Made by a program: the position numbers and the translations under genes. The notes beneath the pieces were generated by a model. The model was not told where the DNA came from and made no database searches. It worked only from the letters and a program-made list of their open reading frames with translations. Positions 1 through 64,000 of a stretch of DNA of 64,000 bases are shown one piece after another (within the stretch, counting starts at the first letter, position 1; each line of letters begins with the position of its first letter). This DNA is from Lingula anatina (Eukaryota; Animalia; Brachiopoda): positions 14,942,001-15,006,000 of the forward strand of contig CM120640.1 in the NCBI GenBank assembly GCA_051362555.1, read 5' to 3'.

Positions 1-182
1 GTTAGTATAAAAGTGAAAATATTTTTTCAGTACACCTTTGTTGTTACCATAAAGAGTGAGTATTTTTTAATGTCAGTATGAAATGCACATTGTACTGGTA
101 CAAATGAACATGTACCTACAGGTTGGCTAGTATAAGCAGTAAAAAAATGATAATAAAGGATTTTGTTAATAAATAAAAAAAC

Positions 183-183
<1 letters not shown>

Positions 184-226
<43 letters not shown>
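184..226. repeat. (TAA)n microsatellite
   Basis: Run of taa triplets; explains the poly-Tyr ORF 27..230. Confidence 0.95.
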
Positions 227-228
<2 letters not shown>

Positions 229-2876
229 ATTAGGTTAATGATTACTCAGTCACATTTTCAATAATTTCAGGTATTTTTTGTTTCATATCATATCTACTAA
301 TTTACACTCACTGAATACTAAAAACATTTTTTCCTTCTGGATTTTTTCACCAACAGTTGTCATATGAGATGCAAATTCTTTACAAGTGCCCATGTTCTTG
401 TTTTATTTCACTGCAGCTGAGACTTACAAAAAGTTGACAAAGATTCATGTAGTGTGTGTGTATAAAATGTGTGTGGGTGACACAGTATACATTCATGAAA
501 TATGAAACTGTTGCTGGGTACACCCAATATTATTTCATTTTAGGTGTATTCAATCATTTTGAACCTTGAAAAGTGCTTGAATTTAGTTTTTAACCTGGAT
601 GCATAAAGGCAGTAATTCACAGGAAGGGGAGACATTCCTTTTTGGACATTATTTAATTTCTATTTTTTAATGTTTCATCACCACTGTGTATAAAATTTAA
701 TTTAAATGATATATTACTTCCTCTTTTCTTTGTTATAGAAACTTATGAGTGACTTTACATTGCCCTCATTTGCATTAAAAGAGTCATTGAAAAGCAATTG
801 AAATAGTCTCAAAATTCTTATTAAATCCTTGAATTTGTTATTAGTGTTCATGTATGAACCTTGACATTGCACACTTTAATCATAGAAAGTTACACAAACA
901 TCCATGATAACTCACAAAAAATTTAAATAAAAAGTGAAAGGCAATGATTATCCCTAAAACTGACTTAAGAAAAAAAAAAAAAGAAAAGAAAATCTGTTTT
1001 GTGACTAAAAAGTACAAGCCACGGTTAAAATATATTTCATTGCGAATTATAAGATGTTTCTATTTGTTTACTCAAATTAAACAAACCAGTTTCCTGAAAA
1101 TAGAAGGAAATTCACTGTACAGTGCATGCAATTTTAGTTTCAGCCATAACAATTGTGATAAGAAATACAAAATACTTCTTTATCCAAAACAAAACCCAAA
1201 ATAATTCCTTATGAGCAATATATGATGGAAAGAGACATAATCTTGTTTGTGGGTGAATGTATGTGTGAGTGCATCATAAAGGAGAAAATACAGAAAAAAA
1301 TGATATGCATTTAAACTTTCAGTTATTATTACTGTTATTATTTATGATGAAATAAAAAATCATTTTATATTAATTATTATTGTAACAAGACTAAACATTT
1401 GTATTCTATGAGGAACTTAAATAATGAAATATACTTATTTCTTTGGCAAGGTTATTTTTTTTTATTTTAATTAAAATTATGGTATATACTGGTTTTATTT
1501 TCCCTTATCTTAACACTGCAGCAAGTAGATGGGACTATGCAGGGATTATATTTTGCAGTATGAATCAATTTCAAAATGAAACAGTAGCAAGAACACAGCT
1601 ATAATTGTTATGATCAAAGTGCAACCTAAGCAAGTGTCAGTTTACTCTAAATTAGAACTTACTCTGTAACTTTGTAATAAGTACAATGTTATGTAAGGAA
1701 AGCCATAAGTGGAATACTATCAAAAATGCCAATATTTACAATCTTTTACTAACTCACACATTACTAGTAAGTCTTTTTTGGTATTTAAAACAGTTTAAGT
1801 CATTTGTTTTTTTCCATCAGTGATGATTACCTCATTATTTGAACTGGATATCCTTTATTTAAATGGATAAACCAAGCCTTTTAAATTAGTTAAAATACTG
1901 TTTAAATATCTAAAATCATTCGAAAGTAGATGATAAGACATTATAATCATCACTGAATGCTCCCAATTACTTATTATTTTAAAAAAACCTACAAAATAAT
2001 GTTAATGAAACTTATGCATATTTTTAAATGCAGTCATCAGCTGATCGAGGTCACCACGTCGCCGAAAGGGGGTCAACATTTGCAACATTTTTTTCTATAT
2101 GTTTCAAATCATTTGGCAGGCTCTCGATACTTTTTGATACATGTTGTACAGCATATCATTTTAAAGCATTTGAAACGGACTTTTTAGTGATATAGAAGAC
2201 ATATATTTTCTCTGCCACATGTATGGAATAGAGGCATAAGTAACCAAGTCAAAGAATCGACAATAAAAATGGCGATTTTCAGATACACCTTCACGACAAA
2301 TTACCACAGGATATTTGTAAACAATATAATTACAGCAAACATTATACATCAGTTGAAAGCCAATTTTCTTCCGAACAAAACCACATCTATTAAACTTGGT
2401 GTTTTGGTATAATTTTGATTTAAACACTGACTAAATATGTATCTTCATCCTAAAAAAGTCGGAAGATTCAAAATCTGAAATTCAGCCGCGGATCAATTTA
2501 TTAATTTTGAGTAACAACTTAAGTGCTTTATATCGCCAAAAAGCTTATTAACTTGGCTTTCTCACAACACTTATAGTTATTTCACGTGCTTTAAAAAATG
2601 TTAGTTTTCGTTTTAATTAAAAAATTCGGACACCCTACCAAACTGCCATGTTGCCATTGCGCGATCGACAGAAACGTATTGTTCTCATCTAAATCGTTAA
2701 CTTTAGGCAACTAACCTGAAATGTCCGAAAGGCGAACCTTTCTCGCTGATAATAATACATCCAAAGTTAAATAATTTTACTTGCTGTCAAAAATATCCGA
2801 CAATAAACACGAGCATAAAATTCCCGCAGACAACACTTTCTCCCCGACTTTTCACCAAGTGCGCATGCGTACAACT

Positions 2877-3042
2877 TTTCGTAGCGACTTACAACAGGTC
2901 GGAGGCAGTTGTAAATTTACGTGCATATTTACAAGAGTTTGTAACTTACAAACCTTCGAGAATACCAACTTACGTGAACGATCGGACTTACGTGAAAAGT
3001 TACAAGAATTTGTAAGTTACAACCTTTCGAGAATACGGCCCC
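2877..3042. mobile_element. Possible right end of a PIF/Harbinger-like MITE (fragment)
   Basis: Repeated 'cttac(a/g)' motifs and 'ttcgagaatac' twice, ending in ...TTCGAGAATACGGCCCC, which resembles GGG(C)-type Harbinger termini. No matching left TIR found. Confidence 0.3.
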
Positions 3043-4639
3043 TGATCTGATGTGCGTGTGCTGGCACCTAGCATACCAGTAAGTTGGTTCAAATATTTAA
3101 GATAAAAATATGATTTTTTTTAATAAGCTTCCATTAGACAACCCTGTTGAGATGTTGAGAATTAGCAATTTTGTGGAATTCGATAATATAGTGCACTCAA
3201 TTTAATGGTAGACTGAATCAAATTACAAGTAGGCCTATATATGGCTTTTTTGTTTGTAAGGCAATACCCTGTGGTATACAGAGTACAAAATATAATTCAG
3301 TTTAGAAATAAAAAATTGATATGATCATGACTTAATTCTCAAAGCTGCAGAGAATTACCAATTCCATTGACTTTTAATGGACATTGACGTTTCATTGACT
3401 TTTCATTGCCTTTTAATGCAACTTCAATTATTGTGTGGCTTGATTGCAACGAAAAGCCTGGATGTTGCCACGTGTTGTTTTCAGTTACCAAACACCCTAC
3501 ATCTAGGTAACAATAACGACAATTATCACTGTGCCATACAGGTGCCCCAGGCTTGTGCAACAGCAATAAACCGCTTGATACGATTTTAAAAGTTATTTTC
3601 TCACAAAGGAAGATCATTTTCACATCAGCAAAAAATACATATAAAGTTTTAATAAATTCATGAGGGTGGCAACCACATTTGTTCATTTTTTTTTGATAAA
3701 ATGGTTTGCATAGCCTGAGCACTGATACCATTGACAAACTAAATCCGAAATTATGATTGAAAACTGTAATACAGTATGAATTGGATAGACCTTGTTTAAA
3801 ACACTTTTACCTCACTTATATCAACAAAGAATACAAATTGATTTAATAAAATCTTTTAATTATGAGATTATACACAAAAATAAACATACTAGAAAAACAA
3901 GATGGACTTACGATTTGCAATAACTAATAAAAGTGCAGTAAGGATAAAGTATGATATAGAAATTAAGCAATCTCTCCGCGGAGGAAAGACATATCTTTAC
4001 AATTATCTTAGAATGGATTGAGCCAAATACTCAAAAACGGAAAACTGTCATTTGAAGACCAAAGTATGATATTTGCTCATGTAAACTTAAATGGCTGTGA
4101 ACGGTCACCTCTATCACAATGAAAGTGGGAATTTTCATTCTCTCAAGTAACTTGCCACGATGGAGATAGGCTACAGTGAAAAGGTTAGTGTCAAGTTAGC
4201 TCTGAAGCTCAGGGTGATGCAAGTTGAGATGGTCTTGTATCTTGGATTATAGGAAGTTTATTCAAAGCATGCACTGGGAATATAAATGCAAGAAATAACA
4301 ACATGATGATTACTGACACATAAGGTACAGGTAGGCCAATGTTCAGGCAAACATTCTCACCTTTGATTTTGGCCTTGTTATTGTGTCTTTCAAAAATGAT
4401 GACAGCAAGTAAACAGTCTTGACTGGCAGCTAGCTATCTTCTAGCTTCTACCACAACCCAGCATGCCAGACATTCAAAGACCTACTCCAAGTCTCCTGTA
4501 ATCCAGTTTTTTAATTGCCCTTTTGTGTGCCTTCATTTGTGATGGACATACCAGAAAAATGGGAATACATGTAGGTAACTCAATAATGTAACACTAACAT
4601 CTTGTCAACACTTACATGAGGAAAAAAAATAAATAAAAT

Positions 4640-5010
4640 TCTTATTTGTAAAACAACATTTGTCAACAATCAAATATACTTACTTCAAAATGTATTTTTT
4701 TCTCTATGACAACATAGTACCTTCGTTTCAAATCTAATTAAATTTGGTTCCATCTAGGCCACTGTCTGAAGAAGAAAATAATCAACCAACATCAATATTT
4801 AAGTTGACTTTAATGCCATTTATCACTCCATGTGAGATTTTTACTTGTCTTAGCACATACCACAATATCCAATGTGATTTAAAATACAGAAAATGCTGAA
4901 AAAGACACATTTCTTTAAGAAACACTATTCAAATTTTTTTAAAATGTAATAACTGACCGAAGCCAAAACATTCAGTGGATGGTGTAACAGCACAGAGACA
5001 GTACTTTTGA
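4640..5010. repeat. Degenerate edge monomer of the 465-bp satellite
   Basis: Diverged versions of monomer motifs (ccaacatcaatatt, tccatgtgagattt, cacataccacaatatcca, agccaaaacattcagtggatggtgtaacagcac), followed by a poly-A run at ~5035-5062. Confidence 0.75.
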
Positions 5011-8000
5011 AAAATATTACTTCACAGTATTATCAAAAAAAAAAAAAAAAAAAAAAAAAAAAACAATTATTCTATCATTATTTGTTACAAAGGACCTAAG
5101 AATTATAAAAACACTTGCCAATGCAAATAAAGCAAAGAATTTTTAAACTGGATCAAGCCAAAATATCCAGCGGGTGGTGTCCCAGCACCCACAGATCGTG
5201 CTTTAATGTCTCTTCTTTTTTCTCCATTACAACATACCTTTTCATCCAAACTAACTCAACTTTTCTACCTTGTTGTCTGAAAAAGAAAATTATCTACCAA
5301 CATCAATATTAAGGTTCACATTTGTGCCATATATCCCTCCATGAGAGATTTATCTTTGACTTACCACATGCCACAATATCCAAAGAGATTGAAAATACAG
5401 GTAATGCTGAAACAGATATATTTCACAAAGAAACACTGTCCAATGCAAATAAAGCAAAGAATGTTTAAACTGGATCAAGCCAAAATATCCAGCGGGTGGT
5501 GTCCCAGCACCCACACACCATGCTTTAAAATACATTGGCTAATATTTCTTTGACAAGCAAACGTACTATTTACAATTAAAGAAAAGACAATAACCTGAAA
5601 ATCCCATTGGGAAAATCAAAAATAAATTTCTCAGCAATAAAAAGATACTTACAATCTTCCATAATCTCTGTTCTTTTTTTCTCCATTACAACATACCTTT
5701 TTCTCCAAACTAATTCCACTTTTTCCATCTGGGTAAGTGTCTGAAAAAGAAAATTATCTACCAACATCAATATTAAATTGACATTTGTGCCATATATCCC
5801 TCCATGTGAGATTTGTCTTTGACTTACCACATACCACAATATCCAAAGAGATTGAAAATACAGGTAATGCTGAAACAGATACATTTCACAAAGAAACAGT
5901 GTCCAATGCAAATAAAGCAAAGAATGTTTAAACTGGATCAAGCCAAAATATCCAGCGGGTGGTGTCCCAGCACCCACAGACCGTGCTTTAAAACACATTG
6001 GCTAATATTCCTTTGATAAGCAAACATACTATTTACAATTAAAGAAAAGACAATAACCTGAAAATCCCATTGGGAAAATCAAAAATAAATTTCTCAGCAA
6101 TAAAAAAATACTTACAATCTTCCATAATGTCTTTTCTTTTTTCTCCATTACAACATACCTTTTCATCCAATCTAATTAAACTTTTTTCCATCTTCCTTGT
6201 TGTCTGAAAAAGAAAATTATCTACCAACATCAATATTAAGGTTCACATTTGTGCCATATATCCCTCCATGTGAGATTTGTCTTCGACTTACCACATACCA
6301 CAATATCCAAAGAGATTGAAAATACAGATAATGCTGAAACAGATATATTTCACAACGAAACACTGTCCAATGCAAATAAAGCAAAGAATGTTTAAACTGG
6401 ATCAAGCCAAAATATCCAGAGGGTGGTGTCCCAGCACCCACACACCGTGCTTTAAAGCACATTGGCTAATATTTCTTTGATAAGCAAACATACTATTTGC
6501 AATTAAAGAAAAGACAATAACCTGAAAATCCCATTGGGAAAATCAAAAATAAATTTCTCAGCAATAAAAATATACTTACAATCTTCCATAATCTCTGTTC
6601 TTTTTTTCTTCATTACAACATAACTTTTCTCGAAACTAATTCCACTTTTTCCATCTAGGTAAGTGTCTGAAAAAGAAAATTATCTACCAACATCAATATT
6701 AAATTGACATTTTAGCCAATACCTCCATGTGAGATTTGTCTTTGACTTACCACATACCACAATATCCAAAGAGATTGAAAATACAGGTAATGCTGAAACA
6801 GATATATTTCACAAAGAATCACTGTCCAATGCAAATAAAGCAAAGAATGTTTAAACTGGATCAAGCCAAAATATCCAGCGGGTGGTGTCCCAGCACCCAC
6901 ACACCGTGCTTTAAAACACATTGGCTAATATTTCTTTGATAAGCAAACATACTTTTTACAATTAAAGAAAAGACAATAACCTGAAAATACCATTGGGAAA
7001 ATCTAAAATAAATTTCTCAGCAATAAAAATATACTTACAATCTTCCATAATCTCTGTTCTTTTTTTCTTCATTACAACATAACTTTTCTCGAAACTAATT
7101 CCACTTTTTCCATCTAGGTAAGTGTCTGAAAAAGAAAATTATCTACCAACATCAATATTAAATTGACATTTTAGCCATATATCCCTCCATGTGAGATTTG
7201 TCTTTGACTTACCACATACCACAATATCCAAAGAGATTGAAAATACAGGTAATGCTGAAACAGATATATTTCACAAAGAATCACTGTCCAATGCAAATAA
7301 AGCAAAGAATGTTTAAACTGGATCAAACCAAAATATCCAGCGGGTGGTGTCCCAGCACCCACACACCGTGCTTTAAAACACATTGGCTAATATGTCTTTC
7401 ATAAGCAAACATACTATTTCCAATTAAAGAAAAGACAATAACCTGAAAATCCCATTGGGAAAATCAAAAATAAATTTCTCAGCAATAAAAAATACTTACA
7501 ATCTTCCATAATGTCTTTTCTTTTTTCTCCATTACAACATACCTTTTCATCCAATCTAACTCAACTTTTTTCCATCTTCCTTGTTGTCTCAAAAAGAAAA
7601 TTATCTACCAACATCAATATTAAGATTCACATTTGTGCCATATATCCCTCCATGTGAGATTTGAACTTGTCTTAACACATACCACAATATCCAAAGAGAT
7701 TGAAAATACAGATAATGCTGAAACATATATATATTTCACAAAGAAACACTGTCCAATGCAAATAAAGCAAAGAATGTTTAAACTGGATCAAGCCAAAATA
7801 TCCAGCGGGTGGTGTCCCAGCACCCACACACCGTGCTTTAAAACACATTGGCTAAGATTCCTTTGATAAGCAAACATACTATTTGCAATTAAAGAAAAGA
7901 CAATAACCTGAAAATCCCATTGGGAAAATCAAAAATAAATTTCTCAGCAATAAAAAGATACTTACAATCTTCCATAATGTCTGTGTTTTTTTTCTCCATT

Positions 8001-11000
8001 ACAACATACCTTTTTCTCCAAACTAATTCCACTTTTTCCATCTGGGTAAGTGTCTGAAAAAGAAAATTATCTACCAACATCAATATTAAATTGACATTTT
8101 AGCCATATATCCCTCCATGTGAGATTTGTCTTGACTTACCACATACCACAATATCCAAAGAGATTGAAAATACAGGTAATGCTGAAACATATATATATAT
8201 ATTTCACAAAAAAACACTGTCCAATGCAAATAAAGCAAAGAATGTTTAAACTGGATCAAACCAAAATACCCAGCGGGTGGTGTCCCAGCACCCACAGACC
8301 GTGCTTTAAAACACACTAGCTAATATTCCTTTGATAAGCAAACATACTTTTTACAATTAAAGAAAAGACAATAACCTGAAAATACCATTGGGAAAATCTA
8401 ATCTAAATTTCTCAGGAATCAAAAGATACTTACAATCTTCCATAATGTCTGTTTTTTTTTCTCCATTACAACATATGTTTTTCTCCAAACCAATTTAACC
8501 TTTTTCATCTGGGTTGGTGTCTGAAAAAGAAAATTATCTTCCAACATCAATATTAAGGTTCACATTTGTACAATATATCCCTCCATGTGAGATTTGTCTT
8601 TGACTTAACACATACCACAATATCCAAAGAGATTGAAAATATAGGTAATGCTGAAACATATATATATTTCACAAAAAAACACTGCCCAATGCAAATAAAG
8701 CAAAGAATGTTTAAACTGGATCAAGCCAAAATATCCAGCGGGTGGTGTCCCAGCACCCACACACCGTGCTTTAAAACACATTAGCTAATATTTCTTTGAT
8801 AAGCAAACATACTATTTGCAATTAAAGAAAAGACAATAACCTGAAAATACTATTGGGAAAATCAAAAATAAATTTCTCAGCAATAAAAAGATACTTACAA
8901 TCTTCCATAATGTCTGTTTTTTTTCTCCATTACAACATACCTTTTCATCCAAACTAATTCCACTTTTTCCATCTGGGTAAGTGTCTGAAAAGGAAAATTA
9001 TCTACCAACATCAATATTAAATTGACATTTGTGCCATATATCCCTCCATGTGAGATTTGCCCTTGTCTTACCACATACCACAATATCCAAAGAGATTGAA
9101 AATACAGGTAATGCTGAAACATATATATATATATTTCACAAAAAAACACTGTCCAATGCAAATAAAGCAAAGAATGTTTAAACTGGATCAAGCCAAAATA
9201 CCCAGCGGGTGGTGTCCCAGCACCCACAGACCGTGCTTTAAAACACACTGGCTAATATTCCTTTGATAAGGAAACATACTTTTTACAATTAAAGAAAAGA
9301 CAATAACCTGAAAATACCATTGGGAAAATCTAATCTAAATTTCTCAGGAATCAAAAGATACTTACAATCTTCCATAATGTCTATCTTTTTTTCTCCATTA
9401 CAACATATGTTTTTCTCCAAACTAATTTAACCTTTTTCATCTGGGTTGGTGTCTGAAAAAGAAAATTATCTTCCAACATCAATATTAAGGTTCACATTTG
9501 TACCATATATCCCTCCATGTGAGATTTGTCTTTGACTTACCACATACCACAATATCCAAAGAGATTGAAAATATAGGTAATGCTGAAACATATATATATT
9601 TCACAAAGAAACACTGTCCAATGCAAATAAAGCAAAGAATGTTTAAACTGGATCAAGCCAAAATATCCAGCGGGTGGTGTCCCAGCACCCACACACTGTG
9701 CTTTAAAAGACATTGGCTAATATTTCTTTGATAAGCAAACATACTATTTGCAATTAAAGAAAAGACAATAACCTGAAAATACTACTGGGAAAATCAAAAA
9801 TAAATTTCTCAGCAATAGAAAGATACTTACAATCTTCCATAATGTCTGTTTTTTTTTTTCTCCATTACAACATACCTTTTTCTCCAAACTAATTCCACTT
9901 TTTCCATCTGGGTAAGTGTCTGAAAAAGAAAATTATCTACCAACATCAATATTAAATTGACATTTGTGCCATATATCCCTCCATGTGAGATTTGCCCTTG
10001 TCTTACCACATACCACAATATCCAAAGAGATTGAAAATACAGGTAATGCTGAAACAGATATATTTCACAAAGAATCACTGTCCAATGCAATTAAAGCAAA
10101 GAATGTTTAAACTGGATCAAACCAAAATATCCAGCGGGTGGTGTCCCAGCACCCACAGAACGTGTGTTAAAACACATTGGCTAAAATTTCTTTGATAAGC
10201 AAACATACTATTTACAATTAAAGAAAAGACAATAACCTGAAAATCCCATTGGGAAAATAAAAATAAATTTCTCAGCAATAAAAAAATACTTACAATCTTC
10301 CATAATGTCTTTTCTTTTTTCTCCATTACAACATACCTTTTCATCCAATCTAACTCAACTTTTTTCCATCTTCCTTGTCTGAAAAAGAAAATTATCTACC
10401 AACATCAATATTAAGGTTCACATTTGTGCCATATATCCCTCCATGTGAGATTTACCCTTGTCTTACCACATACCACAATATCCAAAGAGATTGAAAATAC
10501 AGATAATGCTGAAACATATATACAGGTATATTTCACAAAGAAACACTGTCCAATGCAAATAAAGCAAAGAATGTTTAAACTGGATCAAGCCAAAATATCC
10601 AGCGGGTGGTGTCCCAGCACCCACACACCGTGCTTTGAAACACATTGGCTAATATTCCTTTGATAAGCAAACATACTATTTGCATTTAAAGAAAAGACAA
10701 TAACCTGAAAATCCCATTGGGAAAATCAAAAATAAATTTCTCAGCAATAGAAAGATACTTACAATCTTCCATAATGTCTGTTTTTTTTTCTCCATTACAA
10801 CATACCTTTTTCTCCAAACTAATTCCACTTTTTCCATCTGGGTATGTGTCTGAAAAAGAAAATTATCTACCAACATCAATATTAAATTGACATTTGTGCC
10901 ATATATCCCTCCATGTGAGATTTGCCCTTGTCTTACCACATACCACAATATCCAAAGAGATTGAAAATACAGGTAATGCTGAAACAGATATATTTCACAA

Positions 11001-14000
11001 AGAATCACTGTCCAATGCAAATAAAGCAAAGAATGTTTAAACTGGATCAAACCAAAATATCCAGCGGGTGGTGTCCCAGCACCCACACACCGTGCTTTGA
11101 AACACATTGGCTAATATTCCTTTGATAAGCAAACATACTATTTGCATTTAAAGAAAAGACAATAACCTGAAAATCCCATTGGGAAAATCAAAAATAAATT
11201 TCTCAGCAATAGAAAGATACTTACAATCTTCCATAATGTCTTTTCTTTTTTCTCCATTACAACATACCTTTTCATCCAATCTAACTCAACTTTTTTCCAT
11301 CTTCCTTGTTGTCTGAAAAAGAAAATTATCTACCAACATCAATATTAAGGTTCACATTTGTGCCATATATCCCTCCATGAGAGATTTGAACTTGTCTTAA
11401 CACATACCACAATATCCAAAGAGATTGAAAATACAGATAATGCTGAAACAGATATATTTCACAAAGAAACACTGTCCAATGCAAATAAAGCAAAGAATGT
11501 TTAAACTGGATCAAGCCAAAATATCCAGCGGGTGGTGTCCCAGCACCCACACACCGTGCTTTAAAACACATTGGCTAAGATTCCTTTCATAAGCAAACAT
11601 ACTATTTGCAATTAAAGAAAAGACAATAACCTGAAAATCCCATTGGGAAAATCAAAAATAAATTTCTCAGCAATAAAAAGATACTTACAATCTTCCATAA
11701 TGTCTTTTCTTTTTTCTCCATTACAACATACCTTTTCATCCAATCTAACTCAACTTTTTTCCATCTTCCTTGTCTGAAAAAGAAAATTATCTACCAACAT
11801 CAATATTAAGGTTCACATTTGTGCCATATATCCCTCCATGTGAGATTTGCCCTCGTCTTACCACATACCACAATATCCAAAGAGATTGAAAATACAGATA
11901 ATGCTGAAACATATATATATTTCACAAAGAAACACTGTCCAATGCAAATAAAGCAAAGAATGTTTAAACTGGATCAAGCCAAAATATCCAGCGGGTGGTG
12001 TCCCAGCACCCACACACAGTGCTTTGAAACACATTGGCTAATATTCCTTTGATAAGCAAACATACTATTTGCATTTAAAGAAAAGACAATAACCTGAAAA
12101 TCCCATTGGGAAAATCAAAAATAAATTTCTCAGCAATAGAAAGATACTTACAATCTTCCATAATGTCTGTTTTTTTTTTCTCCATTACAACATACCTTTT
12201 TCTCCAAACTAATTCCACATTTTCCATCTGGGTAAGTGTCTGAAAAAGAAAATTATCTACCAACATCAATATTAAATTGACATTTATGCCATATATCCCT
12301 CCATGTGAGATTTGTCTTGACTTACCACATACCACAATATCCAAAGAGATTGAAAATACAGGTAATGCTGAAACATATATATATATATATTTCACAAAAA
12401 AACACTGTCCAATGCAAATAAAGCAAAGAATGTTTAAACTGGATCAAGCCAAAATACCCAGCGGGTGGTGTCCCAGCACCCACACGCCATGCTTTAAAAG
12501 ACATTGGCTAATATTTCTTTGATAAGCAAACATACTTTTTACAATTAAAGAAAAGACAATAACCTGAAAATACCATTAGGAAAATCTAATCTAAATTTCT
12601 CAGGAATCAAAAGATACTTACAATCTTCCATAATGTCTGTTTTTTTTTCTCCATTACAACATATGTTTTTCTCCAAACTAATTTAACCTTTTTCATCTGG
12701 GTTGGTGTCTGAAAAAGAAAATTATCTTCCAACATCAATATTAAGGTTCACATTTGTACCATATATCCCTCCATGTGAGATTTGTCTTTGACTTACCACA
12801 TACCACAATATCCAAAGAGATTGAAAATATAGGTAATGCTGAAACATATATATATTTCACAAAGAAACACTGTCCAATGCAAATAAAGCAAAGAATGTTT
12901 AAACTGGATCAAGCCAAAATATCCAGCGGGTGGTGTCCCAGCACCCACACACCGTGCTTTAAAAGACATTGGCTAATATTTCTTTGATAAGCAAACATAC
13001 TATTTGCAATTAAAGAAAAGACAATAACCTGAAAATCCCATTGGGAAAATCAAAAATAAATTTCTCAGCAATAAAAAGATACTTACAATCTTCCATAATC
13101 TCTGTTCTTTTTTTCTCCTTTACAACATACCTTTTTCCCCAAACTAATTCCACTTTTTCCATCTGGGTAAGTGTCTGAAAAAGAAAATTATCTACCAACA
13201 TCAATATTAAATTGACATTTGTGCCATATATCCCTCCATGTGAGATTTGTCTTTGACTTACCACATACCACAATATCCAAAGAGATTGAAAATACAGGTA
13301 ATGCTGAAACAGATATATTTCACAAAGAATCACTGTCCAATGCAAATAAAGCAAAGAATGTTTAAACTGGATCAAGCCAAAATATCCAGCGGGTGGTGTC
13401 CCAGCACCCACAGACCGTGCTTTAAAACACATTGGCTAATATTCCTTTGATAAGCAAACATACTATTTACAATTAAAGAAAAGACAATAACCTGAAAATC
13501 CCATTGGGAAAATCAAAAATAAATTTCTCAGCAATAAAAAAATACTTACAATCTTCCATAATGTCTTTTCTTTTTTCTCCATTACAACATACCTTTTCAT
13601 CCAATCTAATTAAACTTTTTTCCATCTTCCTTGTTGTCTGAAAAAGAAAATTATCTACCAACATCAATATTAAGGTTCACATTTGTGCCATATATCCCTC
13701 CATGTGAGATTTGAACTTGTCTTAACACATACCACAATATCCAAAGAGATTGAAAATACAGATAATGCTGAAACATATATATATTTCACAAAGAAACACT
13801 GTCCAATGCAAATAAAGCAAAGAATGTTTAAACTGGATCAAGCCAAAATATCCAGCGGGTGGTGTCCCAGCACCCACACACCGTGCTTTAAAACACATTG
13901 GCTAAGATTCCTTTGATAAGCAAACATACTATTTGCAATTAAAGAAAAGACAATAACCTGAAAATCCCATTGGGAAAATCAAAAATAAATTTCTCAGCAA

Positions 14001-16801
14001 TAAAAAAATACTTACAATCTTCCATAATCTCTGTTCTTTTTTTCTTCATTACAACATAACTTTTCTCGAAACTAATTCCACTTTTTCCATCTAGGTAAGT
14101 GTCTGAAAAAGAAAATTATCTACCAACATCAATATTAAATTGACATTTTAGCCAATACCTCCATGTGAGATTTGTCTTTGACTTACCACATACCACAATA
14201 TCCAAAGAGATTGAAAATACAGGTAATGCTGAAACAGATATATTTCACAAAGAATCACTGTCCAATGCAAATAAAGCAAAGAATGTTTAAACTGGATCAA
14301 ACCAAAATATCCAGCGGGTGGTGTCCCAGCACCCACACACCGTGCTTTAAAACACATTGGCTAATATGTCTTTCATAAGCAAACATACTATTTCCAATTA
14401 AAGAAAAGACAATAACCTGAAAATCCCATTGGGAAAATCAAAAATAAATTTCTCAGCAATAAAAAATACTTACAATCTTCCATAATGTCTTTTCTTTTTT
14501 CTCCATTACAACATACCTTTTCATCCAATCTAACTCAACTTTTTTCCATCTTCCTTGTTGTCTCAAAAAGAAAATTATCTACCAACATCAATATTAAGAT
14601 TCACATTTGTGCCATATATCCCTCCATGTGAGATTTGAACTTGTCTTAACACATACCACAATATCCAAAGAGATTGAAAATACAGATAATGCTGAAACAT
14701 ATATATATTTCACAAAGAAACACTGTCCAATGCAAATAAAGCAAAGAATGTTTAAACTGGATCAAGCCAAAATATCCAGCGGGTGGTGTCCCAGCACCCA
14801 CACACCGTGCTTTAAAACACATTGGCTAAGATTCCTTTGATAAGCAAACATACTATTTGCAATTAAAGAAAAGACAATAACCTGAAAATCCCATTGGGAA
14901 AATCAAAAATAAATTTCTCAGCAATAAAAAGATACTTACAATCTTCCATAATGTCTGTTTTTTTTTTCTCCATTACAACATACCTTTTTCTCCAAACTAA
15001 TTCCACTTTTTCCATCTGGGTAAGTGTCTGAAAAAGAAAATTATCTACCAACATCAATATTAAATTGACATTTTAGCCATATATCCCTCCATGTGAGATT
15101 TGTCTTGACTTACCACATACCACAATATCCAAAGAGATTGAAAATACAGGTAATGCTGAAACATATATATATATATATTTCACAAAAAAACACTGTCCAA
15201 TGCAAATAAAGCAAAGAATGTTTAAACTGGATCAAACCAAAATACCCAGCGGGTGGTGTCCCAGCACCCACAGACCGTGCTTTAAAACACACTAGCTAAT
15301 ATTCCTTTGATAAGCAAACATACTTTTTACAATTAAAGAAAAGACAATAACCTGAAAATACCATTGGGAAAATCTAATCTAAATTTCTCAGGAATCAAAA
15401 GATACTTACAATCTTCCATAATGTCTGTTTTTTTTTCTCCATTACAACATATGTTTTTCTCCAAACTAATTTAACCTTTTTCATCTGGGTTGGTGTCTGA
15501 AAAAGAAAATTATCTTCCAACATCAATATTAAGGTTCACATTTGTACAATATATCCCTCCATGTGAGATTTGTCTTTGACTTAACACATACCACAATATC
15601 CAAAGAGATTGAAAATATAGGTAATGCTGAAACATATATATATTTCACAAAAAAACACTGCCCAATGCAAATAAAGCAAAGAATGTTTAAACTGGATCAA
15701 GCCAAAATATCCAGCGGGTGGTGTCCCAGCACCCACACACCGTGCTTTAAAACACATTAGCTAATATTTCTTTGATAAGCAAACATACTATTTGCAATTA
15801 AAGAAAAGACAATAACCTGAAAATACTATTGGGAAAATCAAAAATAAATTTCTCAGCAATAAAAAGATACTTACAATCTTCCATAATGTCTGTTTTTTTT
15901 CTCCATTACAACATACCTTTTCATCCAAACTAATTCCACTTTTTCCATCTGGGTAAGTGTCTGAAAAGGAAAATTATCTACCAACATCAATATTAAATTG
16001 ACATTTGTGCCATATATCCCTCCATGTGAGATTTGCCCTTGTCTTACCACATACCACAATATCCAAAGAGATTGAAAATACAGGTAATGCTGAAACATAT
16101 ATATATATATTTCACAAAAAAACACTGTCCAATGCAAATAAAGCAAAGAATGTTTAAACTGGATCAAGCCAAAATACCCAGCGGGTGGTGTCCCAGCACC
16201 CACAGACCGTGCTTTAAAACACACTGGCTAATATTCCTTTGATAAGGAAACATACTTTTTACAATTAAAGAAAAGACAATAACCTGAAAATACCATTGGG
16301 AAAATCTAATCTAAATTTCTCAGGAATCAAAAGATACTTACAATCTTCCATAATGTCTATCTTTTTTTCTCCATTACAACATATGTTTTTCTCCAAACTA
16401 ATTTAACCTTTTTCATCTGGGTTGGTGTCTGAAAAAGAAAATTATCTTCCAACATCAATATTAAGGTTCACATTTGTACCATATATCCCTCCATGTGAGA
16501 TTTGTCTTTGACTTACCACATACCACAATATCCAAAGAGATTGAAAATATAGGTAATGCTGAAACATATATATATTTCACAAAGAAACACTGTCCAATGC
16601 AAATAAAGCAAAGAATGTTTAAACTGGATCAAGCCAAAATATCCAGCGGGTGGTGTCCCAGCACCCACACACTGTGCTTTAAAAGACATTGGCTAATATT
16701 TCTTTGATAAGCAAACATACTATTTGCAATTAAAGAAAAGACAATAACCTGAAAATACTATTGGGAAAATCAAAAATAAATTTCTCAGCAATAAAAATAT
16801 A

Positions 16802-19405
16802 CGGTAAAGTCTTGAAAATTTCGTCGTTCTTGAAAATTTCGTTGGCAGACGATTTTCCGCCGACGTAATTTTTTTCCCTTTGAAAACTTCGTCGACCTTG
16901 AAAATGAGGTACTCGATAATTTTTGAAAATTTAGTCACCAAATATGGCCGCGTTGTCCAGCTCAAACATGAAGGTAATGCGTCAGTTGATTCAAGACAAT
17001 GATACGATCAGGATTTCATTGCCGATAACACTCTCAATGGGAGATAGGAACAATAGTGCGCCCCTGCGAGCGGTTACTCACAATATAGGTGGTTTAGATG
17101 TGAATTCCCGTTCTCAATTGCGGGAACGTCGGCCTTTTGTCTTTAGTTGCATTACTATTACCTGGCTTAAGGTGCGTTATCAAGCTGGCAAATAGAAGTC
17201 ACAGGCCGCGGCTTTGTCATTTGTAACGCCGTTATTGTTATCGGCGGCTGTCCTAAATGAGGAAGACACAATGAAAAAATTAAGATATTATCTCGAAGTG
17301 AAATGTACCCGTCACTTCTATTCATGTCCATGTTCAATTTAGGACCATTTAACGATTACCTGGCTCGTACATGGAGATCGTTCGCAATGCGAATGGGACG
17401 AGATGGCAATTTTCATATCTTCAGCGGAGAATCGTTCGCGTAATATCGTCAACAGATCGTTCGCGATCCAAACGAGACGAGAAGATAATTTTCATATTTG
17501 TAGCGGACTCCGTTGGAATAAGATCATCAGCGGGAGATCGTTTGCGATTCGAGAGAGACGAAAAGGCAATCTTCATATCTTCAGCGGGAGATCGTTCGCG
17601 ATGTAAGCGAGAATAAAATGCACTTTTCATATTTGTTCAAGGGAACTTCGTTCGTGGAAGATCGTCAGCAGGAGATCATTATTTTAACCCCCCCTCCCCC
17701 TTTGAACTTTATAAATAATATATATTTTTCATTTTATCTTTAATCCCCCCTTCCCCCGCTCACATCATATCTTCAGCGGAGAATCGTTCGCGTAATATCG
17801 TGAAGACTTTGTTCGCGTAAGATCGTCAAAGGGAGATCGTTCGCGATCCGAGCGAGACGAAAAGGCAATTTTCATATCATCAATGGGAGATCGATCGCGA
17901 TGTAAGCAAGAATGAAATGCAATTTTCATATTAGTTCAAGGGATTTAGGGAACTTAGTTCGCGGAAGATCGTCAGCGGGAGATTATTTAACTCCCCCCCC
18001 CACACACACACACTTTAGATTTAAAAAAAATATTCATTTTCATTTGATCTTTAATCCGCCCCCCCCCCCTTTCCCCGCTCAGTGACGGTATATCTTCGGA
18101 GGAGAATCGTTCGCGTAATATCCTCAGGACTTTCTTCGAGTAAGATCATATCAGAGGGAGATCGTTCGCGATCCTAGCTTGACGTAAAGGCAATTTTCAT
18201 ATCTTCATCGGGAGATTGTTTGCGATGTAAGCAATAATAAAATGCAGTTTTCATATTAGTTCAAGGAACTTAGTTTGCGAACGATCGTCAGCGGGAGATC
18301 ATTATTTTAACCCCGCCTCCCCCTTTGAATATAATAAATAATATATATATTTAGTTTTATCTTTAACCCCCCTTCCCCGCTCAGGGCATATCTTCGGCGG
18401 AGAATCGTTTGCGTACTATCGCCAGGACTTTGTTCGCGTAAAATCGTCAGAGGGAGATCGTTCGCGAGACGAAAATGCAGTTTTCATATCATCATTGGGA
18501 GATTGTCCGCGATGTAAGCAAGAATGAAATGCAATTTTCATATTAGTTCAAGGGATTTAGGGAACTTCGTTCGCGGAAGATCGTCAGCGGGAGATGATTA
18601 TTTAACCCCCCCCCCCCCCAAACACACACGCACTTTGGATTTTTTTGAAATTTTATCTTTAATCCGCCCCCTGCCCTGCTCACGGTATATCTTCGGCGGA
18701 GAATCGTTCGCGTAATATTCTCAGGACTTTGTTCGCCTAAGATCATATCAGAGGGAGATCGTTCGCGATCCTTGCTAGACGAAATGGCAATTTTCACATC
18801 TTCATCGGGTGATTGTTCGCGAAGTAAGCAATAATAAAATGCAGTTTTCATATTAGTTCAAGGAACTTAAATTGCGGAAGATCGTCAACGGGAGATCATT
18901 ATTTTAACTCCCTGTAAATTTTTAGGAAGTTACAGATGGTAATTTTAGAAGACCTGACACTCAATCCTGGGAAAAGCCCTGCATGCAACAAACGTTCCCA
19001 AGTGCGTATTTTTTTTTTTTAACATGTCGCGTCCAGGTTATGATGCAAGGTTGCAATTAGGCTTATCTTGATCCTTCTCCTCTATCAGGAGGAATGTTTC
19101 TTACCAAGAAAATAATTATCAACATGTTTTCGGGTACAGTAAGTTAAATATAACTTGATCGAGATGCACTAATAAATAGATTATTATTTACCACCAGAAA
19201 ATGACTTAGGAAGTAGTAATAAATATCCCACCATATAGGAGGGTCAAAGATAACAGTCGCCAAGGATAAAAGCCCAAAGGCCGGATTTTTGAAAATTTCG
19301 TCATACCCAGGAGTCGGGGAGAGGTAATTTTGAAAAATTAGTCGGATTTACATAATTAAAAATATTAATTAATTTTTAAGCGACGAAATTTTCAAGACTT
19401 TACCG
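16802..19405. mobile_element. Non-autonomous TIR DNA transposon (2604 bp), TA target-site duplication, Tc1/mariner-pogo-like
   Basis: Perfect 25-bp TIR CGGTAAAGTCTTGAAAATTTCGTCG (16802-16826; reverse complement at 19381-19405). TA at 16800-16801 and 19406-19407. Removing the element restores the satellite variant aataaaaatatacttacaatc. No transposase ORF. Confidence 0.9.
17370..18915. repeat. Internal tandem array (~305-bp unit, ~5 copies, alternating A/B types) inside the TIR element
   Basis: tttaa(c/ct)ccc anchors at ~17681, 17985, 18304, 18600 and 18901; units built from repeated ggagatcgttcgcg sub-motifs. Confidence 0.9.
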
Positions 19406-22400
19406 TACTTACAATCTTCCATAATCTCTGTTCTTTTTTTCTCCATTACAACATACCTTTTTCTCCAAACTAATTCCACTTTTTCCATCTGGGTAAGTGT
19501 CTTAAAAAGAAAATTATCTACCAACATCAATATTAAATTGACATTTTAGCCATATATCCCTCCATGTGAGATTTGTCTTTGACTTACCACATACCACAAT
19601 ATCCAAAGAGATTGAAAATACAGGTAATGCTGAAGCAGATATATTTCACAAAGAATCACTGTCCAATGCAAATAAAGCAAAGAATGTTTAAACTGGATCA
19701 AACCAAAATATCCAGCGGGTGGTGTCCCAGCACCCACAGAACGTGTGTTAAAACACATTGGCTAAAATTTCTTTGATAAGCAAACATACTATTTACAATT
19801 AAAGAAAAGACAATAACCTGAAAATCCCATTGGGAAAATCAAAAATAAATTTCTCAGCAATAAAAAAATACTTACAATCTTCCATAATGTCTTTTCTTTT
19901 TTCTCCATTACAACATACCTTTTCATCCAATCTAACTCAACTTTTTTCCATCTTCCTTGTCTGAAAAAGAAAATTATCTACCAACATCAATATTAAGGTT
20001 CACATTTGTGCCATATATCCCTCCATGTGAGATTTACCCTTGTCTTACCACATACCACAATATCCAAAAAGATTGAAAATACAGATAATGCTGAAACATA
20101 TATACAGGTATATTTCACAAAGAAACACTGTCCAATGCAAATAAAGCAAAGAATGTTTAAACTGGATCAAGCCAAAATATCCAGCGGGTGGTGTCCCAGC
20201 ACCCACACCGTGCTTTGAAACACATTGGCTAATATTCCTTTGATAAGCAAACATACTATTTGCATTTAAAGAAAAGACAATAACCTGAAAATCCCATTGG
20301 GAAAATCAAAAATAAATTTCTCAGCAATAGAAAGATACTTACAATCTTCCATAATGTCTGTTTTTTTTTTCTCTTTTTCAACATACCTTTTTCTCCAAAC
20401 TAATTCCACTTTTTCCATCTGGGTAGGTGTCTGAAAAAGAAAATTATCTACCAACATCAATATTAAATTGACATTTGTGCCATATATCCCTCCATGTGAG
20501 ATTTGCCCTTGTCTTACCACATACCACAATATCCAAAGAGATTGAAAATACAGGTAATGCTGAAACAGATATATTTCACAAAGAATCACTGTCCAATGCA
20601 AATAAAGCAAAGAATGTTTAAACTGGATCAAACCAAAATATCCAGTGGGTGGTGTCCCAGCACCCACACACCGTGCTTTAAAACACATTGGCTAATATTC
20701 CTTTGATAAGCAAACATACTATTTACAATTAAAAAAAAAAAAGACAATAACCTGAAAATCCCATTGGGAAAATCAAAAATAAATTTCTCAGCAATAAAAA
20801 AATACTTACAATCTTCCATAATGTCTTTTCTTTTTTCTCCATTACAACATACCTTTTCATCCAATCTAACTCAACTTTTTTCCATCTTCCTTGTTGTCTC
20901 AAAAAGAAAATTATCTACCAACATCAATATTAAGGTTCACATTTGTGCCATATATCCCTCCATGTGAGATTTGAACTTGTCTTAACACATACCACAATAT
21001 CCAAAGAGATTGAAAATACAGATAATGCTGAAACAGATATATTTCACAAAGAAACACTGTCCAATGCAAATAAAGCAAAGAATGTTTAAACTGGATCAAG
21101 CCAAAATATCCAGCGGGTGGTGTCCCAGCACCCACACACCGTGCTTTAAAACACATTGGCTAAGATTCCTTTGATAAGCAAACATACTATTTGCAATTAA
21201 AGAAAAGACAATAACCTGAAAATCCCATTGGGAAAATCAAAAATAAATTTCTCAGCAATAAAAAGATACTTACAATCTTCCATAATGTCTTTTCTTTTTT
21301 CTCCATTACAACATACCTTTTCATCCAATCTAACTCAACTTTTTTCCATCTTCCTTGTCTGAAAAAGAAAATTATCTACCAACATCAATATTAAGGTTCA
21401 CATTTGTGCCATATATCCCTCCATGTGAGATTTGCCCTTGTCTTACCACATACCACAATATCCAAAGAGATTGAAAATACAGATAATGCTGAAACATATA
21501 TATATTTCACAAAGAAACACTGTCCAATGCAAATAAAGCAAAGAATGTTTAAACTGGATCAAGCCAAAATATCCAGCGGGTGGTGTCCCAGCACCCACAC
21601 ACCGTGCTTTAAAAGACATTGGCTAATATTTCTTTGATAAGCAAACATACTATTTGCAATTAAAGAAAAGACAATAACCTGAAAATACTATTGGGAAAAT
21701 CAAAAATAAATTTCTCAGCAATAGAAAGATACTTACAATCTTCCATAATGTCTGTTTTTTTTTTTTCTCCATTACAACATACCTTTTTCTCCAAACTAAT
21801 TCCACTTTTTCCATCTGGGTAAGTGTCTGAAAAAGAAAATTATCTACCAACATCAATATTAAATTGACATTTGTGCCATATATCCCTCCATGTGAGATTT
21901 GCCCTTGTCTTACCACATACCACAATATCCAAAGAGATTGAAAATACAGGTAATGCTGAAACAGATATATTTCACAAAGAATCACTGTCCAATGCAATTA
22001 AAGCAAAGAATGTTTAAACTGGATCAAACCAAAATATCCAGCGGGTGGTGTCCCAGCACCCACAGAACGTGTGTTAAAACACATTGGCTAAAATTTCTTT
22101 GATAAGCAAACATACTATTTACAATTAAAGAAAAGACAATAACCTGAAAATCCCATTGGGAAAATAAAAATAAATTTCTCAGCAATAAAAAAATACTTAC
22201 AATCTTCCATAATGTCTTTTCTTTTTTCTCCATTACAACATACCTTTTCATCCAATCTAACTCAACTTTTTTCCATCTTCCTTGTCTGAAAAAGAAAATT
22301 ATCTACCAACATCAATATTAAGGTTCACATTTGTGCCATATATCCCTCCATGTGAGATTTACCCTTGTCTTACCACATACCACAATATCCAAACAGATTG

Positions 22401-24428
22401 AAAATACAGATAATGCTGAAACATATATACAGGTATATTTCACAAAGAAACACTGTCCAATGCAAATAAAGCAAAGATTGTTTAAACTGGATCAAGCCAA
22501 AATATCCAGCGGGTGGTGTCCCAGCACCCACACACCGTGCTTTGAAACACATTGGCTAATATTCCTTTGATAAGCAAACATACTATTTGCATTTAAAGAA
22601 AAGACAATAACCTGAAAATCCCATTGGGAAAATCAAAAATAAATTTCTCAGCAATAGAAAGATACTTACAATCTTCCATAATGTCTGTTTTTTTTTCTCC
22701 ATTACAACATACCTTTTTCTCCAAACTAATTCCACTTTTTCCATCTGGGTATGTGTCTGAAAAAGAAAATTATCTACCAACATCAATATTAAATTGACAT
22801 TTGTGCCATATATCCCTCCATGTGAGATTTGCCCTTGTCTTACCACATACCACAATATCCAAAGAGATTGAAAATACAGGTAATGCTGAAACAGATATAT
22901 TTCACAAAGAATCACTGTCCAATGCAAATAAAGCAAAGAATGTTTAAACTGGATCAAACCAAAATATCCAGTGGGTGGTGTCCCAGCACCCACACACCGT
23001 GCTTTAAAACACATTGGCTAATATTCCTTTGATAAGCAAACATACTATTTACAATTAAAAAAAAAAGACAATAACCTGAAAATCTCATTGGGAAAATCAA
23101 AAATAAATTTCTCAGCAATAAAAAAATACTTACAATCTTCCATAATGTCTTTTCTTTTTTCTCCATTACAACATACCTTTTCATCCAATCTAACTCAACT
23201 TTTTTCCATCTTCCTTGTTGTCTCAAAAAGAAAATTATCTACCAACATCAATATTAAGGTTCACATTTGTGCCATATATCCCTCCATGAGAGATTTGAAC
23301 TTGTCTTAACACATACCACAATATCCAAAGAGATTGAAAATACAGATAATGCTGAAACAGATATATTTCACAAAGAAACACTGTCCAATGCAAATAAAGC
23401 AAAGAATGTTTAAACTGGATCAAGCCAAAATATCCAGCGGGTGGTGTCCCAGCACCCACACACCGTGCTTTAAAACACATTGGCTAAGATTCCTTTGATA
23501 AGCAAACATACTATTTGCAATTAAAGAAAAGACAATAACCTGAAAATCCCATTGGGAAAATCAAAAATAAATTTCTCAGCAATAAAAAGATACTTACAAT
23601 CTTCCATAATGTCTTTTCTTTTTTCTCCATTACAACATACCTTTTCATCCAATCTAACTCAACTTTTTTCCATCTTCCTTGTCTGAAAAAGAAAATTATC
23701 TACCAACATCAATATTAAGGTTCACATTTGTGCCATATATCCCTCCATGTGAGATTTGCCCTTGTCTTACCACATACCACAATATCCAAAGAGATTGAAA
23801 ATACAGATAATGCTGAAACATATATATATTTCACAAAGAAACACTGTCCAATGCAAATAAAGCAAAGAATGTTTAAACTGGATCAAGCCAAAATATCCAG
23901 CGGGTGGTGTCCCAGCACCCACACACCGTGCTTTAAAACACATTGGCTAAGATTCCTTTGATAAGCAAACATACTATTTGCAATTAAAGAAAAGACAATA
24001 ACCTGAAAATCCCATTGGGAAAATCAAAAATAAATTTCTCAGCAATAAAAAGATACTTACAATCTTCCATAATGTCTTTTCTTTTTTCTCCATTACAACA
24101 TACCTTTTCATCCAATCTAACTCAACTTTTTTCCATCTTCCTTGTCTGAAAAAGAAAATTATCTACCAACATCAATATTAAGGTTCACATTTGTGCCATA
24201 TATCCCTCCATGTGAGATTTGCCCTTGTCTTACCACATACCACAATATCCAAAGAGATTGAAAATACAGATAATGCTGAAACATATATATATTTCACAAA
24301 GAAACACTGTCCAATGCAAATAAAGCAAAGAATGTTTAAACTGGATCAAGCCAAAATATCCAGCGGGTGGTGTCCCAGCACCCACACACCGTGCTTTGAA
24401 ACACATTGGCTAATATTCCTTTGATAAG

Positions 24429-24645
24429 AGTAGTTACATCCGTACTATACGGGAGAAAAGAATTCCACTTTTTTCTTTTGTTATGTTACATCATTTGAAC
24501 AATGGAAAACCTATACCGGACAATGGGGATGTTTACAAAATAAACAAACAATTTTTTTAATGTAAACAAACGAGACTCCCTATTTTTGTTTACGTTTCAC
24601 TATGGTAACGGATGACGTCACAGAACGGGCCTGGGCATGTAGGAG
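24429..24645 (+). repeat. Polinton left terminal inverted repeat (217 bp)
   Basis: Reverse complement of 38610-38826; two mismatches seen by eye. Confidence 0.96.
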
Positions 24646-24802
24646 TAATGTTTACGTTTTGTCATAGCGACGGATGACGTCAAGCGCAATTCTTTTGTTA
24701 GGCGTGTTGCATGTTCAGGCGTGCAATTTGAAGGCTATATATGTTGGAATGGTCAAATCAAACTCCAATTCACTGACCTAAGTTGTACGTCCGAACATCA
24801 AA

Positions 24803-25678
24803 ATGTCGCAGTTCTTCAAACTTGGTGAAGATAGTCTGTTGTCGATATGCAGAAGCAAACAGGGGGTCCAGTTGGTCGTCTTCAGCGATTTGAAAACGTT
24901 GAACAAGATCCGGATGCCGCGAGAAGCATGGGAAGATTTTAAAAACACCCTGCCTTCCGTCCAAACTGCTATGTCTACCGATACTGAAATAGATGATCAG
25001 CTGGGGGAAAACTATAATGTCCGTGTGCTGTACGACATTGGTAAGGAGGAATCTGTGATGAAGCTAGCCTACGCACCGGTAAGTGCGTCGTATGAAGCGA
25101 TGTACGATGTACAATTTGACAAACGCACATTGGAGACGTTGCTGACCAAAATGCCTGAAATCAATGCAGCGCTGGGTGAAATCCCACCGACAACAGTCAG
25201 CGAGGAGCCGGAAGAAAGTGATGAAAGAATGTTTGGAGCCGAAAACGATGTAGAAGCAGACGTAGTATTAATTCATCTCATTTACGTGAAGTTGATCGTG
25301 CAGGAAATAGAGGCCATGCGTTACAGGTACTGTACTGGGTGTATAGCCGCGCACGGTTCCCAAAAGCATCACATGGATGGGTGTATGGCCGACTGGTCAG
25401 TTTCGGTACATGTTTACTTCACCAGGGCAAAAGCTGCTGTAAGTCATGAGGTAATACTGAAGGCCTACAAGTTAATGAAGAAAAAACTGAGACAACAAGA
25501 AAACCCATACATACTTTCCGTCATCATGACTGCATCGTTGCTGGAAGATTTTCGGAAAGACGTGGAGGAACCGAGCCATGCGTTATCCCCTGATACCGTC
25601 CTCGCTAGTATGGTCTACGATGTGTGCAAGATTGTATATGGCGAACATTTGTATAAGGCGATAAAAAAATCAGAATAA
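24803..25678 (+). CDS. Polinton accessory protein (291 aa), putative Zn-binding CxxC-H-SQ-H-C motif, possible PC4-like N-terminus
   Basis: Long ORF next to the TIR with upstream TATATA (~24736) and AATAAA overlapping the stop; motif YCTGCIAAHGSQKHHMDGC. Function is inference. Confidence 0.7.
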   Translation: MSQFFKLGEDSLLSICRSKQGVQLVVFSDLKTLNKIRMPREAWEDFKNTLPSVQTAMSTDTEIDDQLGENYNVRVLYDIGKEESVMKLAYAPVSASYEAMYDVQFDKRTLETLLTKMPEINAALGEIPPTTVSEEPEESDERMFGAENDVEADVVLIHLIYVKLIVQEIEAMRYRYCTGCIAAHGSQKHHMDGCMADWSVSVHVYFTRAKAAVSHEVILKAYKLMKKKLRQQENPYILSVIMTASLLEDFRKDVEEPSHALSPDTVLASMVYDVCKIVYGEHLYKAIKKSE

Positions 25679-25775
25679 ACTTTGAATTGAACAGAAAAAG
25701 ACGCCGTATAATCTGTGTAGAATTAACAAAGTTTGCATGTACACTAGCTAGAAGTGTGCGATGAAAGAAGACATT

Positions 25776-25979
25776 TGATTGGTTGATTATGACATCATAT
25801 CTAAAAATAGATTTATATATGGAACGTTAATTTGATGTGATGAAGACAATTTGATAGTAAAGAGTTGTTTACAAACATTTCATTGATTAAAATAATATGT
25901 GATTTGATTGGTTGAAAAAATGTTATTTGCTGTTAGCTGTAACGTGATTGGTTAGAAAAAATGTAATACATGATTGGTT
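25776..25979 (+). promoter_or_regulatory. Cluster of four inverted CCAAT boxes (TGATTGGTT) upstream of the BIR/integrase/capsid block
   Basis: TGATTGGTT at 25776, 25905, 25945 and 25971 in a 377-bp intergenic gap. Confidence 0.6.
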
Positions 25980-26055
25980 GAAATAAACACACCGCTTACC
26001 TGAAAAATTACAAAAATGTGTTTGCGATCATTTTTCTTTATACTGAGTAGACAGA

Positions 26056-26523
26056 ATGGATGATGATCATCCGGAAACCGATTCCGAGTTGGGGGGTGTG
26101 CTATATGGACCGGTCATGCCATACGCAAAAGAAGAAGACCGAATTTTGAGTTTTCTTAATTGGCCGGGCAAACTACTTATCAACCCAATCCCTTTAGCCA
26201 TTAGTGGATTTTACCGAGACCCACGAGCGTCTAGACACGTTGATGTGGTTCGTTGTTTTTACTGCGATTTGTATCTAAAGAATTGGGACCCGCTGAGAGA
26301 TGCCCCAGATGTCGAACACGAACGACACTCTCCTCAGTGCACGATGAGTACGGTTGGAAAAAGAATAAATCAACGATTTAATGTACCACTTACACCTAAA
26401 AAGCGATTTCAAATGGTTAGGCTTTTTGTGGTAGATGACACACTACCCGTTGTACATACCGCCAGTACAGTAATGTCGCTACTAAATACCCATTACGATG
26501 AAACTGATGGGAACTATAAATAG
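26056..26523 (+). CDS. Single-BIR-domain protein (IAP-like), 155 aa
   Basis: EEDRILSFLNWP...LAISGFY...DVVRCFYC..LKNW...EHERHSPQC matches the BIR consensus with CxxC/H/C zinc ligands; no RING. Confidence 0.9.
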   Translation: MDDDHPETDSELGGVLYGPVMPYAKEEDRILSFLNWPGKLLINPIPLAISGFYRDPRASRHVDVVRCFYCDLYLKNWDPLRDAPDVEHERHSPQCTMSTVGKRINQRFNVPLTPKKRFQMVRLFVVDDTLPVVHTASTVMSLLNTHYDETDGNYK

Positions 26524-26584
26524 AGATAGGATAAAGAAAGAAATCATTTTGCTTGTTGGAATTGATCTATAACTGTATGAGAAA

Positions 26585-27691
26585 ATGCCGCGTAAGAAAA
26601 AAACCAAGAAAGGGCAGAACAAAACAGATGCATATTTGCATAGTTTGTATACCAACCCGTCAAACCCTGTAAGCTTTGGTGGCATGTTAAAACTGTATAA
26701 TGCCGCACGAAAAGATGGTAAGAAAATTAGTCGTCAGCAAATCAAAGATTTTCTAGCCGCCCAAGATGTGTATACATTACATGCACCGGTTAGGAAACAA
26801 TTCAGTACAAATCGCGTCATGGTGAATTTTATTGATGATCAATGGCAGGGTGATCTGGCAGACCTCAGTAAAATAGCAAAATACAATAAAGGAATGAAAT
26901 TCTTGTTAACCGTGATTGATATATTTTCAAAATACGCATGGGCAGTTCCAATCAAATCAAAATCAGCGGACAATGTATTAGATGCGTTTAAAGGCATTGT
27001 TTCCGAAGGCAGAAAGCCACTGGTACTTCAAACTGATGCAGGGACAGAATTTACAAATAGAAAATTTCAAGCGTACCTCAAGAGTCAAGGCATAGCTTTT
27101 TTCACAACAAAATCGGAAAGAAAAAGCTCTGTGGTTGAGCGTTTTAACAGAAGCATAAAGACCCGTTTGTACAGATATTTCACAGCAAACAGTACGGTAA
27201 CGTATGTGACAGTCCTAAACGACTTGATGACAGGATACAACCATGCAAAACATCGAAGCATAAAGATGGCCCCAATCGATGTGAATCCACGAAATGCAAA
27301 CATTGTGTGGAAAAACTTGTATGGAAAAGTAAAAATAGGGAAGTCGGGGTTTAAATTTCAAGTAGGAGATACTGTAAGATTAAGCAAAACACGCACCCCT
27401 TTTGCAAAAGGATACGAACAGGGATGGACACAGGAAATATTTACAATATCAGAAAGATTAAACAGAACACCTCCTGTGTATAAGGTGAAAGATTACAATG
27501 GAGAGCAAATCGAAGGTGTCTTGTACGAACCAGAAATGATTAAAGTTATTAAAACTGACGACGTGTATCGTATCGAGAAAATTTTAAAGACCCGTGGAAA
27601 GGGGAAAACTAGGCAGCTTTTTGTAAAATGGGTAGGTTATGATGATCGTTTCAATACTTGGGTAGATTCGAAGGATGTACAAAAAACATAA
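26585..27691 (+). CDS. Retroviral-like (RVE) DDE integrase with C-terminal chromodomain, 368 aa
   Basis: WQGDLAD, QTDAGTEF and VERFNRSIK catalytic motifs; YRIEKIL...FVKWVGYDDRFNTWV chromodomain. Confidence 0.96.
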   Translation: MPRKKKTKKGQNKTDAYLHSLYTNPSNPVSFGGMLKLYNAARKDGKKISRQQIKDFLAAQDVYTLHAPVRKQFSTNRVMVNFIDDQWQGDLADLSKIAKYNKGMKFLLTVIDIFSKYAWAVPIKSKSADNVLDAFKGIVSEGRKPLVLQTDAGTEFTNRKFQAYLKSQGIAFFTTKSERKSSVVERFNRSIKTRLYRYFTANSTVTYVTVLNDLMTGYNHAKHRSIKMAPIDVNPRNANIVWKNLYGKVKIGKSGFKFQVGDTVRLSKTRTPFAKGYEQGWTQEIFTISERLNRTPPVYKVKDYNGEQIEGVLYEPEMIKVIKTDDVYRIEKILKTRGKGKTRQLFVKWVGYDDRFNTWVDSKDVQKT

Positions 27692-27729
27692 ATGTAACCG
27701 GTACCAGACAAAACACCTCATTTGAAAGG

Positions 27730-28461
27730 ATGGCGTCGTCTTTTCATGTTATCTTACCGTCAAACAGCAGCTTTAAGTATTTCCCTAACAACAGACCTGA
27801 GACATTCCAAACAAAACTGTCATCGTCACTTAATCTAGAAGGGGATTTCGAAGTCGCATTGGTGGAACTACAGTACCCATATTCGTGGAATAATATTCAG
27901 AACGGTGTCTTGACATATTACGACGGGGTAAAAACAAATACGTTAAACATTACTGCAGGGTATTATCCGACAGTTGGCGATCTAATAACTGCAATTCACG
28001 ATCAGTTAACAGCTATTGGAAAAACAAACATAACGTTGGGTTATAACATTATCAGTAGACGAGTTACAGTTCACTTGAAATCGGGGGCCTACATCGATGT
28101 TGCGGGAGACATGGCAACAATGCTAGGGTTTAAACCGAATGTCAGAGTTAATGCGGATACAATAGCCCCTTACCCTCCAAACATGACGTTAGGGTTCAAT
28201 TCCCTCTACGTGTATACAGATATTATACAAAATCAGATGGTAGGGGACGCTTCGGCAAATTTACTGAGGATTGTTGATATTAATGGCGTTTACGGACAAG
28301 TGGTCACAAAAACATTTGACAATCCCATTTACATCCCTCTAAATCGTCGTCATATTGACACAATTCGAATAGATATAAGTCGTGACACGGGTGAACTTGT
28401 GCAGTTTGATAGCGGGAAGGCTATAGCGACACTTCATTTTCGCAGAAAGAGTTTATTATAA
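27730..28461 (+). CDS. Minor capsid protein (penton), ~243 aa
   Basis: Likely start MASSFHVILPSNSS..FPNN; EVALVELQYP, LYVYTDII, NLLRIV, YIPL and TLHFRR motifs typical of Polinton minor capsid proteins. Confidence 0.88.
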   Translation: MASSFHVILPSNSSFKYFPNNRPETFQTKLSSSLNLEGDFEVALVELQYPYSWNNIQNGVLTYYDGVKTNTLNITAGYYPTVGDLITAIHDQLTAIGKTNITLGYNIISRRVTVHLKSGAYIDVAGDMATMLGFKPNVRVNADTIAPYPPNMTLGFNSLYVYTDIIQNQMVGDASANLLRIVDINGVYGQVVTKTFDNPIYIPLNRRHIDTIRIDISRDTGELVQFDSGKAIATLHFRRKSLL

Positions 28462-28463
28462 AA

Positions 28464-28841
28464 ATGGATCCTGTATACGTAGCGTTAGTAAAAAGATACG
28501 AAGCACAGGTGGGCGGAGGGTCCATTCATAAATTTAGAGGTACAAGGGTACAATCACGAATGCAAAGAGGCAATGGTAGGCTATTTCAACCTAGACACGC
28601 TGAAATATTGCATGTAGATAGACAGAATAACCCGAAACGCACAGAACAACCCGCAGTAAAGAAGAAACGTAAAAGAAGTCGTACCCCGAAGTCAAAACTT
28701 TATGTTAATGGTGACGTCATAAGGAAAACGTTAAACGCCATGACTATAAAAAAGAACAACACACCTAAAGCATCCAGAAGAGTAAAAGGTAGACGACCAA
28801 AACAGTCACGTTCATTCAAGGCACGAGAAACGAATTTTTAG
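28464..28841 (+). CDS. Small Arg/Lys-rich putative core (DNA-condensing, pVII-like) protein, 125 aa
   Basis: Lies between penton and major capsid genes; QVGGG and QRGNG motifs; KKKRKRSR and RRVKGRR basic tracts. Confidence 0.7.
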   Translation: MDPVYVALVKRYEAQVGGGSIHKFRGTRVQSRMQRGNGRLFQPRHAEILHVDRQNNPKRTEQPAVKKKRKRSRTPKSKLYVNGDVIRKTLNAMTIKKNNTPKASRRVKGRRPKQSRSFKARETNF

Positions 28842-28843
28842 AC

Positions 28844-30163
28844 ATGAATAACACTGAAAATGATCCCATCGTCAGAACTGAATTGGATATATTTTCGAAT
28901 ATACGCGATCATATGCAGACCGATCTGTTATCGAGCTATTTTGAAGAAGTGAGACCTCTCACTGCGGTTGCAGATGTGAGCCCCGTAATAGAATTTGTCA
29001 TTAAAGGAACACCCGACGAATATATCGATACGACGCAAATCAACCTATACGTTGAAGGTCAAATTGTTAAAGCAGATGGAACTGACATCGATGCAGGACA
29101 AAACACGTCAGTTGTGAATAACACGCTACACTCCCTATTTACAGCGGTCGACGTAGAGTTGAATGACCATTTAATAACTGTGGGACAGAATACATATGCC
29201 TACCGCGCATACTTGGAAAATTTATTGTATTATGGGAAAAATGCTAAAGAATCGCTTTTAACTTCGGAAATGTATTACCAAGATACCGATGGACTGATGG
29301 ATGACGTTGATGTAGACGGAGACCCAGGGAATGAAGGATTTAAGGCCCGTAATTCTTGGTTTCAAAGGAGCAGGAGGGTTGAAATGTATGGACCGTTAAA
29401 AATTGACTTAGCCACTCAAAACAAGCTTCTTCTGAATCAAGTGGACGTACGAATCAAGTTGCGAAGGACGTCGCATGCATTTTGCCTTATGTCGGACACG
29501 GATGCACAAGAACAATTTCTGATCAAAAACATATCCCTTTTTGTAAGGAGAGTCAAAGTATCTGATCGGTTGAAACTGGCTCATGAGAACATATTAGCCA
29601 AACACGTAGCATGTTATCCCATGACTAGAAGGGAAGTCAAAGTTATCAATTTACCCAATGGAGTAAGAACGGCTCATATTGACAATGCGTATTTTGGACG
29701 CATGCCTAAACGTATTCTTTTGGCTTTGTTGGAAGATGATGCTTTTTCGGGAGATTATACAAAGAATCCGTTTAATTTCAAACACAACGATTTAAGGCAA
29801 CTTCGATTAATGGTGGCGGGGGAACAAATACCATTCAAACCTTACAATTTTGATTTTAGTGTTCAAGGGGGGTTAAACTACTTAAGGGCGTATTATGATC
29901 TTTTGTCAGCAGTTGGAGCGGCAGACGGAGAGCACAGCATCGATATTGATAGAACTCAATACCTGAATGGATATGTTTTATTCGCTCACGATCTAACCCC
30001 TGATCAAACCTTTGACAATTATATAACTCCAACAAAGCAGGGTTCGCTTAACATCGATCTGGAGTTTGGACAACAGATTAACAATATCGTGTTGCTTGTC
30101 ATGGCAGAATTTGATTCTGTTATCAAAATTGACCAACGTAGGAGCGTTTTTGTAGAATATTAA
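28844..30163 (+). CDS. Major capsid protein (double jelly-roll, hexon-like), 439 aa
   Basis: ELDIF, IEFVI, NNTLHSLF, YAYRAYLENLL, G.MPKR, KNPFNFKH, FAHDLTPD and GSLNIDLEF motifs of Polinton major capsid proteins. Confidence 0.94.
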   Translation: MNNTENDPIVRTELDIFSNIRDHMQTDLLSSYFEEVRPLTAVADVSPVIEFVIKGTPDEYIDTTQINLYVEGQIVKADGTDIDAGQNTSVVNNTLHSLFTAVDVELNDHLITVGQNTYAYRAYLENLLYYGKNAKESLLTSEMYYQDTDGLMDDVDVDGDPGNEGFKARNSWFQRSRRVEMYGPLKIDLATQNKLLLNQVDVRIKLRRTSHAFCLMSDTDAQEQFLIKNISLFVRRVKVSDRLKLAHENILAKHVACYPMTRREVKVINLPNGVRTAHIDNAYFGRMPKRILLALLEDDAFSGDYTKNPFNFKHNDLRQLRLMVAGEQIPFKPYNFDFSVQGGLNYLRAYYDLLSAVGAADGEHSIDIDRTQYLNGYVLFAHDLTPDQTFDNYITPTKQGSLNIDLEFGQQINNIVLLVMAEFDSVIKIDQRRSVFVEY

Positions 30164-30165
30164 AT

Positions 30166-30693
30166 ATGAATACGAAGCAAATAGAATGCATTCTTCAGAC
30201 TGATCCGGTTACGAGTACATGTTTTCAAGGGGTGTTTGCATCAGACGCGATGCCCAAAAAGATATGGACTTATCCAGCATGCCTCGTAGCTAATACGGAT
30301 CCTCACGATAAACCGGGCGTGCACTGGGTTGCTTTTTACTTTGATGAACAGGGACACGGAGAGTTCTTTGACTCTTATGCGAAATCACCTTATTATTACA
30401 ATGCAGCTTTTAAACGTTTTTTAGACGAAAACTCTTTATCTGGGTGGAAGTGTAACACTAGGACATTACAGAGCCTGTATACCAAAGTGTGTGGACAATA
30501 CTGTATATATTACTTGATGAATAGATCTCGTGGAAAAAAATTAGAACAAATACTTAGTAAATTCACCAGCGACAAACAATTTAATGATATATTAGTGTAT
30601 GATTATGTTAATGCACATTGCAACATACCCTACTGTGTAAACGCGTGTTTTCAAGTTTGTAGATCAAAGAAGTCACTAGGAATATTGTATTAA
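30166..30693 (+). CDS. Adenain-like cysteine maturation protease, 175 aa
   Basis: NTDPHDKPGVHW (His), EFFDSY (Asp), LQS...VCGQYC (Gln/Cys). Confidence 0.93.
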   Translation: MNTKQIECILQTDPVTSTCFQGVFASDAMPKKIWTYPACLVANTDPHDKPGVHWVAFYFDEQGHGEFFDSYAKSPYYYNAAFKRFLDENSLSGWKCNTRTLQSLYTKVCGQYCIYYLMNRSRGKKLEQILSKFTSDKQFNDILVYDYVNAHCNIPYCVNACFQVCRSKKSLGILY

Positions 30694-30758
30694 ACACATT
30701 TATTCGAGTAATAATAAAAATACAGCTGTGCAAATACGTTTTATGTTATTATTTTATT

Positions 30759-31520
30759 TCAATATATGTTGAATAAAGATAGTTTAGATTTTACTACATT
30801 TCCCGAATTCCTCTGACTTGGCCTGGGAGCTGGTTTAGTTTTTGCTACATGTCCCGATCCCATCTGAGTTGAACTGGAAGAAGTGTCCAACGACATAATC
30901 TGGTTGCGCCGCTTTACGTTTGAGATGTTATTTAGTGGTACATTAAGACGTTTCAAACCCTTTAAAAATACAGTAAGCCCTGGCGGTTCGTAATTCCTAC
31001 GGGGTACATACAGATCGTTAAACAAATCTACTACATTGCTTCCTTCGTACACTCTACCATTGTATTTCAACTCCCCTTGATCATTATACGACATCACATT
31101 AGGTTGGTTAGACATGTATCTCAAAATTACGTTAGCTTTGCGACGCACACGCTGTGGTATTGCATCTAATATCTCGGCTTTAAGATGTAATACAGATCCA
31201 GCCTCTGACTTGACGATGGGGGTTGCGGTTGCGTCAGTGGTGTCAACTCCAGGTTGTGCTTCTAACGGTTGTGACGAATTGTGCACAACAACTGCAACCG
31301 GTTCGCGTTTTCTCGCTTTACTCAGATATTGACTTTGAAGATCGTTGTAGATACTCATTTTTTCATCGAATGGTACATCGGTCCTTTGCAAAGTTTTCTT
31401 CATTTCATTTTCTAAACGTAGTGTTTCTTCGACAAAGGGGGAATAATTAGCGCTTACTCTCTGTTTCAAAGCATTCAGTTCGTTCTCGTTGATTAAGACC
31501 ATTTTATTGAAGCCTGCCAT
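30759..31520 (-). CDS. Polinton protein of unknown function, 253 aa
   Basis: Intact ORF in the ATPase-strand block; N-terminal coiled-coil-like region, GELKYNG..EGSNVVDL motif, C-terminal QMGSG. Confidence 0.75.
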   Translation of the reverse strand: MAGFNKMVLINENELNALKQRVSANYSPFVEETLRLENEMKKTLQRTDVPFDEKMSIYNDLQSQYLSKARKREPVAVVVHNSSQPLEAQPGVDTTDATATPIVKSEAGSVLHLKAEILDAIPQRVRRKANVILRYMSNQPNVMSYNDQGELKYNGRVYEGSNVVDLFNDLYVPRRNYEPPGLTVFLKGLKRLNVPLNNISNVKRRNQIMSLDTSSSSTQMGSGHVAKTKPAPRPSQRNSGNVVKSKLSLFNIY

Positions 31521-31827
31521 TTCTTGTTATCGGTTTTAGAATTGCCTTAACTGCACCCGGATTCCGTATCAAAATTATTTTTTTCCGCTGAATGGACACT
31601 TGTTTGGAAGCCAGCTGAACGATGACGCGTTTAACCCTCCGTAATGCCGATTTTTCTGTCGCAGTCAGGGTAATATTTGTATTATATAATAGATTAGATG
31701 CGTAGTTACAGATAATTCTAACGAGATCGTAGGGTGAATTCTTAACAACGGCAGTTATCAATTTCTTGTCGGCTATGGAAAGCAAACTGACATGAGCATT
31801 GAATAACTTTTCTGTCTCAACTTTCAT
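31504..31827 (-). CDS. Small basic Polinton protein, 107 aa
   Basis: Intact ORF directly downstream of the ATPase, overlapping the next ORF by 17 nt; IC...NLL.....LT..EK..LRR.K..I..LA.K pattern. Confidence 0.72.
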   Translation of the reverse strand: MKVETEKLFNAHVSLLSIADKKLITAVVKNSPYDLVRIICNYASNLLYNTNITLTATEKSALRRVKRVIVQLASKQVSIQRKKIILIRNPGAVKAILKPITRNGRLQ

Positions 31828-31857
31828 GATACACCGCAGCGATGAAAATATGTTCAG

Positions 31858-32529
31858 TCATTTACATGTGTATGCGTAATGCGTTTCTCCGGGAAAGATA
31901 TTGGTGCGCAGACGAATGCAATCCGCAGTGTTCTGTCTGAGGTCTATGAGTAAATAGCTATGGGCACTGGATGTGGCGTCTTTATAAACATTTATAAACG
32001 ATTTTAGATCGTTGGGATACATTTGCATTCCTAGCGTTTTGACTTGCAGGGAGTCACGGGGGTTTTAAAAAAGAACCAAATAATGACAGTTCAACGATAT
32101 GGTTCGCGCGTGCTTTTCTTTGGGAAATAAATTTTGTACAATCAATACTACACTGATGTTACGATGGTGAGAGCCTTTTGTGAATAGGTCACGGATCCGG
32201 GCATCGTCGCTACATTCGGCAAAAAGATCATCGAGTACCATTAGATTATTTAATTGAGAATCAAAAAAGGTGGCGTCGGTTAAGTCGGTAGGAATACCTT
32301 TAAAGAATGTTACTGTGTCAGGGTGTTCCCTCTGAATATCATCGAACAACTGCTGCCAAATATCGTAACAATATATTATCTTTTGTGGCGACGGTGAAAT
32401 CATTTTATCGGCATTTGATAATAGCCTTTTAATCCATACTGTTTTTCCTGAACCAGTGGGCCCTGCTAAAAGAGCAGTGAAAGGGTGTTTTAGATGTGTA
32501 TCGTACATGTCCAAAAATGTAATTGACAT
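31858..32529 (-). pseudogene. A32/FtsK-like DNA packaging ATPase with one in-frame TAA at 32065-32067
   Basis: Walker A GPTGSGKT, Walker B MVLDDL, SHHRNIS, RTISLN. Reading through the stop gives LVLF*NPRDSLQVKTLGMQMYP...YLLIDLRQ...RLRTNIFPGE, ending at TGA 31858-31860 (223 codons). Confidence 0.92.
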
Positions 32530-33108
32530 TTATCGGCTTGAAGAGTTTACTTTATACCTTTTATCACGTGTTATACACAAACGACATATTATTTCCTGAG
32601 TCTTTCCATGATGAAGTTCTACGTGTTTCTAAGTTTTCGCTTACTATTATCCTTACAACATCTGGTTTTCAACGGTCAATGTTCAAGTTTTATAATTAGC
32701 CTGGCTATGCTAGCGCTTTGATCTATGTAGTAATGTGATTTATTAGGAGGGGCCTGGACATTTTAATTGAGACAGTGGTTAGGGAACACTGTTTCTATCT
32801 ATCCATACATGTGAAGTGATAAAAATTGCAGTAAAATTGATAACCGCTTTTCATTTTCAAGCTAAAGTTCGTAGGTTCGGGGGAGGGTACTTAGTGACAC
32901 GGTACATTCAGTTCTCATGCATCGTACACAAAGAGGCAATCGCCATTAATTAATGTGTGCTGTTTCGTCTCTATGGGCCTTTCAATAGCGTGTGATTGTG
33001 CTTGTGCACATTCTTTTGTGAAGAGATTACGTTGAGAGCGACACTGAAAGTACTAAAGAGACTGGTGTTGTTTCTGTACACGGGGGGTACAATAGAAGAC
33101 CACAGCAC

Positions 33109-33222
33109 GTACATTATTAACAACATTTTCCCCCGAAGACGATATTATTGATAGTATCCGATTTGTACGGCAGGTACATTATTAACAACATTTTCCCCCG
33201 AAGACGATATTATTGATAGTAT
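33109..33222. repeat. 49-bp perfect direct repeat in the ATPase/PolB intergenic region
   Basis: gtacattattaacaacattttcccccgaagacgatattattgatagtat at 33109-33157 and 33174-33222. Confidence 0.9.
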
Positions 33223-33896
33223 TTGCTTTGTGTTATGTTCTACTACATTTTATTGAGTGCAACGCTGACTATGTAATGAAATTTAAACGCGTATCAATCG
33301 ATACAATAGAACAACTGTAGTCACACCCATGCGTGTTGTTGTAAGGGATTACATCAAGAGAGTGGCATTGAAATTATAAGAGGCTGGTGTTGATTCTGTG
33401 AACAGGGAGGACAATATAAGGCCAGGGCATATGAATAATCAACAGCATTTTCTCACGGTTGTCACCCTACATTTTCCCGCGAACAACACAATGGTATACG
33501 TAATTTTATGTGACGTGGGATATTTTTATTGGTTAAAAGTTTTATTTCATTATTCTTAATATTAAACATCGTGGCTTCGACGTCATTTGAGCATTAACGT
33601 CTGTGGAGGCATGTCGCGGCAATACATTGTAGAAGGTCCCATGGAGAGCCAGTGTAGGAGCACACAAAATGTAAGTTACTGAACATTCAGTCAATTTAAT
33701 TCACGTTAAAATTTTTGTATATATCGTTAACATTGTGTCTAAAATGTTTAGCTGTCTGAAAACGGGGGACTGATTTGATTTTTTGATCTTTATAGATATC
33801 ACGCACAGTGGCTATTGCTTGAGCTTGAGATTTCCTTACCCTCACCCCTTACATTACCCCTCCTTTTATTACATGTGCCTTTAACACTATTTTATC

Positions 33897-36800
33897 ATGG
33901 GTGACACAGAGTCTGAGGGATCGGTTTCTAATTTGTGGGAAGACATGAGTAATGAGGATGATTTATTGAATGCGGAGCATGAGAGTGGTGATGAGTTATG
34001 GGCTGATTCAAATGTAACAGACGATCAGCTGGTAAATCATGTAGATCAGTTCGAAGGTGAACTCGGGATGGGGTTAGATTATAGAAGGTTTTATAATCTG
34101 CGACGGGTCAATGAACGGCGCATGAAAAAATTTTCAACTGTAAACACGGACTATCAGCTCACATTCTCCCATTTAGAAAATAGAAGTTTAAATTCTATGA
34201 TCCCGTTCCTACGTGAGCTTTTCCAAAACATATTTGACGACTTAGTGCAGAACATGCTTCCTCATGATTTGGTCAGAATTGTCTTGCAATCTGACACGTT
34301 AGAGTATCCCATATCAATAGCGTTCACGAGGGTATCTGAATTTACAGTGGATCTCTTTTTGGACGAATTGATAAGAGTATTACAGTCTCACGAGGAGTTT
34401 AGACTTGACGCATCTATTATTTTAACTGTGTGTCATGTCAGTATGCCACGCCCTGGTGGAGCAAGATTAAAAAGAGGGTCTATGGGTCTGCAGAGCTTTC
34501 TCCACGCAAAGCGTTCAGTCATTCAAATACGTAACGGGGCGGGAGATCAGTTGTGTTTAGCGCGTGCATTGGTTGTAGCTATGGCCAAAGCAGATAATGA
34601 CCCCGAATATGCAACAATCGTTGATAACCGTTGTCGTGAACAATTAGAAAGAGCCCAAGGCTTGCATACAAGAGCTGGAGTACCGTTAGGTCCTTGTGGT
34701 GTCCCTGAAATTAAACAGTTTCAGTCATATTTGAGTAATTATCAAATATCTGTGTTTTCTGGAGATCACTTTATGAGTTTAATTCATAAAGGACCTTCAG
34801 CTTTGAAGGAGCTGTTTTTATTTTATCATAAGGGGCATTATGATGTCATAACTTCGATAACAGGTTTCATGGGTAGAGCGTACTATTGTACGGAATGCAA
34901 TATAGGTTTTGATCACATGGGTGACCATTCGTGCGAAAAATATTGCGAGAGGTGTAAAAAGGATTCGTCATGCAAGTTTGAAAATTGGCGTCATTGCGAT
35001 CAGTGTAGCAGAAATTTCCTCTCTGACAGCTGTTTTAGAAATCATACACTTGTACCCGAACAAGGTAAATGGTCAACCTGCCGACGATTTACTCTTTGTA
35101 AAAAGTGCACTAAATTTGTCGATCATAAAAGGGAAGAAAAACATGTGTGTTACACTTACAAGTGCAAGTCATGTAATAAGTACGTCAAAGACGGTCACTT
35201 ATGTTACATGCAAATTGATAGAGATGACCTTGGTGAGGATGATGACGATTTACTTATGTATATCGATGAGAATCCTGCTGCCAATTTCATTGGTAAGTTT
35301 AAACCTGGTTCAAAACGCCCTTTCATATTTTTTGATTTTGAAGCGCAGCCATCGCATGTTCATACCCCTAATCTAGTGGTTGCTCACAGGGTATGTCATC
35401 ACTGTCTAAATTTAGACGTAACCCCCACTAGTACATGTGAGCTATGTGGCAAAAATGAACATGTGTTTAAGGGGCCGTCGTGTGTTGATGAATTTTGCAA
35501 ATGGGTATTTGAAGATCAGAGTTTTGAACGTGCACAAGGTAAAAGGAAAAGGAAAGGAAAAAACAAAGGAGGTCGCAGTAAACGAATGAATCCTGGAGCA
35601 TCGTTATGTTTTGATGGTGCTGAGTATGAATGTGAGAATGACGAGGAGGATATGATCATACATAATGGGGCTATATTGTTGGCACACAACATGTCTGGTT
35701 ATGATGGTTTTTTCCTCTTAAAATGGCTCAAAGACCAATGTATCGTTCCTGAGGTGATATTACGGGGCGCCAAGGTGCTTTCTATTAAGGTGGGCGATAT
35801 AACCGTTATTGATTCTTACAGCTTCCTCCCCATGGCACTCAACAAACTTCCCGCTGCATTTGGTCTAGATGAATCCCTGTCAAAGGGCTACTTCCCCCAC
35901 TTCTTTAATACCCCTGAAAACCAAGACTATAGGGGTAAAATGCCCGCCACTAATTTCTATGGCTCTGATTCAATGTCTACCGGTGCGAGAGAAAAATTTT
36001 TGGCATGGTACAATGATCAGGTTAGTCAAAACTATATATTTGATTTCCAAAAGGAAATACTCATATACTGCCGCATGGACGTCACCATTCTTCGGCAAGC
36101 ATGTCTCCGATTCAGGAAATTGATGCTTGATATAACAGTTGCGAATGGTGTGGAAATTGATGTTTTTTACAGATCTATCACTATAGCCAGCGCATGCAAT
36201 GTTGTGTTCAGATCTTTATTTCTTATGCAAAACACGATCGGCATTATTCCAACACAGGGGTATAAGCCGAAAAACAAAACGTCCGTGAAAGCAGCTAAAT
36301 GGTTGCGGTATAGGGCGGAGCGTGACAATGTCTTTATACAGCATGCTCATAATCAGGGAGAAAAGAAAATAGGAAAGTTTGTCGTTGATGGTTGGGCGTC
36401 AACAACTAACACTGTCTACGAGTATCAGGGGTGTTTTTGGCATGGGTGTCCAAAATGTTACAACATTTACAATATCAACAATGTCAATTTGATGACAATG
36501 GGTGAGTTGTTAGAAAGGACGGTGGATAAGAAGCATGCGCTTCAATCTTTAGGTTTCAACTACATAGAGGTATGGGAGTGTGAGTTTGACAGGGTCATAC
36601 GGGAGGATGCTGGCGTGAAAGAAATAGTGGATAGCGTGAACGTTGTCGATTGTATTGATCCTCGTGAAGCCTTTTACGGGGGCAGGACGAACGCAGTCAA
36701 GCTTTTTTGTCAGGCAGATCAGGGACAGAAAATACGTTACATTGACGTGTGTAGTCTATATCCCTATGTCAACAAATACAAACCATACCCCCTCTGTCAC

Positions 36801-38290
36801 CCCACCATCATAACCGAAAACTTTGGTCCTCTTAGCGAGTATGAAGGTTTAGTCAAATGTACTATTCTTCCTCCTCACGGCCTTTATCATCCTGTCCTTC
36901 CCTATAGATCACAAGGGAAACTAACATTTCCTCTTTGTCGCACATGCGCTGACACACTGCAGCAGTCACGGTGTGAGCATAATGACGAAGAGCGTTGTAT
37001 GACAGGTACATGGGTTACGGTCGAGTTAAAAAAGGCCGTTTCCAAGGGCTATGTGATTAAACAAATGCACGAGGTCTGGCATTATGATCATGTTAGCGAA
37101 TACAACCCAATCACCAAAACGGGGGGTCTTTTCTCTGACTATATCAATACATTTCTCAAGCTCAAACAAGAGGCCAGCGGCTATCCACCAGAGTGCACGA
37201 CACCACAGCTCAAAAGAGACTACATTGCTTCCTACTTCACCAAAGAGGGCATTCGACTAGACCCTAACCAAATTAAGAAGAACCCAGGTCTGAGGGCTTT
37301 GTCTAAACTGATGCTTAACAGCTTTTGGGGTACGTATAAACAGAGGTAGCATTCATTTATTACATACACTATGTCTGAGGTTCACGCATGATTCCAATAT
37401 TTGTATTTGTTATTCACCGTAAATAATGGTAATAACATCGTACGTATATTTGCATATTACATCTGTCCTTGATGCTTTATTATGTTTACACCTTGTTTAT
37501 TCACATCATACAATATTACAGTACTTCTCATCCGTGCATTTTCACTATCCTTACTCGCATAGTTATGTTATTATTTTTTATGTTTGTTATTTCAGGCAAA
37601 TTCGGTCAACGAATGAACATGACACAGTCCGAATACGTCACCGAGGTGGACGAGTACTTTGCGCTGCTGTTGAACAAATCCGTCGATGTCACCAACGTGA
37701 TGTTTTTAACCGATGATATGGTGGAGGTACACTACAAACACCAATCTGAGTTTAATGAATGCTCCGATAAGACCAACGTCGTCATAGCCGCGTACACCAC
37801 CGCCCACGCTCGTATGGTTCTTTACAGCGCCATAGAGGACCTGGATCGAAACGTTCTTTACTTTGACACGGACTCAATCATCTTCCTGGACGATGGCAGT
37901 GCACAAACCAACGCCTACCTAAATACCATCATGGGCAGCTACCTTGGCGACTTCACCGATGAGCTAGATGAGGGGGACCACATCACCACCTTCGTGTCGG
38001 GCGGGCCGAAAAACTACGCATACGTTACCGCAAAGGGAAAGACAATTTGTAAAGTGAGGGGTATCTCACTGAATTATGAAACCTCCCAAATAGTGAACTA
38101 TGAGACTTTACGTAACATGGTACACGGTATAGGTCCGAAAGAGGTGTCAACAACTACACATCATAAAATTGTGCGAGACACTCTGAATAAAGAACTGCTC
38201 TCTAAAAGGGAGGATAAAGTTTACCGGGTTGTGTACACTAAACGTGTCATTCAGCAAGACTCATTTGATACACTACCATACGGCTATTAA
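33897..38290 (+). CDS. Protein-primed family B DNA polymerase, two exons (33897-37329, 37596-38290), ~1375 aa
   Basis: ExoI FDFE, ExoII HNMSGYD, ExoIII YCRMDV, motif A DVCSLYP, motif B KLMLNSFW-G-KFGQR restored by splicing, motif C YFDTDS, and GPKNY. Confidence 0.95.
37330..37595 (+). other. 266-bp phase-1 GT-AG intron in pPolB
   Basis: TGG G|gtacgt ... tttgttatttcag|GC AAA TTC GGT CAA; the interval is T/A-rich and carries the in-frame stop at 37347-37349. Confidence 0.9.
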
Positions 38291-38609
38291 CTTTCATAAA
38301 TTGCCGAGTAGTGTTGTTTATATATTTATCATTTTTCATTTTGTTGTACATACATTGTTTTGCTGTTTTAATCTGTGCATGTAATTGATAGATTCACTAT
38401 ACTCACTTTGCACTGCATTATGCATAATTATTATCTTTTAGTAAATTAGACATTTATGTACATTGTTTTAATGTTTTAATGTGTATATACAACTGTTCAC
38501 TATGATCAACTTACAATGCAATTATGTATTTCAATAAAATCATGTTTTATTTACAAATTTACTTGTTTACTACTACATTGTGCCTTTTTCCTTAGTAATT
38601 CTTTAAAAT

Positions 38610-38826
38610 CTCCTACATGCCCAGGCCCGTTCTGTGACGTCATCCGTTACCATAGTAAAACGTAAACAAAAATAGGGAGTCTCGTTTGTTTACATTAAAA
38701 AAATTGTTTGTTTATTTTGTAAACATCCCCATTGTCCGGTATAGGTTTACCATTGTTCAAATGATGTAACATAACAAAAGAAAAAAGTGGAATTCTTTTC
38801 TCCCGTATAGTACGGATGTAACTACT
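38610..38826 (-). repeat. Polinton right terminal inverted repeat (217 bp)
   Basis: Reverse complement of 24429-24645. Confidence 0.96.
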
Positions 38827-41800
38827 GATAAGCAAACATACTATTTGCATTTAAAGAAAAGACAATAACCTGAAAATCCCATTGGGAAAATCAAAAATAA
38901 ATTTCTCAGCAATAGAAAGATACTTACAATCTTCCATAATGTCTGTTTTTTTTTTCTCCATTACAACATACCTTTTTCTCCAAACTAATTCCACATTTTC
39001 CATCTGGGTAAGTGTCTGAAAAAGAAAATTATCTACCAACATCAATATTAAATTGACATTTGTGCCATATATCCCTCCATGTGAGATTTGTCTTGACTTA
39101 CCACATACCACAATATCCAAAGAGATTGAAAATACAGGTAATGCTGAAACATATATATATATATATTTCACAAAAAAACACTGTCCAATGCAAATAAAGC
39201 AAAGAATGTTTAAACTGGATCAAGCCAAAATACCCAGCGGGTGGTGTCCCAGCACCCACACACCATGCTTTAAAAGACATTGGCTAATATTTCTTTGATA
39301 AGCAAACATACTTTTTACAATTAAAGAAAAGACAATAACCTGAAAATACCATTAGGAAAATCTAATCTAAATTTCTCAGGAATCAAAAGATACTTACAAT
39401 CTTCCATAATGTCTGTTTTTTTTTCTCCATTACAACATATGTTATTCTCCAAACTAATTTAACCTTTTTCATCTGGGTTGGTGTCTGAAAAAGAAAATTA
39501 TCTTCCAACATCAATATTAAGGTTCACATTTGTACCATATATCCCTCCATGTGAGATTTGTCTTTGACTTACCACATACCACAATATCCAAAGAGATTGA
39601 AAATATAGGTAATGCTGAAACATATATATATTTCACAAAGAAACACTGTCCAATGCAAATAAAGCAAAGAATGTTTAAACTGGATCAAGCCAAAATATCC
39701 AGCGGGTGGTGTCCCAGCACCCACACACCGTGCTTTAAAAGACATTGGCTAATATTTCTTTGATAAGCAAACATACTATTTGCAATTAAAGAAAAGACAA
39801 TAACCTGAAAATCCCATTGGGAAAATCAAAAATAAATATCTCAGCAATAAAAAGATACTTACAATCTTCCATAATCTCTGTTCTTTTTTTCTCCTTTACA
39901 ACATACCTTTTTCCCCAAACTAATTCCACTTTTTCCATCTGGGTAAGTGTCTGAAAAAGAAAATTATCTACCAACATCAATATTAAATTGACATTTTAGC
40001 CATATATCCCTCCATGTGAGATTTGTCTTTGACTTACCACATACCACAATATCCAAAGAGATTGAAAATACAGGTAATGCTGAAACAGATATATTTCACA
40101 AAGAAACACTGTCCAATGCAAATAAAGCAAAGAATGTTAAAACTGGATCAAACCAAAATATCCAGCGGGTGGTGTCCCAGCACCCACAGAACGTGCGTTA
40201 AAACACATTGGCTAAAATTTCTTTGATAAGCAAACATACTATTTACAATTAATGAAAAGACAATAACCTGAAAATCCCATTGGGAAAATCAAAAATAAAT
40301 TTCTCAGCAATAAAAAAATACTTACAATCTTCCATAATGTCTTTTCTTTTTTCTCCATTACAACATACCTTTTCATCCAATCTAACTCAACTTTTTTCCA
40401 TCTTCCTTGTCTGAAAAAGAAAATTATCTACCAACATCAATGTTAAGGTTCACATTTGTGCCATATATCCCTCCATGTCAGATTTGCCCTTGTCTTACCA
40501 CATACCACAATATCCAAAGAGATTGAAAATATAGGTAATGCTGAAACATATATATATTTCACAAAGAAACACTGTCCAATGCAAATAAAGCAAAGAATGT
40601 TTAAACTGGATCAAGCCAAAATATCCAGCGGGTGGTGTCCCAGCACCCACAGACCGTGCTTTAAAACACATTGGCTAATATTCCTTTGATAAGCAAACAT
40701 ACTATTTACAATTAAAGAAAAGACAATAACCTGAAAATACCATTGGGAAAATCAAATCTAAATATCTCAGGAATTGAAAAATGCTTACACTCTGCCATAA
40801 AGTCTCTTCTTTTTTCTCCATTACAATTAACATGCCTTTTCATCCAATCTAACTCAACTTTTTTCCATAATTTTTATTCCTTGTTGTCTGAAAAAGAAAA
40901 TCATCTACCAACATCAATATTAAATTGGCATTTGTGCCATATATCCCTCCATGTGAGATTTGTCCTTGTCTTACCACATACTGTACCACAATATCCAAAG
41001 AGATTGAAAATTCAGGTAATGCTGAAACAGATATATTTCACTAAAAAACACTGTCCAATGCAAATAAAGCAAAGAATGTTTAAACTGGATCAAGCCAAAA
41101 TATTCGCTAGTTTTTTCCTCTGGTTTTCGTTGCTGTATTCTTTCGAGAAAAAAAGGTGGAATCTAAAATATTGAACTTTTATTATTATTATTATTGTTAT
41201 TATTATTATTTTTTTTATTTTATTTTTATTTATTTATTTATTTTTTTTTTTTTTTTTGCACAGATGTACCTGTTTTTTTCTGCCTTTCTTTGAAATCCAT
41301 ATTTCCGCGGTTCACCAAGCTGCAATGTGACATCGCCCTGCTGGTAGTGAGGATGCGGTTGCCGCTCTCCATGGAAACGTAGACAGATACGTCATATGTC
41401 AACATCACGTCGTGACGTATAACATATAACGCCATGACCTTTAAAAATGTAGGCCTACCACCCTCTGCTGAGACTCTATTAGAATACAGCATAAAAATGA
41501 AAACAGCCAAAAACACCGAACTTGTGAATATGACGGAAAGCAGACCATGCTGTCGGATACGGATACTATTTCCATTGCGTTAGGTGAGCTGAAAGGCACA
41601 CTTGTATTTCTGCGTGCCTTCTGGCTGAGAAGCTTTACTTCGAAGATGCTGAAGATGGGCCTGACTGTTATGTAGCCTACTGACTGTACAAAGGGAACTT
41701 TGAATATGCTGGTATGGCCCTAATCGTGCAGCTACACCTCTACATCTCTTTGCTTGTTCCATTTGTCATTATTGGTTGTGCCATGCAACTGTGCACTATA

Positions 41801-43812
41801 TATATCTGTAGGCCTATAATAGGGGCCTAAACCCGGCCATGGCCATTACCAGCCTATTTGGTTTTTAAAATTATTTAGTTGGACAGCCTTTCTGTTGACA
41901 CGGACGCCTATATCGCATCGCAAGCTATTCGTCCTTTATGTCAATGAAAAAAGTAGACATACAACAGCCTTTGATAAGTAATAGGGATTCTTACGGCTTA
42001 GAACCTTCAAACTATGCAGTAGGCCTACACCGGTAAGCAGAAGTTTTTGGCTAAATTTACGTTAAAGAAATGCTAATATGCTCAATAAAAATGTAATAAT
42101 AATAGATCCCACAGCGTCGAATTGACAGTAAAATGTTTTTTCTCGGTGATCTTGCTATATTTTACATTGTAAAGGACTGCTGAGGACAGCTGAACAGCAA
42201 AGTCTCGTGATCCAGTCGTTTTCAGCTCCTTACGCGTTTTGCAGTTTAGCACCGATTCATTTAAATGAATACTATTTATAATAAGAATAAATATTCTGTT
42301 ATTTTACTAACTAATCAACCCCGACCCCTACATCAGTAAGAAAATTGAAATGTCTAAAATTTCCATGCTCGCTCATAACTGTTTATTCTAATATGAAACT
42401 ATCGGCCGACGTAGATTATCATTGTAATTGGATTCAACGAAAGCCCCTTCGGAGTTGGATCGATCTACTTGGACTGATAATTAAAATGGGACTGAGTCCA
42501 TATAGTGCCTTAAAAGTTTCACTCTAAAAATGAAAAAATGTAGCCAAATTTAAATAAGGCTCTCTTATGCAGTTGTCGTTACATAACGAAATCAAATATT
42601 AGTACTTTGTAATTGCAAAAAAATCAATTGCTTTTTTTCCGACTTCAAAAAAAAAAAAGGTTTGATAATCACGGCATCAGTGTCGCGGTTAACCTAAAGG
42701 AAGGGGACCCTATATTCGTTTTTCGAATCAAACGAATTTCAATCTGTGCCAACAGTAGGCTGTTTGTTGTTTTTAAGACTTCACGAACAATAAAAAGTAC
42801 AGGGGCCTATCTGTATCGAGCTGTTGACGGAACTCTTACTTAAACCATTTATTGATTATTGAGTTTCTCAATCACATTTGGTTCTGTATGTCCTGATGCC
42901 TTATTTGTTATACATTGGTGAGAAAATCTCTCTAACAGGATAGGACTATCTTTAGGCCCCTACTCCAAGTTATATAGACTGGCGAATGATGACCTTCATG
43001 TTTCAAAGATAAGAATAAAAAGCCATTGGTAGAAATAGCACGGAAAATCGAATAGTTGTGAAACGGAAAACGATGTCTACATATACATGCTGACATGTGT
43101 ATTAAAATAAACACGTACCTCTCTGGGATATATAAAAAGGCGCAAATTGCTGCGTTTGGTGTGAAATACGTTCCATTGGGCAGTTGTTGTGGTTGGTTGC
43201 TGCTGTCCTAAGAGACAACCGTTACTAAACGTCATAGTGATTGACGTCGACGTCAGTGACGTGGTGGTGTTTTGTTTTGCCAACGGTACAAAGATAGGCC
43301 TATTTCTTAAATTTTCAAATTGCCAATTGCTTAGCATGAAGATTTTTCTTTGCCTTCTATTTCTTTTTTTCTCCCCTTCCTTAATTCAGCTGCGTCCCAA
43401 GAAAGAATGGAGACGGAAAGAGGCCGCTGTAACTGTGTTGTAATTTTTATCTACAACGTTTGCTTTTTATTTCATTGTCAACAGTCTATATAGGCCTATT
43501 TACACCAGTCATATTTTAGATAGATATGTGTTAACTCACCATTGTCTTTCTACGATTACCTTTACTACAACCGTTAATATATGGACTCAAAAAAGTAAAA
43601 CTTTTTAAATGACCGACACTTTCTTGGCATTGCGGGATATTGTCACATTAAAGCCGATTACAAGATTATGTGATCATTTTTTTTTCACCTCGCAAATATT
43701 TTTTCATAAATTGACGAGGGACCAACTTACCACGGGATTCAACTATCCCCGATCTCCCCTACGTCAGAGGTACGTATAAATATTGTATGTGACATCGATC
43801 ATAGGCACAACT

Positions 43813-43933
43813 TACCCTCTACCAGGGCGAGTGATAGATTTTTTACAGATATTCACAGAATGACCATCTATCTAGCTAGAGACATATCTGTGAATATCTG
43901 TAAAAAATCTATCACTCACCCTGGTAGAGGGTA
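43813..43933. mobile_element. 121-bp fold-back MITE, ~47-bp TIRs, 9-11 bp TSD (Mutator-like)
   Basis: taccctctaccagggcgagtgatagattttttacagatattcacaga and its reverse complement (1 mismatch); flanking direct repeat ggcacaact at 43804-43812 and 43934-43942. Confidence 0.85.
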
Positions 43934-44765
43934 GGCACAACTTGAGTGCACATGTATGTGAAGGCATCACCACCAGATTTATTGCACAGTCAGTAGGCCT
44001 ATCAATCTCTCACCTAAAATTAGCCATACCTGTTGTAATTTGCATAACAATATGTTGCTCACCAAAGAGCGAGCTGTTTTTTCGAATGCTCACTTAGCAG
44101 TTGGACAGAGTCGGGTGTAGACGCAACAGTAGGCCTACGTGTGGTGCAGTCACAGGATCGAGCTTTTATGCAGCGCACGTATAGAAGCAAATAGGCCTAC
44201 ATGTTTGTGAGTATCACACCGCCATTAAATACTAAAGTCGCACAGGAATGAAGGAATATTTACGACAAATAATTATCACATACATGTAAGTCCTTGTGCT
44301 ACAGTTCGCAGCGTTACTTGTCTGTCACTCAGAATGGAAGAATTATTGGTTACAATGAATTGGGACTTCAAATGTACGGGATGAACGGCACTCTCACCCG
44401 ACTTTTGATGATTACTTAAGTTTGCTCTGTACTTATTAGTATTGTTTGAATAATTTGTGTGCCCTTGACAGTTGCTTTCGGACATTTTGATTTAATTTAA
44501 AATGGCGTGTGTGTGTTTAAATGTAAGTATTACCACCAAAAATCACTGATTGATTAGATGATGCTTGTCACACTCCTGAGCTTCTAATTCAAAGGTAAGT
44601 TTGTGCCGTCAACTTGTATATCAATTCCATAGGAAAATCCTATGGTCAAATTTTATTAACAACACATAGGTCTTTTTTTATTTATTTTACTTTAAATAGG
44701 CAGTATTTGTAATTTTTTATTGTTTAAGGTTTTATTATATATGATGCTTATAGCACTGCTAGTTC

Positions 44766-44809
<44 letters not shown>

Positions 44810-46387
44810 CGGTACTAGCTGAGCCAGTGCCAATAACCACGCAGGCCACTTCAATTAAAAGTACCCGCTTCTCTCTAATTCTATATTTGTATATGGAAAA
44901 AGTCTATCCGTTTATTCTAAAGTTGAAATCATTATTTTTTTTTTTTCTTTTCAGATCGCTCGATCAATCAACATGAACCTGCAAGCAATCTACGGTGCCC
45001 AGACTTTGTTTTACGCCCAGGGACCCCATGCCCATTCGTGCATCTATAACATATAAAAACTGAATAAATACTTCGGCAATCCGGTGTTTTTTTTTCCTTT
45101 TGTCATGAAATAATGATGACAAATATAGTAGTAGGCCTAATAATGGGAAATAAATAACATTATTTCACGTTTGATGACTTTCAGATTCAATTTGCTAAAT
45201 CTAATCTGTAAATTATGTCTCAATATTTTTGTGATTGATTGTTTTTTTATGTTCCCTACAGTTATCTGAAAGTGAAATAGGTGACGTATTTTGTAAATAA
45301 TGGAATAATGGAAGTTATTTTCAGACACTAAAAGAAAATATCGAAAATAACATTTATATATTAAATTTATATCAGTTTAATAACCTGCTTTTTAAAAAAT
45401 CAAATTAATGTGTTTTTTTCTATAACACAATTCGACTATATATATATATATATTTGCCTATATGATCCGTATACTGGTTATTCAGTTGTTATTAGTTTTT
45501 ATAGAAAACCTGCTTACAAAGAAAAAAATGGCGAAGTTTGTTTCATTTTAGCATCATTGGCGATCTATATAAACTACCGGTACTATATAGGCCTAGTACA
45601 TGTAATAGCAGGCCTCATTGGAATATGATATCTAACCGTAGGCCTATTCACTGCGTATTGCATGAGCAAATATCGGATAAATGTATAAAATACAAGATCA
45701 GGCAGATCATTCAGAATACATAAACGTATAGTGTTTGCGACAAAAAGACAAAACGAGACTGGTTTATGTGAGAATGTATAGCGTCCAAACTAAGCTGATG
45801 TACGGAAATGGCGAACTGTATACAGTAGGCCTACTGGTTTTTAATTAATTGACTGAAATGAATTGCTACATTTTAGATGCAGGAATACACCTTAACATGC
45901 TAACAATGACAGGAAAAAACTGAATATTTTTACTATAACTTTCTATTGATTATAAATTACGTAGTGTTCTCTATAAATACAAATACTGGTGTTAAGTTGG
46001 ACTTGCGTAATTTGCTTTTATATTTTTTGAACTTCAAACTATTTTCCACATAATTTGTTCAAGATCAAATCTCATAGCACAGTAAATTTATTTCTAAAAT
46101 GAGAATATATATTAATTTATATATATTTATTAGTTTAATAGTTTTGATATTCTTCCGTTTCTGACACCCATCACATTTTCATTATTTTACTCAATTCAAG
46201 CGGCAGCCTGATTACTCCCGTTGCAGTCTCACTCAAACAGGAAATGGATTGTTGGTAATAATAAACTTGAGCGAGTGCTAGCTGTTTCCCATTTCACGTT
46301 TACACTGGACAACGTTGTTCTCAACCTGCTTTCTCGCTTTACTTTACCCTGGTATTTTATCGAAAATTGTGTCTGTCGTTTTGAAGT

Positions 46388-49300
46388 ATGGATCAAAGCA
46401 GGACCACAGGTAATGCTGTAAAGCAAATGGGTTACGATTTATTAATGCATCTTTAGCATCTCTCACTCTCTCTCGATCATCTCTCTCTCTCTCTCACGTG
46501 ATGAAGGGTGGGAAATGGGATGGGTACAAAACCTTAAGTATGACATATTTAATCAGTACCCATTTTACACAAACCATGGGGTCCAAGTGTTTAGATACAA
46601 TAACCTATCTGAGCATGCTCATAGTGTTATCATGTCAGGAGTTGGGTATAATTTCCCCAATTTTTCTGGATTTCCATCATTTAAATTGTAATGGAACAAT
46701 TTATAATATATTTGATTTAGAATTTTAACATACTACAGTATTTTTTATTGTTTATCATAGGTGACAAAAAAGCTCGAACTTTTGACTTTATGTCAATGTT
46801 TGAAGAAACCAGGAAAAATGCAGTGGAGCGAAGCAAGAAAACTTTAGGTAATTAAAATTTGATATAACTTTATTTACCTGAAACTATCAAGATGAGAGTA
46901 AAAGCTATTTAGACTAGAAATGCACACATTTTATTGACTGTCAGACATTGAAATTTGGCTAATGCTGGTAGGCAGTTGGCATGTCATACAATGAGACCAA
47001 GCATTACAGCACTAACATCCATGTAAAACTTTGCAAATCTTCAGGCCTGTTGCATTTCCTCTTGCAAATTCGTAAAAAGGACTTTTACCATGCAAATAAT
47101 GTCTGTTGTATCTTTGCATGAATCAGAATACTTTTTACTAAACCCTCTGCAATACATTTAGTTGCTCTTCAGCTTGCAGATTTGCAGCAAAATTCTATGA
47201 GAATCTGAAGTTGAGATGATATTTAAGGGGAATTTTTTTTTCATGAAGAAGAAAGAGAAAACTCCCAAGGCCAATCTAGTCCCACTGCAAAGAAAGCACA
47301 TGGTGAATCTACTCCAAGTGAAAAGGATATTAAAAGTGTTTCAGATTTGATAGGACCTCCTGTACCCAGTTCTACCAGCAAAAATGATGAAGAAGGTATA
47401 TGTATGTCTTTAACATAAAAAAATGCATTTTTTGCAAAGATTTTATGATGTCTAATTTTTTTATTGTTAATTGCGTTTCTTGACATTTGCCATATTAAGA
47501 ACAACATTTTTACATTTTTAATTATATTTTGACACTATAGAAACATATTAAGTTTGTATTAAAGGAATATATATTTGATATTTTTTAAAGATTTGATAGG
47601 ACCTCCTCTACCACCGTCATTTTTGACTTCGAACAGGGATGACACAACAAAAAAGAAAAACAAAGAAAATGATGGTGATGAGGAGGAGGAGGAGGACTCT
47701 GAGGAGGAAGAAGAAGAAGTTAGTACTTACTTTTCTATACTGTTGGCTCATGTGCCATGACTGTAAATTGAATTTTGTTAAGAACCATTTTCTAGTTAAT
47801 CTCTTCCCATCCATGACTTCAGTAGAATTGTATCTTTATTAAATTTAATGAAAACTTACAATTTATTGTATGCTACATCCATATAATGATTCTTTGTTTT
47901 CTGATAAAGCATTTTTTAATCACTGCCATGCAGAGATAATGCTTAATTCTTCACTTGAATATTATTTAGGCATTAGAAAAAAGAATACCAGCCTCACATG
48001 AGATAACATTAGAGCATGGGAGTAAAACAGTAAGTAAACATAATACCCATAAGTGACCTGAACATGCATGGCAGGATTGGCAGTACTTACAATCTGACAA
48101 TAAACCTCTGATTCTTTTCTGGAAGTAATTTAAAAAATCAAAAACTTCTTTTATTTTAAAATAGATGTTATTTCCAAACAGGTAACATCATCAAGAAGTC
48201 CGAATTTATTTATTACAATTTAATTATAGCCCAAACTTGTCAAATCCAACAAATATCTATTACCAATGGAATTTTTTTTAATTCATTTGGTATTGAAAAG
48301 TGGTGTATTTGCACTTTTAAATTACCACTTAAGTCAGAAGTACTTAATGCTTATTAAAGAAATACTACATTTCTCTAGGTGTCAGCTTTGGGTCTAGATC
48401 CCTCTGGAGCCAGACTAGTCACTGGGGGTTTTGACTATGATGTCAAGTTCTGGGATTTCTCGGGAATGGACTCTTCACTTCAGTCGTTTAGAATGATCAG
48501 GCCATGTGAAAGGTATGAATATAGAAATTTTCACTTTTGAATGTATAATTTGCACTTTGATATGTATGAGAGATACACCAGAGAGAGTGAGTAAAGCTGG
48601 TTTGGAATTTGTTCATTAGTTCTGAGCAAATGATATATTTTTCAAAAAATTGTTAAAATTGGTGAAAATGTATCAGATATTTATAGAAAGGTACAGTATA
48701 CTAATGTCTATGCATATTGCCATGTTTTCACTTCTGTACTCAAAATAGATTATCTTCAGTGTATGGTGAAATATACCACAGAAGTTTTAGTGTATTAGGT
48801 CATCAGTGATTTTTTTGAATGTGTATTGACCAAACATTCTTTTGTCATGTTTCAGCCACCAGATCAAAGCCCTGGAGTACAGCACCACTGGTGACATGAT
48901 CCTTGTGGTGTCAGGGAGTGCACAAGCCAAGCTTATTGACAGAGATGGATTTGAAGTAATGGAGTGCCCCAAGGGAGATCAGTACTTGGTGGACATGGCC
49001 AGCACAAGAGTAAGATAGAAAAAAAAAAATAATAATAATAATAATAATAATGCATACATGCTTCTTCAGGGTATTTCTGACTATTTGAAGTGTGAATGGC
49101 TTTTATAACAATTTATTCAAACTTGATTTTTTTTCTTCAATTAAGGGACACACTGCTATGTTGAATTGCGGTTGCTGGAATCCAAAGATAAAAGAAGAGT
49201 TTATGACATGTTCTTATGATGGGTAAGTCATGTTTTTATGACGTGTAGGATGAGGGATGCCCTCTCAACATATGTATCAAATTTGTATAAGAAATGACCT

Positions 49301-49789
49301 AGCTGATTATCAGGAAATTTGCTATCTATTAACACAGTTAAGATATTACAGAGAAGTTTTTTTTTTCTCAGAAAATGGCACAGATTGAATAAAAAATAAA
49401 AAATCTAACAAATTCTTATATTGATGTTGGAAAGATTGCCTTAGATTACCATAGAGATATTTGATGAGTTTGATTGGTGCCCATTTGTTAGCATTTCTTT
49501 TTATTTTCTTTATTTCGATAAAAAACAAAATCAATAAGATAAGATGAACTCTTTTTCAGCTCAGTCAGATTATGGGACATAAATAATGACAAAAAGCACA
49601 AGAACATCATCAAGCCAAGGTCACAAGTTGGTCGAAAAGTTGTCCCCACATGTTGTGCATATAGTCCCGATGGCAAACTTATTGCTGCTGCGTGCCAGGA
49701 TGGCTCCATACAGATGTGGGATTATAAAAGATACATTGTGAGCACTACTGCAGCTCTTGTGCAACTCTTTTGAAGCACAGTCGAGGACG

Positions 49790-49820
<31 letters not shown>

Positions 49821-52800
49821 TGTAAACAGCAATTTTAATTTATATATTAAAATATGATAAATGGATTTGGTTGGTCTCCAAGTGAAATTTGCTAAGTCAT
49901 CTAAGGTACACATTGATTTGCATGTATTTGAGTTGGTTTTACATTTTTAAATGTTGTAAATTTTCCTTGTAGGAAGTTCATTTGTACAAACTGTCATCAG
50001 AATTGTTATGAATGTCAGAAAAATGATATAGATTGATTATTAACACTTAATAGGTCAATGTGGCATTAATGAATAGGACAGCTCACCAGAATGGGACAGA
50101 CACATCATGCATAAGATTCTCGTATGATGGGAGGGTACTGGCAACCAGAGGAGGTGAGAGAATTAGTGTTTTACTTTAATACTCTTCAAAATTGGTCATC
50201 TCAAAGAAATTAGTAGTTGTGTAGAAATGAATTGAAGGCAATACTGGCAAAGTAATGTTGTATACAATGACAGTTATGGATAGAAACTAAAATAGTTAAA
50301 AAATGACAGATTTTATGTACAGCAAGAATATATATATATGGAGAGAAATTGAAATACAAATCTCATTCTGAAAAGTTTGTTTTTTTGTTTATTTTAGGTG
50401 ATGACACTCTTAAACTATGGGACATCAGGAATTTTAAAAAACCACTTGTAGTGGCTAATGATTTGTTCAACTTATTTCCTATGTAAGTGATATTATTAAA
50501 GGACTGAGTGCAAGTGCAAGAAGTGCAACTGCACTATTGAAAATGTTTAAATACCCTTTAAAGATGCATGGGACATTGAAATCCAACCAGTGCTGTTACT
50601 ACTACTACTACACCTACTTTTACTGCTGCTGCTGCTCCTACAGTTGCATACCCTACGGAACAACTTTGTATACATTTTTGTAAATTTTCAGTCAAATAAT
50701 TGATATAAAAATTTTAAGAAGTCAGTAAGTTATCTGACTACTGTTTTAAAATAATTTTTTTTAATTTGAGCATATAGAATTTATCTGTTAATAACATTTT
50801 TAAAATGAAGTGTTCTTAATTCTTTTTCCAGGACTGACTGCATCTTCAGTCCAGATGATAAAATGGTGGTGACAGGAATATCACTGAATAAAAATGAAAC
50901 TACTGGAAAACTAATTTTCTTTGAAAGAGAAACACTACAGAGGGTCACAGAAATGGAAATATCAAATTCTGTAAGCTAATTATGTCTTTTGTACAACAAT
51001 ATAGATGCAAAGACAGATTAATGAAATTCAGCTGTTGTGCCTGATGTAGGGGCTCATTCCTATTCTTTGTCAATAAAAGGGCACAGATGAGTCACCAATG
51101 TAAAAATTGTTTAATGTATATTTATGTATATTTATGTCAGCTTCCATTTATATGTGATAGGAACAAATCTTATTTATTTTAGTCATGAGGATAAGAAAAT
51201 GTAGAATCCACTGAATAATAAACTGATGTTTCTTTATGCATATTACACTTGGAAAGCAGAATATTTTTTATATATTTTCAGGTCAGATTGTTCAGGAAAA
51301 AGTTAAAGGAAAAATACATTTTCTCCATCTGATATCCTGATTAAAATATAGTCAATGGTTTCTTATTGTTTGTTACAGAATGTAGTAAGGTGTTTATGGC
51401 ATCCTAAGCTGAACCAGATAGTGGTAGGGTCAGGTGATGGAAAAGTCAAAATGTTTTATGACCCGGATCGCAGTCAAAGGTAAATTTTGTTTTTAGATAT
51501 CATTGTAACTGTGTCTTATTTTTTTTATGTCACCAGAGAATATCCTTTTTGTAACTACTTTTTAGTATCTAGGTTTCAAATTGGGATTTCACTGAAATTT
51601 TTATTTAACTGTTGCATTGTACTTCAATCCATTTTCAAGATGAATCTGTTAATTTCGGTTGTCTGTCCAAACTCCATTGCTGTTTTGTGTAAGGAGCTTC
51701 TGTGTCTGTTCTACTATTTTGTTGTGACTTTTTAGAACTTACCTTGTTTAAAAGTTTAAAACATACAATGAAGTCCTATATATATACTGGTATATGGACC
51801 AAGGTGTGTAAATTTTATTATTATTTCACAGGGGAGCTAAACTTTGTGTTGTGAAAACTAAGAGGAAAGTTCAGCAAGTAGAAGCAATGACAGCACAACG
51901 AATAATCACTCGTAAGTGGACCTTAAATATTATTTTCTTTACAATATTTTACTTCTTTGGTATTGATAAAAAATGGTGACACCTTGTTATTTTTAATTGA
52001 ATAATAATATCTCATTGATATATTTGAAGAAAAGGCATAGAATCTTTAGATAGTAGACAAAATTGTTGTATCAGATGTTATCCCTATCGTATTCAGATCA
52101 GTTAACATCAGTGCATATTTGTTTATCTGTGTTGTTGAATTTGTTGTTTTTAAAAGACATAAGTATGTGAAAAATGCACCTTCATATATACATCATACTC
52201 GTGACATTTATTGTAAGACAACCATAATCATTTCTTGATTTAAATTAGTTTGTAGCCATATCTAACCACCTTCACTTACACCTTTTCAGCCTATGCGTTG
52301 CCAATGTTCAAGGAGGAAAGGCAGAAAAGTACAAAGAAAATAACAGAGAAATCACGACAGGATCCAGTCAAGTCCAGGCGCCCAGATCTGCCAATAACAG
52401 GACCTGGTATTTAATTTTTTGTCCTTTCCTTTAACTTGAGGTGTATTTTATACTGCAAAGTCTGTTGAACATGAGTGGATTTTAGACTCTAAATGAATAT
52501 TCATTGTTATTATTATTATTATTGTATTACTTTAAAACATTTATATATTAATGAATTTGCTTATGCTGTTTATGTGTATTTGTAGAACAGTGTATCTGAA
52601 GTTGTAATTGAGTTTTTAGTTTAAAAAAAATTATCAGATTTTAATTTAAGAGTATGAAAATCAAAATTGACTCTCATCTTTAACCAAAACACTGCTGATT
52701 TTTTTGAATGAACATATTTATTGCTTAAAATATGTTGAAGAAAGATAAAGCTCATCATTCAACAGTTTTTAGCACACAGAAACTAAGTCTCAATGTCAAA

Positions 52801-53896
52801 TGAATACCACCAGGGATAATAACTCTTCATATGAGATCTATATTTCACAATAAAAACATTGTGAACAGCTCATAGAAATATAATACATATTCTGTATATT
52901 CTGTTGTACCACAAAAACTGAAGTTATAGCTATTATTCTGATGTCTGAGCTTGTCTTTAGACCACGTGACCTCCATTCATGGCCATACTCTGTTAAAATC
53001 TCTTAAGAGATTATAACAAAAAAGCAAACTTTTTAGAAAAAAAACAGGGACTAACTTTGAATGTAAAAATGGATTCATTAACCACTGGTAAGTATTGGAA
53101 AATTGTTGTTTACTCCAGGAAAATTAAATTTTTGGCCTAAATGAAGAGTTATTATCCCTTCAATTTTTTTCTACAGTCTCCAGTACTAGTGACACAGAAT
53201 ATTCAGCAGCTGTGTGTTTAAAAGATATTTTGTGGAATAGATCAATAACATGTGTTTTTGGTCATGATCTAAAGTTAAGTTTTGCCATTTTAGGTTCTGG
53301 AGGCCGTCTTGCAGCTCATGGTTCAACATTGTCTCAGTATGTAGCTCAACAAATAGTCATCAGGAAACATGATGAGAGAGACAAGGATCCAAGGGCGGCC
53401 ATTTTGAGGCATGCGGAGGATGCAGAAAAAAATCCTTATTGGGTCACTCCAGCATATTCTCAGTAAGGAATATGACTTTTTTTTTCATGAGTGTAAAATT
53501 TATCATAAAGCATGCATAAAAAAAAAAACAGATAAAATTTTCCTGGAAATTTAAACACTTTTCCATTTAACCAGCAGTGTTCACCATAATCAAAACCATT
53601 CACAGAATAGCAGTCCTTAAGTCTGTGTTTGAGTTTTAAGTTTTTATAAATTTACATATTTTTTTGTTAGTCACTTGAACTCAAATATATAAGCTCATAA
53701 TTCTCTGAATTGTTTTGGTTAGGGTATACCTTAATGACAAAGGGAAAAAGTGCTGTGTGTGTGTGTGTGTTTTTTTTTTATTGCATTGAAAAAATATTGC
53801 AGGTCTCAGCCTCAAAACATACTCCACCATGCAGTTGAGGATGAAGAAGAACCAGAGGAAGAGGGACCAATGTGGAAAAAACCAAAGACAAAATGA
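46388..53896 (+). CDS. WDR70: WD repeat-containing protein 70 (gad-1 homolog), ~17 exons
   Basis: Exons read KKARTFDFMSMFEETRKNAVERSKKTL (46761), LDPSGARLVTGGFDYDVKFWDFSGMD (48379), KGDQYLVDMASTR-GHTAMLN, DDTLKLWDIRNFKKP, CLWHPKLNQI, DPRAAILRHAEDAEKNPYWVTPAY and terminal PMWKKPKTK*. The start exon 46388-46409 is less certain. Confidence 0.93.
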
Positions 53897-55286
53897 AAAA
53901 AAAAAAAATCTAACAGCTTTTTCAATACATTTAGAAGGGCAGTCAAGCACCATTAAGTTGTTTAGAGGTTTTCTGATGTATGGGGATAAAGCATTAAACA
54001 AGAACATGTAAATATGTCCACAGACTTGTCTAAAAGAATGGTTTTCTGATGGGCAGAATTCGTTGTGTTGTTTCAGCTTTTGGAATTTATTAAATCTGTG
54101 TACTTATGAGTATCAGTGAAATATAAAAATTACCAGTTATACATCATGTTTCAAAAGCCCGGTTTATAGCGAGTCACCACTTGGCTAACCACCTTATTAA
54201 TTTTGTCTGGTTTAAGTTTTCATTTTCCTGCAAAGGTATTTTAAGAAATGAGACAAGAGAAATATTTGTGAGAGCAAAAATAAACTTCTATCAGGTTATT
54301 GAATTTTTTTTTTTTTCAAATCAAAATGAAGAGATAAGTCGGTGCACTTAAAAAATTGTAAAATTAAAATGCTATTTTATCAGACATTGGTGCATCTCAA
54401 CATGAATAAGTGTTGAATATCATACATATTCACTTAAAAATCTCAAAGAACTTTTTTGTAAGTTAATGCATCAAGTATTTGTCGGTATTCAGAGTCACAC
54501 GTTACCAGGTATTGTGTGAATGTTGATGTAGATGATGTAAATGTTTTGGATGATATTTTTATAATCAATAAACTTGTACAGCAAAGTTTTATTAATTACT
54601 CAGTGATATTCTACGGGTCTTTTTTCCCTCTAGGCAAATTAAATTTTTTTAATGTCTTCTCTTTTCATAAAATACAACTTTCTTTGAGCTATGAATTATA
54701 GAATTCGAAGTAGAAATGAGATAAAAATGTCATTACACAAGTTTCAAGATGTCATTATATTTCATATGCGGTTTATACAAACAATACACACCAGTAATTA
54801 CATTTAATAAAAAGTGTCAAATGAAAATCATATATCACAATTCTGACCTTACCAATGAATATTTATGTTACAAAAAGATGTGCTTAACAGTCATTTTACA
54901 ACTTAATGAAACAACAATCCCTATAAACTAAGTCATTTCAATCAGCACAATAAAAAATACAGGTACTCGGAAGAAAAACCCTGTATTGACCTAAAATATG
55001 TAAGATTGTTTTATTGTAGTTAGTCAACCATTTTTGAATGTGCACTTAACTGCCATTCTTCATTAGAGTATAGACAAAATGTTCCATTTGTCCAAGAATA
55101 GAGTATATCAAGACCTCTTACTTCACTTATGTAATGTTTTTGTACATGTGTAACCTTTTTCATCTTTTCTCTGTTAATTTAAAGAGATGAACCATTGTAT
55201 CAATCATTTTTTGTGATATTACATTTATATAGGTGTTTTATATATAAACATCAGAGACCTCATGTTTTTTCAATTCAATGTTTAAG

Positions 55287-57073
55287 TCACTTTTCCTTGC
55301 CAAAATTTAACTCCATTATCAAGTTATTTAGCTGTCTTGAAAATGCCTGAAAGGAAAACTTTTCAATGACTCTAAGTTTACCTGCCCTTCCCATCTCCTC
55401 TTTAGCGATAGGATTTTTCACAAAGTAAAGCATGGATTCAGAAAAGCTCTGTGGGGTGGGATCACACAAGAAGCCTGTTACTTTATCATCAACTGTTTCT
55501 ACAGGGCCACCACTTCTCACTGCTATTACAGGACACTGCATGAACATTGCTTCTACTGGTACAATACCAAAATGTTCTTTATCAGGAGTGTATATCAGAC
55601 TGGTGGCATTGCTAAGCAGTGATCTTTTTTCCGAATCACTGAAGGATCGAATAAATGAGACATGGGTCTGAACCCCAAGTTTTTCTGCTAGTTCCTTTAA
55701 TTCCAAGTAATGTTCTTTGTTTTCTGTGACCCTTTCATCATAGCCACCAGCCATTATCAGGTGTATGCCATACAGAGGAATGCTCTCCTTGAGTTTTGCT
55801 GAAAAAAAAGAACAACTTAGTAAACATTCTTGTAACTGGTAAGAACAGTCTAAGAACAATTCATTACTTGATAAAACTAAAAATTACACAAAAACTTCTA
55901 ACTTTTTTGCTCGGTGGTAAAATTCTATTTAAAGATGTCATATTCATTTAACATTATACTTCAATTCCAACTGAATGAATAATATGTCAAAATGTACCAA
56001 ATACCAATGACAAAACAAACAGCTGTTTATCAAACTGCTAAGATTAATTTAATCTTTAAAATAAACTGTAGCTTAACACAATGCTAGGTCAGATACCTAC
56101 CCAGCCCTTCTATTGCAAGTCCTAGATTTTTCTTACGTTCATATCTGTTGATTGACAAAAACAGTGTCTTTGTTTCTTTGGGTGGGCAATGACTTTTAGG
56201 AAGAGGATCTACAGGTTTTCCCAGTGTTGAGAGATTTGGTATAGGGTACAGCACCTCAGGGTTGATATGCCCAAGAGTCTTGAATGTGTCCTTGAATACA
56301 CCAGCTAGAATACAAATAACACATCAATAACATACATGTACCTGCTATGTGACTCTTGCACTACTTGATTTCTAGATGGAAATTAACCTGAAAGTTTAAA
56401 AATAATCTACCAAATACAAAATTTCAAAATTTGTAGTTTAAATTTAAATAATGCACATTACAAATATATCCACTGGAATGTTATTTTGATTGCTCATTTA
56501 CATGAAAGTGATATTGTAAGAGTTTTAAGTATCACTTCAATGAGTGACACGATAAACTGTACCTGTAAATTTACTGTTAACTAATATACAATGCGCCATT
56601 CCTGTTGTCCACTCCTCAAGCCAATCTATGGGCCAGCGGTACAGTCTTTTAAACATACTTTGTCTCTGGGTGAGCAACAGGTCGGGAAAATGGCAGTAAA
56701 ATATAATTTTTACTCTGGAAATTCGTAAAAAGGGAATGCATGCAGAAATCTGATCGCAGAAAATTATGTCTGGATTTATATCGCTGAAAAAGACAAGATA
56801 TATTGCTGCGTAAATCATCCGAATATATGCGCACAGAGCGGCACATCGACCGAAGACATGTCTGGGTAACCAGTCTCCAACAGCTGTAATTTTCAGTTGG
56901 CCATATCTGGTTTCTTCAAAGCAATGGCTTGGATCATGATGGGCAGTCACGAACTGGACAGAGTGACCGCTAGACTTCAATGCAAGCGCAGCATCAACAA
57001 CAGCTCTTTCTGCGCCTCCAATCCCAAGATCAGGATGGATGAATACAACATTAAGCTGTCTGTCTTCAGTCAT
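55287..57073 (-). CDS. ALG2: Alpha-1,3/1,6-mannosyltransferase ALG2; exons 57073-56563, 56304-56101, 55798-55287 (~408 aa)
   Basis: [64 protein letters not shown]; GT-AG junctions keep the frame. Confidence 0.96.
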
Positions 57074-57773
57074 TCTGCCTTTATGTGGGTGCACTCCTCA
57101 GGAGGTCGAAATTAATGTCAGTTTCATCACTCTTGTACGAATGTTGCAGCAAACGGAAGTGTGTGGAGGTGCGATGAATTCTGATCTTCATTTCATGAAG
57201 AGCTGAAATCACCTGTGTATATTGAATGTATTTTTCTTGATTATATATATCTGGTGCGTAATAAAGTGTTAACTTGCATATACAATGATAGTTTTATAAT
57301 GATATTTTAAAAATGAATATTTATCAGAATAAATGGTGTAATGCTGCTTTTGTAACTGTGCCGTAAATGCGCCGCATTACATCATTTTAATAATTAAGGG
57401 GCCTGTCAAAATTCATGAAAACTACTTATAGGGCCTACTTTTTACTTCTTCTGCCGCACAATGTACAATTACAGTTGGATTGCACAGTGGGGGCAATGAA
57501 AAGCTTTGACACGCCCCGATTTACTCCGAAGTTGAAATTATGCCTACTATAAAGAAATAGGGGTATCTCCTCTGTGTTTTCAGTATTAAAATGAAGCAAG
57601 TTTTGCGATTGATTACCATTAGGCCTATGTGATTTATTCCTGTTTGGCCTCTCTTCAAACCTAAATATAGCTTGACAGTCCTTAAAACATAAATATAGCT
57701 TGACAGTCCACAAATGAACAAGTGAAAATTGTCTCTCGCTGATTATGTTGGTAGTGTGCTGTTCATAAAAAAC

Positions 57774-58151
57774 AACTAGAAAAGCACTCGGAGAGCGCAG
57801 ACCTCCGCCAAGGCAGCAAAGTCTCCATCCAATGCCGTTTCACCCCTAAATTTTCGATATTTTTTATTATTGATTGATTATTGATCCGGATCACCACCAA
57901 AAACTAATCAGCTGTTCCTAGGCCCACTTCCGACAGTTCCTGAAAATTTCATCAAAATCGGTCCGTAACTTAGTTTTTTATTATTGATTGATTATTGATC
58001 CGGATCACCACCAAAAACTAATCTTCTCTTCCTTGGCCCACTTCTGACAGTTCCTGAAAATTTCATCAAAATTGGTCCATGAATTTTTGAGATATGTTGA
58101 TGACAGTCAAACAAACTGGGGTGAAAACATAACCTCCTTGGCGGAGGTAAT
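57774..58151 (-). mobile_element. Non-autonomous Helentron-associated element (HINE/DINE-1-like)
   Basis: Sub-terminal inverted repeats acctccgccaagg / ccttggcggaggt, terminal hairpin agcactcggagagcgc next to aactag, and two ~113-bp internal tandem units. Confidence 0.78.
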
Positions 58152-58903
58152 TATGGATACTATAGTATGGGACCACGAGGCTCTAACAACTCAATAAGTA
58201 CACAACAAATAAGAGATTACCTCCTGCAAATGTTTTAAGTCTTTGAAAAGCTTCCCACAAAGGTATTCTATCAAAGATTTTCTAATCGAACGTTCCCCGT
58301 AAAGTTAGCAATCTATTATACTGCTCAAGAATTGATGCTCGATGCTATATATAATGGCTGATAGGCCTACGTTTTTTTCTTTCTCCTTTCTTCTGTTGCG
58401 CTGTGTTCAGTCACAAAAAAAGAGACCAGTATAGTAGGGCCTAACATCAAACAGTGCTGGCATAAATATGCAACGAGTATATTTATGTTCAATGTTCAGT
58501 TGGTGTTAAATTCAAAAGCTTAATTTGGTCGTTTTTCATCAACTTTTACTTTTTAAATTTAAAATAATTGCACAGTGATCTGAAATTGGTAATGTAATTT
58601 TGTACCATTTTTGAGAAAAAATTTTGGAATACATTTTTAAAGAAAATGTATTGCACGCGTTTTTTATGATCTGACTAAGCAGGGAACATTTTTTGTTTTA
58701 TTTCTTTTGAATAAAAGGCATTCTGACGAAAACGATATGAAATGACCTAAAGAAAGAAAAAAGACGAAGTCTGTGGTCAATTATATTAATTTTTTTTTTA
58801 TTTCTTTGTAATTTAAATAAGACACTTTGATACAAGATGTCAATAAGAAAAACACTGGCTATTTTTTCGAGACTCGTTTAATTCTCATCCAGTAAAGACC
58901 TTC

Positions 58904-61900
58904 CTATTCTCTCCATGGAGACAAATCAAGTCCTGGCAACGCATTACAGTCCACATATGGATTGCTAAAAACAATAAAAATATATCAGCCCATGCATAGA
59001 CAAATTCATTTAAGTCAGTAAGAAAAATTATAAAAGTAATTGTACAGATGCATTTTTCAAGTCGTGTCATATGCATATACGTAAGTTAAACAGGTAAATA
59101 TAAGTTAAGTATTTTAATCAGTTTTACAACAGTCTTCAAAATACTGCCTTTCAATTGATATAAATACATGGTGATTATCTACTGATGACTTTGAAATGGA
59201 GGGGGGAGAATTTCAAGATATTAAATAAATGCCAAGATGTTCAAATGCCTATACAAACCTTTCACCAACGGCTTTCAAAGCCTGTTTTTGCACCTGTGTG
59301 ATGCCAGTATTTTCACACATCACTTTGGAAAGCAGGACACCTTTGATGCTCAACAGCTGATCTAAATCAGTAAAACAAACTTTGATCTTAATAAACTATA
59401 ACAAAATTACAATCTAACAAGGCATTGTGCTCATTATAGGCCTACTGTCATTTGCTACTGAATAAAATCATAGTTCAAAAACTGTTTTTTTTTCACAAAC
59501 CAACACGTCGATATTTAGGCCTGTAGTTTTCAAAGATATACAATGTTATTTCTCAGTGCGCTGACACTTTTGAGGGCTTATAGTCAAAAGTTTCACTTCG
59601 AGTGTTAGTGTAACATTACATATCAAAAATCTTGATTTTCTGAGGATTTCAACTCGTGTCCCTTAATCAATAAGGTATACCATATCCAAAACCGTTCACG
59701 GATAAGCTCCAGGCAGCTAGTTTTTGTGTCTCCCTCGTACCAGAGATAGAAACTGGTGAAATTTACTAGTGACAGTAAAAATTAGAAACTTAGAACTTGG
59801 AAACGAGTTTTGTAGTCGTATTTGTCTCAACGGTTTCGGTTTGGGCTTACCATAGCGAAAAATTGAATATTTCTGAAATTCCAGGAAACAACATTTTTTT
59901 CCTTTATAAACGACTTACGCGCCTTGTATGACTTTTTAAAAAGAAAAAGAAGTAAAACAGTATACTTTACCTTCAGTAAGCGCAGTTGCACCGCTGTGCT
60001 GATAAAAGTATCTGTCTCCATATTCGAGTCTGCGAAACTGCTGTCCTATGATGCAACTGAACGTTGGTCCCAGCAGACCGTTATTCCTCGGGATTTCTGA
60101 GACACCTGCAGTCCACAAGTCTATGTCATCTACGTGTCTGTAAAATAAGGTTAATAATCTAAAAAAATCAGTAAATTATCACAACAGTTACTGGAAATTT
60201 CAAATGATAAATGTTTCGCGGATATTCTCAAACTTTCAAAGTGACATTTTAGCCCAACGATCTTTCAAAAAACAATTTAGATTAAAATAATGATAGGTTA
60301 ATATCAGACAAATCGATTAGGTCAAATATACCTGTAAACAGACTGATACAACGTTCTCAGCCTCTCAGGAAGATCCTGCAATCCATCGAAATCTGTGGCT
60401 TTTTCTAATCCACATGCTTCCCGCATGGTGTTATAGGATGGCAAACCATGATCCCGACCCCTTTGAATATTCAGTGACACTAAATCGAAACCGGGCATGG
60501 CCACTGTGTTCTCGAAAAGATGGTTTGTGACTTCTTCGGTCACTTTGTTATCAACCTTTTGTGGGTGGGTATGCAGTAGACCATTGATTATACTCTTAAC
60601 GCCTCCCTGAAGCGAATCTAGGAGGGCAAAAGGACAGAAGAAATTGTCTCTGAGCCTCAGATTATCAGTATCAGTTTCTTGGTCAAAGCGGGGAATAAAA
60701 TTCTGCAAAAGTGAATGACCAAAACGATATGCCGCAGCAGAAAATTCATTTACAACTGTAGGGTTTACGGCGCTGTTGTAAGTTGAGCGTTGTGCTCCGG
60801 GTTTCACTTTCAGTCCATACGTCGTCATTCCACTTTCTCCGAGAATAATGGGCAGGAACTCGTTATATGTAATATGCTGCATCATGGCACCAAGAATCCT
60901 CCTGGCTTCTTGAAACAATCGTTCATCATTCCACTGAGGATTAAGTTTTGATAGAGCTCTGGCAATTCTGTTGTGTTCATATAGCCAGGTAGTGTGCATT
61001 GCAGTGAGACCAGGCTGTTCATTCACTCTCACGTCACCTGAAAAGAAACATGCGAGGTACTTCAAATGTTTCAAATGAATCGATAATAATTTATTATAAA
61101 CGCATCACTTCGCGTCTTTTTTGTCAATTTTTGGTTATATATTTATTTATCTATTTTTAAATCCTTAAGTTTTTTTCTCTCTTAATCTCTACGTCAGAGT
61201 CACACGGTTTTCGTAGCAGGATCCAGAAAAAAATTCAATTAAACCGAGCATCCTAAAAAAAATATCGCCTGTGCTATGACTAAAGCAAATCAATAAACCC
61301 TAATCTGAAAAAAAACTCCCCAGCACTTTTTGCCTACCTGCCGCAAAACAGACATCTTTTCCTTCTCGAACTTGACATTCAAGTTTCTTCTTTTCTTCCG
61401 TTTCTGCCCAGGGTAAATATCTGTCACTGTCTGCAGCACGAGACACTTTAAGCAGACCTTTTTAATGGGTAAGATAAAATTTTGAAGTCAAAACTACATA
61501 TAACACATACGCGTAATGTTCGCAAAATTTCAGATGGAACCCCGTTTTTTTAAATAGGTGACTCACCCAGCCTCTTACGCGCAAAAAAATTGAATGCAAA
61601 CATTTGAGACTTGTGTTCTTTGATGCGCTTTTCTTTTTTGTTACTAAGAATAGGCAGCACTGTCTAAAATACAAACAAAGATGATTTAAATACATCATTA
61701 TGTAAAAATAAATCCATTAAGTTAATTTGCATTTGTACCTCCAGTGAAATTTCTCAGTCTATCAAAGTCCTGGTCTCCGGAGCCGTAGACATTAGACGCA
61801 TCTATAAATGCTGTGTTGACGTTAAACTGCTCCCGGTAACCTAATGAGAGAAAGGAAACATCTATCAGATAATAATAACAATAAATATTCCATTTTCATG

Positions 61901-63506
61901 ATCAAATTGCAATGAAAGTTTAATCCCCCCACCCCCCGCAAAAAAAAAGCAAATGCTCGTACATGCATTTGTATTGATACAAAGCTAAAGATACAAGAAT
62001 CATGTCATCTTTTACCGTCTATACACAAGAGGCCATGACAAACCTATCCCCTGGTTGTCTTGGTATTGTTTGTGATTACCATCTCTTCCATATAAAAGGC
62101 ACTCACAACTCAGTATTTTGTTTCACATCTATGACAGATCCACAAGCAAATACAGCATATTTTTGGTTTTATGATCTTACCCAGTTCTCGTGAATCTTCA
62201 GAAGGTGCAGACCTCACAAAACTCATACAACCCTCTTCAAAGGTAGGGTCAGAACTGTCAATTTTAATGGGAAGGCATGCTTTGCTAAAAAGAAGAAATG
62301 AAAAACAACTTAATTTTGCCTGCTGTAAATAATGTTCATGTCCGAATTACTACTACGTGAAAATTTCACATTGAAAACAAAATATACATACAACTGTATT
62401 AATCTATCAACACCAACTTTCAACGCCAACAACATTTCAGAGGCCTGTCTTATGTTGACACAATTTGAGTTATCTATTGCCATTTTAAAATTATTTGGGT
62501 TAAATCTAATTGAACCTATACAAAGTTATAATTTGTTTTATTTTTGATAAAAAATATGAAAACGATCTTTTTTGAAAAAAGGTTTTTTTTTAATATCTAT
62601 AATTTTTTTTCGAAACCATTTACAGAAAGAAAAAAATTATCACAAGCTGAATCAATATCAATGGAATGTGTTGAGAATTTGACTTTTGTGCATTGTGATA
62701 ATCAAAGCAGCATACCTCTGATTCGACATCTTTGGGCAGCAATGTATGAAGTCGCCATTCTCATCTAAAATGGACACATATATAATAAAATATACAGAGA
62801 ACATGAACTTTTGAAAATGAGGTATTCTTATCATATCAATTTGTACATAGGTTAAAAATTATGTTTTCTTGAACTATCCACTTGTGTATATGTTTGTCTA
62901 TTTGCCTGAAAAACTATCTGTACAGGAAAGGAAAGGCCACCAATAAAATAAAATAAAGATGTAATTAAAGCTGATAATACATAAAAACTATAGAAAGCTG
63001 TATCTTGTGACCTTTATGTTTTTAAAAATTGTGACAGTTAATTTAGGCAAAACAAAAACTTTAATGACAAAAAGACTATTATTACAGAGCTACCGGAAAA
63101 ATAGACGATTTTAAATTTCAATGAACATTACACTTTTTTAACCAATCGAATTCACTATTTACTTTCTACTTAATCAATCAAATTAAATCGATCACGAACC
63201 CACCTGTCACCGGCAAGGTCAAAGTTATGTCATGATCTAAGAACTGCCCCCACTGCATCACCATAAGGGAGAGGGCGCGGTTGTCCAAGGCGGGTTCGTT
63301 ACCGGTATGGATGGCAAGGCTGACAGCACGCGGACCAGGTAACTTAAATCTTCGTCGTCTTCCCATGAAGATCACATCGTCGTCGTCTTGCAGATTGTCA
63401 TCGTCGTCGTCGTCGTCTTGCTGATTGTCATCGTTGTCGCCTTGCTGATGGTCATCTCTTTTCCCTCTTCTGAACACGACGCTGAACTTTCTGGGCTTCT
63501 TTATCC
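58904..63506 (-). CDS. Animal heme peroxidase (chorion peroxidase/peroxidasin-like catalytic domain), 5'-incomplete, at least 9 exons
   Basis: MQWGQFLDHD (exon 63204-63506), CMSFVRS (62181-62284), REQFNVNTAFIDASNVYGS, AGDVRVNEQPGL, AYRFGHS, NIQRGRDHGLP, GPTFSCIIGQQF and LDLSPWRE* (stop 58904-58906). Confidence 0.94.
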
Positions 63507-64000
63507 CTACAGTCAAAGGCATTCTATAGGTTAAGGCTACGCGTTGGACCTCCACAAAGCAAAGGAAATCTTTCCACAAAATTTCGAGAGTTTTCCGGTT
63601 TAATGTCAAGATATTCTCTATTCAAAACCGTTCAGAAATTTTTGATAAAATTCTCATCTCTAAACCTTTTTCAAGTTTAAAATTTTCTTAAATCTCCAGC
63701 CTTTTTCTCTATTTAAGTAACACAAAGACAAAGAAAAGTTAGAACTCGAAAACGGGTAAATGAATCTGAATTCTGTGATAAGATTTGAACAGAATGTACC
63801 TTGATGATGAAGGGGGAAATGTTGGAATGTGTTTTCCTTACGCTGTAACTGCTGTGCACTCAAACCATTTCATTAACTTTCATGCTTATCTAACTTTCAG
63901 GATATGACGTGCGAAGCACGCACAATTTAGAAATAATTATAATTCTTACAAAGTAAAAGAATCTTGCCAATGCCTAAATGCTTAACATTTATCAAAATGA

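What the first reader, a model, noticed from the sequence alone, without database searches (positions are those of the whole stretch)
24423..38832. Near-intact endogenous Polinton virus parked in a satellite, with its empty site present in the same window
Seen: full virion, replication and integration gene set, TIRs with only ~2 mismatches, and a perfect GATAAG TSD. The homologous unoccupied site (ttcctttGATAAGcaaacatactatttgcatt) is at ~12051-12056 in the sister block. The integrase chromodomain keeps aromatic residues (Y, W, Y) at cage-like positions. Established: Polintons make 6-bp TSDs, and chromodomains can read methyl-lysine marks. Inference: a recently active virus that may favour heterochromatic satellite as a gene-free latency site, ~7.5 kb from WDR70.
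Basis: partly seen in the sequence, partly recalled or inferred. Interest (0 to 1): 0.85.

Follow-up and report, generated by a model that had tools for sequence, protein, structure and literature searches.

The report
Young Polinton inside a brachiopod satellite
A 14.4-kb virus-like jumping element of a well-known kind (Polinton/adintovirus) sits in a short tandem-repeat array of a lamp-shell (Lingula) genome, where it likely inserted recently; its packaging gene carries a stop codon, its polymerase gene is split by a predicted intron, and nothing here shows that it aims for satellites.

Summary
The element spans 24429-38826, with 217-bp terminal repeats (2 mismatches), AGTAGT ends and a GATAAG duplication. 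The site at 12051 is its true paralogous empty site, but 35 of 36 unoccupied monomers found carry the same hexamer. It is an Alpha/group-2 Polinton (adintovirus) with a VSR-type polymerase in a Lingula genome. All core genes are recognisable, plus IAP and MOSUB (PC4-like) accessory genes already reported for adintoviruses. Two corrections: the packaging ATPase has an in-frame stop, so this copy likely cannot package itself; and the polymerase is split by a 266-nt GT-AG insert, a predicted intron, absent from 25 of 25 related loci. Splicing was not seen in sparse RNA reads. Satellite targeting is unsupported: the chromodomain cage is the family default (32 of 38 loci), the idea is in print, there is one insertion, and a gene-less transposon sits in the same small array, about 5 kb from a gene. 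Best reading: an ordinary recent insertion tolerated in non-coding repeat. This scan has already noted Polinton polymerase introns in other genomes (60 notes, at least 10 genomes). Interest 0.28.

The parts
24423..24428 (+). left target-site duplication GATAAG
24429..24645 (+). left terminal inverted repeat, 217 bp, begins AGTAGT
24803..25678 (+). 291-aa MOSUB-like gene: predicted tandem PC4/PUR-fold single-strand-binding domain plus a Cys/His-motif helical domain
   Evidence: model pLDDT 80; Pur-alpha Z 13.9, rmsd 2.4, 123 aligned; adintovirus MOSUB E 6.7e-4; family found in 13 fetched loci, including L061, L066, L091-L097
26056..26523 (+). 155-aa single-BIR (IAP-like) accessory gene
   Evidence: Pfam BIR E 2.1e-13; NAIP, XIAP and survivin hits
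26585..27691 (+). rve integrase with C-terminal chromodomain (Y328, W349, Y352)
   Evidence: Pfam rve 2.5e-13, Chromo 4.4e-7
27730..28461 (+). minor capsid protein (penton)
   Evidence: model pLDDT 93; PBCV-1 capsid chain Z 15.6, mavirus penton Z 12.5, rmsd 6.6, 229 aligned
28464..28841 (+). 125-aa basic protein at the PW position (assigned by position only)
   Evidence: gene order in PMC8097293
28844..30163 (+). major capsid protein
   Evidence: Pfam DJR-like E 0.0011, below cut-off; 118 homologues, best 71% in Lingula anatina
30166..30693 (+). adenain-type maturation protease
   Evidence: Pfam Peptidase_C5 E 3e-4, 20.9 bits against cut-off 21.3; homologues in 61 of 80 loci
30759..31520 (-). 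253-aa gene at the PZ position
   Evidence: homologues in 16 of 80 loci, downstream of the ATPase where printed
31504..31827 (-). 107-aa gene at the PM position
   Evidence: homologues in 3 of 80 loci
31858..32529 (-). packaging ATPase, interrupted by an in-frame stop at 32065-32067 after residue 154; the same frame runs on for 68 codons
   Evidence: Pfam Pox_A32 1.2e-6; both parts one codon apart in 19 of 19 printed loci
33897..37329 (+). protein-primed DNA polymerase, first part (OTU-like, exonuclease and VSR-like motifs, polymerase motifs A and B)
   Evidence: Pfam PF03175 3.6e-38; motifs located (motif labels recalled); weak Vsr hit E 0.03
37330..37595 (+). 266-nt GT-AG insert, predicted phase-1 spliceosomal intron
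   Evidence: absent from 25 of 25 related loci; splicing not seen
37596..38290 (+). polymerase, second part (motif C, YFDTDS)
   Evidence: matches 113 of 120 related polymerases
38610..38826 (-). right terminal inverted repeat
38827..38832 (+). right target-site duplication GATAAG
5204..41103 (.). 463-465-bp satellite array, about 41 monomers (18.9 kb of repeat), interrupted by two insertions
12051..12056 (+). unoccupied paralogous site in the sister block
16802..19405 (.). second insertion in the array: gene-less DNA transposon, 25-bp terminal inverted repeats, TA duplication

Best explanation
This is an Alpha/group-2 Polinton (adintovirus) that its integrase likely pasted recently into one monomer of a small satellite array, making a 6-bp duplication, and that likely persists there because the repeat is non-coding, not because it was aimed there. 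Shown in the sequence: ends, duplication, paralogous empty site, gene set, a stop in the ATPase and a GT-AG insert in the polymerase. Inferred from the family: the element would be copied as a free linear molecule by its protein-primed polymerase, helped by the PC4-like protein, and re-inserted by the integrase. The polymerase message would need host splicing. The BIR protein would damp cell death. This copy likely could not package its own DNA unless the stop is a base-calling error or a sister copy supplies the ATPase. Related copies exist in the species and are weakly transcribed.
For: Ends and duplication match the published Maverick pattern. Sister blocks differ by 4 in 910 bases and CpG is uneroded. 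Core genes were confirmed by profile, homology or fold. Near-identical sequence is held by 9 DNA runs from 6 samples in 3 studies (share of words 0.74-0.81). RNA reads are few (73, 23, 74 and 43 from 9.5-12.4 million records per run) and mostly 90-99% alike, so largely from other copies or alleles. Of the listed read differences that fall in the polymerase, 21 of 34 are at third codon positions (p 6e-4; 31 further places were not shown), which suggests purifying selection on the family. A second, gene-less transposon in the same array shows that the array takes insertions without a chromodomain of their own. The cage is the family default.
Against: The insertion does lie in satellite and the cage is intact, as the targeting idea expects. 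The satellite is CpG-poor (0.18), which fits past methylation. One unrelated Polinton family that lacks the cage had none of 6 distinct left flanks in an array: compatible with targeting by the cage, but a different host with possible assembly bias. No other insertion site of this family could be examined, and the junctions were not checked in reads. The intron was not seen spliced.
Confidence: 0.75

Rival explanations
1. The chromodomain reads H3K9me or H3K27me and guides the integrase to silent satellite chromatin, where the provirus stays latent.
For: Y/W/Y cage aligned to Polycomb and Chp1. Insertion lies in a CpG-poor array. Precedent in chromoviruses, as cited in PMC8502044. A cage-less family had 0 of 6 left flanks in arrays.
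Against: One insertion only. The cage is present in 32 of 38 related loci. The protein ends 16 residues after the last cage residue, so a C-terminal helix seems absent (the helix is recalled from canonical chromodomains). The array is small and near genes. A gene-less transposon is in the same array.
Confidence: 0.15
2. This copy was dead on arrival or died soon after: the ATPase stop and the polymerase insert are both lesions, and the insert only resembles an intron.
For: No spliced joint was listed in 4 RNA runs. Large inserts in vertebrate Mavericks are described as marks of decay, and intact ones have no introns (PMC8097293). 25 of 25 related loci lack the insert.
Against: The insert has a GTACGT donor, a long pyrimidine tract and CAG. 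It falls inside one codon so that both parts stay in register with relatives. It has no terminal repeats or second copy in the window. Depth at the site was about 1, too low for a joint to be listed. 5 of 120 related proteins also end at this motif, as unspliced intron-bearing genes would.
Confidence: 0.2
3. The arrangement is an assembly artefact: an element from elsewhere was joined into a repeat array, and the ATPase stop is a base-calling error.
For: Tandem arrays are hard to assemble. The stop lies at the border of a T run and an A run. The junctions were not checked in reads.
Against: A perfect 6-bp duplication, with monomer register and higher-order order continuing across the element as in the sister block, is what a real insertion leaves and a mis-join would rarely give.
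Confidence: 0.05

Closest known systems
Alpha adintoviruses / group-2 Polintons (Starrett et al. 2021, PMC8502044; passages and a supplement search read)
   Same: PF03175-type polymerase with an OTU-like motif; integrase with C-terminal chromodomain; hexon, penton, protease and ATPase; IAP accessory gene; a MOSUB-named gene in adintovirus records.
   Different: Predicted intron in the polymerase; stop in the ATPase. No Lingula mention was found in that paper's text or in the part of its supplement that is held.
Marine pPolB2 Polintons with a VSR insertion (Jeong et al. 2023, PMC10748475; passages read)
   Same: VSR-like motif inside the polymerase (weak Vsr hit E 0.03; motif in 105 of 120 relatives). 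Nearest named polymerases are from bivalves, octocorals and echinoderms at up to 55%.
   Different: Brachiopod host; long branch with no close relative in a quick tree.
Vertebrate Mavericks (Barreat and Katzourakis 2021, PMC8097293; passages read)
   Same: (AGT)2 // (ACT)2 ends, 6-bp duplication, size and repeat length within range, eight core gene positions in two modules.
   Different: The polymerase points outward, opposite to the ATPase module. Intact vertebrate elements are described as intronless with eight open frames; this copy would not meet that definition of 'intact'.
Chromoviruses (chromodomain-bearing Gypsy LTR elements; known here only as cited in PMC8502044, and from recall)
   Same: Integrase with a C-terminal chromodomain.
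   Different: Different element class. None of the listings showed a paper testing such targeting in a Polinton.

Membership tests
Polinton/Maverick | terminal inverted repeats of about 100-1500 bp | tested here: met
   217 bp, 2 mismatches; range from PMC10748475
Polinton/Maverick | (AGT)2//(ACT)2 ends and 6-bp target-site duplication | tested here: met
Polinton/Maverick | protein-primed family B polymerase | tested here: met
   PF03175 E 3.6e-38; in two parts
Polinton/Maverick | rve integrase | tested here: met
   Pfam rve 50.6 bits against cut-off 32.6
Polinton/Maverick | major and minor capsid, protease and packaging ATPase genes present | tested here: met
   major capsid and protease fall just below Pfam cut-offs but have many homologues in the same order
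'Intact' Maverick (PMC8097293 definition) | all core frames open and intronless | tested here: not met
   ATPase stop and polymerase insert
Alpha adintovirus / group 2 | OTU-like N-terminal domain with a pfam03175-class polymerase | tested here: inconclusive
   pfam03175 met; OTU rests on recalled motifs located, with no profile or fold test
VSR-type pPolB2 | VSR nuclease insertion in the polymerase | tested here: inconclusive
   E 0.03 to E. coli Vsr over the FWH motif; motif shared by 105 of 120 relatives; no structural test
Heterochromatin-targeting chromodomain integrase | three-residue aromatic cage | tested here: met
Heterochromatin-targeting chromodomain integrase | insertions enriched in heterochromatin; binding to methyl-lysine | not testable with these tools
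   no genome held; no chromatin or binding data
Spliceosomal intron | GT-AG ends, pyrimidine tract, frames in register with relatives | tested here: met
Spliceosomal intron | removed from RNA | tested here: inconclusive
   no joint listed at depth near 1 in 4 runs
Retrozyme (considered for the 463-bp repeat) | hammerhead core in each monomer | tested here: not met
   no CTGANGA match inside the satellite stretches; no Rfam hit at gathering level and no hammerhead at E up to 10

The most novel reading that the evidence does not exclude
A currently mobile brachiopod Polinton lineage uses its chromodomain to land in methylated satellite chromatin and keeps its polymerase behind a host-type intron inside the catalytic core, so that host chromatin and host splicing together gate the switch from silent provirus to replicating virus.
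Probability: 0.1. Interest if true: 0.7.

Novelty: new member of a known kind. Interest (0 to 1): 0.28.

Why it matters
As it stands, this is a tidy, datable example of a known element in a little-studied animal group, with its pre-insertion site preserved in a sister block. Two things could lift it. First, what the conserved Polinton chromodomain does looks open: it was proposed to steer integration (PMC8502044), and searches listed no test. A multi-copy young family in Lingula would allow a genome-wide flank test. Second, a spliced polymerase departs from the published statement that intact Mavericks have no introns (PMC8097293), and would make searches based on open frames call such copies dead. 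This scan has noted such introns many times on other DNA, so it is a recurring variant rather than a first.

Tried and rejected
Genome-wide copy and flank survey: not possible, no genome is held. Presence of this exact insertion in other individuals and read support for the junctions and the ATPase stop remain open. No RNA holder was listed by the index; RNA rows came from the same species label only. RNA lay: no joint at the predicted intron, depth too low to decide. Viral contigs: no capsid relative, and 5 distant polymerase loci. ESM Atlas gave no usable hit for ORF1 and only generic WD40 for the host exon. No solved-structure sequence hit for the major capsid. Foldseek against PDB gave no ORF1 match at E up to 0.001; its top rows were PURA. 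Retrozyme reading of the satellite rejected. Introner origin of the intron: no terminal repeats and no second copy in the window. A single intron-bearing clade was not supported: the 5 proteins ending at the motif are scattered in a quick tree (the careful tree did not finish), and their DNA was not seen. The cage-less out-group family is too indirect to count as a test. ORF1 as a new gene family rejected: it matches adintovirus MOSUB. IAP cargo as a novelty rejected: reported in PMC8502044, although search 17 alone had listed nothing relevant. One search (polintons, PC4, double jelly-roll) returned 0 papers. One search listed no paper with Lingula among its top 15 of 232. The supplement of PMC8502044 was cut when stored, and other supplements were not read; they may hold intron or Lingula annotations.
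Full report
1. The observation. The element runs from 24429 to 38826 (14,398 bp). Its terminal inverted repeats are 217 bp with two mismatches and begin AGTAGT, and GATAAG flanks both ends. It interrupts a 463-465-bp tandem array of about 41 monomers between 5204 and 41103. The monomer register continues across the element. A sister block exists, and its site at 12051 is the unique best match to both flanks: 4 differences in 910 bases, next best 25. As evidence of an empty site it is cheap, because 35 of the 36 unoccupied monomers found by pattern carry the same hexamer. Its real value is dating: the insertion is likely younger than a duplication whose copies differ by about 0.4%. The element's CpG ratio of 1.00, against 0.18 in the satellite and 0.51-0.58 in the flanks, also suggests youth.

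2. Host. The ALG2 gene in the window is 96% identical to Lingula anatina and 78% or less to anything else listed. The best capsid homologue is also from Lingula, at 71%. The host is a Lingula brachiopod. A WD40 gene with WDR70-like motifs starts about 7.5 kb from the element and about 5 kb from the end of the array (the name is recalled).

3. Genes. On the plus strand lie a 291-aa gene, a BIR gene, the integrase with chromodomain, the penton, a basic 125-aa gene, the major capsid and the protease. On the minus strand lie the ATPase and two genes at the PM and PZ positions. The polymerase is on the plus strand at the right end. The penton call was confirmed by fold: PBCV-1 capsid chain Z 15.6, an aviadenovirus chain Z 14.4, Sputnik Z 12.7 and mavirus penton Z 12.5. 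The 291-aa protein is predicted to begin with a tandem PC4/PUR fold (Pur-alpha Z 13.9, rmsd 2.4, 123 aligned). Its top viral matches are adintovirus proteins, two of the first four named MOSUB, and relatives occur in 13 of the 113 fetched loci. It is a known accessory gene and a likely single-strand binder. IAP homologues in adintoviruses are stated in PMC8502044 (passages; supplement label).

4. The ATPase frame has an in-frame stop at 32065-32067 after residue 154 and continues for 68 codons. In all 19 printed metagenome loci with an ATPase (21 of 80 loci had hits to both parts; only loci of 6 kb or more were printed) the two parts lie one codon apart. The stop borders two homopolymer runs, so a base-calling error is possible; this was not resolved. 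The polymerase is split by 266 nt at 37330-37595 with a GTACGT start, a pyrimidine tract and a CAG end, 70% A+T, with stops in all three frames. The second part matches 113 of 120 related polymerases. In 25 of 25 related loci that held both parts there was no insert; 11 of these 25 come from one assembly bin, most of them near-copies. Five of 120 related proteins end at this motif, scattered over a quick tree; that hints at similar introns elsewhere, but their DNA was not seen. I read the insert as an intron (about 0.75), unconfirmed: four RNA runs gave depth near 1 here and no joint was listed. PMC8097293 says no introns were seen in intact vertebrate Mavericks (passages). PMC11957031 reports introners in dinoflagellate Polinton-like elements (passages). 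Unchecked notes of this scan report polymerase introns in at least 10 other genomes.

5. Family activity. Nine DNA runs from six samples in three studies hold 0.74-0.81 of the words of 24429-34400. This shows the family in several samples, not this insertion site. RNA reads were few (73, 23, 74, 43). Only 20, 11, 0 and 19 of them were 99% alike or better, so most come from other copies or alleles.

6. Targeting. The chromodomain keeps Y, W and Y at the positions of the Polycomb and Chp1 cage. So do 32 of the 38 related loci where the domain could be aligned (42 had integrase hits); the six exceptions are one family. The cage is therefore the default, and PMC8502044 already notes that it might influence integration; PMC11071296 lists the chromodomain as a standard adintovirus feature (passages). 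Paper searches listed no test of targeting or of satellite preference in Polintons. In the window, a gene-less TA-flanked transposon lies in the same array, and the array is small and near genes. Neither is a test. With one insertion and no genome, targeting stays open at low odds (0.15).

7. Mechanism. Shown: integrase-type insertion marks, gene content and the two breaks. Inferred from the family: protein-primed copying of a free linear genome with help from the PC4-like protein, re-insertion by the integrase, packaging by ATPase, capsid proteins and protease, and damping of cell death by the BIR protein. Inferred here: the polymerase message needs host splicing; this copy would need an ATPase from a sister copy to be packaged, unless the stop is an error; and it persists because the repeat tolerates insertions.

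8. Classification and verdict. It meets the defining features of Polintons and fits the Alpha/group-2 class with a VSR-type polymerase (PMC10748475, passages; weak Vsr hit; motif in 105 of 120 relatives). Penton position agrees with PMC4028283 (passages). It fails the published definition of an intact copy. The 463-bp repeat is not a retrozyme. Verdict: a new member of a known kind, with a predicted polymerase intron as its one unusual trait. Interest 0.28. The most novel reading, chromatin-guided insertion plus splice-gated replication, has probability about 0.1 and would merit 0.7.

Noticed in passing
window 16802-19405: Gene-less 2,604-bp DNA transposon with 25-bp terminal inverted repeats and a TA duplication, full of internal repeats, inserted in the same satellite array.
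   Followed up: partly
window 33671-33795: GTAAGT donor and pyrimidine-rich AG acceptor 100-230 bp upstream of the polymerase start: a candidate 125-nt intron in the untranslated leader (read by eye; not seen in RNA).
   Followed up: no
window 33002-33343: Four RNA reads (two starts) in run X12 replace 340 bases of the ATPase-polymerase spacer with 19 other letters, pointing to a sister copy with a different spacer. The spacer also holds a 65-bp tandem duplication at 33102-33231.
   Followed up: no
P0119, P0166, P0180, P0181, P0188: Five of 120 related polymerases end within a few residues of the same motif as the window's first part, at two neighbouring positions; possibly repeated intron gain at one spot. 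Several intronless relatives have a donor-like GGTAAG or GGTAAA at this codon.
   Followed up: partly
L090-L099, L109: A multi-copy Polinton family, most copies 93-99% alike, filed inside a bacterial genome bin (Rubritalea sp.) and evidently from a eukaryotic host; its integrase lacks two of the three cage residues and its MOSUB-like gene follows the polymerase directly.
   Followed up: partly
window 5204-41103: The satellite has local higher-order structure: runs of monomers duplicated at 0-7 differences per 455 bp against a median of 37.
   Followed up: partly
window 46760-53900, 55287-57097, 59936-63621: Host genes: a WD40 gene with WDR70-like motifs (+), ALG2 (-, 96% to Lingula anatina) and an animal haem peroxidase (-).
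   Followed up: partly
L047:273-515: One of 80 metagenome Polinton loci also carries a BIR-like gene, next to its ATPase.
   Followed up: no
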